This document shows positions 1-64,000 of a stretch of DNA of 64,000 bases, piece by piece. Source of the DNA: Bacillota bacterium (GTDB lineage: Bacteria > Macinerneyibacteriota > Macinerneyibacteria > Macinerneyibacteriales > DSCS01); contig DSCS01000026.1 of the NCBI GenBank assembly GCA_011048995.1, forward strand, positions 2,765 through 66,764. Reading direction: 5' to 3'. The position numbers and the translations under genes are program-made. How positions within the stretch are numbered: position 1 is the stretch's first letter; each line of letters begins with the position of its first letter. Below the pieces are notes generated by a model. The model did not search any database. It saw nothing but the letters and a program-made list of their open reading frames with translations, and was not told where the DNA came from.

Positions 1-1
1 T

Positions 2-193
2 ATAGCAGGTATTCATCATCGGATGCCGCTTATCTTTTCACGGGAAGAGGGATATCATTGGTTCTCCGATACTTTCGACAGTCTTTTGAGAGCAGGTCCC
101 AAGCGTTTTGCTCTTAGAGCTGAACCGGTGTCCCCCTCTCTCAATGACCCGGAAAATGAAGGGCCTTTATATGTTGAAAAGGATGGGGACTAG
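2..193 (+). CDS. Partial 3' end of an upstream ORF with no in-frame stop from the window edge. It ends in TAG directly abutting the umuC ATG, so it may be a UmuD/YolD-like accessory gene, but the visible C-terminal residues show no clear S24-peptidase motif
   Basis: Reading frame open over 2..190 and terminating at 191-193, immediately before ATG 194. The typical umuD-umuC arrangement is inferred from position only. Confidence 0.25.
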   Translation: MAGIHHRMPLIFSREEGYHWFSDTFDSLLRAGPKRFALRAEPVSPSLNDPENEGPLYVEKDGD

Positions 194-1456
194 ATGCGTT
201 CCTTCGCCTTGGTGGATTGTAACAACTTTTATGCTTCCTGCGAGAAAGCCTTCGCTCCCCGGTGGGAGGGGCGGCCGTTGGTGATCCTTTCCAATAATGA
301 CGGATGTGTGGTGTCATTGACGCAGGAGGCCAAAGTTTTGGGCATTACCCGTGGAGCGCCCTATTTCAAGATCCGCAATATTCTGGAGAGGGCCGGCGGA
401 AGAGCTTTTTCCTCAAATTATGCCCTGTACGGGGACATGTCCCGCCGCGTCATGTCCCTTTTGGGGGAATTAGCCCCGGCTGTTGAGACCTATTCCATTG
501 ATGAATGCTTTTTGGATCTGACCGGGATCGGCGGAGAAGTCGAAGACTTTGCACGACGCGTTAAAAAAAACATCTGGCAGGGGACACGCATTCCCGTGTC
601 GGTGGGGGTCGCTCCGACCAGGACATTGGCCAAGGCTGCCAACAGATGCGCTAAAACAGAGCGAAAAGGAGTCTGTGTCCTCTCTACAGAGGCTCAAAGA
701 GAAGAAATCCTCCGGGCGATGGACCCGCAGGAGATCTGGGGGATCGGGCCCCGGCTTTCTGCACGGCTGATGCGCCGGGGAGTTACAGACGCGTATACAT
801 TGAGCCGCCTTCCTGATGAATGGGTGAAAGAACATCTCGGGGGGGTGTACGGGCTGCGTCTTGTGCGGGAGTTACGGGGAGAATGCTGTTTGGAGATGGA
901 AAACATCGCTTCGAAAAAAGAGATCGTTTCTTCTCGCTCCTTCGGGACACCGGTGACAAAAAAAAAGGAATTGGATGAAGCCGTATCCTCTTTTGCCGCC
1001 CGGGCCGCGGAGAAGCTACGCAGGCAGAAGTCCCTGGCATCACTGATGACTCTCTTTTATTATACAGACCGCTTTAAAAAAGGGGAGCCCCAATACGGCA
1101 ATACAGCCTCATTTTCTTTTGATCCCCCGACAGCGGCGACAGCTGTCATTATCAAGGCTGCATTGGAGCTGTCGCGGCGGATATACCGCGGCGGGTTTTC
1201 TTACAAAAAATGCGGAGTGCTGCTTTCGGGGATCTTCCCGGCCTCTGATATCTCCCGCTCCCTTTTTTCTTCTTCCGAAAACGAAAAAGAAGGAAATATC
1301 TCGCAGGTTTTAGATGCCGTTAATGAAAAATGGGGGCGGGATACGTTGGCTTATGCCGCCCAGGGAGCCCGGGATGAGCCCTGGCATATGCGGCGGCAGA
1401 TGCTTTCCCCGCGCTGGACTACTGTTTGGGACGAAATCCCCGTAATACGCCTATAG
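194..1456 (+). CDS. umuC: Y-family translesion DNA polymerase (UmuC/Pol V catalytic subunit-like)
   Basis: N-terminal LVDCNNFYASCEKAF motif characteristic of UmuC/DinB. 420 aa, typical UmuC length. Confidence 0.8.
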   Translation: MRSFALVDCNNFYASCEKAFAPRWEGRPLVILSNNDGCVVSLTQEAKVLGITRGAPYFKIRNILERAGGRAFSSNYALYGDMSRRVMSLLGELAPAVETYSIDECFLDLTGIGGEVEDFARRVKKNIWQGTRIPVSVGVAPTRTLAKAANRCAKTERKGVCVLSTEAQREEILRAMDPQEIWGIGPRLSARLMRRGVTDAYTLSRLPDEWVKEHLGGVYGLRLVRELRGECCLEMENIASKKEIVSSRSFGTPVTKKKELDEAVSSFAARAAEKLRRQKSLASLMTLFYYTDRFKKGEPQYGNTASFSFDPPTAATAVIIKAALELSRRIYRGGFSYKKCGVLLSGIFPASDISRSLFSSSENEKEGNISQVLDAVNEKWGRDTLAYAAQGARDEPWHMRRQMLSPRWTTVWDEIPVIRL

Positions 1457-1526
1457 GAGAGCTCCTCATTTCAAGGATTAATTCTTGACAGCTTTTGAGG
1501 GCTGTGCTATATTTTGACCCGTTGAT

Positions 1527-1597
1527 TGGGGAGTCGTCTAATGGCAGGACAGCGGACTCTGACTCCGCCGGTGATGGTTCGAATCCTTCCTCCCCAG
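1527..1597 (+). tRNA. tRNA-Gln (anticodon CTG)
   Basis: Manual cloverleaf: acceptor TGGGGAG/CTCCCCA, D-stem GTCT/GGAC, anticodon stem GCGGA/TCCGC with loop CTCTGAC, T-loop GGTTCGAATCC, discriminator G. The 5' TGGGG and 3' CCCCAG ends resemble E. coli tRNA-Gln. No encoded CCA. Confidence 0.75.
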
Positions 1598-1605
1598 TTT
1601 ACTTT

Positions 1606-1678
1606 GGTCCCATCGTCTAGCGGCCTAGGACATCGCCCTCTCACGGCGAAGACAGGGGTTCGATTCCCCTTGGGACTG
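1606..1678 (+). tRNA. tRNA-Glu (anticodon CTC)
   Basis: Near-identical in layout to E. coli tRNA-Glu (GTCCC..TCGTCTAG.GGCC.AGGAC..CGCCCT.TCACGGCG...AGGGGTTCGA.TCCCC). Anticodon loop CTCTCAC gives CUC. No encoded CCA. Confidence 0.8.
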
Positions 1679-1717
1679 TTTCTCTTTTTTTTCTTTTTCC
1701 TCTTTTTTTGAAAAATA

Positions 1718-1745
1718 TTGACTTTCTCCTGAAGGGCCATACAAT
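1718..1745 (+). promoter_or_regulatory. Putative sigma70-type promoter for gcvT (TTGACT-16-TACAAT)
   Basis: Sequence match to -35/-10 consensus about 50 nt upstream of the gcvT start. Confidence 0.4.
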
Positions 1746-1796
1746 GGGGAAAAGAATATTTTTTACCGTTTGACCTATAGATAGAAGGAGGAGTTT

Positions 1797-2906
1797 ATGA
1801 AAAAAACAACCTTAAACGAGATTCACAAGAAATCAGGCGGAAAGATGGTGGACTTTCTGGGATGGGAATTGCCTGTGCAGTATGGCAAAGGGACGATTGC
1901 CGAGCATATGGCCGTGAGAAAAAACGTGGGATTATTCGACGTTTCTCATATGGGGCAATTCGAATTTAAGGGAAATGATGCCGTCGCTCTTATTCAAAAA
2001 CTGATTACAAACAACGCTGCCAAACTGGAGACCCGGCAAGTGCTTTACAGCCCCATGTGCTATGAAAACGGAACTATTGTGGACGATGTTCTCTGTTACC
2101 GCTTAGGAGAAGACCATTTTTATATGGTCGTCAATGCTTCGAACATCGAAAAAGACTGGGACTGGGTGAAAAAAAACGCTCAGGGGGCGGATCTGGATAT
2201 TATAAAGAATTTTTCTGATGAAGTCTCCCTTTTGGCGCTACAAGGCCCGTACGCCGAAAAGACGTTGCAAAAACTTCTCAAAGAGGATCTTTCTCAATTA
2301 GGCTTTTTCTACCTGCTGCCGCAGACTCAGGTCGATGATGTGGATGTGCTCATGATATCGCGAACAGGATACACCGGAGAAGACGGCTTTGAGATCATGA
2401 CAGTGAATACCCATGCGCCGGCTTTGTGGGAAACGATCATGAAGGCCGGAGAAGAGTTCGGGATCGAGCCCTGCGGTTTGGGGGCCCGGGATACCTTGCG
2501 CTTTGAAGCAAAACTTCCTCTTTACGGAAATGATATTGATGACACGACAACTCCCGTAGAAGCGGTTTTGAAATTTTTTATTGATACTGAAAAACCTTTT
2601 TTTAACGGTAAAGAGACGATCCTCGACCAGATCAATAACGGCACAGAGCGGCTGATCCGTGGTTTTGAGATGATAGACAAGGGGATTCCCCGCCATGGCA
2701 TGGAGATCTATTCGGCTGAAGGGGAAAGAATAGGGTATGTGACCAGTGGAACCTATGCTCCTTTCCTGGAGAAAAACCTGGGCCTGGGATATATTGATAA
2801 ACCGCATCATAAACCCGGGCAGGAGATCTTTATCGATGTCAGGGGAAAAAGGAAAAAAGCGGTGATCGTCAAAACACCTTTTTATAAGAAATCCTATAAA
2901 TCATAA
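1797..2906 (+). CDS. gcvT: Glycine cleavage system T protein (aminomethyltransferase)
   Basis: 369 aa. GcvT-typical residues (HMGQFEF, RDTLRFEAKLPLYGNDID, folate-binding fold signature). Confidence 0.88.
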   Translation: MKKTTLNEIHKKSGGKMVDFLGWELPVQYGKGTIAEHMAVRKNVGLFDVSHMGQFEFKGNDAVALIQKLITNNAAKLETRQVLYSPMCYENGTIVDDVLCYRLGEDHFYMVVNASNIEKDWDWVKKNAQGADLDIIKNFSDEVSLLALQGPYAEKTLQKLLKEDLSQLGFFYLLPQTQVDDVDVLMISRTGYTGEDGFEIMTVNTHAPALWETIMKAGEEFGIEPCGLGARDTLRFEAKLPLYGNDIDDTTTPVEAVLKFFIDTEKPFFNGKETILDQINNGTERLIRGFEMIDKGIPRHGMEIYSAEGERIGYVTSGTYAPFLEKNLGLGYIDKPHHKPGQEIFIDVRGKRKKAVIVKTPFYKKSYKS

Positions 2907-2996
2907 TTCTTTGGGGGAGTGGCGTCTCCCCCATTATTTTTTCGGCATTCTATAAAAATTTCTCTTGCAATGAAAATAAAGTTGTGCTATAAAATA

Positions 2997-3023
2997 TTAG
3001 CACTCACCTTAAGTGAGTGCTAA
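2997..3023 (+). promoter_or_regulatory. CIRCE operator (HrcA binding site) upstream of groES
   Basis: TTAGCACTC-N9-GAGTGCTAA perfect inverted repeat, identical to the CIRCE consensus. hrcA is encoded in this same window. Confidence 0.9.
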
Positions 3024-3061
3024 TAGGATAAGCAAGACCTGTTATGGTGTAACGAAAGGAG

Positions 3062-3343
3062 ATGGTTATGAAAGTCATGCCTTTGGAAGAACGTGTTCTG
3101 GTGAAGGTGGAATTGACCCAGGAAAAAACGAAAAGCGGAATTTATCTGCCCGACACCGCCAAAGAAAAAACGCAGCAGGGTGAAATAGTCGAGGTGGGGA
3201 CTTCCGAGGATTTTAATAAGATGGGCATTAAAAAGGGTGTTAAGGTCATTTTCGCCAAGTATGCCGGGACAGAGATTAAAATCGACAATGAGGATTATCT
3301 GATTTTGAACAAGACAGATGTCCTTGCCAAAGTCGAGCAGTAA
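3062..3343 (+). CDS. groES: Co-chaperonin GroES (start possibly ATG 3068)
   Basis: 93 aa. MKVMPLEERVLVKV...SGIYLPD Hsp10 pattern, immediately upstream of groEL. Confidence 0.92.
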   Translation: MVMKVMPLEERVLVKVELTQEKTKSGIYLPDTAKEKTQQGEIVEVGTSEDFNKMGIKKGVKVIFAKYAGTEIKIDNEDYLILNKTDVLAKVEQ

Positions 3344-3346
3344 TAA

Positions 3347-4996
<1,650 letters not shown>

Positions 4997-5004
4997 AACC
5001 ATAA

Positions 5005-5034
5005 GGGCGGGGTTCTTCCCGCCCTTTTTTTTTC
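5005..5034 (+). terminator. Rho-independent terminator after groEL
   Basis: GGGCGGG-loop-CCCGCCC hairpin followed by a T9 run. Confidence 0.8.
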
Positions 5035-5098
5035 TTAAAATGTCTTGACCGTTCTCATCTCATCCCTTAGTATTATTTAGTAAACCGAAATATAAGGG

Positions 5099-6553
5099 GT
5101 GATGAATATGAAAAATATTGCTCAATGGGCTGTGGAAGCTATGGCAGCTGAGGGCGTAGACTACGGAGATGCCCGTTTACGCCGGACAGACCGGGAAGTC
5201 ATTATGACTCAAAACGATACCCTCCGCTTTGTTGATAATTTTACAGAGCGGGGGATCGGAGTGCGTGTCCTTGTGAAGGGACGCTGGGGATTTGTTGCGA
5301 CGCCGTTTTTGTCCAAAGAATCTGTACAACAATGCGTCTTAAAAGCCGTAGGTATCGCTAAGGCAGCGGCTGTTGTCAATCAGGAGCCGATTAAGCTGAC
5401 TCAGGATAAGGCGGCACAGGGTGTTTTTAAGACTAAGATCGAAAAGGACCCTTTTGACCTTCCCCTGGGGGAGAAGGCTGCTCTGCTGATCGCTGCTTAT
5501 GAAAAGATGGCCGCTCAAAAAGCTATTAAACGGGTGATGGGCCGCATGTATTTTCGGCGCATGCATCAGTTTTTCCTCTCGACAGAAGGTGCTGACCTGG
5601 AAAACCTTGTTTACACTTCGGCCGCGACGTATAATGCTACAGCTGTGGGACAAGGGGATTTTCAGACCCGGGGATTACCCGAATACCCGAAAAATGCCGG
5701 ATTTGAATGGATCGAATCCCAAAATATCGTAGAGAAAGCCCCGGAAGTCGCTGAGGATGTCATGAAAAAACTGGGAGCCTCCCGGGCCCCGTCCGGGAAA
5801 ACCGATCTGATCCTTATGCCGTCCCATCTTTGCCTGACCATACATGAATCAGTGGGACATCCTACCGAGCTGGACCGTGTTTTGGGATGGGAAGCCAATT
5901 TTGCGGGGACATCTTTTGCAACGCCGGAAAAAAGAAATCATTTCCAATACGGTTCCCCGTTGGTCAATTTTGTGGCGGACAATACATTAGAGGGAGGGCT
6001 GGCGACTTGGGGGAATGATGATGACGGGATCTGCGGGAAGCGTTGGCAGATCATTCAAGACGGCCTCTTAGTCAATTACGGGACGACCCGGGACACAGCC
6101 CATTATATCGGAGATACAGAAAGCATGGGCTGTAACAGGGCCGATTCCTATGCCTCTCAGCCGATCAACCGTATTCCCAATTTAAGCCTGATGGCGGGAA
6201 AAGACCCCCTGTCTCTTGATGAGCTGATCGCTGACACGGAAAAGGGGATCCTTATTGACGGTATGGGGAGTTTTTCCATCGATCAAAGGCGGTATAATTT
6301 TCAATTCGGAGGAGACATGTTTTATGAGATCAAAGGCGGTAAAATCACTCGTCCGCTGAAGGATGTCATTTATCAGGCGATTACTCCGGAATTCTGGAAC
6401 TCCTGTGATGCTATTTGTGACGAACGTTTCTGGGAGCCTTACGGAGTACTCAATTGCGGAAAGGGAGAGCCGTCACAGACCCAGCAGATGACTCATGGTT
6501 CGGCTCCGGCCCGGTTCAGAAATATTGATGTGGGAGGTGCCTTTAATGGATAA
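5099..6553 (+). CDS. tldD: TldD family metalloprotease (peptidase U62)
   Basis: 484 aa. HExxxH-like HESVGHPTELDRV motif, TldD length, paired with pmbA downstream. Confidence 0.8.
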   Translation: MMNMKNIAQWAVEAMAAEGVDYGDARLRRTDREVIMTQNDTLRFVDNFTERGIGVRVLVKGRWGFVATPFLSKESVQQCVLKAVGIAKAAAVVNQEPIKLTQDKAAQGVFKTKIEKDPFDLPLGEKAALLIAAYEKMAAQKAIKRVMGRMYFRRMHQFFLSTEGADLENLVYTSAATYNATAVGQGDFQTRGLPEYPKNAGFEWIESQNIVEKAPEVAEDVMKKLGASRAPSGKTDLILMPSHLCLTIHESVGHPTELDRVLGWEANFAGTSFATPEKRNHFQYGSPLVNFVADNTLEGGLATWGNDDDGICGKRWQIIQDGLLVNYGTTRDTAHYIGDTESMGCNRADSYASQPINRIPNLSLMAGKDPLSLDELIADTEKGILIDGMGSFSIDQRRYNFQFGGDMFYEIKGGKITRPLKDVIYQAITPEFWNSCDAICDERFWEPYGVLNCGKGEPSQTQQMTHGSAPARFRNIDVGGAFNG

Positions 6554-7844
6554 GAAGAAACGTTTTCAGGATATTGCAGAATTCATCGGAAACACGCTGA
6601 ATGCCGATGACTATGTTATCAAATACGAAAATGAGAATGAGGCTTTAACGCGATTTGCAGACAATAAAGTAACACAGAATGTGGACACATTGAAAGAAAC
6701 GGTCTCTTTGACAGCCTGGATCGACGGGAAGAAAGCGACGTTGAGCAGCGCCGACTGCAGCCGTGAAGGATTGAAAGAGCTGACCGGGAAATGTGAAAAA
6801 GCCGCCCGGGCCTCTGTTCCCGACAAAGAGTATTTACCTTCATTAAGCGATGATGGCCAGGTTATCGAACAGATGGTGGATCCCGCGGTTTTGAAAGCCG
6901 GGGCTCCCGAACGGGCAGCCATTGCCGCACGCACCATCGCCAGGGCCTCTCAAAACAAAGTCACGGCTTTTGGGACGGTCTTTCATACGCTGAATGCCAC
7001 GGGCCTGGCGACGGCTAACGGGCTTTTGAAGTATTATGAGAATACGGCGGCAGGGTACTCCAATACGGTTGACAAAAACGGAGAAAAGGGGAGTTCTTTC
7101 TCGAACGGTTATGACCTGGCCTCGATGAATCCTGAAGAGGATTTCAGCCGGGCATTGAAAGATGCCGAGCTTCTTCAGAACAGGAAAGAGTTTGACCCCG
7201 GACGCTATCCTGTTCTTCTTTCTGCCCAGGCGGCTTCCAAATTGATGATGTGGCTGGGGTTCTTCGGAGCTGACCGGCAGGCTGTGGATGAGGGCTATTC
7301 GCCTTATTCCAATAAAATGGGAGAGACTTTGGTGGACACGCGGATCTCCATCGGGACGAATCCCGCTCATCCGTCATCGCCGTCTCTTCCCTTTGATTCT
7401 GCAGGATTGGCTGTAGAGGACAGAAAGATCATCGATAAAGGTGTCTTAACCGATATTCCCTGCTCACGATTCTGGGCTTCACAAAAGGGGTATGAGCCCT
7501 GGAGTGCTACGAATGTCGTCATAAGCGACGGGACAAAAACGGAAGAAGAGCTTCTGTCCTCTTTGGACCGGGGTTTTTACATCAAAGACCTCTGGTATAT
7601 CCGGATGGTCCGCATGGAAGACTTTACTTTGACGGGAATGACACGGAACGGGTTCTTTTATGTGGAAGACGGGAAAATCGTCACGGGGGCTACTCATTTC
7701 CGTTGGAATGATTCTCCTCTGAGAATGCTGAACAATATCCTCGGACTGGGGAAAGGCTCAGGGTTTGTAGACTCATGGTTTTCAGTTTTTACGCCGTCTC
7801 TCCTTATCCGTGATTTCTATTTAAGCAGTAAGACACTGTTTTAA
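6546..7844 (+). CDS. pmbA: PmbA/TldE family peptidase U62 partner. Start taken at ATG 6546 (RBS GGAGGT), overlapping the tldD stop in ATGGATAA
   Basis: About 433 aa. U62 family C-terminal region, translationally coupled to tldD. Confidence 0.72.
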   Translation: MDKKKRFQDIAEFIGNTLNADDYVIKYENENEALTRFADNKVTQNVDTLKETVSLTAWIDGKKATLSSADCSREGLKELTGKCEKAARASVPDKEYLPSLSDDGQVIEQMVDPAVLKAGAPERAAIAARTIARASQNKVTAFGTVFHTLNATGLATANGLLKYYENTAAGYSNTVDKNGEKGSSFSNGYDLASMNPEEDFSRALKDAELLQNRKEFDPGRYPVLLSAQAASKLMMWLGFFGADRQAVDEGYSPYSNKMGETLVDTRISIGTNPAHPSSPSLPFDSAGLAVEDRKIIDKGVLTDIPCSRFWASQKGYEPWSATNVVISDGTKTEEELLSSLDRGFYIKDLWYIRMVRMEDFTLTGMTRNGFFYVEDGKIVTGATHFRWNDSPLRMLNNILGLGKGSGFVDSWFSVFTPSLLIRDFYLSSKTLF

Positions 7845-7852
7845 AGAGGAAA

Positions 7853-7880
7853 GGCTGCAGTAACCGCTGCAGCCTTTTTC
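7853..7880 (+). terminator. Rho-independent terminator after pmbA
   Basis: GGCTGCAG-TAACCG-CTGCAGCC hairpin plus T5. Confidence 0.75.
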
Positions 7881-8013
7881 CCGCTTATAAGGCCTTTTAA
7901 CCGGAAGATCCCATGACCGGAAGGGTTTTTTCAATGAAATGTAAGGGTTTTCTCTTGTCAAACGCTCTCAGCATGTTATTTTTAGACTGCAATTGAGTGA
8001 AAGGAGTTGATTT

Positions 8014-8640
8014 ATGAAACGACAGCTTCCCGTCATTATTACATTTATCTTCGCTGTCATCGGGATTATTTTACAGCTCTCTCCTGTGATGCAGGACAAA
8101 TTTATCGATCCCGTTAACAGCTGGATTGCCTCGATCTCGTCTTTTGCCGTGATTATCGGCCTGGCCAGCCTGGTCAGGCATCACACCACAAAGATCAGGC
8201 GGAAGCATAAAGATCAGTTTTTCAGTTTTGTTACCTTTACGGCTTTAGTGGTGATGGCCACTGTCTCGATTGTCGGGTACTATCATCCGGGTTCGATTTG
8301 GAAAGTTTTCGCCGATAACCTTTACCGACACATCATGGTCCCGTTGAATGCGACAATGTTCGCTTTGCTGGCTTTTTATATTTCTTCAGCCGCTTACCGG
8401 GCTTTCCGCGCCAGGACTTGGCTGGCCGGGACATTGCTCGTATCCGGGTTTATCGTCATGCTGGGCCGTGTCGCTTTCGGGCCTTTGATGATCGCCGCGG
8501 AAATCACAAATTGGCTTATGCTGATCCCCAATACGGCTGCCATGAGAGGGATCATGATCGGTGTGGGATTGGGGATGGTGGCGACAGCCATTAAGATCAT
8601 GCTGGGTATCGAGCGCTCCTATCTGGGAGGTGGTGAATAA
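8014..8640 (+). CDS. Cassette A gene 1: polytopic membrane protein (about 6 TM), unknown function. Conserved KIRRKHKD loop and ERSYLGGGE C-terminus
   Basis: Hydrophobic segments. Paralog at 11687-12310 with a highly conserved C-terminal half (SAAYRAFRARTWLA, MGRVAFGP, IERSYLGGGE). Confidence 0.8.
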   Translation: MKRQLPVIITFIFAVIGIILQLSPVMQDKFIDPVNSWIASISSFAVIIGLASLVRHHTTKIRRKHKDQFFSFVTFTALVVMATVSIVGYYHPGSIWKVFADNLYRHIMVPLNATMFALLAFYISSAAYRAFRARTWLAGTLLVSGFIVMLGRVAFGPLMIAAEITNWLMLIPNTAAMRGIMIGVGLGMVATAIKIMLGIERSYLGGGE

Positions 8641-9638
8641 TGAGAAAGAATAAGAATGCCTGGTATGAAAAGCTTCTGGCTATTCCCAAACCTGTGATCT
8701 ATGTCATCATGTTTTTTGTCGTGGCACTGCCGGTTCTCTTTAAGATGCAGATCAGCACCTATGTCACAACAGAAGTCCAGCTGATTTATGATCATATGGA
8801 AGAACTTTACCGGTATAACCTTGAAAATCCTGATGAAAAAAAAGCCGTTTTTATTGCTTTTGATTATGACCCGTCTACTATGGCGGAATTGGATCCTATG
8901 GCTTTCGCCACCCTGCGGCACGCTTTTTTGAGGGATATTCCCGTTCTCGGCTGGTCGGGACTGCCCACAGGGGTGGATTTAGGAGAGCAAAACATGCATC
9001 TGATCGCTAAAGAGTACGGAGCCGTTTACGGCGAAGATTATGTTTTTCTGGGGTACGGGTATCCCTTTGTCCAGGCGATTATCGCTTTAGCTACAGATGT
9101 GAAGACTTTTTTTGCCAGTGACAAAGCGGGAAATAATACCCGTGATCTTCCTTTGCTGGGAGAGATCTATAATTTTAACCGCATCGGGTTGGTCTTTACC
9201 ATGTCCGGAACCTCCTACCCCGAGTCCTGGGTGACGTATGCCAACGGGCTTTACGGGAAAAAAGTCATAACAGGCTCCACAGCGGTTTCTGCAGCCAAAT
9301 ATTACCCTTTTTTGCAAACGGAGCAGATGTCCGGGCTTATGGGGGGATTAAAAGGGGCTGCCGAATATGAGCAGCTTGTGGAAAACCTGGAAAAGGAGAT
9401 TCACGGGAAAGACGTCAAAACCTATTTGGAGAATCTCTACCGGGACAAAGACCTCAGCCGGTATGATTCTTCCAATTATAAGACAGGGTTTACTCCTGAT
9501 GAGATCCAACTGAGTGTGGCCCGGAGAAGTACGGCCCGGCAGGGCATGGCTCCTCAGGCGACAGCTCATTTTTATGTAATCCTTTTAATAATTATCGGTA
9601 ATATCGCCTATTTCGCCCGTATGCGGAATAGTAAATGA
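8640..9638 (+). CDS. Cassette A gene 2: bitopic protein with N- and C-terminal TM helices flanking a roughly 280-aa soluble domain, unknown function
   Basis: Start ATG overlaps the gene 1 stop (TAATG). Paralog at 12310-13305 (conserved LRHAFLR.IPV, AKEYGAVYGED.VF.GY.YP, YPFLQT.QM.G.MGGL.GAAEYE.LV). Confidence 0.8.
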   Translation: MRKNKNAWYEKLLAIPKPVIYVIMFFVVALPVLFKMQISTYVTTEVQLIYDHMEELYRYNLENPDEKKAVFIAFDYDPSTMAELDPMAFATLRHAFLRDIPVLGWSGLPTGVDLGEQNMHLIAKEYGAVYGEDYVFLGYGYPFVQAIIALATDVKTFFASDKAGNNTRDLPLLGEIYNFNRIGLVFTMSGTSYPESWVTYANGLYGKKVITGSTAVSAAKYYPFLQTEQMSGLMGGLKGAAEYEQLVENLEKEIHGKDVKTYLENLYRDKDLSRYDSSNYKTGFTPDEIQLSVARRSTARQGMAPQATAHFYVILLIIIGNIAYFARMRNSK

Positions 9639-9651
9639 CAGGAGGGGAATT

Positions 9652-10368
9652 ATGGGTACATTGATTTGGATGACCATTGCATTATTTCTGACCTTAGCTG
9701 TCTTTTCCTTCCTTTTCAGAGATAATGTCCTTTATAAATTTGCAGAGCATCTTTTTGTAGGTGTCTCTGTGGGCTATACAGTGTATGTCAGCTATACGAA
9801 TCTCTTTTTGCCGAGAGTCTGGAACCCCTTGCGCCGGGCGATCGGCGACGGGAATATACTCCTGGCGCTGTGGCTGGCCCTGGGTGTTCTTGTGGGAATC
9901 CTTTATTTCTCCCGCTTTACCCAAAACTGGAACTGGGTGAGCCGCTATCCCATCAGCATCACTGTCGGCTATTTAACGGGCTACTCGATCATCCCCAGCC
10001 TGAAGGCTCGTATTTTGAGTCAGTTTTACGGGACAGTGGTGGACCCGGCCGGCGATTCGCTTCTGAACGCCGAAAAAATCGGGGTCTTTTTTAAGGAACC
10101 CACTTTGCATAATTTTTTCTTTGAAGCCATGGCCGGACCGCTCCTGGTGTTTGGGGTCTTTGTGGTCATTGTCTACTTTTTCTTTTCTTTTAAGAATACG
10201 AACCCCGTGGTCCGTTTTTCACGGAATCCGGCGCTGGTTTATCTGATGGTGGCCTTCGGCGCTTCGTTCGGCTATACCTTCATGGGGCGTATCAGCCTTT
10301 TTATCGGACGGATGAATTTTATTTTCCATGAATGGTGGCCGATTTTTAAGAATATGATCAGCGGATAG
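9652..10368 (+). CDS. Cassette A gene 3: polytopic membrane protein (about 6 TM), unknown function
   Basis: RBS GGAGGG upstream. Paralog at 13315-14022 (conserved KFAEHLFVG, RYPISITVG, GRISLFIGRMNFIF.EWWP). Confidence 0.8.
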   Translation: MGTLIWMTIALFLTLAVFSFLFRDNVLYKFAEHLFVGVSVGYTVYVSYTNLFLPRVWNPLRRAIGDGNILLALWLALGVLVGILYFSRFTQNWNWVSRYPISITVGYLTGYSIIPSLKARILSQFYGTVVDPAGDSLLNAEKIGVFFKEPTLHNFFFEAMAGPLLVFGVFVVIVYFFFSFKNTNPVVRFSRNPALVYLMVAFGASFGYTFMGRISLFIGRMNFIFHEWWPIFKNMISG

Positions 10369-10380
10369 AAGGGAGTGACA

Positions 10381-11520
10381 ATGAAAACGAAAAAAATAAT
10401 GATTATTCTTTGGGCCCTTCTTTTCTGTCTGCCTGTCGCTGCAGAAGAGAGGGCTCCTCTAGCTAATTTTGAATTAAAAGATACGCCGAACAATGCCGGA
10501 GAGCAGGTCGAGTTCCTTTTTGTACCGGCAGCCTCTCCTGAAGAAGTCCCGGAGTTTCTGCTTCATATCGCTATCGGCGATGAGCCTGTCAAAGAGCGGC
10601 GGTTAGTGAACGCCGGCAAAGAGATCTTTCTCCCTCTGATCACCGGCGAAGCAGGGGTTCCGGTGGAAGTCCGTGTTGAAGCTGTCATGGATGACGGTTC
10701 TTTGAAAAACTTAGGGACATCTTCCCTTGTCAGCCGCGGAGAATGGCTGAATATGAACTCCATGAAGGCCTTTATCCTGGGGCTTCTCTTTATTGCCCTG
10801 ATTATCTTTTATGTGGGCCGGGCGAAAAAAGGCAAAGATCTTTTCATCAGGAAGATCCCGGGACTGGAGGCTATTGATGACGCTTTGGGACGGGCCACAG
10901 AAATGGGACGCCCGGTCTTCTATGTGCCCGGAACATCAAGTATGGCTGATGTGGCCACGCTGGCTTCTTTGAATATTCTGCGACCGGTAGCCCGTCAGGT
11001 GGCCAAATATGAGACGCCCTTTTCTGTCCCTGTCAAGGACCCTATTGTGGTCTCTGTAGCTCAGGATGTGGTCAAAGAAGCCTATATGGCCGCCGGCCGC
11101 CCTGATCTCTACGATGACGGAATCGCCTATCTGGCTTCTATGGGACAGTTCGACTATTCGGGAGCTGTGAGCGGTTCTATGATGCGTGAAAAGCCGGCCA
11201 CGGTTTTTCTTTTGGGGATGTTTTATGCCGAATCACTGATTTTGGCTGAAACGGCTAACAGCGTCGGGGCGATTCAGATCGCCGGGACCGATGCCTCATC
11301 CCAGCTGCCCTTTTTCATCGCAGCCTGTGATTATACGCTGATCGGAGAAGAGCTTTATGCTGCTTCTGCCTACATGAGTCGTGAACCGCTCCTTTTGGGA
11401 ACATTAAAAGCACAGGATATTCTCAAAGGGCTTCTTCTTTTGCTCTTTGTCACGGCGATTATTTTTCAGCTTTTCGGTATTGATTTCGTCATGGACACTT
11501 TTTTAAAACCCGAATGGTGA
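10381..11520 (+). CDS. Cassette A gene 4: signal peptide, then a variable exported domain of about 100 aa, then TM, then a conserved domain of about 230 aa, then a C-terminal TM. Unknown function
   Basis: N-terminal MKTKKIMIILWALLFCLPVAAEE signal-like sequence. The C-terminal domain is over 80% identical to its paralog at 14025-15170, but the N-terminal exported domain is highly diverged. Confidence 0.8.
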   Translation: MKTKKIMIILWALLFCLPVAAEERAPLANFELKDTPNNAGEQVEFLFVPAASPEEVPEFLLHIAIGDEPVKERRLVNAGKEIFLPLITGEAGVPVEVRVEAVMDDGSLKNLGTSSLVSRGEWLNMNSMKAFILGLLFIALIIFYVGRAKKGKDLFIRKIPGLEAIDDALGRATEMGRPVFYVPGTSSMADVATLASLNILRPVARQVAKYETPFSVPVKDPIVVSVAQDVVKEAYMAAGRPDLYDDGIAYLASMGQFDYSGAVSGSMMREKPATVFLLGMFYAESLILAETANSVGAIQIAGTDASSQLPFFIAACDYTLIGEELYAASAYMSREPLLLGTLKAQDILKGLLLLLFVTAIIFQLFGIDFVMDTFLKPEW

Positions 11521-11526
11521 TTTCGC

Positions 11527-11565
11527 AGGGGTGCTTCCGGCGCCCCTTTATTTCTTTTCGTTTTT
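11527..11565 (+). terminator. Rho-independent terminator between cassette A and cassette B
   Basis: AGGGGTGC-TTCCG-GCGCCCCT hairpin followed by a T-rich tract. Confidence 0.7.
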
Positions 11566-11686
11566 CACAACAAAATAAATCCGCAAGCGTATAAGAAAAG
11601 GACGTTTTTTAGTATTGCGGACAAAAAGAAAGTAGAGTATCTTTTTTTTAGACCTTATGATCATTTAAACGGAAGGAGTTAACCCT

Positions 11687-12310
11687 ATGAAGAGAACCCT
11701 GCCTCTTGCTTTGGCCTTCATCTTCGGTCTTATCGGGATCGCCGTTCAGATCGTGCCTGCTTTGAAGGGATTCCTGAATACGATGCTGGACTGGATGGCC
11801 ATTATCGGGTCTTTTGCCCTGGCTTTGGGTGTTTCCAGCCTTACCCGCCATCATATGACAAAGATCCGGCGGAAGCACAAAGACATGTTTTTCAGTTACG
11901 TGACCTTTGTCACGATGCTTTTTATGATGATTATCGGCCTTATCGGCTACTTTCAGCCGGAAAGCCTCTATCAGAGGCTTTTCGGAAATATGTACAATTA
12001 TGTACGTGTCCCCCTGGACGCCAGTATGTTTGCCTTATTGGCCTTTTTTATTACTTCAGCGGCGTATCGTGCCTTCCGGGCCCGCACTTGGCTGGCCACG
12101 GTTTTGCTGGTGGCCGGAGTCGTGGTGATGATGGGCCGGGTAGCCTTCGGCCCCTTTATGATCTTTAATGATATTACGGCCTGGCTGATGAAAGTTCCTA
12201 CGACAGCCGCCATGCGGGGGTTGACGATCGGAATCGGTTTGGGAATCGTGGCCACATCTATCAAGATCGTTCTCGGTATTGAGCGCTCTTATCTGGGAGG
12301 GGGAGAATAA
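11687..12310 (+). CDS. Cassette B gene 1 (paralog of 8014-8640), polytopic membrane protein
   Basis: 207 aa. Same C-terminal ERSYLGGGE and KIRRKHKD loop as its paralog. Confidence 0.8.
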   Translation: MKRTLPLALAFIFGLIGIAVQIVPALKGFLNTMLDWMAIIGSFALALGVSSLTRHHMTKIRRKHKDMFFSYVTFVTMLFMMIIGLIGYFQPESLYQRLFGNMYNYVRVPLDASMFALLAFFITSAAYRAFRARTWLATVLLVAGVVVMMGRVAFGPFMIFNDITAWLMKVPTTAAMRGLTIGIGLGIVATSIKIVLGIERSYLGGGE

Positions 12311-13305
12311 TGAAAACACCCTGGTATGAGAAGATCGCCTCCGTTGATAAAAAGATCCTTTATGTGATCATGTTTGTCGTGGTGATGATCCCGCTTCTGG
12401 CCAAATGGACCTATAACCCTGATGTTATGGACGAAGTACAGGACATTTACGATGAGGTCGAGGAGATCTATGCCTATAATCTTGCCAATCCTGATGCTCC
12501 CATGGGGATACTCTTCTCTTTTGATTACGGACCCTCGACAAGTGCTGAGCTTGACCCCATGATGATGAGTGTCCTGCGCCACGCTTTTTTAAGGAAGATC
12601 CCTGTAGTGACTTGGGTCGCCTTTGTGGACAGCATCGATCTGGGGAAAAGAATCACCAACTTTATTGCGAAAGAATACGGCGCTGTCTACGGCGAAGATT
12701 TTGTCTTCATGGGCTATCCTTATCCTATGACGGCGGCCGTCGTGGCTTTTGGAAGTGATGTGCGTAAATTTCTGGTAAAAGATTTTTACGGCAATGTCAG
12801 CACGGATCTGCCGCTATTGAATAAGATCTATAATTACAAAAGTATCGGATTGATTGTGACCGTTTCCGGCACGTCCATGCCCCGGTTCTGGGTGACCTAT
12901 GCCAACACCCTTTATGGCAAAAAGATCGCCACAGGGACGACGGCAGTTTCTGCCGCGGACTTTTACCCCTTTTTGCAGACCAAACAGATGATCGGCATGA
13001 TGGGGGGGCTTCGCGGGGCTGCTGAGTATGAGAAGCTGGTCTATGAATTGGAAACCGAACTTATCGGAACTGACACAGAGATGTATATGCAGAGTGTCTA
13101 TAAACAAAATACGGTACAAAAGTGGGATACCAAAGTCTTTACGCCCGGCTATACGGAAGAAGAATTGCGCGAGCATATCTCTACCCGTATGACAGCCCGC
13201 ACGGGGATGGCCTCTCAGGCTGCAGCTCACTTTTTTGTCATATTTTTGATTATTTTGGCCAACCTCGGCTACTTTTTTAAACGCCGGGCCGAAAACAAGA
13301 GGTAG
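12310..13305 (+). CDS. Cassette B gene 2 (paralog of 8640-9638)
   Basis: 331 aa. Same TAATG start/stop overlap as copy A. Confidence 0.8.
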   Translation: MKTPWYEKIASVDKKILYVIMFVVVMIPLLAKWTYNPDVMDEVQDIYDEVEEIYAYNLANPDAPMGILFSFDYGPSTSAELDPMMMSVLRHAFLRKIPVVTWVAFVDSIDLGKRITNFIAKEYGAVYGEDFVFMGYPYPMTAAVVAFGSDVRKFLVKDFYGNVSTDLPLLNKIYNYKSIGLIVTVSGTSMPRFWVTYANTLYGKKIATGTTAVSAADFYPFLQTKQMIGMMGGLRGAAEYEKLVYELETELIGTDTEMYMQSVYKQNTVQKWDTKVFTPGYTEEELREHISTRMTARTGMASQAAAHFFVIFLIILANLGYFFKRRAENKR

Positions 13306-13314
13306 GAGGTCCTT

Positions 13315-14022
13315 ATGTTATTCTGGTATACTGTCGCGGTATTATTAAGTCTTGCCATCTTCTCCTTCCTCTGGAAGGATAATCCCCTCTATAAATTTGC
13401 TGAGCATCTTTTTGTCGGGACCATGGTGGGATATACGATCGTCATGGTCTTTTCACAGATTATCATGAGAAAGATCGTAGACCCTATTACGCTTGCCGTG
13501 CATAATCATCAATATCTTAACCTGATCTCTCTGATTATTGCCACATTGATCGGGCTTCTTTATCTCTCCCGTTTTTCACAGAAGGCCCAATGGGTTAGCC
13601 GTTATCCCATCTCCATCACCGTAGGGTTTTGGAGCGGATATGCCATTGTCACATCATTTAAAACCAATATCCTCACCCAGGTGCGCGGGACAGTAGTGGA
13701 TGATATGGGAGCTCCTCTGTTGAATGGAGAGCTTTTGGGTGATTTCATTAAAAGCCCCTCCTGGTCATCTTTGGATCTGGCTGTTTCAGGCCCGCTTCTG
13801 GTCTTTGGTGTCATCGTCGTCTTGATCTACTTCTTTTTTTCCATAAAGAATGAGAATCCCATGGTCAGATTTGCCAATAAGCCGGCGCTTCTCTATCTGA
13901 TGCTGGGTTTCGGGGCTTCTTTCGGCTATACTTTTATGGGCCGTATCAGCCTCTTTATCGGGCGGATGAATTTTATTTTTAATGAGTGGTGGCCGCTCTT
14001 AAAACAGACCATAGGAGGATAA
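13315..14022 (+). CDS. Cassette B gene 3 (paralog of 9652-10368), polytopic membrane protein
   Basis: 235 aa, GGAGG RBS. Confidence 0.8.
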   Translation: MLFWYTVAVLLSLAIFSFLWKDNPLYKFAEHLFVGTMVGYTIVMVFSQIIMRKIVDPITLAVHNHQYLNLISLIIATLIGLLYLSRFSQKAQWVSRYPISITVGFWSGYAIVTSFKTNILTQVRGTVVDDMGAPLLNGELLGDFIKSPSWSSLDLAVSGPLLVFGVIVVLIYFFFSIKNENPMVRFANKPALLYLMLGFGASFGYTFMGRISLFIGRMNFIFNEWWPLLKQTIGG

Positions 14023-14024
14023 GG

Positions 14025-15170
14025 ATGAAAAAAATACTTTTTTTAGCTCTTGTCGTACTCGTGAGCCTGTCATTCGCGGCTGCGGTGAAAGCCGAAGAGG
14101 AGCGTCCCCTTTACGGATGTGAATTGAATCTTTATGATACACCCAATGACGACGGAATCTCTGTTGAGCTGGAGTTTATGCCTTTAAGCTCTCCCGATGA
14201 GGTCCCCCAATACGGCATTGACCTTTATGTGGACGGGGTTTTTATGAATACTTTGACCGTTGTCAATGCCCAGGCCCTTTTTATATACACGGTACCCACC
14301 GATAAAAGGGGAGCGGAAGTTCGGGCTGAAGTCTTTGCGTATGATGCAGAAGGGACGCGTCAGGGGCCTGTTCAAGTCGAAAAAGCTATCTCCACGGCCC
14401 AATGGTACTATTCTGACCGCATTGGCGCCTTTATCTGGTCGATGCTCTTTATCGGACTGATTATGATTTTGATCGGTAAAGCCAAAAAGGGACAGGATAT
14501 CTTTATCCGCCGTATTGCCGGATTGGAAGCCATTGACGATGCCGTAGGCCGTGCCACGGAGATGGGGCGCCCTGTTTTCTATATTCCCGGGACATCCATC
14601 ATCGATGATATTGCCACATTGGCTTCGCTGAATATTCTGCGACCTGTGGCTCAGCAGGTCGCTACCTATGAGACGCCTTTTTCCGTGCCTATAAAAGACC
14701 CTGTGGTGCTGACGGTGGCCCAGGATATCGTCAAAGAAGCCTATATGGCGGCCGGCCGGGCTGACCTTCATGATGAAGGAATGGTCTATTTGGCGTCTGT
14801 AGGCCAGTTTGACTATGCCGCCGCCGTAAACGGAGCCATGGTGCGCGAAAAACCGGCAACAGTTTTTTTGCTGGGGATGTTTTGGGCCGAATCTTTGATG
14901 CTGGCTGAAACAGCCAACACGGTAGGAGCCATTCAGATCGCCGGAACCGATGCGACTTCTCAGCTGCCTTTTTTTATTGCTGCCTGTGACTACACCCTCA
15001 TCGGAGAAGAACTTTATGCCGCATCAGCCTATATGAGCCGTGAACCTTTACTTTTAGGGACGCTGAAAGCCCAGGATATGATCAAGGGAGCTGTTATTTT
15101 CGCTATGCTTCTTTCCCTGGTCTTTATGCTTTTCGGCATCGATTCTGTGATGAATTTCTTTTTTCAGTAA
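14025..15170 (+). CDS. Cassette B gene 4 (paralog of 10381-11520). Start set at ATG 14025 (MKKILFLALVVLVSLSFAAAVKA signal peptide), not the 13986 ORF-track start that overlaps gene 3
   Basis: 381 aa with signal peptide. Conserved C-terminal domain, divergent exported N-terminal domain. Confidence 0.78.
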   Translation: MKKILFLALVVLVSLSFAAAVKAEEERPLYGCELNLYDTPNDDGISVELEFMPLSSPDEVPQYGIDLYVDGVFMNTLTVVNAQALFIYTVPTDKRGAEVRAEVFAYDAEGTRQGPVQVEKAISTAQWYYSDRIGAFIWSMLFIGLIMILIGKAKKGQDIFIRRIAGLEAIDDAVGRATEMGRPVFYIPGTSIIDDIATLASLNILRPVAQQVATYETPFSVPIKDPVVLTVAQDIVKEAYMAAGRADLHDEGMVYLASVGQFDYAAAVNGAMVREKPATVFLLGMFWAESLMLAETANTVGAIQIAGTDATSQLPFFIAACDYTLIGEELYAASAYMSREPLLLGTLKAQDMIKGAVIFAMLLSLVFMLFGIDSVMNFFFQ

Positions 15171-15177
15171 TCTTCAT

Positions 15178-15207
15178 ATGGGGGAGGAGAGCGCTCTCTT
15201 CCCCCAT
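15178..15207. promoter_or_regulatory. Near-perfect 30-bp GC-rich palindrome (ATGGGGGAGGAGAGCGC|GCTCTCTTCCCCCAT) between cassette B and trkH. It is either a terminator hairpin lacking a T-tract or a dimeric regulator operator
   Basis: Read directly. One mismatch between the arms. Confidence 0.5.
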
Positions 15208-15213
15208 AATTCC

Positions 15214-15241
15214 TTGACAATCCCCCGATAAAATATATACT
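15214..15241 (+). promoter_or_regulatory. Putative trkH promoter TTGACA-16-TATACT, ending about 10 nt before the ATG, which implies a very short or absent leader
   Basis: Consensus match. Confidence 0.35.
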
Positions 15242-15250
15242 TCACTCCAT

Positions 15251-16963
15251 ATGAATAAGGATCGTCTTATTAATCTTTTAGATACTTTTCTCTTCACCGG
15301 GACTGTGGTGGCTGTTATCTCTTTTTTTGCCCATTACGGTTTTTTTGTAAACCCCGAACTTCTGACAATCATACGAAAGGGCGCTTTTATCCTGACAGGG
15401 ATCCTTGTCTTTGATAATATTTTGATGCTATTTTTGAATGCCTTTCCCGGAGAAGCCTTTCGGAAACATCGTTTTCTTTATCTGGTGACATTGCTGCTTC
15501 TTATTCATTTCCTTTTCACATTTATCGGCGTTTATGGCGGAAATCCGGATGCGCGGCTTTTTTATTATTTTACAGCGGCTCAGATCTATATTTTCTTTAT
15601 GTTCATCATTAAGCTGACAAAGATCAACCGGATGGTTTTCCCGGGAATCAACTGGCGTCCCGAACAGCTTTTTATCCTTTCATTTTTGGGGGTCATTGTT
15701 CTCGGGACTCTTTTTCTGTCATTTCCCCGGGCTACTGTAGCTGAAGGGGCGATGCCTTTGATTGATGCCTTTTTCACTTCGACTTCAGCTGTTTGTGTCA
15801 CAGGGTTGATCGTCGTGGATACGGCTGTTTATTTTACACGATTCGGCCAGTTTATTATTCTGGCGCTGATTCAGATCGGGGGATTGGGTTTGATGACATT
15901 CACGTCCTTTTTCACGATCTTCTTTTTTAAGACGATGAGCTTTAAAGAGCGCTTTTTGATGAGTGATGTGTTGAGCACGGATTATATCGGTAATGTTCAT
16001 AAGATCATCGGGAAAATATTGATTATCACCTTCACCATTGAAACCGCCGGAGCACTGCTTCTGTTTATGTCCTGGCAGGATAAGTTTAACTCTCTGGGGG
16101 AAACAGTTTTTCACTCTGTTTTTCATGCCGTCTCATCTTTTTGTAATGCCGGTTTTTCGACGTTTAGCAACAGTCTTATGAGCTTCCGGGGAGATGCCGC
16201 TGTGAATCTTATTGTGATCGTCCTTATTATTCTGGGCGGTTTGGGGTTTCTAGTCCTCATGGATTTTTTTCAGCCGCTGGACCGACGGCGGCGCATGCTT
16301 ATGGTACAGACAAAGTTAGTTTTGACCACATCGGCGCTTTTAATCCTCATCGGTACGGTGGTCTTTTTCCTTGTGGAAAACGGCAACACTCTGCAGGGAA
16401 TGAGTATTGGAGAAAAAATATTAGCTTCCCTTTTTCAATCGGTTACCCCACGGACAGCCGGTTTTAATACTGTAGATATCGGGCTTCTCTCCCTTCCCAT
16501 GCTGATGATCTTTACGATGTTCATGTTTATCGGAGCCTCTCCGGGCTCAACCGGAGGAGGAATTAAAACGACGACGTTCGGTATCTTGATTATGACAGTA
16601 TGGTCTTATTTGAAAAACAGAGACCAGGTCAGCCTTTTTAAACGTCGTATTCCTTCGCGTATCGTTTACAGGGCTATGTCTCTGGTCGTTGTCTCCATTG
16701 CGTATCTCTTTATGGCTTATCTGTTCCTTGTTGTCAGTGAAGACATCTCAATGATCGATGCTTTTTTTGAATTGGTTTCAGCTTTCGGAACGGTAGGACT
16801 TTCAACAGGGGTGACCCCTTATCTTTCCACAGCCGGGAAAATAACGATTATGCTTACAATGTTTGTGGGGCGCCTGGGGCCGATGACATTGGCCCTGGCC
16901 CTAAGCCGGGGCGAAAAAGCGGTTGTGACTTATCCTGAAGAGACCAGTATCATGGTCGGTTAG
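15251..16963 (+). CDS. trkH: Trk/Ktr-family K+ uptake membrane subunit (TrkH-like) with an N-terminal membrane extension of about 90 aa
   Basis: 570 aa, multiple TM. Selectivity-filter-like GLG motifs and the GGGIKTTT signature typical of TrkH/KtrB. Confidence 0.85.
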   Translation: MNKDRLINLLDTFLFTGTVVAVISFFAHYGFFVNPELLTIIRKGAFILTGILVFDNILMLFLNAFPGEAFRKHRFLYLVTLLLLIHFLFTFIGVYGGNPDARLFYYFTAAQIYIFFMFIIKLTKINRMVFPGINWRPEQLFILSFLGVIVLGTLFLSFPRATVAEGAMPLIDAFFTSTSAVCVTGLIVVDTAVYFTRFGQFIILALIQIGGLGLMTFTSFFTIFFFKTMSFKERFLMSDVLSTDYIGNVHKIIGKILIITFTIETAGALLLFMSWQDKFNSLGETVFHSVFHAVSSFCNAGFSTFSNSLMSFRGDAAVNLIVIVLIILGGLGFLVLMDFFQPLDRRRRMLMVQTKLVLTTSALLILIGTVVFFLVENGNTLQGMSIGEKILASLFQSVTPRTAGFNTVDIGLLSLPMLMIFTMFMFIGASPGSTGGGIKTTTFGILIMTVWSYLKNRDQVSLFKRRIPSRIVYRAMSLVVVSIAYLFMAYLFLVVSEDISMIDAFFELVSAFGTVGLSTGVTPYLSTAGKITIMLTMFVGRLGPMTLALALSRGEKAVVTYPEETSIMVG

Positions 16964-16971
16964 GAGTATTT

Positions 16972-17640
16972 ATGGCAAAAGGAAAATATCTGGTCATTGG
17001 ATTGGGGCGTTTCGGGATGGCCCTTTTGGACACCCTTTTAGAAGGGAATGCCGAGGTCCTTGTCTTTGATAATGACGAAGAGATGATCAATCAGGTCAAG
17101 GGAAAGATCGCCAATGCCGTGATTTTGGATGCGACCAATGAAGAAGCCCTTAAGAAATTCCCCTTGGAGGAGATCGATGCGGCCATTGTTACCATGGGAG
17201 ACGATTTTGAGAAGAATCTTCTGACAACTGTGATCCTCAAAGAGATGGGAGTCAAAAAGGTTGTTTCCCGTGCTTCGGCAGCCATTGAGGAAAAGATCCT
17301 GAAAAAAGTCGGAGCCGATATGATTGTTTTCCCTGAAGTGGAGATGGGCCGAAAACTGGCGAATACGCTTTTGCGCAAAAGCGTGAAAGAGGCTATCCCC
17401 CTGACAGACGGAAACTCCATCGTTCATTTTAAAGCCCCGGCCTATTTAGTCGGGAAAACATTGAAAGAAACAGAGCTGAGAGAAAAATACTCCATCAATC
17501 TTGTGGCCGTTAAAAAAAACGACGCTGAAGAAGAGATCACGGTCATTCCTGATTCTGATTATATCATTTTGGAAGAGGACACGTTGATCATTGTGGGGGA
17601 TAACAACAATATCGACCGGTTTTCGAAGGAGCGGTTGTGA
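16972..17640 (+). CDS. trkA: TrkA/KtrA K+ uptake regulatory subunit (RCK: TrkA-N plus TrkA-C)
   Basis: 222 aa. Rossmann motif IGLGRFG. Confidence 0.85.
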   Translation: MAKGKYLVIGLGRFGMALLDTLLEGNAEVLVFDNDEEMINQVKGKIANAVILDATNEEALKKFPLEEIDAAIVTMGDDFEKNLLTTVILKEMGVKKVVSRASAAIEEKILKKVGADMIVFPEVEMGRKLANTLLRKSVKEAIPLTDGNSIVHFKAPAYLVGKTLKETELREKYSINLVAVKKNDAEEEITVIPDSDYIILEEDTLIIVGDNNNIDRFSKERL

Positions 17641-18617
17641 AAAAGATACTCCTGATAACAACAGGAGGAACCATTGCCATGCAGGTCGATCAGAAAAGGG
17701 GCGGGGCTGTTCCTTTACTGAAAGCGGAAGATTTTGCCCGTTATCTCCCCCCGGTCAAGGATTTGGCGGATGTGGATATCCATATGTTTTCAAATATCCC
17801 CAGCCCTTACATGAATGTTCCTTTATGGCTGCAGTTAACGGATTTTATCGATGAGAAGCTGGCTGACGGCTATGACGGGGCCGTCATCACTCATGGGACG
17901 GATACCCTGGAAGAGACTGCTTTTTTTGTGGAATTGACTGTTAAAAGCGACAAACCTATTGTCTTTACCGCAGCTATGCGGACACTGGATGAGTTAAGCG
18001 GTGACGGCCCCCGAAATATCTGGGGAGCCCTGAAAACAGTCGTTTCGAAAAATTATACACCGGATATCGGTGTTACTTTGGCCCTGAATGATGAGATCCA
18101 CGCTGTGAGAGATGTGACAAAAACCTATACATCAAATGTGGCTACGTTCCGCTCTCCGCTTTTCGGCCCTCTGGGGTTGGTCGACAATGACCAGGTCACC
18201 TTTTATTATAAGCCTTATCAGCGTATTAAGATTTCCAGCCGTCAAATAGAGGAAAAAGTAGCTTTGATAAAAGCCTATGCCGGAATGAGCTCCGATCTTA
18301 TTGATGCGGCGGTCTCCATGGGCTATAAGGGGCTGGTCATTGAAGCTTTCGGACGGGGGAATCTTCCTGATTGGATCGTTCCGTCTATCAAGCGGGCCAT
18401 TGAAAAAGGGGTGGCCGTCGTTATCTCCTCCCGATGCTATATGGGACGTGTTTTCGGGGATTACGCCTATGGCGGGGGCGGAAAGCATTTAGGCCAAATC
18501 GGAGCGATTTTTGCGTATGACCTCAGAGGTATTAAAGCCCGGATCCTTCTGATGTTGGCATTGGGTAAGTACGACGGGGACCGGGAAGCTGTCCGGCGCC
18601 TTTTTGACACTTTATAG
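17637..18617 (+). CDS. ansA: L-asparaginase (type I), GTG start overlapping the trkA stop
   Basis: TGGTIAM, HGTDTLEETAFF asparaginase/glutaminase signatures. Confidence 0.85.
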   Translation: MKKILLITTGGTIAMQVDQKRGGAVPLLKAEDFARYLPPVKDLADVDIHMFSNIPSPYMNVPLWLQLTDFIDEKLADGYDGAVITHGTDTLEETAFFVELTVKSDKPIVFTAAMRTLDELSGDGPRNIWGALKTVVSKNYTPDIGVTLALNDEIHAVRDVTKTYTSNVATFRSPLFGPLGLVDNDQVTFYYKPYQRIKISSRQIEEKVALIKAYAGMSSDLIDAAVSMGYKGLVIEAFGRGNLPDWIVPSIKRAIEKGVAVVISSRCYMGRVFGDYAYGGGGKHLGQIGAIFAYDLRGIKARILLMLALGKYDGDREAVRRLFDTL

Positions 18618-18626
18618 TATCGGAAT

Positions 18627-19238
18627 ATGAGGCGGAACTGTTTCATAGCATCTCTCTTTTTCTTTATCATATTTTCTTTTTCGCTCTATGCCCGGGAAGA
18701 GCAGGGGATTGCTTCATGGTACGGCCCCGGTTTTCACGGCAGGAAAACGGCCAGCGGCGAGACATATGATATGTACCGGATGACAGCAGCCCATAAGACG
18801 CTTCCTTTCCATTCTATTGTTCAGGTTACTGACCTGGATACGGGGAAAAGTGTGCAGGTGCGTATCAATGACAGAGGCCCCTTTGTGTCGGGACGGATCA
18901 TTGACCTCTCCTACGCAGCAGCCCGGGCTTTGGGAATTGACAGGAAAGGAACAGCTCGTGTCGTTCTTAAGGTCCTTTCCTCTGAATCCGGCGGAAAAGA
19001 AAGAAGCAATTCTTACTACGTGATGGCGGGAAGTTTTAAACAAAAGAAGAATGCGCTCAGACAGCAGGACTCTATTTGGAAAAAGACCGAACTGAAACCT
19101 CGAATATACAGATCAGGCCGTTATTACCGTCTTATATTGGGGCCATGGAGAAATGAAGAGATGGCCCGTGATGCCTTAAAGAAGCTGGAAGAAAACAAGA
19201 TAGAAGGGATTCTGCGATATGGCTCTTTTGACAGCTAA
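18627..19238 (+). CDS. rlpA: RlpA-like septal lytic transglycosylase (DPBB domain) with a C-terminal SPOR domain
   Basis: ASWYGPGFHGRKTASGETYD...VRINDRGPF motif. C-terminal SPOR-like region. Confidence 0.8.
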   Translation: MRRNCFIASLFFFIIFSFSLYAREEQGIASWYGPGFHGRKTASGETYDMYRMTAAHKTLPFHSIVQVTDLDTGKSVQVRINDRGPFVSGRIIDLSYAAARALGIDRKGTARVVLKVLSSESGGKERSNSYYVMAGSFKQKKNALRQQDSIWKKTELKPRIYRSGRYYRLILGPWRNEEMARDALKKLEENKIEGILRYGSFDS

Positions 19239-21078
19239 GGATCTGTCCTTTTCCTTTGGAGCGGAGCGTCTCTTCTCAAACGTTTCTTTTTCCCTGGACG
19301 AAGGGATGAAATACGCTCTCGTGGGGAAAAACGGGACAGGCAAGACAACGCTTTTCAGGATTCTTAATGGTGAATTATCTCCGGATGAAGGACGGGTCTC
19401 TTTTTCTTCCGGCTTGAAACGAGGTTATTTTTCTCAAAACCCGCAGTTTACCGGCGGACATACTCTTCTTGATGAACTTTATACCAATTTCGCTTATTTG
19501 GAAGAGCTGCACAAAGCGGTTCACAAGGCCGCAGAAGAGATGATGCATTTGGAGTCAGCCGCTTTGCGCTATCAGCGTTTGTGGGATAGCTTTGTGCAAC
19601 AGGGAGGCCTGGACTATGAAACAGAGATAAAAAAAGTGTTGACGGGGCTTCGGCTCAACGACCTTGAAAGTGCTCCTGTCAGCAGGCTTAGCGGCGGGGA
19701 GAAGATCCGGCTGGCTTTAGCCAAACTTCTTCTTTCTAAACCTGATCTCATGCTTTTGGATGAACCGACCAATCATCTGGATATTGCCTCTGTCCGATGG
19801 TTGGCAGAGTATTTGAATTCTTTTAAAGGAGCCCTTCTTCTGGTTTCTCATGACCGCTTTCTCTTGGATAATGTGGCAACACGCGTCCTGGATCTGGAAA
19901 ACGGTTCTTTAAATCTTTATCGCGGCAACTATTCTCAATTCAAAGAACAGAAAGAGCAGGATGCCGAATATCGTGAAAAGCAGTACCGGGAACAAAAGAA
20001 GGAAGTCATGGAATTAGAAGCCTATATAAGGAAATATAAGGCCGGCAACAGGTCCACAATGGCGAAAAGCCGTGAAAAAAGGCTGAATAAAATGACTGTA
20101 ATCGACAGGCCGGCCTCTTTTGAATACCGTGTGAAACTTGATCTTAACGGTTTCCATGAGAGCGGACAGGAAGTTTTGAAGATCTCAACCCTTCCGGTAC
20201 GGGACTTGTATACCGTAAAAGGACTGCATGTACGCAGAGGGGATAAAATCGGGATTATCGGCCCCAACGGCTCGGGAAAGACATCTTTTTTCAGGGCTGT
20301 TCAGGAGGCTGTTCCTGCCGTTCGATGGGGGCATAACGTCAGAATCGCTTTTTTCGACCAGAGTTTGACTCTTTTAGAGGAGAATATAGCGCTTACTGAT
20401 TATTTAAACCGTTTTTTTGACCTGGACGACTTTGAAGCCCGTAAAGTTTTAGGCCAATTCCATTTTACCGGAGAAGAAGCCGATAAGACGGTCTCCGCTC
20501 TCAGTGGCGGCGAGCGTTCCCGCTTTAAGCTGCTGACACTGACCTTGGAATCCCCCAATGTCATCATGATGGATGAGCCGACAAATCATCTGGATATGGA
20601 GTTTATTCATCTGCTGGAGGAGGCCTTGACCCGCTATCAGGGAACACTTTTTCTCATATCTCATGACATATATTTTCTTGAAAAAATCTGCCACAGTTAT
20701 ATCCGCATCGCTGACGGAGCTTTTGAAAAGGGAGACAGCACTCTTCTGGAGAAGGAGAAAGAGGGGCGAAGCTGCAGAGGATCAGAGGAGAAAGAAGAGG
20801 AGAGTGTCGAGAAAGAAACGGATTATATTCGGTTGAAAAAGGAAAGGAACAAATACAAACGGCTGAAGCGTGATATTGAAAAATGTGAAGAGCAGATTCA
20901 TCTTGACGAGGAAGAGCTTAAAACTCTGGAAGAAAAGATGCATGCTTTAGGAGAGAGACTGGGTTCTGTTCAGGAGATGGAGAATGAAAGACGTGTGATA
21001 AAAGACAGATTGGATCATTTATACACCCAATGGGGAAAACTCCATCAGGAAACAGAAAAGGCCTCATTCAATGATTGA
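19219..21078 (+). CDS. ABC-F family ATPase (tandem ABC domains, no TMD, C-terminal coiled coil), Uup/YheS-like
   Basis: Two sets of Walker A (GKNGTGKTT, GPNGSGKTS) and ABC signature (LSGGE) motifs. 619 aa. Confidence 0.85.
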   Translation: MALLTAKDLSFSFGAERLFSNVSFSLDEGMKYALVGKNGTGKTTLFRILNGELSPDEGRVSFSSGLKRGYFSQNPQFTGGHTLLDELYTNFAYLEELHKAVHKAAEEMMHLESAALRYQRLWDSFVQQGGLDYETEIKKVLTGLRLNDLESAPVSRLSGGEKIRLALAKLLLSKPDLMLLDEPTNHLDIASVRWLAEYLNSFKGALLLVSHDRFLLDNVATRVLDLENGSLNLYRGNYSQFKEQKEQDAEYREKQYREQKKEVMELEAYIRKYKAGNRSTMAKSREKRLNKMTVIDRPASFEYRVKLDLNGFHESGQEVLKISTLPVRDLYTVKGLHVRRGDKIGIIGPNGSGKTSFFRAVQEAVPAVRWGHNVRIAFFDQSLTLLEENIALTDYLNRFFDLDDFEARKVLGQFHFTGEEADKTVSALSGGERSRFKLLTLTLESPNVIMMDEPTNHLDMEFIHLLEEALTRYQGTLFLISHDIYFLEKICHSYIRIADGAFEKGDSTLLEKEKEGRSCRGSEEKEEESVEKETDYIRLKKERNKYKRLKRDIEKCEEQIHLDEEELKTLEEKMHALGERLGSVQEMENERRVIKDRLDHLYTQWGKLHQETEKASFND

Positions 21079-21108
21079 CATTTTTTCAATTACAGCTATA
21101 TTTAATAC

Positions 21109-21393
21109 ATGGAATATAAAGTATTGCTTCTTTTCGCTCTTTATATTGTGATTTATCTCGTTAATTCCCGTTCCTTAAAAAAGGAAGAATTGGAAAAAAG
21201 CGCAGCTTCGCGCATACAAGCCCGGTGGATTTATTCTCTTATCCTTATTTTCGGATGGAATTTAATCATAGACGCGGTTCTTGTTTTGCGGAAAAATGAT
21301 GTTTCCCCGTGGATTCTGTTGGCTTTAGGGGGATTTTTTCTTGTTTTTTATACTTTTGTCGTTTTTTGGCAATACAGAACCCGCCGTAAATAA
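21109..21393 (+). CDS. Small hypothetical membrane protein (2-3 TM)
   Basis: Hydrophobic ORF of 94 aa; no recognisable family. Confidence 0.4.
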   Translation: MEYKVLLLFALYIVIYLVNSRSLKKEELEKSAASRIQARWIYSLILIFGWNLIIDAVLVLRKNDVSPWILLALGGFFLVFYTFVVFWQYRTRRK

Positions 21394-21404
21394 AAGGAGT
21401 GTCT

Positions 21405-23624
21405 ATGGCCATTTATATTTGTCCTCAATGCGGCGCAGACATTGAGTTAGAACACGGGTTGACCTGTGAGTACTGCGGATATGAAGTTCCCGGGAAAAAA
21501 TGCAGCCAATGTGGCCGGGATATCCCTGATGAAAGCATTATGTGCCCCCTTTGCGGAGCGCCTCAAAAAGGAGATTCTACTCCGTCAGCTCCGGAAGGTC
21601 TTGAAACTCCTGCATACGGAGAAGTCATATCCAATGTACCCCAAAGTACAGAGCTTCATGGCGGGGCATTTGAAGAGAAAGAGACGCATTTCGGCCATCA
21701 TGAAGAGATAGAGGAAATCATTGATGATCATGAAGAGATCGACGAGGCTGAATTTCTTGAGGAAACTGTCTCCGGAGAACCTGTTGATGAGGAAGAAATT
21801 CCTGTACAGGCTGAAGAGGAGACGTTGCCCTCAAAAGCTCTTGGAAATGAGGAGCCTGTTCCTTTGTCCATAGGGCATGATGAGGAAGTCCAGTATATGA
21901 CCTATAGCGAGACACAGAAAGAAGAGCGTCAGGCTGAAATTTTTGAAGAACCGGAAACTCCGGAAGAGAAGATCTGCGAAAGCTGCGGATTTGCTAATCC
22001 CACTATTGCTAAATTCTGCTTAAGTTGTGGTTCTCCGCTGGATGAGAAACCGCCTTTGCAAGAGGAACCGGAATCAGTCATCTGCCCCGATTGCGGGTTT
22101 GAAAACTCAAAAGATGCCCGTTTCTGTATGGTCTGCGGGGCAAAATTAGACAGAGAGGCCGTATCGGAAATGGCTTCGCGTCCTGATGTGAAGGAATCTC
22201 CTGCTGAGGTTCCCGTACAGAATATGTCTGCAGATCAGCATGCGCAGAAGCTCTTTAACGTGAAGATCACTTATGACAAAGAGAATAAATTTCAGCAGAA
22301 ATTTGTTTTTAATAAAATAAGGGAGAGTAACCATTCCATTGCTGAAAATGAATTGAATATGTTGATGTCCAACAATACATTTATGATCCAGGTGGAAGAG
22401 GACCGATTCCAGTCCTTACAGGCTGAGTTAGAGGATTTAGATTGTACGGTGGAAATGATCGGAGAAGAGATTTCGGGAGTGGAAACGAGCCCTTCTGAAG
22501 AGGATGAGCCTGTTGCCGCAGTCAAAGGCCCGGTGTCCTACTCTCTTCTTGTCAAGGGAATGAAGGGGCATGAACAATCCTGGAGGGAAAAATTCTTTAA
22601 GATGATTATGCTTATGATCCCCTCTATGACAGAAGAAATGGCCTGGCAGATTGCAGCGTCTGAAGAAAAACGCATCCCCATGGAGAATGAAGAGACAGCC
22701 AGGGATTTACAGAAGATCCTTTCGCGGATGGGGTGTATCACCCAGATCATTGAGCACAAAGGGCATCATCCTGCAGAAGAAGATGTGCAGATGAAAGAAA
22801 CGGCCGCCTCTGCTGAAGAAACCGTTGTTCAAAAAGAAAAGACGCCTCAGCCGGTATCTCCTGAAGAGAAAAAAACGTCTGCAAGGCCGGTAGATGATAA
22901 CATCGGGAAAGATGACCCGAGATACCTTATCCTGTCCGGGGTTGACAAAAGAAACTGGGTCGTCCGTGAAAAGCTTGCTGAATCCATTGTAGATATTTAT
23001 CCTAACATGACTCCGGACATCGCAGCAGGAATCGTTTCACAACCGGTAGTCAGGTTACGTGTCCAAAACCAGGATGATGCCGAGCGTCTGGGAAAACAGT
23101 TTGAGGAAATGGGTTGGAATATTCGAATCGAAGATGTTGCAACATTCAGTGATAAATCAAAAAAGACCGGTGCCACAGTAAGCCGGGTCGATGTGCAGCG
23201 GCGTAAAGCAGCCCGTTTGTCTTACTTGAAAAGAGAAAAGGGAAAAAGACGGAATTTTGTTACGACCATCATTATTACGATTATTGCTGTTGCGGCCCTA
23301 TTGATCGTCTACGACACTTATTTTAAGCCACGTTATTACGTGACTTTGCAAGCTGAAGCCAATCACCCGGAAGTCGCCTTTACGGCCAGCTCGGGAAGTT
23401 TTATCTACTTGAGAAAAGAACCGAGCCTCAGCGCCATGCGAGAAGATTACAGAGTGTCCCTTGACCAGACACTGCGTCTTTTCAGAAAGGACGCTCTTGT
23501 CGGTGAGGACGGCATGCAATATTATGAGGTCTATGTCCCCGGATTCCGCGCTCACCGGGCCTATCTTTTGGCGGAACTGGCTTTCAGGAGCGATGAAAAC
23601 GGGGCGCCTGTCGCCCTGGAATAA
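21405..23624 (+). CDS. Hypothetical protein with at least 5 CxxC...CxxC zinc-ribbon pairs, long acidic linkers, a TM helix near residue 610 and a roughly 100-aa C-terminal domain
   Basis: Repeated CPQCG/CSQCG/CPLCG/CESCG/CLSCG/CPDCG/CMVCG motifs. RBS AAGGAG before ATG 21405. Confidence 0.6.
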   Translation: MAIYICPQCGADIELEHGLTCEYCGYEVPGKKCSQCGRDIPDESIMCPLCGAPQKGDSTPSAPEGLETPAYGEVISNVPQSTELHGGAFEEKETHFGHHEEIEEIIDDHEEIDEAEFLEETVSGEPVDEEEIPVQAEEETLPSKALGNEEPVPLSIGHDEEVQYMTYSETQKEERQAEIFEEPETPEEKICESCGFANPTIAKFCLSCGSPLDEKPPLQEEPESVICPDCGFENSKDARFCMVCGAKLDREAVSEMASRPDVKESPAEVPVQNMSADQHAQKLFNVKITYDKENKFQQKFVFNKIRESNHSIAENELNMLMSNNTFMIQVEEDRFQSLQAELEDLDCTVEMIGEEISGVETSPSEEDEPVAAVKGPVSYSLLVKGMKGHEQSWREKFFKMIMLMIPSMTEEMAWQIAASEEKRIPMENEETARDLQKILSRMGCITQIIEHKGHHPAEEDVQMKETAASAEETVVQKEKTPQPVSPEEKKTSARPVDDNIGKDDPRYLILSGVDKRNWVVREKLAESIVDIYPNMTPDIAAGIVSQPVVRLRVQNQDDAERLGKQFEEMGWNIRIEDVATFSDKSKKTGATVSRVDVQRRKAARLSYLKREKGKRRNFVTTIIITIIAVAALLIVYDTYFKPRYYVTLQAEANHPEVAFTASSGSFIYLRKEPSLSAMREDYRVSLDQTLRLFRKDALVGEDGMQYYEVYVPGFRAHRAYLLAELAFRSDENGAPVALE

Positions 23625-23631
23625 GAAATCA

Positions 23632-23657
23632 GGGGGTTTCGGCCCCCTTTTTGTTTT
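23632..23657 (+). terminator. Rho-independent terminator
   Basis: GGGGGTTTCGGCCCCC hairpin plus T-run. Confidence 0.7.
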
Positions 23658-23660
23658 AGT

Positions 23661-24815
23661 ATGCGTTTGTTTTCTGTGGCTCTTTTTACAGATCATTTCT
23701 TTGTCGGACTTTTCCTTCTTCTGGCTGCTCTTTCAGCCAGGAACGTTATGGAGTTTCGTGAACCGTTGTTCCTGCTTGTTCTAGCCGCTGAGTCATTTCT
23801 GCTTTCCCTGCTTTCCAGGTCCCCAAGATTGAAAGCCTTTTTTTCCTCTGTAATGATTTTTTTTCTTTTTTTATTTGTTTTTTCCCGGCATACGGGATTT
23901 CGCCTTCGTTCTCCTTTTTTTTTATCAGCCTATTTTATAGAAAAAATGGATTATTTTAAAAATATGGAGGTGTATGGATTTGTCAAAGCTCTGGCGACTG
24001 GTAACCGATCTGCCCTTTCAGCTCCATTAAAAGCGTTATTCTCCAGGACGGGAAGCTATCATCTTATTGCAATAAGCGGCCTGCATTTCGGGATTGCAGC
24101 TTCTCTTCTCATTGGATTGCTGTGTCGTATTAGAAAAAGAACGCGGATTATTATTCTTTTTTTGCTCTTGACTCTTTATCTCCTTTTGACCGACTTTTAT
24201 GTTTCCGCCCTGCGTGCCTATCTCATGATCGCCTACGGTCTGGTCTCGGCCTATATGAATTTTCGAATCGAGCCTCTCAACGCGTGGGCTTTGGCGACTT
24301 CCCTGATTCTTTTTTTTCAACCGTTTGCTTTTTTTTCTGTCGGATTCTGGATGAGTGTTCTGGCGACTTTCGGTATTTTGGTTGTATTGCCGGCTTTGTC
24401 CCTCATCAAGGGGTTTGCGTTGAAGATAATGACAATTTCTCTCATGGCTCAGCTCCCTTTGATCCCGATTTTAGGAATGTATTTCGGCCGGTTGAATCTC
24501 GCTTCCCCTTTGATGAGTCTTCTTGCTCTGATCTTTATCTATCCCCTCGTTGCCATTGGTTTTATGCTCCTGTTTCCGCTTCCACACTTTCTGGCGAAAG
24601 CATTCGTTTTTGCTGAAGAGCATTTAGCAGCATGGTTCCTCCATTTTCTTTCATTATTTGATAATGAAGGGAATTGTCTGTCCTTTTCGTTCACACGGCA
24701 GCACGCTTTTCTTTATTGGGGGATCTATATTTTGGGAATTCTTATTTTAATCTGGATTTATCATAGAAAAGGTCAAAGAAAGCAAAAAATAAAAGGCGGA
24801 CATTGCGTCCGATAG
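23661..24815 (+). CDS. ComEC/Rec2-like competence membrane protein, core Competence domain only (no C-terminal metallo-beta-lactamase domain). N-terminal start uncertain
   Basis: LIAISGLHFGI motif and polytopic membrane profile of PF03772. Length 384 aa versus about 750 aa for full ComEC. Confidence 0.6.
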   Translation: MRLFSVALFTDHFFVGLFLLLAALSARNVMEFREPLFLLVLAAESFLLSLLSRSPRLKAFFSSVMIFFLFLFVFSRHTGFRLRSPFFLSAYFIEKMDYFKNMEVYGFVKALATGNRSALSAPLKALFSRTGSYHLIAISGLHFGIAASLLIGLLCRIRKRTRIIILFLLLTLYLLLTDFYVSALRAYLMIAYGLVSAYMNFRIEPLNAWALATSLILFFQPFAFFSVGFWMSVLATFGILVVLPALSLIKGFALKIMTISLMAQLPLIPILGMYFGRLNLASPLMSLLALIFIYPLVAIGFMLLFPLPHFLAKAFVFAEEHLAAWFLHFLSLFDNEGNCLSFSFTRQHAFLYWGIYILGILILIWIYHRKGQRKQKIKGGHCVR

Positions 24816-26205
24816 TTTTGTCGTCGATCAGAGTCGAGCGGTCATTCATCGTATTGCGCTCGGGGCCGGCTTCTCCGCGTATATAAAGAGAAGGGATACC
24901 GAGTGGGGAAAAGATCTGGCCTTCTCCGAAAGTGCCTTTGGACATTGTGAGAGAAAGGCCATAAGAGAGTTCCATCTGAGCCTCTTCCAACAATCGGGTG
25001 AGTGCAGGGTGATCCAGACCGCCTTCAATATGAAGAACCGGGCGGAAAGAGCCTGTTGAGTCCAGGCTGATGAATATCCGGGTATTAAAGCTGTCGAAAA
25101 AGAGAGATTCTCTCAATTCAACGGCTCCTTTATACCCTTGATGAGAGCCGGACAAAAAAACGAAGTAGATATTGGATTTTCTTGCTTCAGGGGGCAGGGC
25201 TGCTGCTAACCGGGCCAGATTAAGGGCTGTTACAGCTCCTGAGGCGTTAAAGACAGCACTTTCATAGACCAAGTCATCGCTCTGCTGTCCTAAACCGTCT
25301 AACGAGGCTGTTATCACAATATTACGGGGAGAGGAGATATGGGGTGCAGCCGGCAGGTAGCCGATAACATTTGTCGTGCGTTTATTCCCCCATACCATGG
25401 TAAAGTCCAGGTTAAGTCGGCTTTCAAAATCAAGAGGGAAATGGACGCGTGAACGGTCGATATCGTTTTTTACAGCGATGAGATCAATCCCTTCCCGTTG
25501 AAGTAATTTCATGAGAAAAGAGCGCCCGGCGATGAGCTGGGGAAAGTTTTTGAGGTCAAGCCCGGAAGGGATATAGGAAAAGTTGCGGCATTCAGCTGCT
25601 GTCTGAGCTTCTGTATCGACAAAAACAACACCCAGGGCGCCTCTGTTTTTGGCAATATAGGCCCGGTAGGCGGGGACAGAGTATTGGGGGTGATGGCTCA
25701 AAGCATGGGCAGGAATATCATGCAGCAGGATCACAATTTTTCCGGTGACGTCGCAGTTCAGATATTCGTTTAAGGGGCCGGAACCTTCTGCAAAACCATA
25801 CCCGACGAAAACAAGAGGAGCCTGGCTGAGTGAAGTGCCTTCTGATGTCAGGGCTATGGCGAAATCGACTCCGTGTTTGAGAGGGATACCGCTGAGAGAC
25901 GCCTTGACGGCTGATTCCAGAGAGGGAGCTTCCAGAGAATAGTACTGATAGAAATGCTCCAGAAAAGGAGGCGGGAGAAGACCGGCTTGTTCGAGTTGAA
26001 AAGCCGCATATTCAGCGGCACGGTCATACCCCCGGCTTCCGGAAAGACGGCCTTCAGTAAAGTCGTTGACAAACCCTTTGATATCAGAATGGATCTGATT
26101 GACATTTTCCCAATGTTGAAGATAAGCCTTTTTATAGGCAAAACGGTCCCCGCTGCGACAGGAGAAGAGAAGAAACGGAATCAATAAGAAGAGAATTCTT
26201 TTCAT
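24742..26205 (-). CDS. M28-family peptidase/aminopeptidase-like lipoprotein with a PA-like insert. The assignment is tentative
   Basis: Signal peptide with lipobox LLFSC. Zn-peptidase-like segments (SGSHQGYKGAVE). The 3' end overlaps convergent comEC-like gene by 74 nt. Confidence 0.45.
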   Translation of the reverse strand: MKRILFLLIPFLLFSCRSGDRFAYKKAYLQHWENVNQIHSDIKGFVNDFTEGRLSGSRGYDRAAEYAAFQLEQAGLLPPPFLEHFYQYYSLEAPSLESAVKASLSGIPLKHGVDFAIALTSEGTSLSQAPLVFVGYGFAEGSGPLNEYLNCDVTGKIVILLHDIPAHALSHHPQYSVPAYRAYIAKNRGALGVVFVDTEAQTAAECRNFSYIPSGLDLKNFPQLIAGRSFLMKLLQREGIDLIAVKNDIDRSRVHFPLDFESRLNLDFTMVWGNKRTTNVIGYLPAAPHISSPRNIVITASLDGLGQQSDDLVYESAVFNASGAVTALNLARLAAALPPEARKSNIYFVFLSGSHQGYKGAVELRESLFFDSFNTRIFISLDSTGSFRPVLHIEGGLDHPALTRLLEEAQMELSYGLSLTMSKGTFGEGQIFSPLGIPSLYIRGEAGPERNTMNDRSTLIDDKTIGRNVRLLFFAFFDLFYDKSRLK

Positions 26206-26312
26206 GTGTCTCATTATAAAAGAAGATCGATTCATTGCAAGGGGAAAGGAAACATCATATCATTTGATTTTTCAGGAAGATTTCTGTATAGTATAAAAGG
26301 TAAGGAGGAGAG

Positions 26313-27464
26313 ATGAAAAGTTTTATCTATCATCAGCCCACCCGACTTTTTTTTGGAAGAGGCCAGATCAAGCATTTAGGGAAAGAAGCCGCAAAATACG
26401 GAGAAAAAGCCCTGCTTGTCTATGGAGGGGGAAGCATAAAAAAAAATATGATCTTTGATGCAGTTGTCAGAGAGCTTGAAAAATACGGAATTGAATATAA
26501 AGAATTGGGTGAGGTATCCCCCAACCCTGTTTTACAGCGGGTAAAAGAGGGCATTCGCCTGGCGCGGGAACAGAAAAGCGACCTTGTCCTTGCTGTCGGA
26601 GGCGGAAGCGTCTTGGATACGGCAAAAGCGATTGCGGCGGGAGTCTTTGCCACAGGGGATGTGTGGAGCATGTTCACGGGGCAGGAGCCCATTACCAGGG
26701 CCCTTCCGATCGGGACAGTCCTTACTATAGCAGCCACCGGGTCTGAAGCCAATGCCCATGCTGTTATCACTTATGAAACCGAGGCAAAAAAATGTGCTAT
26801 TCATTCTGAGATGATTATTCCACGGTTTTCCATTATGGATCCGGAATACACATTTACTGTCTCTCCCCGACAGACGGCTGCGGGAGTGGCGGATATTATG
26901 GCCCATTTGTTCGAACAGTATTTTTCTCCGGATCCCGATGCCGTTGTTACGGATTACCTGACAGAGGCTTTACTGAAAATCTGCGTGGAGATGGGGCCGC
27001 AAGCTCACAAAGAGGGAGAGAATATGAAAGCCCGTGCAAATCTTATGTGGGCTTCGACTTTGGCGCTGAACGGCCTTATGAGTCTGGGAAAACGGACAGA
27101 TTGGGCTCTTCATAAATTAAGTCATGAGCTCAGTGCCCGCTATGATATGATTCACGGGGAGACTTTCTCCATCCTTTATCCGGCCTGGATGCGTTATGTA
27201 GCCGATGCGGACGCATTGAATCGTTTTGCGCATTTGGGAAAAGTACTTTTCGGGGAGAAAGCGAACTCTTCTTCCGCATTTATTGAACATCTGGAGACTT
27301 TTTATCAAAGCCTGGGCCTTCCTCTTCATCTGAGCGAGCGCGGAATCGGTCCTGACAGGTTCGAAGAGATGGCGTCTAATATTATTGATCTCTACGGCCT
27401 TATCGGGATCTTTAAACGGCTTGATTATCATGACATTGTCCGTATTTTTCAAATGGCTCTTTGA
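26313..27464 (+). CDS. Iron-containing (group III) alcohol dehydrogenase
   Basis: GGGSVLDTAKAIA NAD-binding motif. 383 aa. Confidence 0.85.
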   Translation: MKSFIYHQPTRLFFGRGQIKHLGKEAAKYGEKALLVYGGGSIKKNMIFDAVVRELEKYGIEYKELGEVSPNPVLQRVKEGIRLAREQKSDLVLAVGGGSVLDTAKAIAAGVFATGDVWSMFTGQEPITRALPIGTVLTIAATGSEANAHAVITYETEAKKCAIHSEMIIPRFSIMDPEYTFTVSPRQTAAGVADIMAHLFEQYFSPDPDAVVTDYLTEALLKICVEMGPQAHKEGENMKARANLMWASTLALNGLMSLGKRTDWALHKLSHELSARYDMIHGETFSILYPAWMRYVADADALNRFAHLGKVLFGEKANSSSAFIEHLETFYQSLGLPLHLSERGIGPDRFEEMASNIIDLYGLIGIFKRLDYHDIVRIFQMAL

Positions 27465-27475
27465 AGAAGGGATTT

Positions 27476-30400
27476 ATGAAGATTATCAATGACAGATATG
27501 AATTAAGAAAGAAAATGGCCGAAGAGGGGAATACTTCCTTTTATCTGGCCCGGGACCGTTTTAAAAGCAAGGCGGTCCTGTTGCGGATTTTTGATACGAT
27601 GAGGGATGTTCTGGACAAGTTCGCTTCCTATCATCAGCTTATAAGGGTTAAGCATCCGTCGCTTTTGGAGTATTATAATTATGAGAAGGTTTGGTTTTTT
27701 GATGAAAAAATGACCTATTCCAACTATTATATTTTAATCAGCGAATATGTGTCCCGCGAAAGTTTTGCCGGACTTTTGGAAAAGGGGAATTTTTCCGAAG
27801 ATGAGGTCATGGAGCTCATGAGCCATTTCTGGAAGGCCCTTTTTTACCTGTATAAACAAAAGCTTTATATTTACGACTTTCCCGAAATGAGCCTTATTAT
27901 TCAGCAGAGAAAACGATTGAAGATCGATCTGTTGGGCTTGGATGTCTCATCCTCTTTTGAATCGGAAAAATTTTTGGGGTTATGCCGCTCCATAGCCGGG
28001 TTTCTTGAAACCTATCCGTATCCTTCAAAGCGCCTGGACGATTACAGGCGCCGCCTTTCTTCGTTTTCCGGTGCATCATTGGGGGAGTGGTTCGATGAAA
28101 TGGAAGCGGGTGGTTTCTTCAAGGGAAACCGCTATTCCTATTTTTATGAAAAAAAAGAGTGGTCAGCCTGTGAGATGGGACTCTCCCTTCATTCTGAAAT
28201 CTTGCGGGATCTTTACACGTTCCAGTCCAGAAGAAATTCGAAAATTGCGTTTATATTCTTTGGAGATACAAGTTCTTTAAAAGAAGTCGTGATCCGAGAT
28301 TTCCTTGAATTCCTTAAATATGAAAAATATTTAAAAATTGAGATCATCATGCAGGATTTCTATGATTTTTTGAAATATCTTTTTGAATGTGTCAGTCATT
28401 ACCGTCTCCGGGAGGATTTGAATAAAATTATCACCCGTCAATTCAGCCTTTACAATGAGACGCTGAATGAGCAATACCTCCTTAATGTCCAGTCCTATCT
28501 TTTGGAGCTTCTGTTTGATTTTTCTATTACAAAAAAAGTGGTGCTGCATGTCCAGAATATTGTGGGGATGGATGACAAGATCAACCGTTTTCTGAATATG
28601 ATGCTTCATGTCAAACAACGGGGCAATATTGTCTTTCTTTTTGACGCCGGAATGGAAAAAAACCGTTTTCATGTCTTTTATAAAGATCCCCGATTTGAAA
28701 TTGTAACCAAAGAGTACTCACGGCTGTCTCACGAGGAAGTCAGGAGCATGCTGGCGCATCTTTTTGACAATGGTATTTCTCTGGAACCCTTGGAAAACCT
28801 GCTGCTTCATTATGAAATCAACCGTGCAGAAAAGGTTATCGGGTTTATTCAGAAAATGGTGGAAAAAAATCTTCTTTCTATTGATGATAAGCACAAGATC
28901 CTTTTTATTAATTCGGCGGGGGTGGAGAAGTCTCTCCCTTATTTGCTGGCCGATGACAGCCTGGATAAAAAAGTCCGTTATCTGCGCAGGGAAGAAAAGG
29001 AGATCCTCTGGTATCTGAGTCATAGCCGGAAAATTATGAAATTGGATGAACTGATAAGCCTCCTTCAATGCGATCAGGAAGAGGCTTTGGCTTTTTTGGG
29101 CTCATTGCGTGCCCACGCTTATATCGATGAGATCTGGGAACAGGAAACGGCCTATTACCGCATCGTGCGCAATGATCTCAAAGAATATTTTTTAAAGAAC
29201 AGCCTTGAAGAAGCCTCTGATTTTCGGGAAAAGTTTATCGTCTTTTTAGAAAATCAGAAAGCCGATCCTCTTCAGGCTATGAATCTTATCCAGATCCATA
29301 TGGAGTTAGAAGCTTATTCCAAAGCCCTGGAAAACATTTCACGATTGTTGAAAATATACCATTTAGGGATAAATGACATGAATGAACTGCAAGCATGGCT
29401 GGAACGCATCGGCAGGGAAGAGGGACGTGTTGACATGCGTCTTTATCAGCAGACACGCCTGCATCTGATGCTTGCCATCGGCGATGAGAAAGGGATTCAG
29501 GCATTTGTTTCGGATCATGTGCAATTGAAACAGTTTTTGAAAGAAAAAGAGAAAAGGCTTTTTTCTGTCTACCTGGTGATTCGCGCCTTAGAGGGTTTTA
29601 TCGGCCGGGGGACAGGAGCGACTTCACAGCTTCGACGGCTTAAGCGAAAGATCGAACGCTGGCCTGAGAATCCGGATCTTCTCTTCCTTATGCATTATAT
29701 TGATTATCTTGTCGCACCCTCATCAGAGAAAGAGTCCCGGGGAGAGGCTCTTCTGAACGCTCTTGTGTCCGGAATGCCCTGGTTTCTTTATCAATCGGCC
29801 CTTTTGACAGCCACGGATTTTTATGTGGCCGGTTCTTATGAGCGGGTACGCCGTCAATTGGAAAGGTTTCTTTCCCTTTTGGAGACAGAAGATACAAGTG
29901 ATGAATTATCCGCTGTGGTTATTCAGGCTTTTTTTCTTATGGGCAATATCAACCTGAATACGGGTGATGCCTCTAAAGCGTTAGGATATTATGAAAGAGC
30001 GTTAGAAATGGCCCGGGACATGGGCAGCTACAGAGACCAGATCAAAGCCCATAATAATATTGCCAGTGCCAAATATTATATCGGATATTCTTATGAAACG
30101 ATTATCTATGAATTGAACAAGTCCGTGAATCTGGGGAAAAAGTCTGGAGATGAAATCAGTATTGTGGTTCCTCTTTCAAATATAGCTGAATTGTATGCGG
30201 ATAATTTCTACTATAAAGAGGCCTACAAAACCATTGCCGAAGCTATGCGTTACGTCAAGAAAAGCGATGCCCGGCGCTATCTTGTTGTTCTGGATCAGCT
30301 GATTGCAATTATTATTCAAATGGGAGATTATAAAAAAGCGCGATATTTGAGCTCATTGATGAAAAAAAGCGCAAAATCAGCTACTTATTGGCAATATTTG

Positions 30401-32518
30401 GTGAATTATTATGCAAATAATGGAGATATTTATTATGCATGGCGCCGCTATGCCCAGGCATTGAGTTATTACGAGCGCGTGGCGTCTGAATGTGAAAAAC
30501 AGCATCTGTATAATTATGAGTACTTTGATGCGATGTTAAAAAAAATAAGGATTCTTTATTTTGACAAAGGGAGAAAGACTGAGGCCCGAAATCTTTTTCA
30601 GCATCTGAAGAAATTAAAAGAAAGTTCTCATGTTGAATTGGGGGATATTGATTTTGACTATGCAGGGATTTCTTTCCTGCAATCTGATGATGAAAAGATC
30701 ACAATGCTGGAGCGTTTGCTGGCCCGTTATAAAAAAGAAAAAAATAACGGCCAGATCTTAAGAATGCTGATAGAACTCTCCCAGCTTTATGAAAAAAGAG
30801 AGTTCAATTTTCGTCTTTATGAGATCCTCACAGATATTCTCTTTTATGAGCAGCATATAAAAAGCAATTTTCCTAAAGGTTATCTTGTCTTCTATCAGAA
30901 GACAAGACTTTGTCGTGAAATACAGGACTGTAAGAGGGCTGTAGCTCAGCGGCTGAAAATCCCCCTGTCAAGGATCACCTTTCCCTTTATCAAAAAACTC
31001 TGGTCAGATGAATATGCCGATAATATTTTTCGTTTTTACCGTAAAGAAATGCTTTCACTCATTGAAAGATGGAAGTATGATTTCACGGGCATAGACGAGA
31101 ATATTAAAATCGTTCTCAATTTTATTATGGATTTTGCCCGGGCAGACCGTGTTACTCTCTTTGTCCGAAATGAGACAGAGCGTTATCATCCGCTTTTTGA
31201 GCAGGTGGCACGTCCTCTCTATGAAGATGGAGAATACAGGAATGACCTCCTTGTCTCCGCACTTCAGTCACCACGGCATATCCACGTCAAAAATTACAGT
31301 CATTTTTCATCCTCGATAGTGACCGCCGGGCTTTTTCCCGTTGTTGACCTCGGATATAGCGAAGAGGGCGGGGAGAACGGCGGAGAAGAAACTCTTTTGG
31401 AAGATTCTGTCCGTGGTTTGATTTATATCGATACGAAAAAGTATTGCAATCATATCCAAAAAGGGCTGACGGAATTCATTTTTCCGTTGATTCAATACCT
31501 TAGCATCCTGTTGCGTTATCGTGAGTTAAGAGATGAGATCATTCTCTGTCCTTTGACCGGAGTGATGACACGTTATTTCTTTTTAAATACGTTGAAAAAA
31601 AAGATTGCCCGAAGAAGAAAAGACGAGACCCTCGGCTTTATGCTGGTCGATATCGATCACATGACTGAGCTGAATCAGAAATTCGGAGAAATCGAAGGAG
31701 ACCGGATCATCAAACGTGTAGCGGGAGTCATTGTTTCCTATGCGAAAAGCAACGATATTATCGGCCGCTACATGGGGGAAGAATTCGCCATAGCCCATTC
31801 CCGTATATCCAAAGGGCAATTGCTTGACAAAGCGGAGCATCTTATAAAACTGATCAAAGAGGATTCGGAATTAGCCCGCTACGGGGCCACAGTCAGCATC
31901 GGGCTCAGTTATATTCCGGATCACGGAGAAAAAGCGGATATCGTTTTGGCTAAAGGGATCGCCGCATTGAATGCGGCTAAAAAAAGCGAGCGGGCTGTTG
32001 TCCTTTGGGAGGAAAAATACGGGATCTATAAGGGGAAACATGATATTTTGGCCGGGATTGTAACCGGTGACATTGCATTGACTGAAGACGTCATCAGAAA
32101 CCTCGTTGAATTGGCTATGCTTGCCCCGGAATCTGAAGAAGCCTTTTTCCAGACAATTTTAGGCATGATCAGCCGTTTTATTGATTACGATTTTATTGAT
32201 TTCTCCTTTGGCGTCAGAGGCCGGACTTTCGAGTATCGGGACAAGGGCATCAAAACCATTGAAAAATATGTGGAGCATGCCGGGAAAATCAAGGACACCC
32301 TCATTGCCATCAACTGGAAGTATGAGGAAGGGCGACAGGGTCTCTATTCGGATCTTATTCATGTGGCGGAGGAAAGAGGCATTTCTTTGAAAATCTATCT
32401 GTCCAGCCCTATGGAGAAGAAAGAATATACCTATATCGAGGCGAATCTTCTCTCCATTGTCACGCAGCTTATCATCAGCCATTTGCGCTATTTAGCCATG
32501 AACACTCTTGACGAATGA
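27476..32518 (+). CDS. Large multidomain signalling protein. In order: an N-terminal Ser/Thr-kinase-like domain with degenerate catalytic motifs (pseudokinase), a degenerate P-loop NTPase/STAND-like region, TPR repeats, a GAF-like domain, a GGDEF domain (motif RYMGEEF), and a C-terminal GAF-like domain
   Basis: N-terminal INDRYELRKKMAEEGNTSFYLARD resembles kinase subdomains I-II with GxGxxG/VAIK replaced. Central FFGDTSSLK / VVLHVQNIVGMDD resemble Walker A/B remnants. Multiple TPR-like YYERALEMA repeats. Canonical GGDEF fold residues (LVDIDHM...GD.I...RYMGEEF...TVSIGL). The ORF-track start TTG 27461 overlaps the ADH stop; ATG 27476 preferred. Confidence 0.7.
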   Translation: MKIINDRYELRKKMAEEGNTSFYLARDRFKSKAVLLRIFDTMRDVLDKFASYHQLIRVKHPSLLEYYNYEKVWFFDEKMTYSNYYILISEYVSRESFAGLLEKGNFSEDEVMELMSHFWKALFYLYKQKLYIYDFPEMSLIIQQRKRLKIDLLGLDVSSSFESEKFLGLCRSIAGFLETYPYPSKRLDDYRRRLSSFSGASLGEWFDEMEAGGFFKGNRYSYFYEKKEWSACEMGLSLHSEILRDLYTFQSRRNSKIAFIFFGDTSSLKEVVIRDFLEFLKYEKYLKIEIIMQDFYDFLKYLFECVSHYRLREDLNKIITRQFSLYNETLNEQYLLNVQSYLLELLFDFSITKKVVLHVQNIVGMDDKINRFLNMMLHVKQRGNIVFLFDAGMEKNRFHVFYKDPRFEIVTKEYSRLSHEEVRSMLAHLFDNGISLEPLENLLLHYEINRAEKVIGFIQKMVEKNLLSIDDKHKILFINSAGVEKSLPYLLADDSLDKKVRYLRREEKEILWYLSHSRKIMKLDELISLLQCDQEEALAFLGSLRAHAYIDEIWEQETAYYRIVRNDLKEYFLKNSLEEASDFREKFIVFLENQKADPLQAMNLIQIHMELEAYSKALENISRLLKIYHLGINDMNELQAWLERIGREEGRVDMRLYQQTRLHLMLAIGDEKGIQAFVSDHVQLKQFLKEKEKRLFSVYLVIRALEGFIGRGTGATSQLRRLKRKIERWPENPDLLFLMHYIDYLVAPSSEKESRGEALLNALVSGMPWFLYQSALLTATDFYVAGSYERVRRQLERFLSLLETEDTSDELSAVVIQAFFLMGNINLNTGDASKALGYYERALEMARDMGSYRDQIKAHNNIASAKYYIGYSYETIIYELNKSVNLGKKSGDEISIVVPLSNIAELYADNFYYKEAYKTIAEAMRYVKKSDARRYLVVLDQLIAIIIQMGDYKKARYLSSLMKKSAKSATYWQYLVNYYANNGDIYYAWRRYAQALSYYERVASECEKQHLYNYEYFDAMLKKIRILYFDKGRKTEARNLFQHLKKLKESSHVELGDIDFDYAGISFLQSDDEKITMLERLLARYKKEKNNGQILRMLIELSQLYEKREFNFRLYEILTDILFYEQHIKSNFPKGYLVFYQKTRLCREIQDCKRAVAQRLKIPLSRITFPFIKKLWSDEYADNIFRFYRKEMLSLIERWKYDFTGIDENIKIVLNFIMDFARADRVTLFVRNETERYHPLFEQVARPLYEDGEYRNDLLVSALQSPRHIHVKNYSHFSSSIVTAGLFPVVDLGYSEEGGENGGEETLLEDSVRGLIYIDTKKYCNHIQKGLTEFIFPLIQYLSILLRYRELRDEIILCPLTGVMTRYFFLNTLKKKIARRRKDETLGFMLVDIDHMTELNQKFGEIEGDRIIKRVAGVIVSYAKSNDIIGRYMGEEFAIAHSRISKGQLLDKAEHLIKLIKEDSELARYGATVSIGLSYIPDHGEKADIVLAKGIAALNAAKKSERAVVLWEEKYGIYKGKHDILAGIVTGDIALTEDVIRNLVELAMLAPESEEAFFQTILGMISRFIDYDFIDFSFGVRGRTFEYRDKGIKTIEKYVEHAGKIKDTLIAINWKYEEGRQGLYSDLIHVAEERGISLKIYLSSPMEKKEYTYIEANLLSIVTQLIISHLRYLAMNTLDE

Positions 32519-32558
32519 ATTTCTCCTGCTATGGTGAGTATCATCGAGGGAGGTGAGC

Positions 32559-33098
32559 GTGGAATTTTACACTCGATTTGTACAGGATCATGTTATTCTT
32601 TCATCCTTTTTTCAGTTTTTTATTCTGGGAATGGTCGGAGAATGCCTCGGATTGCGTATTGCGGGGAAAAACCCCTTTCGGGCCATGACCTTTCTTCAGT
32701 TTGTTCTCAAGATGGTGGCCTGGGGTTTTCTGGGAATTCTGATCAAATATGCTTTTACAGGATTTGTCGGTTTTGCGGGCTCTCTGGGAGAAAAGGGGCT
32801 TGTGGGCTCTCTCTTCTTCACGAAAGCCGGGAAGGCCTTTTTGATATCATTTGCAATGAATATCCTCTTTGGACCGCAAATGATGACATTTCATCGCCTG
32901 ACCGATAATTGGATTATGAAAACCGGGGAGTTTTCGGGCCTGAAAAGTTCATTTCTGACGCTTCTTTGGTTTTGGATTCCGGCTCATACTGTGACGTTTC
33001 TTCTGCCGGAAGAGTACCGTATCGGGCTGGCAGCCTTATGGTCTGTTGTTTTAGGGCTTATTATGGGCTTTTATAAAAGGAAAGGGGCTCATGGATAA
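32559..33098 (+). CDS. Hypothetical polytopic membrane protein. Start uncertain (GTG 32553 or 32559)
   Basis: Hydrophobic 180-aa ORF upstream of, and overlapping, rseC-like gene. Alternative-frame ORF 32531-32908 judged spurious. Confidence 0.45.
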   Translation: MEFYTRFVQDHVILSSFFQFFILGMVGECLGLRIAGKNPFRAMTFLQFVLKMVAWGFLGILIKYAFTGFVGFAGSLGEKGLVGSLFFTKAGKAFLISFAMNILFGPQMMTFHRLTDNWIMKTGEFSGLKSSFLTLLWFWIPAHTVTFLLPEEYRIGLAALWSVVLGLIMGFYKRKGAHG

Positions 33099-33516
33099 AA
33101 AAGGAGTCGTTGATTCCATAGGGGCACAGAACGCCGTAATCCGGGTCTACCCCGAGGAGGGTTGCAGTCATTGCGGGCTTTGTGATGCCTGTCAGGATCT
33201 TCTTTTAAAAAAGGAGCGGCTTCCCGCCGGGTTGCGGCCCGGGGACGCCGTATGGGTCAGGACTTCGGTTTCTTTTTATCGGGTGATCGCCCTTTTGTAC
33301 GGGCTGCCGCTTTTGTCCCTTATTGCAGGATATGTCGCAGGACAGCTTCTCTTTCCCGGGAGAGGAGAATGGCCGGGGATAGCCGGAGCCGTTCTGGGGT
33401 TTGCTTTCAGCCTGCAGGTTGTGAGGATTAGGGGGCATCGTTTAGACAGCAAAGAGAATATACAGATACTCCCCTTTGATGAAAGTTATTGCGGGGGGAA
33501 AGGGGAGAGCGGATGA
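33091..33516 (+). CDS. RseC/MucC-family protein (SoxR-reducing system component-like). N-terminal CxxCxxC..C domain plus 2 TM
   Basis: GCSHCGLCDACQ motif followed by two hydrophobic helices, about 140 aa. Confidence 0.6.
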   Translation: MDKKGVVDSIGAQNAVIRVYPEEGCSHCGLCDACQDLLLKKERLPAGLRPGDAVWVRTSVSFYRVIALLYGLPLLSLIAGYVAGQLLFPGRGEWPGIAGAVLGFAFSLQVVRIRGHRLDSKENIQILPFDESYCGGKGESG

Positions 33517-35714
33517 AAAGCCTCATTGTCGTCGAGTCACCGACGAAAGTGAAAACCATCAAAAAGATTGTTGGGAGAAAATACGATGTTGTCGCTACAG
33601 TCGGACATATTATTGACCTTCCCAAATCCAAGTTGGGCCTGGATGAAGAGACTTTAGAGCCCCAATATGTGACAATCAAAGGAAAAGGCCCGGTATTGAA
33701 GGACATCCTTTCTAAAGCGGCTTCCAAAGATTCTGTTATCATTGCCACTGACCCGGATAGAGAGGGGGAGGCCATTGCCTGGCATGTCCGGAGCAAGCTG
33801 GAAGGTAAAAATATTCCTGTCCGCAGGGCCCGATTCAATGAAATTACAGAAACGGGGATTTTGCAGGCTCTGGAGGATCTTACGGACATCGATATGAACA
33901 TGGTCTATTCTCAGCAAGCCCGCCGCATCTTAGACCGTTTGGTGGGTTATAAGATCAGTCCTCTTTTATGGAGAATCCTTTATAAAGGCCTCTCTGCCGG
34001 GAGGGTGCAGTCCGCGGCTTTGCGTCTTGTCGTCGAACGCGAACTTGAGATCCGCAGCTTTTTAAAAGAGACCTATTGGGATGTGTTTTGTGAGTTTGAC
34101 GGAGTCAAGGCAAAATTGACCAAATTGGAAGGTAAAAAGGCCGATATCAAAGAAAAGAAGGCCATGGAAAGCCTTCTGGAACAATTGAGGCAAGATGATT
34201 TTATCATCGTTAAAGCTCAGGAAAAAGAGAGTCCCCGCCGCCCTTTGCCGCCCTTTCGGACGAGTACCCTTCAGCAGGAGGCGTATAACAGACTGGGTTA
34301 TTCGGCTAAAAAGACCATGATGTTGGCCCAGAGACTTTATGAAGGGATTTCACTTCCCACCGGGAATGCCGGATTGATCACCTATATGCGGACGGATTCT
34401 CTGCGGGTCTCCTCTGAAGCGTTGACAAAAGTCAGGGATTTTGTGCAGAAGCGATTCGGGGAAGAGTATTGTCCGGCAAAACCGAACTTTTACGGCAAAG
34501 CCAAAGGAAACAAAATACAGGATGCCCATGAAGCTATTCGTCCCGCTGACATCAATATTGATCCTGAAAAGATAAAAGAACATCTGGAGCGGGACCTTTA
34601 CCGCCTCTATAAACTGATATGGGACCGATTTGTCGCTTCTCAAATGTCTCCGGCCCGTTACATCAATGCGCTTCTCCATCTTGAAAGCGGACCGGCTCTT
34701 TTTGAAGCAACAGGGAGCAAACGGATATTTGAGGGTTTTGAGAAGGTCTATGCCTTCGGCAAGCGGGAAGAGGCTTTTCTCGATATCAGCCGTTATCACC
34801 CCGGAGATACAATCCGTCCCCAAAAGATATACAGTGAAGAAAAAGAGACATCCCCCCCGCCGTATTATACCGATGCGACCCTGGTTAAAAAATTAGAATC
34901 TATGGGTATCGGTCGTCCTTCCACTTACGCTTCTATTCTCTCTCTTCTGACCAGCCGGAATTATGTGGAGCGGGAGGAGAAGAAATTAAAAGCAACAGAT
35001 CTGGGTATGATCATTACCGATTATCTCAAAAAGCTGTTCCCCAAAATCGTTGATTATGACTTCACACGTCATATGGAAAAAGATCTGGATCTTATTGAAA
35101 ACGGGGAGGTCGAACAGAAAAAGGTTTTAATCGATTTCCATGGGGAGCTGAGTATCTGGCTCAAAAAGGCTGAAGAGGAACTTCCTGCTCTCAAAAAAGA
35201 GACGGTGGAAGAGACTTCTTTGATATGCGATAAGTGCGGAAAACCCATGGTGATCAAATGGGGAAGAAACGGGCGCTTTTTGGCTTGCAGCGGGTACCCC
35301 GACTGCAAAAACACTATGAATTATTCAATCAAAAACGGAGAAATCATTCCGGAAAAAGGCGAAGAGGCTATCGGTGAGGCTTGTCCTCAATGCGGAGGCG
35401 AACTTGTCGTGAAACAAGGCCGTTTCGGGAAATTCATAGCCTGTTCGCGTTATCCGGAATGCCGTTACACACGAAAAATAGAGAATAAGACAGGAGTGCA
35501 TTGCCCCAAATGTCATGAAGGAGACGTTGTCGTCAAACGGACAAAGAAGGGACGTCTTTTCTACGGCTGCAGCCGTTATCCGGAATGTGATTTTGTGAGC
35601 TGGTACAAGCCTGTCGGTGAAAAATGTCCCCAATGTGATAAAGGATTTCTTATTGAAAAGGGGAAGAAAATCCTTTGTTCAGAAAAGGATTGCTCATATG
35701 AAAGACAAAAGTGA
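33513..35714 (+). CDS. topA: DNA topoisomerase I with C-terminal zinc ribbons. Start at ATG 33513 (MKSLIVVESPTK), overlapping rseC-like gene stop
   Basis: TOPRIM (VVESPTKVKTI...ATDPDREGE). C-terminal tetracysteine ribbons (CDKCGKPM, CPQCGG, CPKCHEG, CPQCDKG). Confidence 0.93.
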   Translation: MKSLIVVESPTKVKTIKKIVGRKYDVVATVGHIIDLPKSKLGLDEETLEPQYVTIKGKGPVLKDILSKAASKDSVIIATDPDREGEAIAWHVRSKLEGKNIPVRRARFNEITETGILQALEDLTDIDMNMVYSQQARRILDRLVGYKISPLLWRILYKGLSAGRVQSAALRLVVERELEIRSFLKETYWDVFCEFDGVKAKLTKLEGKKADIKEKKAMESLLEQLRQDDFIIVKAQEKESPRRPLPPFRTSTLQQEAYNRLGYSAKKTMMLAQRLYEGISLPTGNAGLITYMRTDSLRVSSEALTKVRDFVQKRFGEEYCPAKPNFYGKAKGNKIQDAHEAIRPADINIDPEKIKEHLERDLYRLYKLIWDRFVASQMSPARYINALLHLESGPALFEATGSKRIFEGFEKVYAFGKREEAFLDISRYHPGDTIRPQKIYSEEKETSPPPYYTDATLVKKLESMGIGRPSTYASILSLLTSRNYVEREEKKLKATDLGMIITDYLKKLFPKIVDYDFTRHMEKDLDLIENGEVEQKKVLIDFHGELSIWLKKAEEELPALKKETVEETSLICDKCGKPMVIKWGRNGRFLACSGYPDCKNTMNYSIKNGEIIPEKGEEAIGEACPQCGGELVVKQGRFGKFIACSRYPECRYTRKIENKTGVHCPKCHEGDVVVKRTKKGRLFYGCSRYPECDFVSWYKPVGEKCPQCDKGFLIEKGKKILCSEKDCSYERQK

Positions 35715-36582
35715 AGACCCGATAGAGGCTTTTCTGCAGTATTGTGAGACTGAAAGAGGTTATTCATCTCATACGGTTTTGAGTTATCGCAATGATTTAG
35801 AAGAATTCTTCCGGTTCACCCAGCACAGCTATGCTTGTGTCTCCTCTTTGCATATCCGCGAGTTTATAGAGCATCTTTATGATATTGACAGAGAAAGAAC
35901 TACAATTAACAGAAAACTTTCCGCATTGCGCCGTTTCTTCAGATTTCATCTAAGAGAAAATCATATTAAGGAGAACCCTGCGGAAAAAATCACCTCTGCC
36001 AAAGTATTCAAGCGGCTGCCGGATTTTCTGACCATTGAAGAGATGTCTGCTTTGTTGGATCGGTGCCCTGAAGGCACTGAAAAAGAGCTTCGCGACAAGG
36101 CTGTCCTTGAATTGCTTTATGCCACCGGAATGCGTGTCGGAGAGTTGGTCTCCCTGAAAACGAAGGATATACGCTTTGATTCTGCCACTGTGCGTATCCT
36201 GGGAAAAGGCGGGAAGGAAAGGATGGTCCCCCTTCATGAGAAGGCATCAAACCTCATCCGCCGTTATCTTTTTCTTCGCGGTTCTGATCAAAAGACCCTT
36301 TTTCTCAGTATAAGAAAGAACCCTTTGCATGCGCGGGATATCCGGCGCATTTTGAATAATGCCCTTATAGATATGGCTTTTGCCAAGCATATTACACCGC
36401 ATAAGATCCGTCATTCTTTTGCGACACATCTGTTGGAGAAAGGGGCCGACCTCAGAACCGTTCAGGAGTTGCTGGGTCACAGTTCTTTGTCCACAACGCA
36501 GATCTATACACATGTTACCATGGAAAACGTCAAAAATGTCTATCAAAAATGCCACCCCAGAGGAGGCGAAAGAAAAAACTAA
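35698..36582 (+). CDS. xerC: Tyrosine site-specific recombinase XerC/XerD family
   Basis: Catalytic R..HxxR...Y region (HKIRHSFATHLLE...GHSSLSTTQIYTHV). Start at ATG 35698. Confidence 0.85.
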   Translation: MKDKSEDPIEAFLQYCETERGYSSHTVLSYRNDLEEFFRFTQHSYACVSSLHIREFIEHLYDIDRERTTINRKLSALRRFFRFHLRENHIKENPAEKITSAKVFKRLPDFLTIEEMSALLDRCPEGTEKELRDKAVLELLYATGMRVGELVSLKTKDIRFDSATVRILGKGGKERMVPLHEKASNLIRRYLFLRGSDQKTLFLSIRKNPLHARDIRRILNNALIDMAFAKHITPHKIRHSFATHLLEKGADLRTVQELLGHSSLSTTQIYTHVTMENVKNVYQKCHPRGGERKN

Positions 36583-36592
36583 AGGAGTCCTT

Positions 36593-37120
36593 ATGGAATT
36601 TATGGGAACGACCATTATTATGGTACGCCGTGACGGAAAAACGGCCATGGGAGGCGACGGGCAGGTCACATTAGGGAACACCCAGGTCAAAAGCACAGCG
36701 AACAAAGTCAGAAAGGTCAATGACAATGTCCTGGTGGGATTTGCGGGCAGTGTGGCAGATTCCTTTGCTTTGGTTGAGCGTTTTACGGAAAAGGTGAATA
36801 TGTATAAAAACAACCTTCGCCGCGCAGCTGTGGAGCTGGCCAAAGAATGGCGCTCCGATAAAGTCTTGCGCCGCCTGGAAGCGATGATGATCGTGGCCGG
36901 TGCTGATGAGTCCTTTCTCCTTTCGGGAAGCGGGGAAGTCATTGAGGATGAGATCGGGCTATTAGCCATAGGCTCCGGGGGCTCTTTCGCCCATGCAGCC
37001 GCCCGGGCTTTAATGGAGGAAACAGATCTGAGTGCTGAAGAGATCGTAAAAAAGTCATTGGATATAGCAGCAGAGATTTGCATTTATACGAATCATCATA
37101 TCTCTGTCATCTCTTTATAG
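36593..37120 (+). CDS. hslV: ATP-dependent protease subunit HslV (ClpQ). No hslU follows
   Basis: [15 protein letters not shown]...[14 protein letters not shown] proteasome-beta-like Thr protease. The next gene is rph. Confidence 0.85.
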
Positions 37121-37128
37121 GGGGGGAA

Positions 37129-37857
37129 ATGCGGTCAGACGGAAGAAAAAACGACGAATTAAGAAAAATAAATCTGATACCCGGGTATATTGCCCATGCC
37201 GAAGGCTCTCTTCTTATCGAATGGGGAGATACCCGTGTGATTTCCACTGTTACTGTCGAAGAGAAGGTCCCGCCTTTTCTGAGAGGCAGCCAAAGCGGGT
37301 GGATTACCGCTGAATACGGTATGCTTCCACGATCCACTCAGATCCGTATGCAGAGAGAGAGTACTCGCGGAAAGCCCGGGGGGCGGACCATGGAGATTCA
37401 AAGACTTATCGGAAGAAGCCTGCGGGGTGTGGTGGATTTGAAGGAGCTGGGAGAAAGGACCTTATGGGTGGACTGTGATGTTATTCAGGCTGACGGGGGA
37501 ACACGTGTCGCTTCCATTACGGCCTCTTTTGTCTCTCTCTATCTGGCTTTGGCCCGCTTAAGAGACCAAGGGAAGATCGCTACTCTTCCGGTGAATCAGT
37601 TTGTGGCGGCGGTCAGTGTGGGAATCTGTGACGGGGTTCCTCTTTTGGATCTTTGTTATGAAGAAGATTCTGCTGCAGAAACGGACATGAATGTCGTTAT
37701 GACTCAGGATGGGAAATTGATTGAGATCCAGGGAACGGCTGAAGGGGTGCCTTTTATGCGAAGTGAGCTGAATGACCTGCTGGACCTGGCCGAAAAGGGA
37801 GTCGCCGATCTTGTCCGTTTACAACAGGAAGTGATCTTTTCACATGTCTCCCCTTGA
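37129..37857 (+). CDS. rph: Ribonuclease PH
   Basis: [12 protein letters not shown]...[13 protein letters not shown] motifs. Confidence 0.9.
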
Positions 37858-38461
37858 TATCATATTGGCGACAAAGAACGCGGATAAGATCAAAGAAATC
37901 CGCTCGGCCCTTGTCCTTCCGGGAATCCGCTTTATCGAAAACAGGTCTCTTTTGCCTGCTGTCGAGGACGGCGCGACTTTTGTGGAAAATGCCCTGATAA
38001 AAGCACGGAAGGCCTCAGAACAGAGCGGAAAGGCTGCATTAGCGGATGATTCAGGCCTTCAGGTGGACGCTTTACAAGGCGCTCCGGGAATCTATTCAGC
38101 GCGTTTTGCAGGTGAAAACGCCTCTGATCGGGAAAACAATGAAAAATTGCTGAAACTGATGCGTGCTTATCCCGAAAAAGGGCGTGAAGGGCAGTTTTAT
38201 GCTGCCGTTGTCCTCTATTTCCCTTCAGGTGAATGGATTCATGCAGAAGGATCTTGCCGGGGCCTTATTCTGGAATCACCCCGCGGGGGAGGAGGATTCG
38301 GGTATGACCCGCTTTTTTATCTTCCATCCCTGAAAAAGACCATGGCGGAGTTGACCTTGGAAGAAAAAAACGCGCTCAGCCACCGCAGCCGGGCATTAAG
38401 CCGGCTAAGAGAAAAACTCTTTTCGGAGGAATTTCGTTCTCTTCTGAATATCACCCCTTGA
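37844..38461 (+). CDS. rdgB: Non-canonical purine NTP pyrophosphatase RdgB/HAM1
   Basis: [13 protein letters not shown]...conserved Ham1 motifs. Classic rph-rdgB pair. Confidence 0.88.
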
Positions 38462-38487
38462 CTTTTTTTTTCTCCCATGTTAGATTA

Positions 38488-38514
38488 TTAGCAGTCAAGC
38501 AAGGTGAGTGCTAA
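38488..38514 (+). promoter_or_regulatory. CIRCE operator (one mismatch in left arm) directly upstream of hrcA
   Basis: TTAGCAGTC-N9-GAGTGCTAA, 3 nt before the hrcA ATG region. Confidence 0.8.
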
Positions 38515-38517
38515 TAT

Positions 38518-39546
38518 ATGGATAATACGAGTTTAAATGCCAGAGAAAAACAAATACTCAGCTACATCGTAGCGGATTATATTTCTACGGGGAAGCCTGT
38601 CAGTTCCCGCTCTTTGTCACGGCATCAGGGCATTGACCTTTCTCCTGCGACCATACGTAATGTGATGGCTGATTTGGAAGAAAAGGGTTATATCTTCCAG
38701 CCTCATATTTCAGCCGGCCGTATTCCCTCGGACCTGGGGTACCGTTTTTATGTGGATAATATGATGCATTTACAGGAGTTGACACTCAGAGAAAAAAAAC
38801 GTATCAGGGAACAATATCAGCAGGAGATCTCAGAGCTGGACAATATCCTGCGTGATACTTCTCTTCTTCTTTCAAAAATATCCGATAAGATCGGTGTCGC
38901 CCTTGTCCCTCATCTGGAAAAAGATATTATTACCTGTTTTACGTTTGTTCCGGTCTCTTCCAACAGGCTTCTTGCTGTGTTGGTCACCCGGTCCGGGATG
39001 ATTAAAGAACATCTTTTCCGCATTACCGGCCCGCTGGTACGGGAGGCCTTGGACCAGGTCAACCGTTATGTCAATGATCTTGTGGTCGGACTCAGTGTGG
39101 AAGAAGCCCTGAGACTGCTCAAAGAAAGCGATATGTTCTCTATCGGAGCCTTTATGTTGGATATTGTAAGAGAGCAGCTGAAAAAAAGCCTGGAGGACGA
39201 AAAAAAAGTTTATGTCGGCGGGCTTGTTGATTTTTTTCAAAAAAAAGCGGGAAACGAAAGCGGGGAGGAGTTTTTATCGGAAGAGATCCTGGCCCGTGTC
39301 CTGGCCTGCCATGATGAGAACGGCAGAGAAAAAAGCCTGGCTGTGACGATCGGAGCCGAAAATCGGATTCAGGCACTTCAGGAGTTTACCTTGATCACAC
39401 GGAGTTTCCATATCCCCGAAGGGCTACAGGGAAAAATCGCGATTGTAGCGGAAAAACGTGTCAATTACGGCCGCATTATTTCTTTGCTTGATTACACAGG
39501 GCAAATACTGGAAGAGATGATGGATGATATATTTAAGGAGGATTGA
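38518..39546 (+). CDS. hrcA: Heat-inducible transcription repressor HrcA
   Basis: N-terminal winged-helix pattern (REKQILSYIVADYISTGKPVSSRSL), 342 aa, precedes grpE-dnaK-dnaJ. Confidence 0.9.
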   Translation: MDNTSLNAREKQILSYIVADYISTGKPVSSRSLSRHQGIDLSPATIRNVMADLEEKGYIFQPHISAGRIPSDLGYRFYVDNMMHLQELTLREKKRIREQYQQEISELDNILRDTSLLLSKISDKIGVALVPHLEKDIITCFTFVPVSSNRLLAVLVTRSGMIKEHLFRITGPLVREALDQVNRYVNDLVVGLSVEEALRLLKESDMFSIGAFMLDIVREQLKKSLEDEKKVYVGGLVDFFQKKAGNESGEEFLSEEILARVLACHDENGREKSLAVTIGAENRIQALQEFTLITRSFHIPEGLQGKIAIVAEKRVNYGRIISLLDYTGQILEEMMDDIFKED

Positions 39547-39548
39547 GA

Positions 39549-40151
39549 ATGACGGACACAGAAAAGAAAACGGATAATCTCAAGGGGGCTCCGGAAAAGG
39601 AACCACAAAAGAAAAAAGGGAAAGAAGGCAGCAGAAAAGAGGCGCTCTTTCAGTGTGAAAAAGAAACAGGGAAATTGAAAAAAGAATTGGAACTCCTGAA
39701 AGAGGAAAAAGGGCGTTTTCACGACAAACTATCCCGTCTTATGGCAGATTTTGAGAATTATAAAAAGAGGATTGAAGAAGATAAAAGCCGCTGGATGAAA
39801 TTAGCCAATGCCGAGATGGCCCGAACCATCTTGCCTGTTCTTGACAATCTGGAATTGGCTATGGAGAGTATGAAAAAAACGGAAGAAGAAGGGGCCGAGA
39901 CCTTGATCCAGGGGTTGGAACTTGTTGTGAAGCAGTTTTACGAGGTCCTTAAGCAGAACGGGATCGAAGTGATCGAAGCGAAGGGAAAACCGTTTAACCC
40001 GGCCTATCATGACGCTATGATGTCGGTCGAAACTGAAGGACAAGAGGATGAAGAGATCATCACAGAAGAGTTTCAGAAGGGTTTTCTTCTCTACGGGACG
40101 GTTATACGGCCTGCCCGTGTTAAAGTATCGAAACGTAAAGTAAAAGAGTAA
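39549..40151 (+). CDS. grpE: Nucleotide exchange factor GrpE
   Basis: Coiled-coil N-terminus, [12 protein letters not shown] GrpE signature. ATG 39549 with AAGGAGG RBS. Confidence 0.9.
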
Positions 40152-40164
40152 AAGGAGGGATACA

Positions 40165-42075
40165 ATGGGAAAAATCATTGGAATAGACTTAGGAACAACA
40201 AATTCAGCTGTCGCCGTTATGGAAGGCGGCCAACCCAAAATTATTGTCAGCAATGAGGGGAATAGAATCACTCCTTCTGTTGTGGCTTTTAAAAAAGACG
40301 GAGAGCGTCTTATCGGGGAGCTGGCCAAGAGGCAGGCTGTGACAAACCCTGAAAATACAGTGTCTTCCATTAAACGGTTTATGGGTCGGTTCACCGACGA
40401 AGTCAAAGAAGAAAAAGATATGGTCCCTTTCAAAGTCAAAGGGGGATCCGGCAATGTGGTGGCCGTGGAAATCATGGGAAAAGACTATACACCTCCGGAG
40501 ATCTCCGCAATGATCCTCAGGAAGTTAAAAGAGGACGCCGAAAAATATTTAGGACAGGAGGTCAAAGAGGCGGTTATTACCGTTCCGGCTTATTTTAATG
40601 ACAGACAACGTCAGGCGACGAAGGATGCCGGCAAAATCGCCGGATTAGAGGTAAAACGTATCCTTAATGAGCCTACAGCAGCGGCTTTGGCCTATGGATT
40701 GCAAAGCAGTCATGCGCATAAAATCGCCGTCTATGATTTAGGCGGAGGCACATTCGATATCTCTATTTTGGAGTTGGGGGACGGGGTGCTGGAAGTCCTT
40801 TCCACAAACGGAAATACCCATCTGGGCGGAGACAATTTTGACCAGATCCTTCTGGACCATATTGCCGAAGGTTTTCGCAAGGCGGAAGGGATTGACCTGA
40901 GAAAAGATAGAATGGCATTACAGCGTTTAAAAGAAGCAGCAGAAAAGGCCAAAAAAGAACTGTCTACTTCAACAAGCACCAATGTCAATCTGCCGTTTAT
41001 CACAGCGGATGCCGGTGGCCCCAAACATCTGAATATGGATATTACCCGGGCCGAGTTTGAAAAACTGATCTACGATTTAGTTGAGTCGACTTTCGATCCT
41101 TGCAAAAAAGCCTTGTCTGATGCTAAAATGAAAGCTTCGGATGTCGATGAAGTCATTCTTGTGGGAGGGTCGACGAGGGTTCCTTTGGTTCACAAAAAGG
41201 TAAAAGAGTTTTTTGGCAAAGAGCCGAATATGAGCGTTAATCCCGATGAAGCGGTGGCTGTCGGCGCTGCTGTTCAAGCCGGGATCATCTCCGGAGAAGG
41301 GGAATTGAAGGATATGGTCCTTTTGGATGTTACCCCTCTTTCCTTGGGATTGGAGACACTCGGAGGTGTGATGACATCCATTATCCCCCGGAATACGACG
41401 ATTCCGACAAAAAAATCACAGATCTTTACAACAGCTGCAGATAATCAGCCCGGAGTGGAGATCCATATTCTACAGGGAGAGCGTTCCATGGCTGCAGACA
41501 ACATGACCCTGGGACGTTTTGAGCTTACCGGTATTCCCCCGGCTCCCCGCGGCGTCCCGCAGATCGAAGTGACTTTTGATATTGATGCCAACGGAATTCT
41601 TAATGTAAGTGCCAAAGATCTGGCCACAGGCAAGGAACAGAATATCGTTATCAAATCTTCTTCCGGGCTTTCTGAAGATGAAGTGAAGAAAATGGTTGAT
41701 GAGGCTGAAAAGCATGCAGAAGAGGATAAAAAGAAAAAAGAGAAGATCGATATTGTGAATAATGCGAACAGCATGGCCTATAGTGTGGAAAAGTCTCTTC
41801 AAGAATTCGGCGATAAAGTGGGAGAAGAGGAGAAAGCCAAAATCGAAGAAAAGATCAATACGTTGAAAGAGGCTTTAAAGTCAGATGATATGGACCGCAT
41901 CAAGAAAGCTTCAGAAGAGCTTCAGGAAGCTTCCTATAAGTTGGCTGAAGAGGCTTACAAACAGGCTCAGACATCGGAGAAACCTCAAGAGGGGGAAACG
42001 CCCGCTGAAGGGGATGATTCTTCAAGCGAAAAAAAGGATGATGTCCAGGACGCTGATTTTAAAGAAGTTGATTAA
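40165..42075 (+). CDS. dnaK: Chaperone DnaK (Hsp70)
   Basis: [17 protein letters not shown]... Hsp70 signatures. 636 aa. Confidence 0.97.
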
Positions 42076-42080
42076 CGCTT

Positions 42081-43148
42081 ATGGCCAAAAAAGATTATTA
42101 TGAGGTCCTGGAAATACCCAGGACCTCCACTCAGGATGAGATAAAAAAAGCATATCGTAAGCTGGCAATGAAATATCATCCCGATAAAAATGCCGGAAAT
42201 AAAGAAGCCGAAGACCGGTTTAAGGAACTTACAGAAGCTTATCAAGTTTTAAGCGATCCGGCCAAGCGACAGCAATATGATCGTTTTGGCCATGCCGGGT
42301 TTGAGCAGGGTGGGATGAATGGGGGGAATTTTGATTTCTCAAATTTCACTGACTTGAATGATATTGTCGGTGACTTATTCGGTGATTTTTTCGGAACTTT
42401 CAGATCCGGTCGAAACCGTAATCCAGGCGTAACACGGGGAAGGGATCTTCAATATCAGTTGACCATTGATTTTATGGAAGCCGTGTCAGGGATAAAAAAG
42501 ACGATCTCATTTCTTAAGCTGGATACCTGTGAGGCCTGCAGAGGACAGGGCACGGCAAAAGGAGACCCTCCCCAAACCTGCCCTGAATGTCATGGTACGG
42601 GACAAGTCAAGGTCAGTCATGGATTTTTCATGATGAGTCGGCCTTGTCCGAAATGCGGTGGAAAAGGGACCATTATTACCGATCCATGCAAGACTTGCCA
42701 TGGCACCGGACAGGTCCGAAAAGAAAAGAAAATCGAAGTCTCCATCCCGGGAGGAGTTGATAACGGTTCTATTTTAAAGCTCCGCGGGGAAGGAGAGGCC
42801 GGTAAATTAGGAGGTCCGCCCGGGGACCTTTTTATCGAAATCAGGGTCAAGCCCCATCCTGTCTTTAAACGTGAAGGGACAGATATCATTGTCGAAGAAG
42901 AGATCTCTTTCGCTGACGCAGTGTTAGGTGCGGTTAAAACAGTCCCCACTCTTACCGGGCATGCCGAATTGAAGATCCCCCCGGGAACTGAAAGCGGGAA
43001 AACATTCCGGATGAAGGGAAAAGGCATTTCCCGCCAGGGAAGCTACACAGCCGGAGATCAATATGTTCATGTCAAAATCAGGGTGCCGAAAAAGGTCAAT
43101 AATAAGACAAAAGAGCTTTTAAACCGCCTGAAAGAGGAAAATATTTGA
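42081..43148 (+). CDS. dnaJ: Chaperone DnaJ (J domain, G/F region, CxxCxGxG zinc fingers)
   Basis: KDYYEVLEI...HPDKN. Four CxxCxG motifs. Confidence 0.95.
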
Positions 43149-43154
43149 CAAACC

Positions 43155-43182
43155 TTGACGTTTCTTCTTTTTTTGGTATAAT
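43155..43182 (+). promoter_or_regulatory. Strong sigma70-like promoter TTGACG-16-TATAAT upstream of the pilin gene
   Basis: Consensus match 30 nt upstream of the RBS. Confidence 0.5.
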
Positions 43183-43211
43183 AGACTTATGGAAACCTAA
43201 AAGGAGGGTGT

Positions 43212-43610
43212 ATGAATAAAAAGGGATTTACTTTACTCGAACTGATAACAGTGATCGTTATCGTCGGCATTTTGGCCGCTGCAGGCGTGCCGCTTTATTT
43301 GAATTACGTCAAGGATGCCAAAAGAGCTGTTGCCAAAGCGACGATTGATGCCATTCACACCGCTGAGAGAGTGTATAAACAAAAATACAACTCTTTTGTT
43401 GCTTTGGCGAATGTCGGAGCAATCGAATCCACTTTGGATATCGATATTGATCCCGGTGTCGAAACGAACTGGGGTTTTGCCGTAACGACTAGCGGTGCCG
43501 CTCCTGCTGATACTGTGACTATTACAGCTACAGGATTAGCTACCGGTAATGCAAACGGGTTGACTGTCGCTTACGACTCCAGCACAGGAAGCTGGACTGA
43601 GGGTGGCTGA
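43212..43610 (+). CDS. Type IV pilin / pseudopilin-like protein with prepilin-type N-terminal cleavage/methylation signal
   Basis: MNKKG|FTLLELITVIVIVGILAA class III signal. 132 aa. Confidence 0.8.
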   Translation: MNKKGFTLLELITVIVIVGILAAAGVPLYLNYVKDAKRAVAKATIDAIHTAERVYKQKYNSFVALANVGAIESTLDIDIDPGVETNWGFAVTTSGAAPADTVTITATGLATGNANGLTVAYDSSTGSWTEGG

Positions 43611-43622
43611 GAAGTCTTTTTG

Positions 43623-43654
43623 AGGGGCGTTCTCCTGCGCCCCTCTTTTTTTTC
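43623..43654 (+). terminator. Rho-independent terminator after pilin gene
   Basis: GAGGGGCG...CGCCCCTC hairpin plus T8. Confidence 0.8.
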
Positions 43655-43659
43655 TCTTC

Positions 43660-44682
43660 ATGAAAATACTTCATATTATCACATCGTCTAATTTCGGAGG
43701 TGCAGAGCAGTACCTTCTTCATCTTCTCTCCGAACAAAAGAGACAGCATCATGACCTGTATCTCTATCGTCATCCTTTTGGGCGCAGAGATCGGGATGTG
43801 GAAAAATTTGTATGCCGGGACGTGAAGGTAAGTATCAAAAATTCTGTTTCACCTTATCATCTCAGGCAAATCGTTTCACTTATTAAACGGGCGAAGATCG
43901 ATGTGATCCATACCCATCTCTCCAAAGCGTCCGTTTTGGGCGGCATCGCAGGGAAATGCTCCGGAACCCCCGTGATTGCTACTGTACATGGAGTCAATTC
44001 AAGAAAGGATTATCATTTTTCCTCTGCCGTCATCGCTGTTTCAGAAGCTGTGAAAGAGGCTTTGCTGGAAAAGAGGCCGTGGAATAAAAAAATCTATGTC
44101 ATTCATAACGGTATTCCTGATCCTGTTCAATGCAAAAAGACATTTCTGGCAAACGGATCATTAAAAATTCTTTTCGCAGGAAGACTGACCTATGAAAAAG
44201 GAGTGGACCGGCTGCTTACTCTTCTTTCACGGTATCAAATGAAGCCGTGGACGCTGACAATAGCCGGCACAGGGCCCATGGAAAAAGAGTTGAAAGAAAA
44301 ATGTGCAGAACTTGAATTGACTGGAAATGTCTTCTTCACCGGCTTTGTTGATGATATCGGCTCTCTGATGCTTGAGCACGACTGCCTGGTGCTTCCGTCC
44401 CGCAAAGAGGGTTTCGGGTTAGTTCTTATTGAAGCTTTTGCAAGAGGTATTCCGGCCTTGGGGGCGAACACAGGAGGAATAACGGAGATTATCGGCCCAA
44501 ATAGCGGCGGACTTCTTTTTAACCCTGATTCCCCCGAGTCTTTGTACAAGACGCTGGATGAACTATCTCAACGGAACAGGCTTTCGGCCCTGGGGAAAAT
44601 GGCATATCAAACCTATCAGAATAAATTTACACTGGAAAAGATGGGGAAATCTATTGAGGCGGTCTATGAATCATTTCTCTAG
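43660..44682 (+). CDS. Glycosyltransferase family 4 (GT-B, retaining)
   Basis: EGFGLVLIEAFARGIPAL E-x7-E motif region. 340 aa. Confidence 0.8.
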   Translation: MKILHIITSSNFGGAEQYLLHLLSEQKRQHHDLYLYRHPFGRRDRDVEKFVCRDVKVSIKNSVSPYHLRQIVSLIKRAKIDVIHTHLSKASVLGGIAGKCSGTPVIATVHGVNSRKDYHFSSAVIAVSEAVKEALLEKRPWNKKIYVIHNGIPDPVQCKKTFLANGSLKILFAGRLTYEKGVDRLLTLLSRYQMKPWTLTIAGTGPMEKELKEKCAELELTGNVFFTGFVDDIGSLMLEHDCLVLPSRKEGFGLVLIEAFARGIPALGANTGGITEIIGPNSGGLLFNPDSPESLYKTLDELSQRNRLSALGKMAYQTYQNKFTLEKMGKSIEAVYESFL

Positions 44683-45613
44683 GATTCTTGTGATCTCGAT
44701 GAATTATTTCGGGGACATTCTTATGACTCTTCCGCTGTGTACATCTATAAAAAAAGCATGGCCCCATGCCCGTGTGGCGTATTGTATAGGGAATAAAGGG
44801 GCCGGGATCACGGGGCTCACAGAAGGGGTGGACTTTTGGATTTTCCGGGGGAAGAAGGATTCTTTTTTTTCAAAAAACCGTCTGATTCGCGAAATCAGGT
44901 CCTTTGCTCCGGATACGGTTATCCTCATCCGGCAGTCTCCCTACACTGAGGCTTTGGCTACAGCAGCTTCTCCGAAGAGGATTTTAGGCCATTCTGATAT
45001 TTCAGAAGGCATTAAACAGCATGTTACAGAAAAAAGCCTGTCTTTTGCAAAAGTGTTGGGGATACCGCCGATTAAGGAGGTTTTGTTTAAAAAAGAGCTT
45101 TTCGCCGTTGAAGGGGAAGCGATTCCGGTGCTGTTTTTCCCGGGAACTACGCGTCCATCGAAAATGTGGCCCATTGATCATTGGCTCCAGTTAGGCGAAA
45201 GATTATGGAAAGAAAAAGGAATACTCCCTGTATTCGCCGGATCCCGGAGTGATATGCCCTTGTCTAAAAGTTTAAAAAGAGCGAAGTTTCCTTATAAAGA
45301 CCTGATCGGGAAAACATCTTTAAAGGAGCTGACCGCATTGCTGGAAAGAACCGAGGCCGTTGTGACTGTCGACAACGGGGCTATGCATCTGGCAGATTTT
45401 TTACATAAAAAGGTCATTGCTCTTTTCGGCTCAACGGATCCGTTTCTTGTCGGGCCGGTTCATAAAGAAGCCGAAACTATTGGCCCCCGCGGAGAATGTA
45501 TCAAATGCGGTAAAAAAAGATGTATGCGTCGGCGCTTCTATTGCATGGCCCAATTGACTGTTGATGAAGTACAAAATACTCTCTTTCAGGCTCTTGAGAA
45601 CAGGTGTCATTGA
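44666..45613 (+). CDS. Glycosyltransferase family 9 (heptosyltransferase-like). Start at ATG 44666
   Basis: GT9-like C-terminal region (TVDNGAMHLA, LFGSTDP). About 315 aa. Confidence 0.7.
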   Translation: MNHFSRILVISMNYFGDILMTLPLCTSIKKAWPHARVAYCIGNKGAGITGLTEGVDFWIFRGKKDSFFSKNRLIREIRSFAPDTVILIRQSPYTEALATAASPKRILGHSDISEGIKQHVTEKSLSFAKVLGIPPIKEVLFKKELFAVEGEAIPVLFFPGTTRPSKMWPIDHWLQLGERLWKEKGILPVFAGSRSDMPLSKSLKRAKFPYKDLIGKTSLKELTALLERTEAVVTVDNGAMHLADFLHKKVIALFGSTDPFLVGPVHKEAETIGPRGECIKCGKKRCMRRRFYCMAQLTVDEVQNTLFQALENRCH

Positions 45614-46191
45614 TCTTTTCTGTTTTGCAGTGAGTTTCTGACTGTTATGGAGCTGAGAATACTGAGATCTCCTCCGATGGGAAGTCCCGTGGCCAGCCGA
45701 CTGATTTTGACGGGGTAGCTGCGCAGTTGTTCTGTCAGGTAATTGGCTGTTGCCTCTCCTTCAAGAGTCGGATTAGTGGCGATGATGATCTCCTGAACAG
45801 AATCATCAATCCTTTTGAAAAGAGAACTGATATTCAGATCAGGAAGAAATATCCCATCGACAGGGGAGATATGCCCGCCGAGAATGTGATAAAGCCCTTT
45901 GAATATCCCGGTCTGCTCTATGGCTTCAACATCCCGGACTTCTTCGACTACACAGATGGTCGAGGGCTCACGGTGAGGGGAGCGGCAGTATTCGCATAAC
46001 TCATCTTGGGTGAACATCCCGCAGCGGGGGCATTTGGAAATCGATTTCACAGCCATTATGGAAGAGGCAAATTTGTCTAGTTTCTCCGGGGGAAGTTTCA
46101 ATAGATAAAAGGCCATGCGACGGGCGCTTTTTTCTCCGATTCCGGGGAAAATCCTTAAAAATTCAATAAGGTCTTCAAGAGCAGGTATCAT
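45607..46191 (-). CDS. recR: Recombination protein RecR
   Basis: C4 zinc finger (CPRCG...CEYC) plus Toprim. 194 aa. Confidence 0.92.
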   Translation of the reverse strand: MIPALEDLIEFLRIFPGIGEKSARRMAFYLLKLPPEKLDKFASSIMAVKSISKCPRCGMFTQDELCEYCRSPHREPSTICVVEEVRDVEAIEQTGIFKGLYHILGGHISPVDGIFLPDLNISSLFKRIDDSVQEIIIATNPTLEGEATANYLTEQLRSYPVKISRLATGLPIGGDLSILSSITVRNSLQNRKDQ

Positions 46192-46508
46192 ACAAGTCCG
46201 GCGAAAGGCCCGGCGATCTCCTCCATGCGGGACTGAATATGCTCATCCATTTTGGTGTTGGCTTCATTGATTGCAGCAATAATCAGATCCTGAAGCATTT
46301 CTTTGTCTTCCGGGTCGATGACCTCATCGGCGATATCAAGACGGACCAGCTCTTTTCTCCCGTTAACTGTGACTTTGACCATTCCTCCGCCCGATTGGGC
46401 ATCCATGGTCTCGCTTTCCAGTTTCTTTTGTTCCTCCATCATCTGTTGCTGAATTTTTTGAGCCTGTTTCATCATCTGTTTCATATTTCCGCCGTTAAGC
46501 ATCTTCAT
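46188..46508 (-). CDS. ybaB: Nucleoid-associated protein YbaB/EbfC. True start at the internal MKML, since the upstream basic-residue extension in the ORF track is an out-of-frame overlap with dnaX
   Basis: Conserved MMKQAQK.Q..M...Q..L pattern. GGAGG RBS before ATG at 46508. Confidence 0.85.
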   Translation of the reverse strand: MKMLNGGNMKQMMKQAQKIQQQMMEEQKKLESETMDAQSGGGMVKVTVNGRKELVRLDIADEVIDPEDKEMLQDLIIAAINEANTKMDEHIQSRMEEIAGPFAGLV

Positions 46509-48033
46509 TCCTCCTCTGTTCAATGATCTCACCATTGAAGGCGTTTTTAAATTCAAGGATTTGTTCAGGTATTTCTTTTTGAGCCTGTTTTTTCGTTTTC
46601 TTCTCTTTATCCGGATTCTGATCCGGAGCGCCCTTTTTTTTGATCTCCATGAGACGGACGGGAATTCCGCTTTCAACGGCATGAACTGTCTCTATGATCT
46701 GATCTTTTCGGGCCTGAGCCTGTTTGAAATAATAGGGATCTTCCCAGCCTAAAAAGAGTATCCCTTTATTATTGACGGCAAAACGGGCTTTTTCCAGGAT
46801 GGGATAGAGGCTGTTCTCTTCTCCTGCTTTTTCCAAGGCCCTTTCTTTCCAGGAAAAAGAGCCGGATGTTTTGTCTTGAGCCGGCGTATGTGTTTCGGGC
46901 TTTGTCCGGTTTGCTTTTACCGGCACAGAAGCCACGGAAAAGAGTGTCTCGGCGTAAACCATTTTATAGAGAAGAAATTCCATAAAAATGCGTTTTTCGG
47001 AAAGAAAACGGATTTTTCGGGTAGCCTCAGCCAGCAAATCATTCATTAAGACGAGGGTTTCTGAGGGGAAAGAGGGGGAGAGCTCCCGATAAAAGTCTGA
47101 TTGACTTTCATGAAAAAGAAGAGCCGATTCCCTGCTTTCACGGAAAAGCAGCAAGTCCCGGATAAAACGGGAGAGTTTTGATAAAAGAACTTGAAAATCC
47201 GCCCCCTGATTTTCGCATCGCCCGATATGATCCAGTATTTTATTAAAGTCTTTTTGTGCTAAAAGGGTTATGATCTCCTTGGAGAGTATTTCCTCTAAAG
47301 CGCCGGTGAGCATCTCGACATGAGATGCTTTAATGCCTTCATCCGCATAGGCGATCACTTGGTCTAAAAGAGATTGTCCGTCCCGCATGCTACCATCAGC
47401 AGCGTCAGCAAGGATCTCCAGAGCTTCTTCTTCAGCCTCTTTCCCTTCTTTTTCCGTAATGTGTTTGAGCTGAGTCTTGATTTCATCCCGTGTCATTCGT
47501 TTAAATACAAAACGTTGACAGCGGGAGACAATGGTTTCAGGGATTTTTGCCGGCTCTGTTGTGGCGAAGATAAAAATGACATGCGCCGGAGGTTCTTCCA
47601 GTATTTTCAAAAGGGCATTGAAGGCATGTGTTGAAAGCATGTGGACTTCGTCGATGATATAGACCTTGAAACGGGATTGGGAGGGCATATAGGGGACATT
47701 ATCCAGGATTTCGCGAACTTCTTCTACTTTGCGGTTTGAAGCGGCATCGATCTCAATAATATCCAGGCTGGAGCCGGCCGTGATCCCGGCGCAGGAGTCG
47801 CAAACTCCGCAAGGTTGAGGAGTCGGGCCTTTGGCACAGTTTAATGATTTGGCAAAAATCCGTGCAATGGACGTCTTGCCTATGCCTCTGGGGCCGATAA
47901 AAAGATAAGCGTGAGCAATGCGCTCCTGAAGGATGGCATTGGACAATGTCCGGACAATATGTTTCTGCCCGACGACTTCACTGAAATCCTGCGGCCTGTA
48001 TTTTCTGGCAAGAGCTAAATAAGACATGATCAC
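46495..48033 (-). CDS. dnaX: DNA polymerase III subunit gamma/tau
   Basis: AAA+ clamp loader motifs (GPRGIGKTS, zinc module CGVCDSC). 512 aa. Confidence 0.93.
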   Translation of the reverse strand: MIMSYLALARKYRPQDFSEVVGQKHIVRTLSNAILQERIAHAYLFIGPRGIGKTSIARIFAKSLNCAKGPTPQPCGVCDSCAGITAGSSLDIIEIDAASNRKVEEVREILDNVPYMPSQSRFKVYIIDEVHMLSTHAFNALLKILEEPPAHVIFIFATTEPAKIPETIVSRCQRFVFKRMTRDEIKTQLKHITEKEGKEAEEEALEILADAADGSMRDGQSLLDQVIAYADEGIKASHVEMLTGALEEILSKEIITLLAQKDFNKILDHIGRCENQGADFQVLLSKLSRFIRDLLLFRESRESALLFHESQSDFYRELSPSFPSETLVLMNDLLAEATRKIRFLSEKRIFMEFLLYKMVYAETLFSVASVPVKANRTKPETHTPAQDKTSGSFSWKERALEKAGEENSLYPILEKARFAVNNKGILFLGWEDPYYFKQAQARKDQIIETVHAVESGIPVRLMEIKKKGAPDQNPDKEKKTKKQAQKEIPEQILEFKNAFNGEIIEQRRNEDA

Positions 48034-48044
48034 CCCGTTCTTTT

Positions 48045-48152
48045 GGATGCTTTCCGGGCGGTTCTGCGCCTGGCAGAGTCAGTTACCGTTGCTTCCTTTC
48101 GGACCTGGCGGGGTTCACCGGTCTGCCATCGCAGAGGCCCGGGAAAGCATCC
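48045..48152 (-). ncRNA. ffs: Small SRP RNA (4.5S RNA, ffs) immediately upstream of dnaX
   Basis: Minus strand reads GGAUGCUUUCCCGGGC...CCAGGUCCGAAAGGAAGCAAC...GCCCGGAAAGCAUCC. Conserved domain IV motif (GGUCCG-GNRA-AGGAAGCA) with a 15-bp terminal helix closing the molecule. Conserved ffs-dnaX-ybaB-recR synteny. Exact ends +/- a few nt. Confidence 0.8.
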
Positions 48153-48172
48153 AAAACAACAGGCTGAACAAA

Positions 48173-48200
48173 AGTATACCAAAAACTGCTTTGTCGTCAA
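48173..48200 (-). promoter_or_regulatory. Putative ffs promoter (minus strand TTGACG-17-TATACT)
   Basis: Consensus match upstream of the SRP RNA on the minus strand. Confidence 0.4.
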
Positions 48201-48262
48201 TCTCTATTTCCCTGAGGGCTCTTTCATGATAAAATGAGTAAAAGGATCATGGAACAGGAGGG

Positions 48263-48787
48263 ATGATGTCAGGCTATGATGATAAGGAGTTGAAACAAAA
48301 AGCGTTTGATGCCGTGAAAAACGGCCGGGCGTTGCTTTGCAGCACCGCAGGAGATCATGCGCCGGTTAATGCGATGACTATTGGCTGGGGTTTTTGGGGC
48401 ACGGTGTGGAACAAAGATGTTTTTCTGGCTTATGTCCGGCCCGGAAGGCATACATTTCAAAATCTTAAAATATGGCCCCGCTTTTCGGTCAACTTATTTT
48501 TTGATGACAGATATAAAAACTGGTTTCAGGTCTGCGGAAACGAAAGCTTCAGAGACAAGGACAAAATAACGGATCTGGGCATTCCGCTAAAACGGGGACC
48601 TCAAAGTATTCCTTTTATTGAAAAGGCGGATCTTGTCCTTCTATGCCGCATCATTGCAGTTCAGGGACTTGATGCAGGATCTCTTCCGGAAGATGTAGAA
48701 AGCCGGTTTTACAGGGGAGAGGATTATCATCATCTCTTTTACGGTGAAATAATCAGGGTTTCGGGAGGCTCAAGAGATCTCCTTTAA
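48263..48787 (+). CDS. Flavin reductase-like domain protein (FMN-binding split barrel)
   Basis: PVNAMTIGWGFWG motif typical of the flavin reductase/DIM6 family. 174 aa. Confidence 0.55.
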   Translation: MMSGYDDKELKQKAFDAVKNGRALLCSTAGDHAPVNAMTIGWGFWGTVWNKDVFLAYVRPGRHTFQNLKIWPRFSVNLFFDDRYKNWFQVCGNESFRDKDKITDLGIPLKRGPQSIPFIEKADLVLLCRIIAVQGLDAGSLPEDVESRFYRGEDYHHLFYGEIIRVSGGSRDLL

Positions 48788-48865
48788 TGTCAATAAGGAA
48801 ATAACATTTGACACATTTACATTTTCCTTTATAGTTTAGAGAAGATGCAGACGGAAGGAGGGCGT

Positions 48866-49282
48866 ATGTTTAAAGTCTCGACGAAATTGCGTTACGGGTT
48901 AAGATTTCTTGCTGATTTGGCTCTTTACGGTAATGAAGGAGTCATCAGTACAAAGGAAGTGGCCCTTCGACAGCATGTCTCCAATAATTATCTGCGTCAA
49001 CTTGTTATGCAGCTCAGCAAGGAGAAGATCATCGGGAGTGCCCGCGGGAAACATGGCGGGGTTTTTCTCCTCAAGAAACCTGAGGAGATCACTCTTTATG
49101 ATCTCTATGTTCTTTTTGAAGGCAAAGTCCAGGTGGTTGACTGCGTCGATGAGCATTTCACATGCGATTTTGATATCAGCCTCTGTACAACGCGCAACCT
49201 CTGGATAGATTTAAACAGGCATATTGTGGAGTATTTGAAGAAGACGACGTTAAAGACTATTTTGGAGGAAAAAGGTGAATAA
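48866..49282 (+). CDS. Rrf2-family transcriptional regulator with three clustered Cys (possible Fe-S sensor)
   Basis: MFKVSTKLRYGLRFLADLAL wHTH. C-terminal C..C....C. RBS GGAGGG before ATG 48866. Confidence 0.8.
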   Translation: MFKVSTKLRYGLRFLADLALYGNEGVISTKEVALRQHVSNNYLRQLVMQLSKEKIIGSARGKHGGVFLLKKPEEITLYDLYVLFEGKVQVVDCVDEHFTCDFDISLCTTRNLWIDLNRHIVEYLKKTTLKTILEEKGE

Positions 49283-50183
49283 AAAAGCCTTGTCCCGGGA
49301 AATCGAAGAGCTGAAAAAAAAGAAAAAGATCCTGATCGTCGCTCATAATTATCAGCGGCCGGAGGTGCAGGATATTGCTGATATCTTAGGGGATTCCCTG
49401 GAATTAGCCCGTATAGCCGCTGGTGTCCCGGAAGAGAGGATTCTTCTCTGCGGGGTAAAGTTTATGGCCGAAAGCGTAAAGATCATTTCTCCCCGAAAGA
49501 CAGTCCTTACTCCCGAACCTGAAGCCGGATGCCCCATGGCCGACATGATCACAGGAGAAGATGTCCGCCGTTTGAGGAAGGAGTACCCGGACTATCTCTT
49601 TATGGCCTATGTCAATACCAGCGCTGAAGTCAAAGCAGAAGTCGACTTATGCTGTACTTCCTCCAATGCGTTAGCTCTGGTGAAAAAACTCAAAGGGGAA
49701 AAGATCTTTTTTCTTCCGGACAAAAATTTAGGCAGTTGGATCAAAGATCAGACACAGACGGAGATGGAATTATGGCCGGGATTCTGTTACGTCCATAATC
49801 GTATTCAAATGGAAGATCTAGAGAAGGGAAGGCAGGAGCATCCTGAAGCTGTTGCTATGATTCACCCGGAGTCTCCGCTGCAGGTTTTGAAAGCGGCGGA
49901 TGCTGTTTTGTCAACCGGACAGATGATTACTTATGCCCGTACTTCCCCGGCCCGTGAATTTCTGGTGGGGACGGAGGAGGGGATGGTATACCGGCTTCAG
50001 TCTCTTTTTCCGGAGAAACTCTTTTATCCCATGGGCCGCCCCTTTATTTGTGACAATATGAAAAAAATCACTTTAGAAAAAGTCCATAAAGCCTTAACCG
50101 ATGAAGAGACAATAATTCAGATAGACGAATCCGTAATCCAAAAAGCCGCGCAATCCCTAAACAGGATGTTGGAAATGAGCTAA
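49275..50183 (+). CDS. nadA: Quinolinate synthase NadA (GTG start)
   Basis: ILIVAHNYQRPEVQDIAD...three conserved Cys regions. 302 aa. Confidence 0.85.
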   Translation: MNKKALSREIEELKKKKKILIVAHNYQRPEVQDIADILGDSLELARIAAGVPEERILLCGVKFMAESVKIISPRKTVLTPEPEAGCPMADMITGEDVRRLRKEYPDYLFMAYVNTSAEVKAEVDLCCTSSNALALVKKLKGEKIFFLPDKNLGSWIKDQTQTEMELWPGFCYVHNRIQMEDLEKGRQEHPEAVAMIHPESPLQVLKAADAVLSTGQMITYARTSPAREFLVGTEEGMVYRLQSLFPEKLFYPMGRPFICDNMKKITLEKVHKALTDEETIIQIDESVIQKAAQSLNRMLEMS

Positions 50184-50200
50184 GCCGGCTTCAGAATGGT

Positions 50201-52534
50201 ATGAAGACAATCAATGCAGAAAAATTAGAATTTAATGATGTCCTGGAAAAAGCGAAAGCCCTTATGCTCTCCGAGAGAGCTCGGGCCATAGCGGATGAGA
50301 CTCTCTTTTCCTGTGACAGCGAAGATGTGCTCTCCCGCCTGGATCTTGTGGAAGAGGGACTGGCTCTTTATCTTGAAAAAGATGATTTTGAGATTCGATC
50401 CCTTCATGATGTCTCTGTTCTTCTCACTGATATTGAAAAAGGCCTGACCTTTCACCGGCCGGAGGAGTATAAACAAGTTCAGCTTCTTTTGGAAGAAAGC
50501 CGGCGCTTGGGCCTTTTTTTGAAAAAACTCCCGGACCGATGGCCGCGGATCAGAGATTACGGTTACGGATTGTCATCTTTTGACGCTATCATCTCATTTA
50601 TTGATAAGCGCATAGATGATCAGGGACAGATTCGGGACAATGCCACTTCGGAATTAAAAAGATTGAAACAGCAGCAGAGCACCCTCACGCGGCGGACAGA
50701 ACAGGAACTGGGGCGGCTGTTGAAACAGTACGGAGAAGGAGACATCCTTCAGGAAGACTTTTATACGACACGGAATGACCGTTTTGTGATTCCCGTGAAG
50801 GCCTCTTCTGCAAAAAAAGTACGCGGCATCGTTCAGGGAGGGTCCGGAAGCGGGAACACTGTTTTTATGGAACCCATGAGCCTTATCGCTTTAAACAATG
50901 AAGCTGCCGAGACCCGCTATGCCATTGAAGAGGAAGAGCGGCGAATTTTAAAAGAGATCGGACATATCATCGCCCGGGAAATCAGGGAGGTTAAAAACAG
51001 CGCAGAGAATCTCTATTTTTTGGATTTTTTATTGGGAAAAATCAAATACGCCTCATTGACAAACAGTATCAAACCGCGCCTGAACAGCCGGGGAGAGATC
51101 GATATTATCAGGGGCCGTCATCCCCTTTTAGACCCCCGGCAATGCGTGCCCATTGATCTGTGGATCAAAAACGGCAAAAAAGGGTTGATCATCACCGGAC
51201 CCAATGCCGGAGGGAAAAGCGTGTCTCTGAAGACGATCGGACTTTTCACTCTCATGGCTATGTACGGGCTTCTGATTCCTGCAGACAAAGGGACGATGCT
51301 TTCTCTTTTTGAGGAGATCTTCGTTGATATCGGTGATTTTCAAAGTATTCGGGAGAATCTTTCCACCTTTTCCGGACATATCAGAAATTTGAAAAGATTT
51401 GCCCGGGAGGTCAATGGGTCTACCCTGATTCTCCTGGATGAAGTCGGTGTGGGGACAGATCCTGAAGAGGGCGCAGCTTTGGCCCTTTCCCTTATCAATC
51501 ATTTTCTGGATAAAGGTGCTGTGGTCGCTGTAACCACTCATTACAATGCTCTGAAACGGCATTCCATGGATGACCCCCGTCTTGAAAATGCCTCCTGCCT
51601 TTTCGACTATGATCGGCTGGAGCCTCTTTATTCTATCAAAGTCGGCATCCCCGGATCCAGTAACGGGTTATTGGTTGCCGGGAAATTGGGTATGCCGGAT
51701 GCTATCATCAATAAGGCTAAAGAGCTGATGAGCCGGGATACAGTGCGCTTGGAAGAGATCATCTTCAAATTGGAAAAGGAACTTTCCCAGGCCGAGCAGC
51801 TTAAAAAAAACTTACAGATTGAGAATAAGGATTTACAGGAGAAAATGGCTTTTTATGAACAAGAACTGAAAAAGATTACAGATAAAAGAAACAGGAAAAA
51901 ACTGGAATCATTAGCTGATTTTGAGAGCGAATTCCATCATATCCGTGATGAAGTCAAGGATGTCCTGAAAACCTTTCGTGAAAACCGGGGAGAAGAGGCG
52001 GCGGTCCTCAAAAAAAAGAAGGAATTGGAAAAGGCTTTAACGAAGATCAACAGAGAGCGGGACCGGGTCGAAGCCAAAATGGAGAAAATTGAGAACCCTC
52101 AAAAAGGAGAAAAGGTGTTTTTGGAAAAATTCGGGGTAGCAGGCCGCATTCTGGGCTATGATCAACGGAAAAATGAATATGGGATCGATTGCAATGGCAT
52201 GGTGCTGCGCGTACCCGTTCAGCAAATGATCGGTTATCGTGTGAAAGAAAAAAAAGAATCCGAACCCCCTGTGCAGGTCGTGATCGAGACCCACCCAAAA
52301 TTCACAGGCCGGGAGCTGGTTCTTGTGGGGATGAGGGCAGAAGAGGCCTTGGAGCGGTTAGAGGATTTTTTGCCTTATGCCGTTATGAAAGGATATGATA
52401 CGATAAAGATCATTCACGGGGTCGGGACCGGACGTCTTAGAGACGCTGTCCAGGATTATTTAAGGAAAAGCCCGGTCCCTCAAAAGTTTTATGATGAATC
52501 TTCCCGCGGCGTTGCTACGATTGTCGAACTTTGA
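50201..52534 (+). CDS. mutS2: Endonuclease MutS2 (MutS domains plus C-terminal Smr)
   Basis: Walker A GPNAGGKSVSLKT, C-terminal Smr (LVLVGMRAEEALERL...IIHGVGTGRLR). 777 aa. Confidence 0.9.
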   Translation: MKTINAEKLEFNDVLEKAKALMLSERARAIADETLFSCDSEDVLSRLDLVEEGLALYLEKDDFEIRSLHDVSVLLTDIEKGLTFHRPEEYKQVQLLLEESRRLGLFLKKLPDRWPRIRDYGYGLSSFDAIISFIDKRIDDQGQIRDNATSELKRLKQQQSTLTRRTEQELGRLLKQYGEGDILQEDFYTTRNDRFVIPVKASSAKKVRGIVQGGSGSGNTVFMEPMSLIALNNEAAETRYAIEEEERRILKEIGHIIAREIREVKNSAENLYFLDFLLGKIKYASLTNSIKPRLNSRGEIDIIRGRHPLLDPRQCVPIDLWIKNGKKGLIITGPNAGGKSVSLKTIGLFTLMAMYGLLIPADKGTMLSLFEEIFVDIGDFQSIRENLSTFSGHIRNLKRFAREVNGSTLILLDEVGVGTDPEEGAALALSLINHFLDKGAVVAVTTHYNALKRHSMDDPRLENASCLFDYDRLEPLYSIKVGIPGSSNGLLVAGKLGMPDAIINKAKELMSRDTVRLEEIIFKLEKELSQAEQLKKNLQIENKDLQEKMAFYEQELKKITDKRNRKKLESLADFESEFHHIRDEVKDVLKTFRENRGEEAAVLKKKKELEKALTKINRERDRVEAKMEKIENPQKGEKVFLEKFGVAGRILGYDQRKNEYGIDCNGMVLRVPVQQMIGYRVKEKKESEPPVQVVIETHPKFTGRELVLVGMRAEEALERLEDFLPYAVMKGYDTIKIIHGVGTGRLRDAVQDYLRKSPVPQKFYDESSRGVATIVEL

Positions 52535-52771
52535 CCGGCTGTATTCACGCTCCCTTTTAAATTTTTATTGACAGAAAAGGACTCTTCCTTTATATATATC
52601 TTTGAAGGTGGTTTATAAAATTAAGTGCTTGAACGGAAAAGCAGTATAATATTTAGCACCGAGGGGGTTTTGGATGAAATTAATTTATCATTTTTTATCT
52701 GAACAATCCCATGGGCAGATAGGGGACACGGTTATCAGCTGATTTATTAACTTCAGGGGAGGTTCGGGACC

Positions 52772-54940
52772 ATGGAGAATCATTTTTTGTTTTTGATGGC
52801 GCCTTTGGGAGCTGTCGCAGCACTTCTCTTCGCTTTTATTTTTTTCCGCAACATGAAAAAAGAGGATCCGGGAAATGAGAGGATGCAGACGATTGCCGGC
52901 TATGTCAAAGAGGGAGCCCAAGCCTATTTAAGGCAACAATACCGTGTTGTTGCGCTTTTCTTTCTTGCGGCTTTTCTCTTCTTTCTCTTGTTGGCTTTTG
53001 TCGTGAAAGTCCAATCTCCGTGGGTGCCCTTTGCCTTCGTTTCAGGCGGCTTTTTCTCTGCGCTGGCGGGCTATATAGGGATGAAGACAGCGACCATGGC
53101 ATCCGTACGCACCGCTCAGGCAGCGCGGACATCCTTGAACAAAGCCCTGCAGGTCGCTTTTCGAAGCGGCTCTGTCATGGGATTGACTGTCGTCGGGTTG
53201 GCGTTGATCTATATTACCGGATGGTTCTCTTTCCTCTATTATGTCATCCGCCTTCCCCTGGCTCAGGTGACTTCTGTCATGCTCTCTTTCGGTATCGGGG
53301 CTTCTGCTCAGGCCCTCTTCGCCCGTGTCGGAGGGGGGATTTATACTAAAGCCGCCGATGTCGGGGCTGATCTTGTAGGGAAATTTGAAGCGGGCATCCC
53401 CGAAGACGATCCCCGTAACCCTGCAGCTATAGCCGATAATGTCGGAGATAATGTCGGTGATGTCGCCGGGATGGGAGCTGACCTCTATGAATCATACAGC
53501 GGCTCGATTTTAGCTGCTGCAGCTTTAGGTGTAGCTTCAGGCTTTGCTTTTCGTGGAGCCATTCTTCCCATGCTTATTGCCGGCGGAGGAATTCTGCTCT
53601 CTATTATCGGGATCTTTCTGATACGGGTCAAAGAAGGGGCCGATCAAAACCAACTGTTAAGGGCCATTAACCGGGGGATTTATGCCAGCGCACTTTTAAT
53701 GGTGATCTTCTCTTTTTTGCTGGTTAAAGCTCTTGTGCCTCAAAATTTCGGATTTTTCTGGGCCATTGTCATCGGGTTGGGAGTAGGTATTGTCATCGGA
53801 AAAGCTACAGAATATTTCACTTCCTGTGCGTATAATCCGACAAAACGAATCGCCGGCCATGCAGAAACCGGTGCTGCAACCGAGATTATCAGCGGGATCG
53901 GAGTCGGCATGATCTCAACGGTGATTCCCGTATTGGCTATCGGCTTTTGTATTCTTCTTAGCTATCTCCTTTCGGGAGGGCTTGGTTTTCCCGCGCAGGG
54001 TCTGTATGGTGTCGCATTGGCCTCTGTCGGTATGCTTTCCACCTTAGGGATTACCATGGCGACGGACGCTTACGGCCCCATTGCCGATAATGCCGGCGGG
54101 AATGCGGAAATGAGCCGACTTCCCCATGAAGTCCGTGAACGGACGGACGCCCTGGATTCTCTGGGGAACACGACTGCCGCCACAGGCAAAGGCTATGCCA
54201 TTGGATCGGCGGCATTAACGGCCCTGGCTCTTATCGCAGCCTATGTCGAGGAGATCCGCGCCGTATGGATCCACCTGATTGAAAGCGGACGGTTTGCTGA
54301 AACCATCATGATCTATGATAAAGTCATCGCGGTCAAGGATGCGACTATGGCCGACCTTATGATCTTTTACCAGGTGACCCTATCTAACCCCATGGTGATA
54401 ATCGGGCTCTTTATCGGAGCGATGCTCTGTTTCGCTTTCAGCGGGTTGACGATGAATGCTGTGGGGCGCTCCGCCGGGAAAATGGTGGATGAAGTGCGCC
54501 GGCAATTTTTGGAGATCACAGGTATTATGGAAGGCAAAGCCGAGCCTGATTATGCCTCCTGTGTCTTAATCAGCACTAAGGCCGCTCAACAAGAGATGAT
54601 GCTGCCTTCTCTTTTAGCTATTATTGTTCCTGTGGGCGTCGGGCTTGTCTTGGGTGTAGCCGGAGTCATGGGGCTTCTTGTCGGGGCTTTGACGACAGGG
54701 TTTGTATTGGCTGTCTTTATGGCCAATTCCGGCGGGGCTTGGGACAATGCTAAAAAGTTTATTGAAACCGGTGCCGGTGGCGGAAAAGGAAGCGCAGCCC
54801 ATAAAGCTTCTATCATCGGGGATACTGTGGGGGATCCGTTCAAGGATACATCGGGTCCGAGCCTGAATATTCTCATCAAACTGATGAGCATGATCTCTCT
54901 GGTGGTCGCGGGATTAGTCGTTGTCTATCACATTTTCTAA
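52772..54940 (+). CDS. hppA: Membrane-bound pyrophosphate-energised cation pump (K+-dependent type)
   Basis: 722 aa, about 16 [12 protein letters not shown] motif (Ala at the K+-dependence position), DNAGG motifs. Confidence 0.88.
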
Positions 54941-54977
54941 AAAGAGAGAGCTTCGGCTCTCTCTTTTTCTTTGACCT

Positions 54978-56099
54978 TTGATTGATTTTCGTTATACTTT
55001 TTCCATGATACGTAAATTGTTTTTCCTTATCATTTTATTGCCTCTTTTCATCGGAGTTGTCACGGCTGCCGGCTCAGTAGAATATTACAGGGCCCGTGTC
55101 ATGGAAGTGATGAGTGAAGAAGAGATCCCGGAGCTTCCCGGCGAGCATCTTATCCGTCAGGTTCTGATTATCCGCCTCGGACAGGGTCCTGATAAGGGCG
55201 AAATGGTGAAGATGACTTTGGATTATTCTCCACAAAGTTCTCTGGAAACGGGCCTGAAAAAAGGAGACCGGATCGTTATTTCATCGGGAAGTGGCGGATA
55301 TGAGTTCTACAGCTATGACAGAAGCATCGGTCTTGTTGTCTTGATCCTTCTCTTTTTCGCAGCCGCTCTTGCTATCGGCCGCCGCAAGGGGGTCAGGGCT
55401 TTAGCCGGCTTGCTTATCACCCTTGTGGTTGTGTTCAAAGTCTTTATCCCCCTTCTCTTTGCCGGAGTGCCTGTCATTGTATTGACGCTTTTTACAGCGA
55501 TTCTTATCAGCCTTTTTACTTTGCTGATACTGAATGGGTTGACCCTGAAAACATTGGCCGCCTTCTCCGGTGTTTTTGCAGGGCTGACAGCTGCAGGATG
55601 TGTCGCTTTTGTGTTCCAGAAGGCCATGTATCTTTCCGGACTCTCATTGACAGATGCGCAGATGCTGAGATATATGCCGCAGCAGGACGGTTTGTCATTA
55701 GAAGGATTGCTCTTTGCAGGAATCGTTCTTGGAGCCCTGGGAGCGGTCATGGACGTTGGTGTCGAGTTGGCGTCATCGATGAATGAGATCAAACAGGCTG
55801 CCCCGGGCATCCTTTTTGGGCAGCATATAAAGTCCGGGATGAATGTGGGGCGGGATATTATCGGAACGATGACCAACACACTCATTTTGGCTTATGCGGG
55901 GGCTTCTCTTCCGCTCCTTCTTTTGTTCAATGCCTATCAATGGCCTCTTTTACGAACCATCAATCTGGATCTTATTGCTTCAGAGATCCTCCGGGGGCTT
56001 GCCGGCAGCATCGGCCTTATGATCACCGTTCCGGCCACTGTTTTTGTGTCAGCGTTTGTTTTTAAGAATCAGGCCCCGGGCCGGGCGAAAGAGAAGTAA
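54978..56099 (+). CDS. Hypothetical polytopic membrane protein (possibly YibE/F-like). Start uncertain
   Basis: N-terminal signal/anchor, then a soluble domain of about 90 aa, then about 7 TM. No motif I can name with confidence. Confidence 0.4.
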   Translation: MIDFRYTFSMIRKLFFLIILLPLFIGVVTAAGSVEYYRARVMEVMSEEEIPELPGEHLIRQVLIIRLGQGPDKGEMVKMTLDYSPQSSLETGLKKGDRIVISSGSGGYEFYSYDRSIGLVVLILLFFAAALAIGRRKGVRALAGLLITLVVVFKVFIPLLFAGVPVIVLTLFTAILISLFTLLILNGLTLKTLAAFSGVFAGLTAAGCVAFVFQKAMYLSGLSLTDAQMLRYMPQQDGLSLEGLLFAGIVLGALGAVMDVGVELASSMNEIKQAAPGILFGQHIKSGMNVGRDIIGTMTNTLILAYAGASLPLLLLFNAYQWPLLRTINLDLIASEILRGLAGSIGLMITVPATVFVSAFVFKNQAPGRAKEK

Positions 56100-56156
56100 C
56101 GATATTTCTTGAAATGAAGAGAGGCTTTGGTATAATCAGGGCACTGAGGAGGATAA

Positions 56157-56993
56157 ATGAAAAAAATCACTGTGATGATCGTCCCTCCGGGGAGTTCAAA
56201 GATATTCAAGCTGCAGCTTAACAAACTGCTTTTTGTCCTCATGGTCGTCCTTCTTTTGGGCATCCTGATCTACAGCGGGTGGATGATTTTTAATTTCTCC
56301 ACTTATATTTATGAAAAAGAGAAAAACAAGACATTAGCTGCGCGCTATGACCTTCTTGTCAAAGAAAGAGAAGCAGACAAAAAAAAACTGGAAAAGATCC
56401 GCAAAGACCTTTCGGAAATGGAAACGCTGCTGGGAAAGATTTCTAATCTTATCGGCGTGGATGTTGCAATGGACATTCGTCCCGAAGACCAGTTTGACGA
56501 GTCAGATTATGAAACGAAATGGATCGGCGATACCCTTAAGGAATATAATTATATTTCCAGGGACAGTTTCCTCAGGCTCTCCACGCCGGCTTTTATTCCC
56601 GTGAACGGATGGATCTCATCCCGCTTTGATTATCGGCAATCACCCTTTACTTCAGAACAGCTTTTCCATTACGGCGTCGATATTATTGCTCCTCAGGGAC
56701 GTATTATCCGTGCAGCCGCCGACGGCATTGTGGCTAACATCAGAGATGATGAAGTTTTGGGGAAAGTCATTTATATCTATCATCGATGGGGATATGTGTC
56801 TCTTTATGGTCACACGCGCAAAGCCTTTAAAGCGGTGGGGGACAAAGTGACCATGGGGGAAGCGATCGGTGAAGTCGGTGTGACCGGCCGTACAACCGGA
56901 CCTCATCTTCATTTTCAGATTGATTTGTTGAATGTTCCCGTAAACCCCGAAATATCGGGGATGAAGATAGCCAATAAGACTCTCATACAATAA
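56157..56993 (+). CDS. M23 (LytM-type) peptidase with N-terminal TM anchor and coiled coil
   Basis: HYGVDIIAPQG...HTRK...GEVGVTGRTTGPHLHFQ Zn-binding M23 signature. Confidence 0.85.
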   Translation: MKKITVMIVPPGSSKIFKLQLNKLLFVLMVVLLLGILIYSGWMIFNFSTYIYEKEKNKTLAARYDLLVKEREADKKKLEKIRKDLSEMETLLGKISNLIGVDVAMDIRPEDQFDESDYETKWIGDTLKEYNYISRDSFLRLSTPAFIPVNGWISSRFDYRQSPFTSEQLFHYGVDIIAPQGRIIRAAADGIVANIRDDEVLGKVIYIYHRWGYVSLYGHTRKAFKAVGDKVTMGEAIGEVGVTGRTTGPHLHFQIDLLNVPVNPEISGMKIANKTLIQ

Positions 56994-57006
56994 ACAGGAG
57001 GAAAAA

Positions 57007-57339
57007 ATGGCAGAGAAAACATTTGAGATGAACACGATCCTTGGAGAAAACTCGACATATGAAGGGACACTGAATGTGAAAGGCAGCCTGCGTATTGAAG
57101 GCAATTTTAACGGAGAGCTCAACGCTGATTCCCTGGTCATCGGAAAAAAGGCCAAAGTCCATGCGGATATCAAAGCCCCTTCGATCATTGTCGGTGGAGT
57201 CGTTGAAGGCAACATTTCTGAAAACAAGCAATTGACCCTTCAGTCCACCGGACGAATCGTCGGAGACGTGCAAACTGAAAAACTGAGTGTGGAAGAAGGG
57301 GCGGTCCTTCATGGTAAATGTAATATGACTGCAAAATGA
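57007..57339 (+). CDS. Bactofilin (CcmA-like cytoskeletal beta-helix protein)
   Basis: 110 aa. Repetitive beta-helical (G.V.G.I.G-type) bactofilin repeats (GSLRIEGNFNGELNADSLVIGKKAKVHADIKAPSIIVGGVVEGNI). Confidence 0.75.
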   Translation: MAEKTFEMNTILGENSTYEGTLNVKGSLRIEGNFNGELNADSLVIGKKAKVHADIKAPSIIVGGVVEGNISENKQLTLQSTGRIVGDVQTEKLSVEEGAVLHGKCNMTAK

Positions 57340-57343
57340 TAAG

Positions 57344-57592
57344 ATGAGGACGGAGATAAAGTATTTTGCCCTTTTCTCCCAAATCAGTTTTGTCGTTGTG
57401 CTTTCTATTATCCTGTTCCTTTATTTTGGTATATGGCTGGATAAAAGGCTTTTCGGAGACAGCGGGATTTTTACTCTGTTAGGCCTTTTTCTCGGCTTGA
57501 GCTCCGCCGGGTATAACACCTACAAAATTTTTAACCGTTTTCTTCATGAAGTGGAAAAGGATGAAGAGAAAAGAAACAAAAAAAAAGCTTGA
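57344..57592 (+). CDS. AtpZ-like small membrane protein (F-ATPase operon gene 1 family)
   Basis: 82 aa, 2 TM, first gene of atp operon. Confidence 0.5.
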   Translation: MRTEIKYFALFSQISFVVVLSIILFLYFGIWLDKRLFGDSGIFTLLGLFLGLSSAGYNTYKIFNRFLHEVEKDEEKRNKKKA

Positions 57593-57636
57593 AGTGATAA
57601 ACGGAACGGTTATCATCGTCAAAGCAAAGGGGGACG

Positions 57637-58017
57637 ATGACGGATTATAACATGATGAAAATGCTTTTAGGGAAGATCCTGCTTTTCATAACGCTCATTG
57701 TGACTGTCCTGCTTTATATCATATTTTCCGCCCCTATCGCCTTCGGCTTTGCCGTGGGAGTTCTCGGCATGCTCCTCCATTGGCGTCTCTTAGCTTATCA
57801 AAATGAGCAGGCGGTGCAAAAGAAAAAAGGGACCGGTTTTGTTTACGGATTTGTCTTTTTCCGCTATGCATTGCTGGCGGCTCTTTTAGTGGGTGCTTTT
57901 TTGGCGGACCGGATAAGCGGCCCCATGGCTTTGGCCGGGCTGTTGTTTTCACAGCTGTATATTTTCGTTTTTGCCCTTATTATATCCAACAGAGAAAGGG
58001 GAAAAGGAAATGAGTGA
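57637..58017 (+). CDS. atpI: ATP synthase protein I
   Basis: 126 aa, 4 TM, immediately upstream of atpB. Confidence 0.6.
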   Translation: MTDYNMMKMLLGKILLFITLIVTVLLYIIFSAPIAFGFAVGVLGMLLHWRLLAYQNEQAVQKKKGTGFVYGFVFFRYALLAALLVGAFLADRISGPMALAGLLFSQLYIFVFALIISNRERGKGNE

Positions 58018-58708
58018 TATCGGTGTTATCCGAACGGTTTCCTTTGACCTGGGTCCGCTGCATATTGTCTTTAATCCCTTGACTGTCATCATGACATGGA
58101 TCGTCATCGCCGTTATTCTGATCCTTTTTATCTGGTTTTCACGTAAAAGGGAGCGTATTCCGGGCCGAAGACAGGCGGCTGTGGAAATGATCATTGAGAT
58201 GTTTGACGACCTTGTCGCCGAGACCATAGGCAAAGATCATCGCCGCTATTTGCCTCTTGTCCTTACGATTTTTATTTTTGTCCTCTTCTCTAACTGGACC
58301 GGAGTGATCCCTCTTCTGCAAGAGCCGACCAAGGATTTAAATACTCCGCTGGGATTAGCGCTGGTGGTCTTTTTGGTGACCCATTTTTCAGGAGTCAAAT
58401 ATAACGGGATCTTTAAATACCTGAAAAGTTTTTTTGAGCCTATAGCCGTTCTGTTTCCCATTAATGTTGTCGGAGAACTAGGGAAATTCGTGGCACTCTT
58501 TTTTCGTCTTTTCGGGAATATTTTCGGCGGATCTGTCATCATATGGGTCGCTTATACTATGCTGATGCCCAGCTGGTGGACGCGATGGATCATGCTGGCT
58601 TTGGGGCCTTTTATGGCGGCTTTTTTCGGCCTCTTTGTGGGGTTGATTCAAGCCTTCGTTTTTATGATGCTGTCCATGACTTATATTGCCGTGGCGAAAA
58701 ACCAATAG
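58010..58708 (+). CDS. atpB: F0 a subunit (start at ATG 58010, MSDIGVIR)
   Basis: Conserved Arg in [21 protein letters not shown]. Confidence 0.88.
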
Positions 58709-58715
58709 GAGGACG

Positions 58716-59189
58716 ATGAACTGGATCGAGATCATCACCATGCTGAGTGCCGGGATCGCCATGGGTTTAGGGGCGATCGGATCCGGAATCGGAGAAGGTT
58801 ATGCGGCCGGAAAAGCAGTGGAAGCCGCCTCCCGCCAGCCCGGAGTATCCGACAAGATCATGAAGACGATGCTTATCGGGCAGGCCGTAGCTGAGTCCAC
58901 CGGGATCTATTCTTTGGTCGTGGCCCTGCTTCTTCTCTTTGCTGCGCCCAAGGATGTCGGGTTGGTCAAGGCCATGGCTTTGCTGGGAGCCGGTTTTGCC
59001 ATGGGGTTCGGCGCTATCGGCCCCGGATTAGGCGAAGGGTATGCTGCCGGTAAAGGCGTCGAAGGTATAGGAAGAAGCCCCCATGAAGAGGGGAATGTGT
59101 TCCGTGTCATGTTGATCGGCCAGGCGGTTTCGGAATCCACTGGGATCTATTCCCTGGTTGTCGCCTTGCTTTTAATATTTGTCGTATAA
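58716..59189 (+). CDS. atpE: F0 c subunit, fused tandem double-hairpin form (two complete c-subunit repeats, each with an ion-binding carboxylate)
   Basis: 157 aa. Two repeats of G.GEGYAAGK...MLIGQAV(A/S)[14 protein letters not shown]. Confidence 0.85.
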
Positions 59190-59192
59190 TAA

Positions 59193-59498
<306 letters not shown>

Positions 59499-59513
59499 AG
59501 GAGATTACTGCGT

Positions 59514-60002
59514 ATGAATGTCAACTGGACGCTGATCTTCCAAGCTATCAGCTTTCTTATTCTCCTTTTTTTACTGAAAAAGATGGTCTATCAAAGAGTT
59601 TTGGAGACCCTGGATAAAAGAAAGGCTGATATTGCCGGTGATATCGAAGCTGCCCGGAATATGAGGGAAGAAGCCCAAAAGATCAAATCTGATTACCAAT
59701 CCCTTATGGATCAGGCCCGGTCCCGCGGAGAAGAGATGCGCAAAGAGATCATCGAAGCGGCGCAAAAAGAAAAAGAATCGATCATAAAAACCGCTGAAAA
59801 AGAAGGAGATCGTCTTCGGCAAAAAGCAGAAAAAGATCTGGCTCTGCAAATCAAAAAAGCTCAAGAGGAGCTAAGAAATGAAGTTGCCGGACTTTCCGTG
59901 GGATTAGCGTCAAAGATCCTTGAAGCGGAAATCGACAGAAAAAAGCATGATGATCTGGTTGAGCGTTTTTTATCAAAAGTCGGTGATGTGATTGAGAGCT
60001 GA
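59514..60002 (+). CDS. atpF: F0 b subunit
   Basis: N-terminal TM plus long charged helix. 162 aa. Confidence 0.85.
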   Translation: MNVNWTLIFQAISFLILLFLLKKMVYQRVLETLDKRKADIAGDIEAARNMREEAQKIKSDYQSLMDQARSRGEEMRKEIIEAAQKEKESIIKTAEKEGDRLRQKAEKDLALQIKKAQEELRNEVAGLSVGLASKILEAEIDRKKHDDLVERFLSKVGDVIES

Positions 60003-60540
60003 TCCTGTCATTCATAAATATGCCAGGGCACTTTTTCATGCCGCAATGGAAAAAAACGCGGCTGAAAAGATCACGGAACTTTTACAGATCCTCAGCCGTG
60101 CTCTTCAGATATCGCCGGAGCTTTCCGGTTTTCTTTTGAATCCGGAAATTTCCGGGAACAAGAAAATCGATGTGATGAAAAAGATTGCCGGGCAGAAAGA
60201 AGAATCCGACGATCTGTTTCGTGATTTTTTGAAATTGCTTCTGTCCAGAGGACGTTTGTCGCTTTTGCCGGATATGGCCGGAGCTTTTCAGGAGCTGTAC
60301 CGTGAAGCAAAGGGGGAGATCGATCTTCTTGTGACGACTCCATTTGCCTTGTCCAAAGAACAAAAGAGTGCGTTAATAGAGGCTATTGAGAAGTTTCGGC
60401 CAGGTAAAAAAATCTGCCTTCGTGAAGAAGCAGACAAAAGCCTCTTGGGGGGGCTGAGAATAGAGTTCGAAGGGAAGATTTACGATGGAACCGTGGCCGG
60501 TTGGCTCAAGAAAAGTGAACATGTGTTGAAGGGTGAGTGA
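59992..60540 (+). CDS. atpH: F1 delta subunit (OSCP). Apparent TTG start overlapping the atpF stop
   Basis: [18 protein letters not shown]-terminus. 182 aa. Confidence 0.8.
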
Positions 60541-62150
60541 TGGCGATGAAAATCAATGCAGAAGAACTGAAAGAAGTACTGCAGCACGAATTGGAAGGCT
60601 ATAAGGCCGAAATCGATATTTCCGAGACGGGAACCGTTATCGAGGTCGGAGATGGTATTGCCCGCGTATACGGGATCAAAAATGCCATGTCCATGGAGCT
60701 TGTCGAGTTTGAAAGCGGTATCAACGGTGTTGTTTTGAATTTAGAGGAAAACAGTGCCGGGGTGGTCGTCTTTGGGGATACGCGGCAGATCAAAGAAGGG
60801 GACAAAGTCAAAACAACGGGAAATATTATGCAGACGGCTGTGGGTGAAGAATTGTTAGGCCGTATTGTAGATCCCTTGTCTCAGCCTCTGGACGGCAAAG
60901 GCGAGATCAAAACCAACGAGTATCTTCCTATTGACACCATCGCACCGGGCATCGTCTACCGGCAGCCCGTCAAAGAGCCTCTGCAGACGGGGATCAAAGC
61001 GATTGATTCTATGATTCCCATCGGCAGGGGGCAGCGCGAACTTATTATCGGAGACAGGCAGACAGGTAAAACGGCGATTGCTGTTGATACAATCATCAAT
61101 CAAAAAGAAAATAAAGTCATCTGTATTTATGTCGCTATCGGGCAGAAACGCTCTACAGTGGCACGGATTGTCGACACGCTGGAAAAATATGGAGCCATGG
61201 AGTATTCCATTATCGTTGCCGCTACAGCAAGTGATCCGGCCCCCCTCCAGTATATCGCCCCTTATGCCGGATGTGCTATGGGCGAATACTTTATGCGAAA
61301 AGGGGAGGATGTTTTGATTATCTACGACGACCTGACAAAACAGGCGGCCGCTTATCGCGAAATGTCCCTTCTTTTGAGGCGACCTCCGGGACGCGAAGCT
61401 TTCCCGGGTGATATCTTTTATCTCCATTCCCGCCTTTTAGAAAGGGCCGCCAAACTTTCAGAAGAGATGGGCGGGGGTTCTTTGACGGCCTTGCCGATCA
61501 TTGAAACCCAGGCCGGAGATATTTCCGCTTATATTCCTACAAATGTGATCTCGATCACAGACGGGCAGATCTTTTTGAGCGCCGACCTTTTTTACTCCGG
61601 TGTCCGCCCGGCGATCAATGTAGGAACATCAGTCTCCCGTGTCGGGGGAAATGCCCAGATCAAAGCGATGAAGCAGGTGGCCGGGACATTGCGGTTGGAT
61701 ATGGCCCAATTCCGGGAACTGGAAGCCTTCGCTCAATTCGGCTCGGAATTGGATCCGGCAACACAGGCTCAGCTCACGCGAGGGCGTCGCCTTGTGGAAG
61801 TTTTGAAACAGCCTCAGTATAAGCCGATGAGTGTGGTAGATCAGATCGTACAGATCTTTACAGGGACGAACGGGTTTTTGGATGACCTTTCCCTGGAGCA
61901 TGTCGGGCCTTTTTTAGATACTGTCCTGGAGGAGCTTCCCGGCACAGCACAGTCTCTTCTTGAAAAAATAGAAAAAGAAAAGACGCTTGATGATCAATTA
62001 AAAGAATCTCTTAAAAAGGAGATCAGCAATATCAAAAGACGTTATCTGGACCTCGCCGGAATAAAAAAAGAGGAGGATCCTCTCTCTCAAGAAACGGGAC
62101 AAGAGCAGGACAAGAATAATGCACAAAAAAAGAAGAAAGAAAAGGATTAA
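60540..62150 (+). CDS. atpA: F1 alpha subunit, with an unusual Lys/Glu-rich C-terminal extension of about 30 aa
   Basis: Walker [10 protein letters not shown]. 537 aa. Confidence 0.95.
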
Positions 62151-62159
62151 AGAAAGGTT

Positions 62160-63002
62160 ATGGCCAATTTAAAAGCCATTCGCAAACGTATAACCAGTGT
62201 TCAAAGCACGAAGAAGATCACACGGGCCATGAATATGGTGGCCGCTGCTAAATTACGCAAAATGGAACAGCGTCTTCTGTCCATGCGGCCTTATGCGGAC
62301 ACGCTGATTGCCTTAGTGGAAAAACTGAATTATCACATGGAGACGATTCATCCCTTTTATACTCAAAGAGAAGGGGGTGTGCCCTTTTATGTCTTTATTT
62401 CCGGAGACAAGGGTTTATGCGGTTCTTTCAACAGTAATATTATCAGGTTAGGCCGGGATCTCATAAAAGAGAACCCCCATGCCTATGTTGCCGTAATGGG
62501 AAAAAAGGTGAAAGACGCTTTTCGGCGTATGGATATCTCTGTGGAAGCGGCTTACAGCGATATTTTCGACCCGCCCACATATCATGCCGCCCAGGAGATC
62601 GCTGATTTTCTGTCCGGGTTTTATTTGGAGCATGAAGATGTTTCAAAGATCATTGTCGTCTATAACCGTTTTAAGAACTCGATCGTTTCAGAGATCACAC
62701 AAGAGACTTTTTTGCCCCGTATCAGGGAGATCGAAGAGCCGCGGCGGATCTTTTTAGCTGAGCCCGATGTGACATCCATGCTGGAAGCGGCCATGAAAGA
62801 GTATCTGGAATCGGAGATCTACCGCATCATGATGGAATCTCTGGCCAGTGAACATGGGGCGCGGATGACAGCCATGGAAGCGGCCACGGACAATGCTGAA
62901 GAGATGATCAACGATCTGGTCTTGAAAGCGAACAGAGAACGTCAGTCTATGATTACCACCGAGATCTCTGAGATCGTAGGCGGTGCCAATGCATTACAAT
63001 AG
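62160..63002 (+). CDS. atpG: F1 gamma subunit
   Basis: MANLKAIRKRITSVQSTKKITRAM N-terminus. 280 aa. Confidence 0.93.
   Translation: MANLKAIRKRITSVQSTKKITRAMNMVAAAKLRKMEQRLLSMRPYADTLIALVEKLNYHMETIHPFYTQREGGVPFYVFISGDKGLCGSFNSNIIRLGRDLIKENPHAYVAVMGKKVKDAFRRMDISVEAAYSDIFDPPTYHAAQEIADFLSGFYLEHEDVSKIIVVYNRFKNSIVSEITQETFLPRIREIEEPRRIFLAEPDVTSMLEAAMKEYLESEIYRIMMESLASEHGARMTAMEAATDNAEEMINDLVLKANRERQSMITTEISEIVGGANALQ

Positions 63003-64000
<998 letters not shown>

Follow-up and report, generated by a model that had tools for sequence, protein, structure and literature searches.

The window analysed here, a 64,000-nucleotide stretch of DNA, carries two collinear four-gene operons at 8014-15170, both on the plus strand and both in the order A-B-C-D, which encode diverged versions of one set of membrane proteins. 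We propose, with a probability of roughly 40%, that each cassette specifies a single four-subunit complex of the cytoplasmic membrane, a translocase or transducer for the cell envelope, of a kind that is as yet uncharacterised. Its assignment to this class rests on architecture alone, because no subunit has detectable homology to a transporter, stator, pump or enzyme. Nothing among the characterised transporters, motors and enzymes is like the cassette, which is why its function remains open.

Two diverged copies of a four-gene cassette

The ORF listing of 8014-15170 confirmed all eight reading frames. In the first copy, A1 (8014..8640, 208 aa) is a polytopic subunit with six hydrophobic cores and its N-terminus inside, and B1 (8640..9638, 332 aa) is a bitopic subunit in which a Rossmann-like alpha/beta domain, probably periplasmic, lies between N- and C-terminal transmembrane (TM) helices. 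C1 (9652..10368, 238 aa) is polytopic, with about six TM helices and with invariant residues E32, T209 and R213 in predicted ones, while in D1 (10381..11520) a signal peptide and an exported FN3 domain are followed by a TM helix, the cytoplasmic alpha/beta domain DUF6754 and another TM helix at the C-terminus. The second copy consists of A2 (11687..12310, 207 aa), B2 (12310..13305, 331 aa), C2 (13315..14022, 235 aa) and D2 (14025..15170), whose identities with their paralogues at the protein level are 60, 52, 57 and 57%, respectively. The two collinear cassettes described in an earlier note were thus borne out. The TAATG overlap that it reported between the stop of gene 1 and the start of gene 2 is present at the A/B junction of both copies, and every sequence block that it quoted could be located. 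Its topologies for A, B and D were upheld; six TM helices in C is a reading of family hydropathy. For D1, the ATG at 10381 is preferred to an alternative GTG at 10375, on the grounds of RBS spacing and of a 379-aa database protein (P0121). D2 starts with the ATG at 14025, preceded by AGGAGGA, the GTG at 13986 giving an over-extended product.

Operon 1 is bounded upstream by a terminator after pmbA (7853..7879, plus strand), a hairpin of the form GGCTGCAG-TAACCG-CTGCAGCC followed by TTTTT. An intrinsic terminator with a 9-bp stem, 6 G-C pairs and a T-rich tail (11527..11547, plus strand) separates the two operons, and the 166-nt spacer between them contains its own RBS, AAGGAGTT. Downstream of D2, direct reading of the sequence revealed a G+C-rich hairpin without a T-run (15180..15205, plus strand), then a near-consensus trkH promoter (15214-15241, 11 of 12 positions matching). 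Overlapping start and stop codons point to translational coupling within the window. That each cassette is transcribed as its own operon is held tentatively, as part of the best explanation as a whole. An RBS is the only element common to the two leaders. An Rfam scan disclosed no riboswitch or leader RNA that would point to a ligand, its sole match being a sub-threshold CsrC on the hairpin after pmbA.

The flanking genes are TldD/PmbA upstream and TrkH/TrkA downstream, as the earlier note had stated. This neighbourhood was found again only in close relatives (a cluster of 3 loci) and is uninformative, since it is not conserved beyond them; a functional tie to trkHA or to tldD/pmbA was rejected on this ground. 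The window also contains a gcvT gene, and GcvP genes lie within 8 kb at five other loci (L008, L032, L035, L056 and L084). A link with the glycine-cleavage system is recorded only as a side observation, the enrichment being weak and the positions inconsistent.

At the DNA level the two copies are 63% identical, and about half of the residues that are identical between them are encoded by different codons. The duplication is therefore old and has been under purifying selection; it is no artefact of assembly. Across the family, duplications are partly lineage-specific and partly older. Divergence between the copies is distributed in a strongly asymmetric way: block-wise comparison of D1 and D2 established 70-100% identity in the cytoplasmic domain and only about 10-25% per block in the exported FN3 region, and in A, B and C the variable blocks fall outside the conserved cores. 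The outward-facing parts diverge, whereas the cytoplasmic domain of D is extremely conserved.

Subunit folds and family membership

D matched Pfam DUF6754 (PF20539) over its full length in both copies, with E=1e-110 and 369 bits for D1 and E=3e-108 and 361 bits for D2, against a gathering score of 27 bits; 254-256 of the 257 profile positions were covered. Its exported domain qualified as FN3, the criterion being a seven-strand beta-sandwich that matches FN3 structures or profiles. The AF2 model of D had a pLDDT of 90. Across phyla, 79 positions of D are conserved at 90% or more, and C318 is the sole invariant Cys (A, B and C have none at positions conserved to this degree). The FN3 + DUF6754 architecture is frequent among D homologues, the exported region ranging from a single FN3 to multi-FN3 regions several hundred residues long. 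Long D proteins offered no functional clue, as they contain only extra FN3 repeats, and a 1023-aa ORF at one locus (L029) was discarded as an over-extension artefact from high GC. DUF6754 has no assigned function, and we found no literature on DUF6754 or PF20539.

No match to A, B or C was found in Pfam, NCBIfam or PADLOC, and profile searches found no PDB relative of A or C; family profiles compared with all PDB sequences retrieved FN3 only. That none of the eight proteins can be assigned to a known family is hence almost right: it stands for A, B and C, but not for D, for which DUF6754 and FN3 were the only matches. The finding that would have refuted the note, membership of all four proteins in well-characterised families, did not emerge from these searches. 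The A family has at least 1811 members, all unnamed, with a family-wide positive-inside pattern, and an exhaustive search for C gave 1649 clusters at 50% identity. In C, TM2 and TM4 are weakly hydrophobic across the family, and a loop at about 130-155 tolerates EF-hand and ComEA/PsbU-like inserts; these are too heterogeneous (EF-hand, HhH/PsbU-like, helical) to serve as a functional clue. Comparison of 85-sequence families with hhalign gave no support for A and C as paralogues (probability ≤3.5%) and detected no internal 3+3 TM repeats in either. B and D were rejected as diverged paralogues at the same level (≤3.5%), also when their soluble domains were compared alone. The idea of a B/D and A/C pseudo-symmetry had come from motifs similar by eye, G[ST]xA...PF...G..AAxY.

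B was predicted with high confidence (AF2 pLDDT 95) to have a single-lobed, Rossmann-like fold clamped by TM helices at its N and C termini. Its sidedness is inferred: the domain is most likely periplasmic, judging only from the family-wide charge bias, which amounts to 3.1 K/R in the C-terminal tail and is ambiguous at the N-terminus. If B faced the cytoplasm instead, its domain and that of D could together make up a two-Rossmann enzyme.

An extracytoplasmic alpha/beta module next to two unequal membrane subunits, together with paralogue expansion, recalls the TRAP and TTT transporters, and the cassette may be read as a solute transporter with a tethered binding domain. A and C would then transport, B would bind solute in the periplasm, D would act as a KTN-like nucleotide gate, and the paralogues would serve different substrates. 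We consider this unlikely. The cassette has no homology to TRAP or TTT systems, B is single-lobed and held by two TM clamps, and D, with its FN3 and cytoplasmic domains, has no counterpart there. Searches of Pfam, NCBIfam and PDB profiles, which are limited to the sequence level, did not match A or C to any known transporter superfamily (ABC, MFS, TRAP, TTT, PTS-Man and others). In a KTN/RCK test, D gave no TrkA_N match and lacked the GxGxxG loop after beta-1, where it has PGTSS. Identity of D with KTN/RCK and with transhydrogenase dIII or sirtuin-type Rossmann domains was below 13%, a likeness of generic fold only.

The extreme conservation of D, no less compatible with catalysis than with coupling or regulation, counts against the favoured model. 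A membrane-anchored enzyme or a polymer synthase-exporter is a further reading. D, alone or with B or with the accessory protein n1 (see below), would act on a nucleotide-sugar or phospho-sugar, A and C would export the product, and the periplasmic FN3 and alpha/beta domains would guide it. BcsA-BcsB is built comparably, in that an alpha/beta domain in the cytoplasm and a conduit of TM helices are combined with TM-anchored periplasmic beta-sandwich and flavodoxin-like domains. Unlike BcsA-BcsB, however, the cassette consists of four separate subunits and shows no GT-2 signature, PilZ domain or homology. No glycosyltransferase or other enzyme family was matched, a single Rossmann domain makes up just half of a GT-B fold, B and D apparently lie on opposite sides of the membrane, and no sugar-nucleotide or lipid-carrier genes recur nearby. 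An enzymatic role of this type thus appears quite improbable.

Distribution and accessory module

The cassette was found at no fewer than 597 loci in species-representative genomes, all of them MAGs, from WOR-3, Zixibacteria, Poribacteria, anammox Planctomycetes, Eisenbacteria, Cloacimonadota and others; no cultured carrier was found among the named members. The order is nearly always D-A-B-C, with tandem copies numbering 1-3 or more. The four genes were collinear, tightly spaced and present at roughly 1:1:1:1 in about 80 D-centred loci representing more than 10 phyla, and the same collinearity was observed in independently retrieved n1-centred loci. The persistence of this order across phyla strongly reinforces the idea, already put forward in the note, of a specific, tandem-duplicated multi-subunit membrane complex of unknown function, although the assembly of A-D is itself inferred. 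Anti-phage defence or a mobile element was rejected as an explanation: no PADLOC defence model matched A-D or the accessory proteins n0, n1 and n5, the cassette was absent from the phage and plasmid collections searched, and its neighbours are core chromosomal housekeeping genes.

In about 12 of 84 D-centred loci, belonging to several phyla, D is directly preceded by a module composed of n5 (a small hydrophobic protein), n0 (a GlmL-family ASKHA ATPase) and n1 (a conserved 375-aa protein). Conversely, the cassette adjoins n1 in 24 of 62 n1 loci, scattered over the entire n1 tree. The module is missing at most cassette loci and from the window, so that the absence of an ATPase asserted for this DNA holds within the window, whereas elsewhere a GlmL-like one precedes a subset of the cassettes. 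n0 matched Pfam MutL (PF13941) over its full length (E=2e-129) and is extended at its C-terminus by about 110 extra aa. Its scores with the NCBIfam models GlmL (245 bits, equivalog cut-off 475) and glmL_fam (172, cut-off 204) were below the cut-offs, which suggests a family relative rather than an orthologue of the protein that serves the mutase. n1 contains a barrel-sandwich-hybrid domain; a biotinyl or lipoyl carrier function, by analogy with decarboxylase Na+ pumps, was rejected for lack of a conserved Lys at the hairpin tip.

With n1 included, the parts list becomes similar to that of a redox or ion pump such as PntAB or Nqr/Rnf: two 6-TM subunits of ~200 aa are joined by a bitopic one whose domain lies in the periplasm, by a TM-anchored Rossmann subunit facing the cytoplasm and by a soluble barrel-sandwich-hybrid protein. 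Even a distant analogy is very hard to sustain. No Pnt, Nqr or Rnf family of Pfam was matched at E≤1, the PNTB profile and the Rnf-Nqr and FMN_bind models included; A and C contain no conserved Cys pairs, there is no flavinylation or Fe-S motif, and the fold of B differs from that of the FMN_bind domain.

In one lineage, the n0-n1 module heads a complete tolQRAB-pal-cpoB operon, with the cassette alongside three times. This association is confined to two sub-clades (n1 ≥64% identical), is seldom seen around D (3 of 84 D-centred loci) and is absent from the window. We found no literature joining Tol-Pal with GlmL or PF13941 with the membrane, and none on Mcinerneyibacterium. In the favoured model, the module and its place before tol-pal serve as the link to an energy source and to the envelope. 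The Tol-Pal connection also counts in favour of a mechanical transducer driven by ion-motive force, like TolQRA, ExbBD-TonB or GldLM, in which ion flow through an A/C core would move D, and the FN3 stalk and B domain would deliver work to the peptidoglycan or outer membrane. Ionisable or polar residues are invariant in predicted TM helices (C-E32, C-R213, B-H310, B-N321, D-D348 and D-K351), the exported FN3 region varies in length, and the named carriers all come from lineages generally regarded as diderm. The cassette shares with these systems polytopic and bitopic inner-membrane subunits and a domain reaching into the periplasm. It shows no sequence homology to them, though, and A-D gave no MotA_ExbB, ExbD or OmpA-like match, while the same tool recognised genuine TolQ and TolR in related loci at 1e-30 and 5e-23. 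In most D proteins there is just one FN3, too short for spanning the periplasm, no peptidoglycan-binding or outer-membrane-binding domain was found in the cassette, and the Tol link is lineage-restricted. Known stators have small subunits in a 5:2 arrangement without a large conserved cytoplasmic Rossmann domain; the cassette has such a domain, and a second one probably outside. A transducer of this design is accordingly doubtful.

A working model

In the four-subunit translocase or transducer that we favour, A and C would form the polytopic core of a complex of about 16 TM helices, of which the window encodes two diverged versions. A and C are placed by sequence-based prediction only, and in fold they might prove to be like a known transporter or like something unforeseen. 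D would be the transmembrane connector, running from the exported FN3 through a TM helix and the Rossmann-like DUF6754 domain in the cytoplasm to a second TM helix, and B would place another Rossmann-like domain, most likely in the periplasm, between its two helices. Positive-inside statistics over the families support this topology. By inference, the cytoplasmic domain of D may bind a ligand, either a nucleotide or a phosphorylated compound, or may dock the GlmL-like ASKHA ATPase in some genomes; together with the network of invariant ionisable TM residues it might drive or gate the passage of a substrate, or the relay of a conformational signal, from one side of the membrane to the other. 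Which periplasmic substrate or partner each paralogous complex serves would depend on the rapidly diverging outward surface (FN3 of D, B domain and A/C loops). Such ion or ligand coupling, like the role in the envelope, is inferred; the gene set with its conserved collinear order, the domain folds and the uneven constraint are what was observed.

A bolder version, which we regard as possible but not probable, takes n5-n0-n1-D-A-B-C as the full form of an unrecognised envelope machine in diderm FCB, PVC and related candidate phyla. Ion flow, an ATPase of actin/Hsp70 fold (GlmL-like) or both would be coupled via DUF6754 to periplasmic work by the FN3 stalk and the outward Rossmann-like domain, alongside Tol-Pal, with paralogous cassettes specialised by envelope target.

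Three of the four proteins are outside family databases, and none has a solved or characterised relative. DUF6754 itself covers only one of the subunits. The occurrence of the cassette almost only in uncultivated lineages suggests that it may represent basic envelope or membrane physiology missing from model organisms. Its function, once known, could extend the repertoire of transporters, stators and pumps by a new type of membrane complex, and could give a GlmL-like ASKHA ATPase its first role beyond the reactivation of B12 mutases. Experiments can start from the list of subunits, their predicted topology, the candidate residues for coupling, the accessory module and the constant-inside/variable-outside pattern. 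With about 80 near-invariant positions, one domain is constrained to a degree more typical of central cell machinery than of accessory genes. Several cassettes occur together in some small genomes, and in one WOR-3 genome of 2.3 Mb they occupy two separate loci.

Organization of the two cassettes

The earlier note had described two collinear four-gene cassettes at window 8014-15170, and eight co-directional ORFs were indeed present there. The first copy consists of A1 (8014-8640, 208 aa), B1 (8640-9638, 332 aa), C1 (9652-10368, 238 aa), and D1 (10381-11520), and the second of A2 (11687-12310, 207 aa), B2 (12310-13305, 331 aa), C2 (13315-14022, 235 aa), and D2 (14025-15170). A and C are polytopic membrane proteins, B is a bitopic protein with a Rossmann-like domain, and D contains FN3 and DUF6754 domains. 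The identity between paralogues was 60, 52, 57, and 57% for A, B, C, and D, respectively, B being the least conserved subunit. The start of D1 was placed at ATG 10381 from the spacing of the ribosome-binding site (RBS) and from its agreement with a database protein (P0121, HDS02764.1, 379 aa); D2 starts at ATG 14025, and GTG 13986 is an over-extended start. The two cassettes share 63% DNA identity and use different codons for about half of their identical residues, which argues that the duplication is old and has been maintained by purifying selection.

The TAATG overlap between the stop of A and the start of B was found in both copies, as claimed, and the conserved sequence blocks quoted in the same note were all correct. 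The B-C and C-D gaps are 2-13 nt in both copies, with a Shine-Dalgarno sequence before each gene. Because a hairpin with a T-run lies 3' of pmbA (7853-7879), a strong terminator with a 9-bp stem lies 3' of D1 (11527-11547), and the 166-nt spacer between the cassettes has its own RBS, we infer that they are separate A-B-C-D operons. No riboswitch or other ligand clue was found for the cassettes. The sole Rfam match in the region, CsrC (7842-7881; 18.8 bits, gathering score 61), was rejected, as it corresponds to the terminator hairpin after pmbA.

The flanks were as previously reported, with TldD/PmbA upstream and TrkH/TrkA downstream, and in the window the cassettes lie among housekeeping genes (GroEL, DnaK, TopA, H+-PPase, AtpA, and DnaX). 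As listed, the pmbA-like ORF shares 59 nt (6495-6553) with the end of the tldD-like ORF, and it probably starts in fact at a more downstream position.

Distribution and gene order

Database searches retrieved at least 1811 relatives of A, 401 of B, and 8000 of D, all named 'hypothetical' or 'DUF6754', while an exhaustive HMMER search with C1 gave 1649 clusters at 50% identity (590 at E<=1e-10). When a single genome was scanned for each species, the D loci numbered at least 597; those retrieved, 80 in all, came without exception from MAGs, assigned to Poribacteria, WOR-3, Zixibacteria, Eisenbacteria, Stahlbacteria, Edwardsbacteria, Cloacimonadota, Latescibacterota, Aegiribacteria/Sabulitectum, CSSED10-310, Ignavibacteriales, Nitrospirota, Desulfuromonadaceae, and anammox Planctomycetes (Scalindua, Brocadiaceae, and Anammoxibacter). 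No cultured carrier was identified, and the system was not found in plasmid or phage collections. The nearest relatives of the window genes belong to Candidatus Mcinerneyibacterium and other MAGs, unlike the 'Firmicutes/Bacillota bacterium' label of the source record (HDS02764.1, locus tags ENN72_...), which may be unreliable.

The genes were adjacent, co-directional, and in the order D-A-B-C in essentially every locus with room for them, with one to three or more tandem cassettes per locus. Transcription units with the order A-B-C-D were limited to the clade of the window (the window itself, L005, L022, and, judging from locus tags, the Mcinerneyibacterium cassette), D-A-B-C being the order everywhere else (e.g. 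L004 and L007). Such a cyclic permutation would arise if a tandem array had been trimmed at another boundary, although this is an inference. The B and D trees contained both lineage-specific duplications (the pair of the window and three WOR-3 copies in L066) and older ones, grouped by position in Zixibacteria and Ignavibacteriales.

The proposal that these genes encode a multi-subunit membrane complex is thus well supported: as collinearity is invariant, gene content is roughly 1:1:1:1, and translation is coupled, we put at about 0.9 the probability that all four proteins belong to a single membrane complex.

Folds, topology, and constraint

No motif assignable to a known family had been noted in any of the proteins. 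This is borne out for A, B, and C, which matched nothing in Pfam or NCBIfam, and not for D, which is a member of DUF6754 (E=1e-110 and 3e-108 for the two copies), its only match in these libraries. PADLOC gave no match for the cassette proteins, and no mention of any component was found in the literature. Profile-profile comparison indicated neither a relationship among the four families nor internal repeats in A or C.

Confident AlphaFold2 models were built for B and D with family alignments. In the model of B (pLDDT 95, pTM 0.91), a six-stranded alpha/beta domain lies between an N-terminal TM helix and a long C-terminal one. In that of D (pLDDT 90), a signal peptide and a seven-strand beta-sandwich (30-119) precede two TM helices (127-151 and 338-366), between which lies a six-stranded alpha/beta domain (164-335). 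Neither model had a specific relative among solved structures, nor did any of the four family profiles when compared with every PDB sequence, apart from weak FN3 matches to the exported domain of D. A pump similar to Pnt or Nqr is very improbable, since cofactor motifs and homology are both absent. Three of the four subunits are in no family library, and the fourth is a DUF. The architecture of the complex is not shared in every feature by any known multi-subunit membrane system, with the caveat that the folds of A and C, which were not modelled, may yet connect it to a known transporter superfamily.

Family-wide charge (K/R) statistics placed the N-terminus of A inside, with three K/R-rich cytoplasmic loops, and the DUF6754 domain of D in the cytoplasm (4.5 K/R directly after TM1). 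The B domain is predicted to be periplasmic, probably, from its C-terminal tail (3.1 K/R), but its N-terminus was ambiguous. Conservation of D was extraordinary, with 79 positions at least 90% conserved among 87 sequences from many phyla, including R173, T175, and E176 (GRATEMG), the PGTSS loop after beta-1, and the block IQIAGTDAxxQLPFFIAACDYTLIGEELYAASAY. Such an enzyme-grade domain could be read as the core of a membrane-anchored enzyme or of a polymer synthase-exporter, a narrower rival reading of the complex that seems to us unlikely. Predicted TM helices of three subunits also hold invariant ionisable or polar residues (E32, T209, and R213 in C; H310 and N321 in B; D348 and K351 in D).

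Divergence between the two copies of the window was concentrated outside the cytoplasm. The FN3 region of D was only 10-25% identical per block, vs 70-100% for the cytoplasmic domain, and the variable blocks of A (21-40 and 81-100) and C (41-80 and 141-160) are predicted outward loops. Across phyla, the exported part of D begins with a conserved DxPNDxG motif and ranges from one FN3 to several hundred residues with further FN3-type repeats (L020, L047, and L026). In some C homologues (P0385, P0397, P0434, P0439, P0443, and P0478) the loop at about residues 130-155 (C1 numbering) carries inserts of 100-400 aa, among them Ala-rich helical segments, an EF-hand, ComEA/PsbU-like HhH modules, and a CheB-like fragment. 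As a reading of the whole complex, a TRAP-like solute transporter carrying a tethered binding domain is a possibility, though a doubtful one.

Accessory module, Tol-Pal, and proposed function

About 12 of the 84 D-centred loci have three genes, n5, n0, and n1, just upstream of D, with gaps mostly <100 nt (e.g. L001 2646-6001, L048 4170-7514, L070 4272-7833, and L032 4551-7920), in Scalindua, Anammoxibacter, Desulfuromonadaceae, Zixibacteria, Eisenbacteria, Ignavibacteriales, and others; none is encoded in the 64-kb window. The n5 protein (~123 aa) has a conserved hydrophobic hairpin. The n0 protein (~594 aa) is a GlmL/MutL-family ASKHA ATPase (full-length Pfam MutL/GlmL match, E=2e-129) that stays under the GlmL equivalog cut-offs of NCBIfam and is extended by ~110 aa at its C-terminus. 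The n1 protein (~375 aa) is in no Pfam family, has 99 invariant positions among 9 sequences, and gave a weak barrel-sandwich-hybrid signal, without a conserved biotinyl or lipoyl lysine. In the reverse test, 80 n1 loci were retrieved from metagenomes; among the 62 with enough downstream sequence, 24 adjoined the cassette (20 with D-A-B-C directly downstream, 4 with it divergently upstream). Since the n1 sequences linked to the cassette are found throughout the n1 tree (48-89% identity, GC 34-70%), the association is a broad and old one without being obligate.

In ten loci (including L091, L094, L114, L115, and L116; e.g. L114 11326-15375), n0-(m0)-n1 heads a complete, Pfam-confirmed tolQ-tolR-tolA-tolB-pal-cpoB operon, in the place that ybgC occupies in E. 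coli. The recurrent ASKHA partner of the cassette thus also accompanies Tol-Pal. The cassette itself is alongside in three of the ten, L114-L116, as D-A-B-C divergently upstream; L124 has the same arrangement, its contig ending just after n1. The ten loci fall into two sub-clades within a single lineage (n1 at least 64% identical), and Tol genes near D were rare elsewhere (3 of 84 D-centred loci) and absent from the window. The link is suggestive only, and an ion-driven mechanical transducer of the Tol/Ton/Gld type remains conceivable without being likely. The function of the complex is an inference. Five features together (a cytoplasmic domain that is constant and enzyme-grade, ionisable residues within the membrane, an outward face that diversifies and bears an FN3 stalk, the expansion of paralogues, and the ASKHA partner) are best fitted by a translocase or transducer serving the cell envelope, a class that we propose tentatively, at somewhat less than even odds.

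Two genes upstream of an n0-n1-D-A-B-C cluster, L065 encodes a 1023-aa TPR and DnaJ-domain protein (1230-4301), a noteworthy neighbour given the Hsp70/actin-type fold of n0. In several unrelated genomes, glycine-cleavage genes lay no more than ~8 kb from the cassette, with weak enrichment and inconsistent positions (gcvT at window 1797-2906; GcvP subunits at L032 3063-4502, L035 1016-3861, L056 54-1160, L008 12614-13945, and L084 679-2034). Elsewhere in the window, the product of a 1685-aa ORF with a TTG start (27461-32518) carries TPR repeats together with a GGDEF diguanylate-cyclase domain at its C-terminus, the larger part of the protein being without a family match. A 741-aa protein (21399-23624) has double zinc-ribbon domains near residues 190-250, the rest being unassigned, and is followed by a ComEC-like competence protein (23661-24815).

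Follow-up and report, generated by a model that had tools for sequence, protein, structure and literature searches.

Mosaic divergence between two tandem copies of a four-gene membrane operon encoding DUF6754 proteins

Two neighbouring paralogous membrane proteins, g4a and g4b, differ strongly in their exported N-terminal domains and little in their C-terminal domains. The locus therefore raises the question of what produced this mosaic. A sequence-only reading had proposed diversifying selection on an extracytoplasmic module grafted onto a constrained core, or gene conversion restricted to the 3′ region. The DNA analysed (the window) comprises 64,000 nt of contig DSCS01000026.1 (positions 2,765–66,764, forward strand); all coordinates below are window positions.

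The two operon copies

The g4 genes belong to a four-gene operon that is present as two tandem paralogous copies, g1a–g4a (8014–11520) and g1b–g4b (11687–15170). The features are as follows.

7955–7982, + strand: sigma-70-like promoter of operon A (TTGTCA, 16 nt spacer, TATTTT with TG; consensus scan)
8014–8640, + strand: g1a, 208-residue polytopic membrane protein (open reading frame; about six hydrophobic segments by inspection)
8640–9638, + strand: g2a, 332 residues (N-terminal membrane helix, α/β domain, long C-terminal helix including a membrane span)
9652–10368, + strand: g3a, 238-residue polytopic membrane protein (open reading frame; conserved in the module)
10381–10446, + strand: g4a signal peptide, residues 1–22, predicted from the sequence (hydrophobic helix at residues 3–15, then low-confidence AAEE)
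10447–10746, + strand: g4a predicted exported FN3-like β-sandwich, residues 23–122, fast-evolving (model, Foldseek, family profile)
10747–10830, + strand: g4a first membrane helix with RAKKGK stop-transfer flank, residues 123–150 (modelled helix at residues 125–149)
10831–11385, + strand: g4a DUF6754 α/β core, residues 151–335 (Pfam PF20539; six β-α units in the model)
11386–11520, + strand: g4a second membrane helix, short tail and stop codon, residues 336–379 (modelled helix at residues 336–364)
11527–11556, + strand: intrinsic terminator of operon A (9 bp GC-rich stem, then T-run)
11687–12310, + strand: g1b, paralogue of g1a (60% identity)
12310–13305, + strand: g2b, paralogue of g2a (53% identity)
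13315–14022, + strand: g3b, paralogue of g3a (57% identity)
14025–14099, + strand: g4b predicted signal peptide, residues 1–25 (start at the ATG at 14025)
14100–14399, + strand: g4b predicted exported N-domain, residues 26–125 (homologous to the g4a FN3 domain)
14400–14483, + strand: g4b first membrane helix, residues 126–153 (aligned to g4a)
14484–15038, + strand: g4b DUF6754 core, residues 154–338 (Pfam E 3e-108)
15039–15170, + strand: g4b second membrane helix, tail and stop codon (aligned to g4a)
15177–15208, + strand: GC-rich palindrome 3′ of g4b (inverted repeat I1, 95% complementary)

In three related genomes, L081, L082 and L087, operons A and B are likewise flanked by tldD/pmbA and trkH. 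The promoter hexamers and 5′ leader of operon A are kept in L087 and L081, but the upstream spacer is not. A GC-rich stem occupies the aligned position of the operon A terminator in L087, L081 and L082, with a clear T-run kept only in the window and L087. The palindrome at 15177–15208 is probably the end of operon B; it is followed by a strong promoter-like site for trkH at 15214–15241. A GTG at 13986 was considered as the start of g4b and rejected (the called lengths of its orthologues are 381 or 376 residues, and the database protein P0007 has 381).

A roughly uniform divergence of about 60% had been described for g1–g3. Overall identity is 60, 53 and 57%, respectively, but it is not uniform: 25-codon blocks range from 16 to 96%, and identity is heterogeneous along g1, g2 and g3 (p = 1e-5, 3e-3 and 3e-5, respectively). 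The g2a protein was modelled in AlphaFold2 with a pLDDT of 95.3 and a pTM of 0.91; its α/β domain would be periplasmic by the positive-inside rule, which is ambiguous for the topology of g3. The fold of g2a gave no meaningful PDB match (TM-score at most 0.41), no PDB entry was hit by sequence or profile searches with g1, g2 or g3, and Pfam/NCBIfam scans of g1–g3 returned just membrane-protein noise, even when 71–77 family members were scanned singly. Profile–profile comparison of the four subunits revealed no relationship; g1 and g3, and g2 and g4, are not detectable paralogues.

Architecture and uneven divergence of g4

The AlphaFold2 model of g4a (pLDDT 86), taken together with Pfam, gives the order signal peptide, FN3 β-sandwich, membrane helix, DUF6754 α/β domain and second membrane helix. 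Both copies match DUF6754 (PF20539; cut-off 27 bits) with E values of 1e-110 (g4a, 369 bits) and 3e-108 (g4b, 361 bits), and their C-terminal 255 residues cover profile positions 2–257 of 257. The N-domain of g4a was modelled with seven strands at residues 28–117 (pLDDT 85–91) and was matched by Foldseek to FN3 structures, including human fibronectin FN3-11, at a probability of 1.00 and target TM-scores of 0.6–0.74; the g4 family profile also matches titin FN3 (E 1.4e-10). Using hmmscan, neither g4a nor g4b matched Pfam fn3 (PF00041) at an E value of 0.1 or better, and some g4 relatives show a weak match. A family-specific motif, DxPNDxG, lies between the first two predicted FN3 strands and is common to both copies. 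Homology to the g4a N-domain (E 3e-12) suggests that the N-domain of g4b also adopts the FN3 fold; a profile of nine sequences, from the g4b clade and close outgroups, gave no hit to FN3 entries of the PDB.

Positive charges (RAKKGK) follow the first helix of g4a, so that the core would be cytoplasmic and the FN3 domain periplasmic under the positive-inside rule. The FN3 domain may act as a periplasmic spacer or adaptor that keeps only the DxPNDxG motif. Invariant acidic, Arg and Cys residues are found in the core. Judged by eye from the strand positions of the model, several invariant core residues lie just past strand ends. The core had no hit in PDB searches by sequence or profile, and the Pfam/NCBIfam scans showed no kinase, HAMP, MA or other signalling domain.

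The two g4 proteins are identical at 30 of 100 positions in the FN3 region and at 153 of 185 in the core (Fisher p = 1.3e-18). Identity is 83.8% over residues 150–346, reaches 94.7% over residues 272–346 and is about 54% in the C-terminal membrane helix with its tail; the longest stretch without a difference is SQLPFFIAACDYTLIGEELYAASAYMSREPLLLGTLKAQD. The sharp contrast between domains noted in the sequence-only reading is thus real, and the conserved string quoted there from the C-domain is present, though the contrast was overstated (FN3 30%, core 83%). The last 230 residues, given as more than 80% identical, are 77.5% identical, and the N-domains, given as unalignable, align on their own by BLASTP (E 3e-12, 28% identity) and within an end-to-end full-length alignment that has three gap positions. 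The N-domains are therefore homologous, while the Fisher test above speaks against uniform divergence.

Constraint, age of the duplication and alternative explanations

Constraint was measured against L087, a 96.5%-identical strain and the sole comparison with unsaturated synonymous sites. The cores of the two copies carry 42 synonymous and no nonsynonymous differences (g4a 28/0; g4b 14/0), whereas the pooled FN3 domains carry 13.5 synonymous and 10.5 nonsynonymous differences (pN/pS 0.24; Fisher p = 9e-6 for the contrast between core and FN3). Of the ten amino-acid changes, nine affect the signal peptide or the FN3 domain. The ω value is 0.03–0.06 for the whole g4a and g4b genes, 0.64 for the FN3 domain of g4a (four nonsynonymous, two synonymous) and 0.16 for that of g4b.

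The comparison with orthologues, which the sequence-only reading had suggested as a check, gave the same mosaic: FN3 identities of 62–65% stand against 95% in the core, and a more distant pair has 37–49% against 88–91%. Across phyla, cores are 61–69% and FN3 domains 10–28% identical, and 12 paralogue pairs in other loci have 29–56% in FN3 and 58–95% in the core. Alignment columns have an entropy of 0.86 bits in the core as against 2.56 bits in FN3. Since the mosaic recurs among orthologues and between paralogues in other phyla, it reflects a family-wide difference in constraint, and the picture of a variable extracytoplasmic part joined to a constrained core is in this sense borne out throughout the family.

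The duplication is ancient. In a neighbour-joining tree built from core sequences, the a copies and the b copies form separate clades, with reciprocal monophyly over at least three to four lineages, and the two copies are syntenic in L081, L082 and L087. FN3 identities follow the core tree (a–a 35–65%, b–b 39–65%, a–b 22–30%), and therefore nothing has been grafted since the duplication.

The explanation that we favour, at a probability of about 0.85, is that these are two ancient tandem copies whose mosaic arises from unequal purifying selection on the individual domains, as a property of the family. The operon would encode a self-contained complex of the cytoplasmic membrane, with g4 as the subunit bearing a periplasmic FN3 domain and a cytoplasmic core. 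The core would tolerate almost no amino-acid change (ω about 0–0.03), and the FN3 domain, signal peptide and membrane helices would be loosely constrained (ω about 0.1–0.6), such that drift could have brought the FN3 domains to 30% identity. Mosaic divergence would then be the ordinary result of domain-specific constraint, needing neither gene conversion nor an arms race.

Positive selection driving the FN3 ectodomains apart, through differing or changing periplasmic or surface ligands, is unlikely. The concentration of changes from L087 in the signal peptide and FN3 is what it would predict, as is the ω of the g4a FN3 domain, which is far above that of the remainder of the gene. L006, L021, L042 and L078 contain extra g4 genes, solo or doubled, whose FN3 domains differ although their cores are almost identical, and the ectodomain ranges in length from about 60 to more than 1000 residues in the family. 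Together, these observations suggest that the ectodomain is the specificity part, and positive selection may have acted at a few FN3 sites of g4a. Weighing against it are the pooled FN3 ratio and the low value for g4b; FN3 ratios are 0.10–0.14 in orthologue comparisons where computable and 0.34–0.42 in recent paralogue pairs and never exceed 1, values from comparisons deeper than L087 being unreliable because synonymous sites are saturated there. FN3 strands (2.59 bits) are as variable as loops (2.52 bits), which argues that the domain has no hypervariable binding surface. Neither template/variable repeat pairs like those of diversity-generating retroelements (7800–15300) nor a reverse transcriptase among the neighbouring genes was found. 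With domain-wide ω of 0.16–0.64 and loops no more variable than strands, the diversifying selection that had been suggested was not demonstrated.

Conversion between the tandem copies, keeping the 3′ core alike while the 5′ region escapes, is very improbable. The duplicated tuf genes of enterobacteria are an example of concerted evolution of paralogues by gene conversion, and the present locus resembles them in having tandem paralogues with one very similar region. Conversion does operate elsewhere in the family: the g4 pair of L021 (Fermentibacteria), which served as a positive control, has a core dS of 0.38 with up to 97% nucleotide identity and an FN3 dS of 1.5, with identity rising at codon ~150 and falling after codon ~350, and a weaker case is seen in L006. 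Unlike the truly homogenised L021 pair, the window cores are similar in protein only. Their synonymous sites are saturated, with pS at 0.69–0.86 where amino acids are 97–100% identical; codons 316–345, at 100% amino-acid identity, have a third-position identity of 0.43 and a pS of 0.86. Codons for conserved amino acids are identical at a fraction of 0.3–0.6 over most of g4 (with two windows of 20 codons at about 0.75 and 0.88), dS is somewhat lower, about 0.9, at codons ~211–255, and the longest similar DNA tracts between the copies are 71–77% identical, with none above 77%. The a and b cores group by copy and not by genome, their a-versus-b identity is constant (79–83%) in three genomes, and the differences between the window and L087 carry no paralogue-directed signal (g4a 16, 12 and 10 sites; g4b 14, 18 and 18). 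Saturated synonymous sites, separate a and b clades and synteny thus refute conversion of the 3′ region for the window.

Acquisition of a foreign N-domain by one copy after duplication has hardly any probability left: ectodomain length and content do vary greatly across the family, but homology extends along the whole of both N-domains, which share the DxPNDxG motif and are each closest to those of their own orthologues. Decay of one copy, as a pseudogene or relaxed duplicate, can be dismissed, as nothing was found in its support, both reading frames are intact with DUF6754 E values near 1e-110 and 3e-108, both are under purifying selection in the orthologue comparisons with no nonsynonymous core change from L087 in either, and both are retained in L081, L082 and L087.

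The wider family and known systems

What is notable is the widespread, undescribed membrane system behind the mosaic. The four-gene module was found in at least 593 species genomes, mostly of candidate phyla and nearly all uncultured, and has repeatedly been multiplied in tandem; g1 homologues adjoin g4 homologues in about 70 loci. Annotations name relatives of g4 either as DUF6754 proteins or as fibronectin type III domain-containing proteins, and in all but one of 150 cluster representatives listed the core lies near the C-terminus.

In a subset of lineages the module is linked to a highly conserved actin-fold ATPase (PF13941), a 375-residue soluble protein and a small protein. This trio was not found in the 64 kb window, and PDB sequence and profile searches found nothing for the ATPase or the 375-residue protein. 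The ATPase would work with the module in those other lineages. A census of 28 loci, covering the two open reading frames that flank the module at either end, showed no recurrent partner (124 families among 110 proteins). The PADLOC and PHROGs models, which represent known anti-phage defence and phage families, gave just two marginal matches (E 0.002–0.009) and were taken as negative.

The core may be a catalytic, ligand-binding or partner-docking domain. Constraint of this strength on DUF6754 suggests that the cell envelope of these phyla has a core activity that has gone unrecognised, which may be the reason for the extreme conservation. Tentatively, g4–g1–g2–g3 could form an envelope machine, so far undescribed, in FCB, PVC and allied candidate phyla, with DUF6754 as the working or docking core, coupled in many lineages to the ATPase trio, and the ectodomain as an exchangeable specificity module. 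If true, this would account for the sets in tandem, for g4 copies that stand alone and for the wide range of ectodomain lengths.

Literature searches found no papers on DUF6754/PF20539, PF13941 or Mcinerneyibacterium; the four-gene module, its tandem multiplication and the ATPase link are thus absent from any paper found. The Pfam entry covers the g4 domain alone, and the partners g1–g3 have no Pfam family. The seven-strand sandwich of g4a is like the FN3/Ig-like ectodomains of other bacterial membrane proteins, from which the window proteins differ in lacking a Pfam fn3 match and in having their own DxPNDxG motif. Sensor kinases and chemoreceptors, as receptor-like bitopic proteins, combine an ectodomain that varies with a cytoplasmic module that is conserved. 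By analogy, g4 would likewise be fast-evolving outside and conserved inside; its core, however, is placed between two membrane helices and is encoded with three other membrane proteins.

Organization of the two operons

Two tandem paralogous four-gene operons, A (g1a–g4a) and B (g1b–g4b), occupy positions 8014–15170 on the + strand, with ordinary housekeeping genes on either side: groES/EL and tldD/pmbA precede them, and trkH/trkA and asparaginase follow.

Features of the operons and their transcription signals
7955–7982, conserved sigma-70-like promoter of operon A
8014–8640, + strand, g1a, operon A
8640–9638, + strand, g2a, operon A
9652–10368, + strand, g3a, operon A
10381–11520, + strand, g4a, operon A
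11527–11556, strong intrinsic terminator of operon A
11687–12310, + strand, g1b, operon B
12310–13305, + strand, g2b, operon B
13315–14022, + strand, g3b, operon B
14025–15170, + strand, g4b, operon B, starting at ATG 14025
15177–15208, palindrome 3′ of g4b

The longest open reading frame of g4b begins at GTG 13986; ATG 14025 is the start both in the orthologues and in the database entry (381 aa). The promoter and terminator of operon A, together with the palindrome after g4b, indicate that operons A and B are two separate transcription units. A GC-rich stem is found at the aligned terminator position in three related genomes, of which only L087, a near-identical strain, retains a clear T-run. 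A near-perfect sigma-70-like promoter just 5′ of trkH (15214–15241; TTGACA, 16 nt spacer, TATACT; 11/12 matches) implies that the trk genes are probably transcribed apart from operon B. The order g1-g2-g3-g4, in which a promoter precedes g1 and a terminator follows g4, is found in the window and in L001–L003, L031, L081, L082 and L087. In most phyla (L004–L080 compared) the order is g4-g1-g2-g3, of which that of the window lineage is a cyclic permutation.

The C-terminal 255 aa of both g4 copies match Pfam DUF6754 over its full length (E = 1e-110 and 3e-108). g4a was modelled with AlphaFold2 from a 118-sequence alignment (mean pLDDT 86); the model starts with a signal-peptide helix, followed by a seven-strand β-sandwich (aa 28–117), a first membrane helix (aa 125–149), an α/β domain of six β-α units (aa 162–333), here called the core, and a second membrane helix (aa 336–364). 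In a Foldseek search of the PDB the sandwich matched FN3 domains with target TM-scores of up to 0.74, and the family profile matched a titin FN3 domain (E = 1.4e-10); no meaningful solved relative of the core was found. By the positive-inside rule, the positive charges that follow the first helix (RAKKGK) and precede the second predict a cytoplasmic core and an FN3 domain on the outside. The g2 model is of very high confidence (pLDDT 95) and shows an α/β domain flanked by two membrane helices, which is predicted by the positive-inside rule to be periplasmic; no solved relative of g2 was found. The g1 and g3 products are polytopic membrane proteins. Searches of Pfam, NCBIfam and the PDB found no relative of g1, g2 or g3, and no relatedness among the four subunits was detectable.

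Mosaic divergence of g4 and its origin

The mosaic divergence of the two g4 copies, noticed in a sequence-only reading, is real: in a MAFFT codon alignment the exported domain (aa 23–122 of g4a) is 30% identical and the core (aa 151–335) 83% identical (Fisher p = 1.3e-18). The identical stretches that had been quoted are present, the longest being 40 residues with KAQD at its end. Identity above 80%, claimed for the last 230 aa, applies to aa 150–346 (83.8%) but not to the whole 230 aa (77.5%), a figure lowered by the C-terminal membrane helix and tail, which share 54% identity. The N-domains had been described as unalignable, but BLASTP aligned the proteins end to end with three gap positions, and the N-domains alone at E = 3e-12 with 28% identity. 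The divergence of genes 1–3, described as roughly uniform, is not: identity averages 60, 53 and 57%, blocks fall to 16–20%, and the heterogeneity is significant in each gene. At 332 aa, the g2 product of the window lineage exceeds that of most other phyla (about 276 aa) by about 55 aa. Its extra segment precedes the C-terminal helix (9360–9500, g2a aa ~245–290; 13030–13170 in g2b) and has the lowest conservation of any part when the g2 paralogues are compared (20% identity).

The simplest reading is that the core is under strong purifying selection and the ectodomain under weak purifying selection. Selection was compared using the L087 contig, whose DNA identity to the window is 96.5%, leaving synonymous sites unsaturated. 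The two cores together differ by 42 synonymous and no nonsynonymous changes, and the two FN3 domains together by 13.5 and 10.5, respectively (Fisher p = 9e-6); of the ten amino-acid changes, nine affect the signal peptide or the FN3 domain. The same mosaic was found in orthologues. Identities of the window copies to those of the related contig L081 are 65 and 62% for FN3 and 95 and 95% for the core; for L082 they are 37 and 49% and 88 and 91%, respectively. Across phyla (Poribacteria, WOR-3, Latescibacteria and Fermentibacteria) the core is 61–69% identical and FN3 10–28%, with the partner genes at about 41–45% (g1), 36–40% (g3) and 30–35% (g2). In FN3 only two features are conserved, a DxPNDxG motif lying between predicted strands 1 and 2 and a Trp next to the membrane.

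Diversifying selection on the exported domain had been proposed instead. It was not demonstrated: the pooled FN3 pN/pS is 0.24 (0.64 for g4a, on six changes, and 0.16 for g4b), and strands (2.59 bits) and loops (2.52 bits) are about equally variable. A few FN3 sites may be under positive selection, but no measurement here calls for it. Nor has a module been grafted onto the core of the window pair since the duplication, as the FN3 identities track the core phylogeny.

Gene conversion restricted to the 3′ region, the other proposal, is refuted for the window by synonymous divergence that is saturated along the whole g4 pair (Nei–Gojobori, sliding windows). Even at codons 316–345, which encode the same amino acids throughout (100% identity), pS is 0.86 and identity at third positions 0.43. 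Conserved amino acids are codon-identical at a fraction of 0.3–0.6 over most of the gene, with peaks of about 0.75 and 0.88 in two 20-codon windows. At the DNA level the two operons resemble each other by 71–77% at best. Differences between the window and L087 showed no bias to the paralogue's base. The duplication is old. A neighbour-joining tree of the core separates a-type and b-type clades, each with several lineages; both operons lie between tldD/pmbA and trkH in three related contigs (L081, L082 and L087); and a-to-b core identity is 79–83% and alike in all three genomes tested.

Core-restricted homogenization, or a recent chimera, does occur elsewhere in the g4 family. In L021 (Fermentibacteria) the g4 copies at 9899–11056 and 16944–17999, one of them module-borne (the module being the g1–g4 set) and the other solo, have a core dS of 0.38, with nucleotide identity of up to 97%, against an FN3 dS of 1.5; identity increases near codon 150 and drops beyond about codon 350. 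A weaker version is seen in L006 (8726–9793 and 9935–11023). The L021 pair serves as a positive control: the signal visible there is missing from the window pair.

Divergence between the window and L087 is patchy, with 72 differences in the 300 nt 5′ of the operon A promoter (7701–8000; a replaced spacer), 32 per 300 nt at the trkH start (15201–15800) and 0–10 per 300 nt over most of the upstream stretch 2901–10100, which suggests recombination among strains.

Distribution of the module and a linked ATPase

A constrained core carrying a variable exported module, the part of the earlier interpretation that stands, describes the whole family. In 12 paralogue pairs from other loci FN3 is 29–56% and the core 58–95% identical; the mosaic divergence itself is ordinary. 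A core-only search of 1.84 billion cluster representatives (E = 1e-3 or better) gave 1948 clusters of 289–1276 aa, and in 149 of the 150 matches listed about 30 residues separate the core from the C-terminus. Ectodomains of 250 to more than 1000 aa were seen in the family members P0303 (L088, 6001–9819), P0272, P0243 and P0248. No Pfam domain was found in these long N-terminal regions; a signal peptide and an FN3 domain with a DVPNDDG motif open two of the four inspected. In L088, g3 is followed by a second g3-like gene. Solo or doubled g4 copies without their own g1–g3 occur in L006, L021, L042, L078 and L072 (cores 84–95% and FN3 39–56% identical), which suggests alternative g4 subunits on one common g1–g3 set.

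At least 593 species-level genomes, nearly all metagenome-assembled, carry g4 homologues; they include WOR-3, Poribacteria, Fermentibacteria, Zixibacteria, Eisenbacteria, Cloacimonadota, Ignavibacteriales, Stahlbacteria, Edwardsbacteria and anammox Planctomycetota, and database homologues include Latescibacteria. Among anammox enrichments, those of Scalindua and Brocadiaceae have the module. The g4 gene adjoins g1, g2 and g3 in about 70 of 80 loci, and tandem double or triple sets recur (L012, L013, L019, L029, L045, L057, L074 and L077); the immediate neighbours otherwise differ from locus to locus and are unrelated. The module is an uncharacterized, widespread and unusually conserved membrane system, which makes the locus of moderate interest. 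A search of the available literature library gave no paper naming DUF6754, PF20539 or PF13941. The g4a product is identical to a protein of a bin labelled 'Firmicutes bacterium' (tags ENN72_03550 and ENN72_03570). Among named organisms, Candidatus Mcinerneyibacterium is closest to the window; the Firmicutes label is therefore probably incorrect.

A possible clue to function is a three-gene trio that lies directly 5′ of g4-g1-g2-g3 in at least eight loci from several phyla (L084, 6735–9990; L088, 1553–5978; also L041, L045, L055, L063, L067 and L075); it is absent from the 64 kb window. The trio encodes a small protein (~110–130 aa), a protein of about 600 aa and a soluble one of about 375 aa (p375) with weak barrel-sandwich-hybrid matches. 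The ~600 aa protein matches PF13941 'MutL', an actin-fold ATPase of the hydantoinase branch (E = 6e-128), and is 60–72% identical across these lineages. In a set of 80 metagenome loci seeded with the ATPase (L089–L168), 47 had enough downstream sequence, and in 19 of these the ATPase, p375 and g4 are consecutive; in several further loci the module adjoins the trio in another arrangement. About half of the ATPase-seeded loci with sufficient flanking sequence show linkage to the module. Among the components, the ATPase and the g4 core have the highest conservation, and both would be cytoplasmic, which makes a direct partnership between them plausible.

What the first reader, a model, noticed from the sequence alone, without database searches (positions are those of the whole stretch)
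27476..32518. Signalling protein of about 1680 aa combining pseudokinase, degenerate STAND-like NTPase, TPR, GAF and a non-canonical GGDEF (RYMGEEF)
The N-terminus resembles a Hanks-type Ser/Thr kinase, but the glycine loop (AEEGNTS) and the catalytic Lys position (LLRIF) look degenerate. The central region has Walker A/B-like remnants (GDTSSLK; VVLHVQNIVGMDD) without a canonical GK[ST]. The GGDEF domain keeps most fold residues but has Met replacing the first Gly of the GG(D/E)EF signature. The architecture recalls kinase-AAA-TPR regulators but is fused to c-di-GMP output, possibly as a receptor or scaffold rather than an active cyclase.
Basis: partly seen in the sequence, partly recalled or inferred. 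Interest (0 to 1): 0.7.

Follow-up and report, generated by a model that had tools for sequence, protein, structure and literature searches.

The report
Giant degenerate kinase-STAND-GGDEF signalling protein
This is a real 1680-residue bacterial signalling protein in which the kinase-like and ATPase-like parts have lost their catalytic motifs, while the part that makes the messenger c-di-GMP keeps nearly all its working residues, so it is an unusual lineage-specific version of a family already present, but unstudied, in the databases.

Summary

Profile-profile comparison aligns it end to end (E about 1e-73) with 1740-1820-aa Firmicutes proteins annotated 'diguanylate cyclase'.

- **Distribution:** this sub-family occurs only in Candidatus Mcinerneyibacteriota MAGs: 4 clusters among 1.84 billion representatives and 8 genome loci, in conserved housekeeping synteny.
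- **Kinase domain:** it is a pseudokinase. The Firmicutes relatives are pseudokinases too.
- **STAND domain:** Walker A is GDTSSLKE and Walker B is VVLHVQN. This domain is nevertheless the most conserved part of the protein.
- **GGDEF domain:** all orthologues carry [M/L]G[D/E]EF. They keep every residue reported as essential for Mg/GTP binding. The RxxD I-site is not conserved.

An engineered MGDEF variant of V. cholerae VCA0965 is active.

Verdict: a new variant of a known, uncharacterised architecture, of moderate interest.

The parts
27476..32518 (+). Whole gene: 1680-aa soluble multi-domain signalling protein, stop codon included
   Evidence: The ORF and its translation are. Full-length orthologues are 34-98% identical. 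The identical protein is called in public assemblies. No TM-like segments were found.
27476..28147 (+). Residues 1-224: compact kinase-like domain (pseudokinase). Gly-loop is AEEGNTS, beta3 is R37, HRD is IYD, DFG is D151-LLG. The activation segment is shortened.
28148..28735 (+). Residues 225-420: STAND/AAA_16-derived NTPase-like domain with decayed Walker motifs. It is the most conserved region of the protein.
   Evidence: hhalign places it on the reference AAA_16 domain in the right register, but weakly on its own (Prob 38%, E=3.4e-4). Mean pairwise identity is 61% and 30% of columns are invariant. No relatives outside the family were found.
28262..28285 (+). Walker A remnant GDTSSLKE (residues 263-270). 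It aligns with the invariant GxxGxGK[ST] of the reference family.
28538..28558 (+). Walker B remnant VVLHVQN (residues 355-361). Q360 sits where the reference family has the Walker B Asp (IDN).
28736..29275 (+). Residues 421-600: helical/winged-helix arm of the STAND module
   Evidence: hhalign to reference residues 474-644 at E=1.5e-7. The model has pLDDT 68-81 for residues 420-490.
29276..30955 (+). Residues 601-1160: TPR/helical-repeat region. Residues 601-800 are poorly conserved; residues 801-1160 are well conserved.
   Evidence: Pfam TPR_12, TPR_2 and TPR_1 are sub-threshold at residues 817-1002. hhalign for residues 812-1153 gives E=4.7e-15.
31088..31531 (+). Residues 1205-1352: GAF-like domain 1, before GGDEF
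   Evidence: hhalign to the reference pre-GGDEF region at E=1.8e-6. That reference region hits PDE2A GAF-A (1mc0) at E=1.9e-4. The equivalent region is Pfam GAF_2 in P0092. There is no direct Pfam hit.
31532..32005 (+). Residues 1353-1510: GGDEF domain with the variant motif RYMGEEF
31766..31786 (+). RYMGEEF (residues 1431-1437). All orthologues have [M/L]G[D/E]EF.
31745..31756 (+). KSND at the position of the RxxD inhibitory site. The Arg is not conserved in the family.
   Evidence: The reference family has RxTD.
32006..32491 (+). Residues 1511-1672: conserved linker (W..Y..GKHDILAGI.TGDI) plus the C-terminal GAF domain 2
32553..33098 (+). Conserved downstream gene: a 181-aa membrane protein of unknown function. 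It is possibly co-transcribed; whether it belongs to the system is not established.
   Evidence: It lies immediately downstream in L001, L002, L004, L006 and L007 at 53-77% identity. It has no family hit. Three TM-like segments were found.

Best explanation
The gene encodes a soluble cytoplasmic signalling protein. It is the Candidatus Mcinerneyibacteriota version of a family of giant proteins built as kinase-like domain, STAND (AAA_16) NTPase, TPR, GAF, GGDEF, GAF.

**Shown**
- The whole chain is collinearly homologous to that family.
- The kinase-like domain lacks the residues needed for phosphotransfer.
- The STAND domain lacks a canonical P-loop and the Walker B acid.
- The GGDEF domain has [M/L]G[D/E]EF but keeps every Mg- and guanine-binding residue.
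- The I-site is not conserved.

**Inferred mechanism**
- The dead kinase-like and NTPase-like modules no longer act as enzymes or as an ATP switch. They serve as a strongly constrained structural, partner-binding or oligomerisation platform.
- The TPR region and the two GAF domains receive the signal.
- The output is most likely still GTP binding and c-di-GMP synthesis by paired GGDEF domains. This may be slow, and it would lack product feedback through an I-site.
For: **Architecture**
- hhalign of the family (A4) against 17 Firmicutes proteins (A8) gives Prob 100% and E about 1e-73, collinear over query residues 1-1670.
- Per-domain E-values:
  - kinase 4.7e-15
  - winged-helix arm 1.5e-7
  - TPR 4.7e-15
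  - GAF1 1.8e-6
  - GGDEF 7e-32
  - C-terminal domain 8.5e-9
- The reference family carries Pfam Pkinase, AAA_16, TPR, GGDEF and a C-terminal GAF.

**Dead kinase and NTPase:** site tables and alignments.

**A maintained gene**
- The ORF is intact in 8 genome loci.
- The synteny Fe-ADH / target / orf181 / RseC / TopA / Xer is conserved.
- The NTPase-like domain is the most conserved region, at 61% mean pairwise identity.

**GGDEF probably competent**
- The equivalents of D327, D329, N335, D344, R366, G369, E370 (E or D), E371, F372 and K442 are invariant across 34-70%-identical orthologues.
- D327, N335 and D344 are the residues reported as essential.
- K332 contacts phosphate through its main chain only (PMC7288161).
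- MGDEF and HGDEF variants of VCA0965 still raise c-di-GMP about 3-fold in vivo (PMC3974145).
Against: - No activity data exist for this protein or for any member of the wider family.
- In VCA0965 most substitutions at the first motif position abolished activity, and tolerance is context-dependent.
- The R446 equivalent, whose side chain contacts phosphate in PleD, is not conserved (R/H/H/E/S/R). The usually invariant FK and GH motifs are M[T/S] and GE.
- Both AlphaFold models are low-confidence (mean pLDDT 47 and 50), so no structural check of the hairpin was possible.
- The NTPase-domain homology is weak when scored alone (Prob 38%).
- Conserved A-site residues would equally fit a non-catalytic GTP sensor.
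Confidence: 0.5

Rival explanations
1. Non-catalytic GGDEF. The GGDEF domain binds GTP, or another nucleotide, at its A-site but cannot make c-di-GMP. The protein would then be a pure sensor or scaffold with three dead enzyme modules. Its output would be protein-protein interaction, by analogy with GTP-sensing degenerate GGDEF domains such as C. crescentus PdeA (own knowledge).
For: - G368 is replaced by Met or Leu in all orthologues.
- The R446 equivalent is variable, and the FK and GH motifs are changed.
- Most first-position substitutions inactivate VCA0965.
- The upstream kinase and NTPase modules have also lost their catalytic motifs. This shows a general loss of enzymology in this lineage.
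Against: - The metal ligands, E371 and the [D/E] alternation at the third motif position are conserved as in active cyclases.
- The MGDEF variant of VCA0965 is active.
- No adjacent EAL or HD-GYP domain is present for a GTP sensor to regulate.
- No I-site is available for c-di-GMP reception.
Confidence: 0.35
2. Conventional active Ser/Thr kinase fused to a conventional diguanylate cyclase. This is the refutation condition named by the first reader.
For: - The kinase fold and homology are real.
- D134 aligns with the HRD Asp, and D151 is invariant near the DFG position.
Against: - There is no Gly-rich loop.
- The beta3 Lys position is Arg in this protein.
- The HRD His and Arg are absent, and the Asp is not conserved (D/E/E/E/S/D/A).
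- The catalytic-loop Lys and Asn are absent.
- The related Firmicutes family lacks these motifs too.
Confidence: 0.03
3. Antiviral STAND (Avs/NLR-like) defence protein that uses TPR repeats as a phage sensor and GGDEF as the effector.
For: - It has a STAND plus TPR layout.
- PADLOC gives weak hits of the N-terminus to PD-T4-6 kinase models (E=1.9e-8) and to a TPR model.
Against: - No Avs or STAND defence model is hit.
- The PD-T4-6 hits cover only the generic kinase-like residues 2-162.
- The gene sits in housekeeping synteny that is conserved across the lineage (ComEC, M28 peptidase, Fe-ADH, TopA, XerC, RNase PH). It evolves at rates similar to its neighbours.
- The NTPase motifs that Avs proteins need are absent.
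Confidence: 0.03
4. A decaying gene or an annotation artefact.
For: Three catalytic motifs are degenerate.
Against: - A 5-kb ORF is intact in every orthologue.
- Identity is 34-98% over the full length.
- The degenerate NTPase-like domain is the best conserved part.
Confidence: 0.01

Closest known systems
Firmicutes 'diguanylate cyclase' proteins of 1740-1820 aa (Gudongella, Tissierellaceae, Caldisalinibacter kiritimatiensis, Geosporobacter ferrireducens, Ornithinibacillus; P0006, P0077-P0099). They are annotated only, and I know of no experimental study.
   Same: - Same length class and the same domain order: kinase-like, AAA_16, TPR, GAF, GGDEF, C-terminal GAF.
- Collinear profile-profile alignment at E about 1e-73.
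- Even the N-terminus is similar: MKLINNRY against MKIINDRY.
- Their kinase-like domain also lacks the Gly-loop, the conserved Lys and the HRD Asp.
   Different: They keep an invariant Walker A (GxxGxGK), a Walker B (IDN), RYGGEEF, FK, GH, GRN and an RxTD I-site. In the window family:
- two of the three Walker A glycines are gone;
- the Walker B Asp is gone;
- the first motif Gly is gone;
- the I-site Arg is not conserved;
- the activation segment is shortened.

Sequence identity between the two families is only about 16%.
PK-AAA_16-GAF-output signal transducers with other outputs, such as Leptospira interrogans LIC12324 (PK, AAA_16, GAF, SpoIIE; PMC5100919). Kinase-STAND-TPR regulators such as MalT and PknK belong here too (own knowledge).
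   Same: A kinase-like head, a STAND NTPase, helical repeats, GAF and a C-terminal output domain.
   Different: - The output here is GGDEF flanked by two GAF domains.
- The STAND nucleotide switch that defines MalT-type activation has no canonical Walker A or B here.
V. cholerae VCA0965 (AGDEF) with its engineered MGDEF and HGDEF variants, and P. atrosepticum ECA3270 (SGDEF) (PMC3974145)
   Same: A non-Gly residue at the first position of GG(D/E)EF with the rest of the motif intact. The Met variant was active in vivo.
   Different: - Here Met or Leu is the natural, lineage-wide state.
- VCA0965 has an RxxD I-site; this protein does not.
- There is no homology outside the GGDEF domain.
Degenerate GGDEF receptor and sensor domains (PopA, PelD, SgmT, FimX, LapD, YybT; list from PMC3974145)
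   Same: A departure from the GG(D/E)EF consensus.
   Different: PopA and PelD are reported to bind c-di-GMP, at an RxxD I-site (own knowledge). Other degenerate domains have broadly decayed A-sites (own knowledge). Here the I-site is lost and the A-site ligands are strictly conserved.

Membership tests
Active Hanks-type Ser/Thr protein kinase | Protein-kinase fold and sequence homology | tested here: met
Active Hanks-type Ser/Thr protein kinase | Gly-rich loop GxGxxG | tested here: not met
   AEEGNTS. None of the pattern positions is Gly in any orthologue.
Active Hanks-type Ser/Thr protein kinase | beta3 Lys (VAIK) | tested here: not met
   R37 in this protein. The position alternates K/R among orthologues.
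Active Hanks-type Ser/Thr protein kinase | HRD catalytic Asp and catalytic-loop Asn | tested here: not met
   HRD is IYD. The Asp position reads D/E/E/E/S/D/A. The Asn position reads S/Q/Q/K/L/F/A.
Active Hanks-type Ser/Thr protein kinase | DFG Mg-binding Asp | tested here: inconclusive
   D151 is invariant (K-x-D-L-L) but lies one residue off the DFG Asp in the HMM alignment.
STAND / AAA_16 P-loop NTPase | Homology of the domain to AAA_16/NOD modules | tested here: inconclusive
   There are no Pfam, NCBIfam or PDB hits. hhalign of this region alone gives Prob 38% and E=3.4e-4. The match is at the collinear position, in Walker-motif register, and is bracketed by significant matches.
STAND / AAA_16 P-loop NTPase | Walker A GxxxxGK[ST] | tested here: not met
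   GDTSSLKE. The family pattern is G-x3-S-x-K-[ENST], with L/F/Q/I/Y in place of the Gly before the Lys.
STAND / AAA_16 P-loop NTPase | Walker B hhhhD[DE] | tested here: not met
   VVLHVQN. The Asp position reads Q/Q/Q/E/K/K/K.
STAND / AAA_16 P-loop NTPase | NTP binding and hydrolysis | not testable with these tools
   This needs biochemistry.
GGDEF diguanylate cyclase | GGDEF domain homology and fold | tested here: met
GGDEF diguanylate cyclase | GG(D/E)EF signature | tested here: not met
   MGEEF. The first Gly is Met or Leu in all orthologues, and the other four positions are canonical. A, S, M or H at this position can be compatible with activity (PMC3974145).
GGDEF diguanylate cyclase | Metal ligands (PleD D327, E370) and guanine ligands (N335, D344) | tested here: met
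   D1392, E1435, N1400 and D1409 are invariant in the family, with E/D at the E370 position.
GGDEF diguanylate cyclase | Phosphate ligands K442 and R446 | tested here: inconclusive
   K1502 is invariant. R1506 is present here but variable in orthologues: R/H/H/E/S/R.
GGDEF diguanylate cyclase | RxxD allosteric I-site (not obligatory) | tested here: not met
   KSND. The Arg position reads K/K/K/D/R/G.
GGDEF diguanylate cyclase | c-di-GMP synthesis from GTP | not testable with these tools
   This needs an enzyme assay.
GAF domain | Sequence-profile match to GAF | tested here: not met
   No Pfam GAF hit for any family member in either region, even at E<=10. No PDB GAF hit either.
GAF domain | Homology to GAF through intermediate sequences, and GAF fold | tested here: met
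Kinase-like/AAA_16/TPR/GAF/GGDEF/GAF giant proteins (Firmicutes reference set) | Collinear full-length homology | tested here: met
   hhalign Prob 100% and E about 1e-73, with about 1600 aligned columns.
Antiviral STAND (Avs-type) defence | Match to known defence-system models, and location in a defence island | tested here: not met
   PADLOC gives only kinase-like PD-T4-6 and TPR hits. The housekeeping synteny is conserved.

The most novel reading that the evidence does not exclude
The STAND nucleotide-switch module was not simply lost. It was repurposed into a nucleotide-independent module under very strong constraint. It is the most conserved region of the protein, and C305, H308, H358 and H378 are invariant only in this family. 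Such a module might bind a metal, a redox cofactor or a partner protein. It would control a naturally occurring [M/L]G[D/E]EF diguanylate cyclase that lacks I-site feedback. That would be the first natural Met/Leu-type active site and a STAND protein that signals without an ATP switch.
Probability: 0.15. Interest if true: 0.6.

Novelty: new variant of a known kind. Interest (0 to 1): 0.35.

Why it matters
If the GGDEF domain is active, this family would be a natural, lineage-wide example of Met or Leu at the first motif position. That would extend the working definition of a functional DGC motif beyond (G/S/A)G(D/E)EF. It would also caution against calling such domains dead in genome surveys.

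The STAND module is the second point of interest. It has no canonical Walker A or B, yet it is the best conserved part of the protein. This raises the question of how a STAND scaffold can work without its ATP switch.

The protein is also one of the few signalling components that can be described for the uncultured phylum Candidatus Mcinerneyibacteriota. None of this is established yet, and degenerate GGDEF, kinase and NTPase domains are individually common.

Tried and rejected
**Searches that found nothing useful**
- Direct domain searches for AAA/STAND and GAF (Pfam and NCBIfam at E<=1, and per-member Pfam scans at E<=10) gave no hits.
- PDB profile searches with residues 225-600, 1185-1352 and 1508-1680 gave only chance-level hits: designed helical bundles, MDA5 and pyrin.
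- hhalign of the shallow family profile against the single sequences P0006 and P0011 recovered only the GGDEF and TPR parts. Building a 17-sequence reference alignment was needed.
- Literature searches for this architecture found no characterised member. They returned only a Leptospira PK-AAA_16-GAF-SpoIIE annotation.

**Structure prediction**
- AlphaFold2 on residues 1-620 and 1160-1680 with 4-5 sequences gave poor models (pLDDT 47 and 50).
- The NTPase-like core and GAF1 were not modelled confidently. No fold evidence is claimed for them, and the GGDEF hairpin could not be inspected.

**Hypotheses considered and rejected**
- Defence system: rejected.
- Functional partner among the neighbours: these are housekeeping genes (ABC-F, Zn-ribbon protein, ComEC, M28 peptidase, Fe-ADH, RseC, TopA, XerC, RNase PH, RdgB). 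Only the unknown membrane protein orf181 is consistently adjacent.
- Second GGDEF domain in the window: none found.
- Terminators or promoters isolating the gene: the scan showed nothing convincing.
Full report
**1. The observation**

Window 27476-32518 (+) is a single ORF of 1680 codons from the ATG. All homologues begin MKIIN/MKTIN, so the ATG at 27476 is the start, not the upstream TTG at 27461. Public assemblies carry the identical protein with the same gene call.

| Motif | Residues |
|---|---|
| AEEGNTS | 15-21 |
| VLLRIF | 34-39 |
| GDTSSLKE | 263-270 |
| VVLHVQN (then IVGMDD) | 355-361 (to 367) |
| KSND | 1424-1427 |
| RYMGEEF | 1431-1437 |

The protein has no TM-like segments.

**2. 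Direct domain searches**

Only GGDEF passes curated thresholds: Pfam E=7.6e-24 for residues 1359-1506, and TIGR00254 E=4.7e-23. The TPR models and Pkinase are sub-threshold; Pkinase scores 23.4 bits against 31.7. No AAA or GAF model is hit even at E<=1.

**3. How wide the family is**

- A word-indexed search of 5.8e9 proteins found five full-length relatives at 47-98% identity.
- An exhaustive HMM search of 1.84e9 cluster representatives with the profile of residues 1-620 found only four family clusters. The other 62 hits match residues about 1-220 alone, the kinase-like part, at E 1e-8 to 1e-3.
- A scan of 185,579 species genomes found eight loci. The named ones are Candidatus Mcinerneyibacteriota, including Ca. 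Mcinerneyibacterium aminivorans.
- Gene order is conserved: ComEC, M28 peptidase (opposite strand), Fe-ADH, target, a 181-aa membrane protein, RseC, TopA, XerC/D, RNase PH, RdgB.
- The target's divergence is in the range of its neighbours. For L007 it is 47% identical, against 60% for TopA, 52% for Fe-ADH and 40% for ComEC.

It is therefore a maintained core gene of this lineage. It is neither a mobile element nor a pseudogene.

**4. What it is related to**

One weak hit of the first search (P0006, Gudongella, 1761 aa) has Pkinase, TPR and GGDEF. Its own homologues form a family of 1740-1820-aa Firmicutes proteins annotated 'diguanylate cyclase'. They carry Pfam Pkinase, AAA_16, TPR, GGDEF and GAF.

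In P0093, P0096, P0097 and P0098 the GAF hit lies after the GGDEF domain, at the extreme C-terminus. In P0092 a GAF_2 hit lies just before GGDEF.

A 7-sequence alignment of the window family (A4) was compared with a 17-sequence alignment of these proteins (A8). The result was hhalign Prob 100% and E about 1e-73, collinear from residue 1 to about 1670.

Domain by domain:

| Region (window residues) | Result |
|---|---|
| Kinase-like, 1-150 | E=4.7e-15 |
| NTPase, 231-389 | Prob 38%, E=3.4e-4, at the expected position and register |
| Helical/winged-helix arm, 421-592 | E=1.5e-7 |
| 601-800 | not significant |
| TPR, 812-1153 | E=4.7e-15 |
| Pre-GGDEF domain, 1205-1330 | E=1.8e-6 |
| GGDEF | E=7e-32 |
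| C-terminal domain, 1511-1670 | E=8.5e-9 |

The profile of the reference family's pre-GGDEF region hits the GAF-A domain of PDE2A (1mc0) at E=1.9e-4.

The architecture is therefore pseudokinase, STAND-derived domain, helical arm, TPR, GAF, GGDEF, GAF.

**5. Structure predictions**

With only 4-5 sequences both AlphaFold2 models are poor, with mean pLDDT of 47 and 50. I use them only where local confidence is moderate.

- **Not covered:** the NTPase-like core and GAF1 were not modelled with confidence. I claim no fold evidence for them.

**6. Kinase-like domain**

Aligned to S. aureus PknB and tabulated over seven orthologues:

- The Gly-loop pattern positions are never Gly.
- The beta3 Lys position is R in this protein and alternates K/R in the family.
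- HRD is I-Y-D, and the Asp position reads D/E/E/E/S/D/A.
- The catalytic-loop Lys and Asn are absent.
- D151 is invariant, next to the DFG position.
- The activation segment is shortened by gaps relative to the reference family.

The Firmicutes relatives also lack the Gly-loop, a conserved Lys and the HRD Asp; their motif is YLHFRG..Y..L.P.N. The pseudokinase state is therefore a trait of the whole superfamily, not a peculiarity of this protein.

**7. NTPase-like domain**

- The reference family has an invariant GxxGxGK and a Walker B IDN.
- In register, the window family has G263-x-x-[S/G/R/D/N]-S267-[L/F/Q/I/Y]-K269-[E/N/S/T].
- At the Walker B Asp position it has Q/Q/Q/E/K/K/K.
- Canonical nucleotide binding and hydrolysis are therefore unlikely. 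This is an inference from motif loss.

Residues 225-420 are nevertheless the most conserved part of the protein. Mean pairwise identity is 61% and 30% of columns are invariant. The GGDEF domain has 55% and 26%. The region has no detectable relatives outside the family. The domain is thus under strong constraint for some other role. C305, H308, H358 and H378 are invariant only in this family, and I could not test what they do.

**8. GGDEF domain**

Using PleD numbering (motif positions mapped from my own knowledge of the PleD sequence; residue roles from PMC7288161), the family shows:

| PleD position | State in the family |
|---|---|
| D327, D329, N335, D344, R366, G369, E371, F372, K442 | invariant |
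| E370 | E, or D in one orthologue |
| G368 | M in five, L in one |
| K332 | T/S, K in one; in PleD only its main chain contacts phosphate |
| R446 | variable |
| I-site Arg (R359) | K/K/K/D/R/G |

The reference family has canonical RYGGEEF, FK, GH, GRN and RxTD.

Hunter et al. (PMC3974145) substituted the first motif position of VCA0965 with the other 19 amino acids. G, H and M kept activity, with c-di-GMP up about 3-fold, and most others lost it.

Three points follow:
- (a) This is not an I-site type c-di-GMP receptor.
- (b) The nucleotide and metal site is under purifying selection.
- (c) Met at the first position does not by itself mean an inactive enzyme.

I therefore rate 'still binds GTP and probably makes c-di-GMP' somewhat above 'GTP-binding but non-catalytic'. 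The sequence data cannot separate them.

**9. Mechanism: shown and inferred**

*Shown:*
- the domain order and its homology to the Firmicutes family;
- the loss of kinase and Walker motifs;
- the conservation pattern;
- the preserved A-site and the lost I-site;
- a soluble protein in housekeeping synteny.

*Inferred:*
- the N-terminal two modules act as a constrained structural or partner-binding platform rather than as enzymes or an ATP switch;
- the TPR region and the two GAF domains are the input elements, with the poorly conserved residues 601-800 (25% identity) possibly being the variable surface;
- signalling output is through pairing of GGDEF domains to make c-di-GMP without product inhibition.

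**10. Rivals**

- **Sensor or scaffold with a dead GGDEF:** plausible, rated 0.35.
- **Conventional kinase-DGC:** excluded by the motif table.
- **Avs-like defence:** PADLOC gives only generic kinase (PD-T4-6) and TPR hits, and the gene is in conserved core synteny.
- **Pseudogene:** excluded by the intact, conserved ORFs.

**11. Novelty and score**

The architecture already exists in databases under the name 'diguanylate cyclase', and a Leptospira PK-AAA_16-GAF-SpoIIE relative of the scheme is annotated. I found no experimental study of any member.

This lineage-specific version differs in three ways:
- it has no canonical Walker motifs, yet that module is its best conserved part;
- it has a natural [M/L]G[D/E]EF motif;
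- it has no I-site.

That makes it a new variant of a known, uncharacterised kind. Degenerate kinase, NTPase and GGDEF domains are individually common; about 24% of GGDEF domains are degenerate (PMC3974145). A specialist would find this moderately interesting rather than very surprising. Interest: 0.35.

Noticed in passing
window 8014-11520 and 11687-15170 (+): A tandem duplicated four-gene cluster, with ORFs of 208/332/238/381 aa and 207/331/235/394 aa. The second genes of each copy are 53% identical. In the first copy, three of the four genes have no Pfam hit and the last is DUF6754; the second copy was not scanned.
   Followed up: partly
window 32553-33098 (+): A 181-aa hydrophobic protein with three TM-like segments and no Pfam, NCBIfam or PADLOC hit. 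It lies immediately downstream of the target in five of the related loci, at 53-77% identity. The overlapping 125-aa ORF at 32531-32908 is much less conserved (31-47%) and is probably not a gene.
   Followed up: partly
window residues C305, H308, H358, H378 of the target (nt about 28388-28609): Four Cys/His residues in the NTPase-like domain are invariant in all seven orthologues. They have no conserved counterpart in the Firmicutes reference family. A possible metal or redox site; untested.
   Followed up: no
Reference family A8 (P0006, P0080-P0099), N-terminal 300 residues: The Firmicutes 'diguanylate cyclases' that pass the Pfam Pkinase threshold are themselves pseudokinase-like. They have no Gly-loop, no conserved beta3 Lys, HRD replaced by Y-x-x, and DFG replaced by D-[LIV]-A. 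Their Walker A and GGEEF motifs are intact.
   Followed up: partly
PDB 3ezu (best solved-structure match of the GGDEF region): The closest solved GGDEF sequence, a Geobacter multidomain protein of unknown function, also has a non-Gly first motif residue (RYDGDEF).
   Followed up: no
window 26313-27464 / 27476: The Fe-dependent alcohol dehydrogenase gene ends 11 nt before the target's ATG. The scan showed no convincing terminator between them. Promoter-like sites lie upstream of the ADH gene (26235-26292). Co-transcription is possible, and the pairing is conserved in L001, L002, L007 and L008.
   Followed up: partly
window 194-1456, 1797-2906, 3359-4996, 5099-7844, 15251-16963, 37078-38461: The rest of the window is ordinary housekeeping: a Y-family polymerase, the glycine-cleavage T protein, GroEL, a TldD/PmbA pair, TrkH, RNase PH and RdgB. 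No other GGDEF domain occurs in the window.
   Followed up: partly
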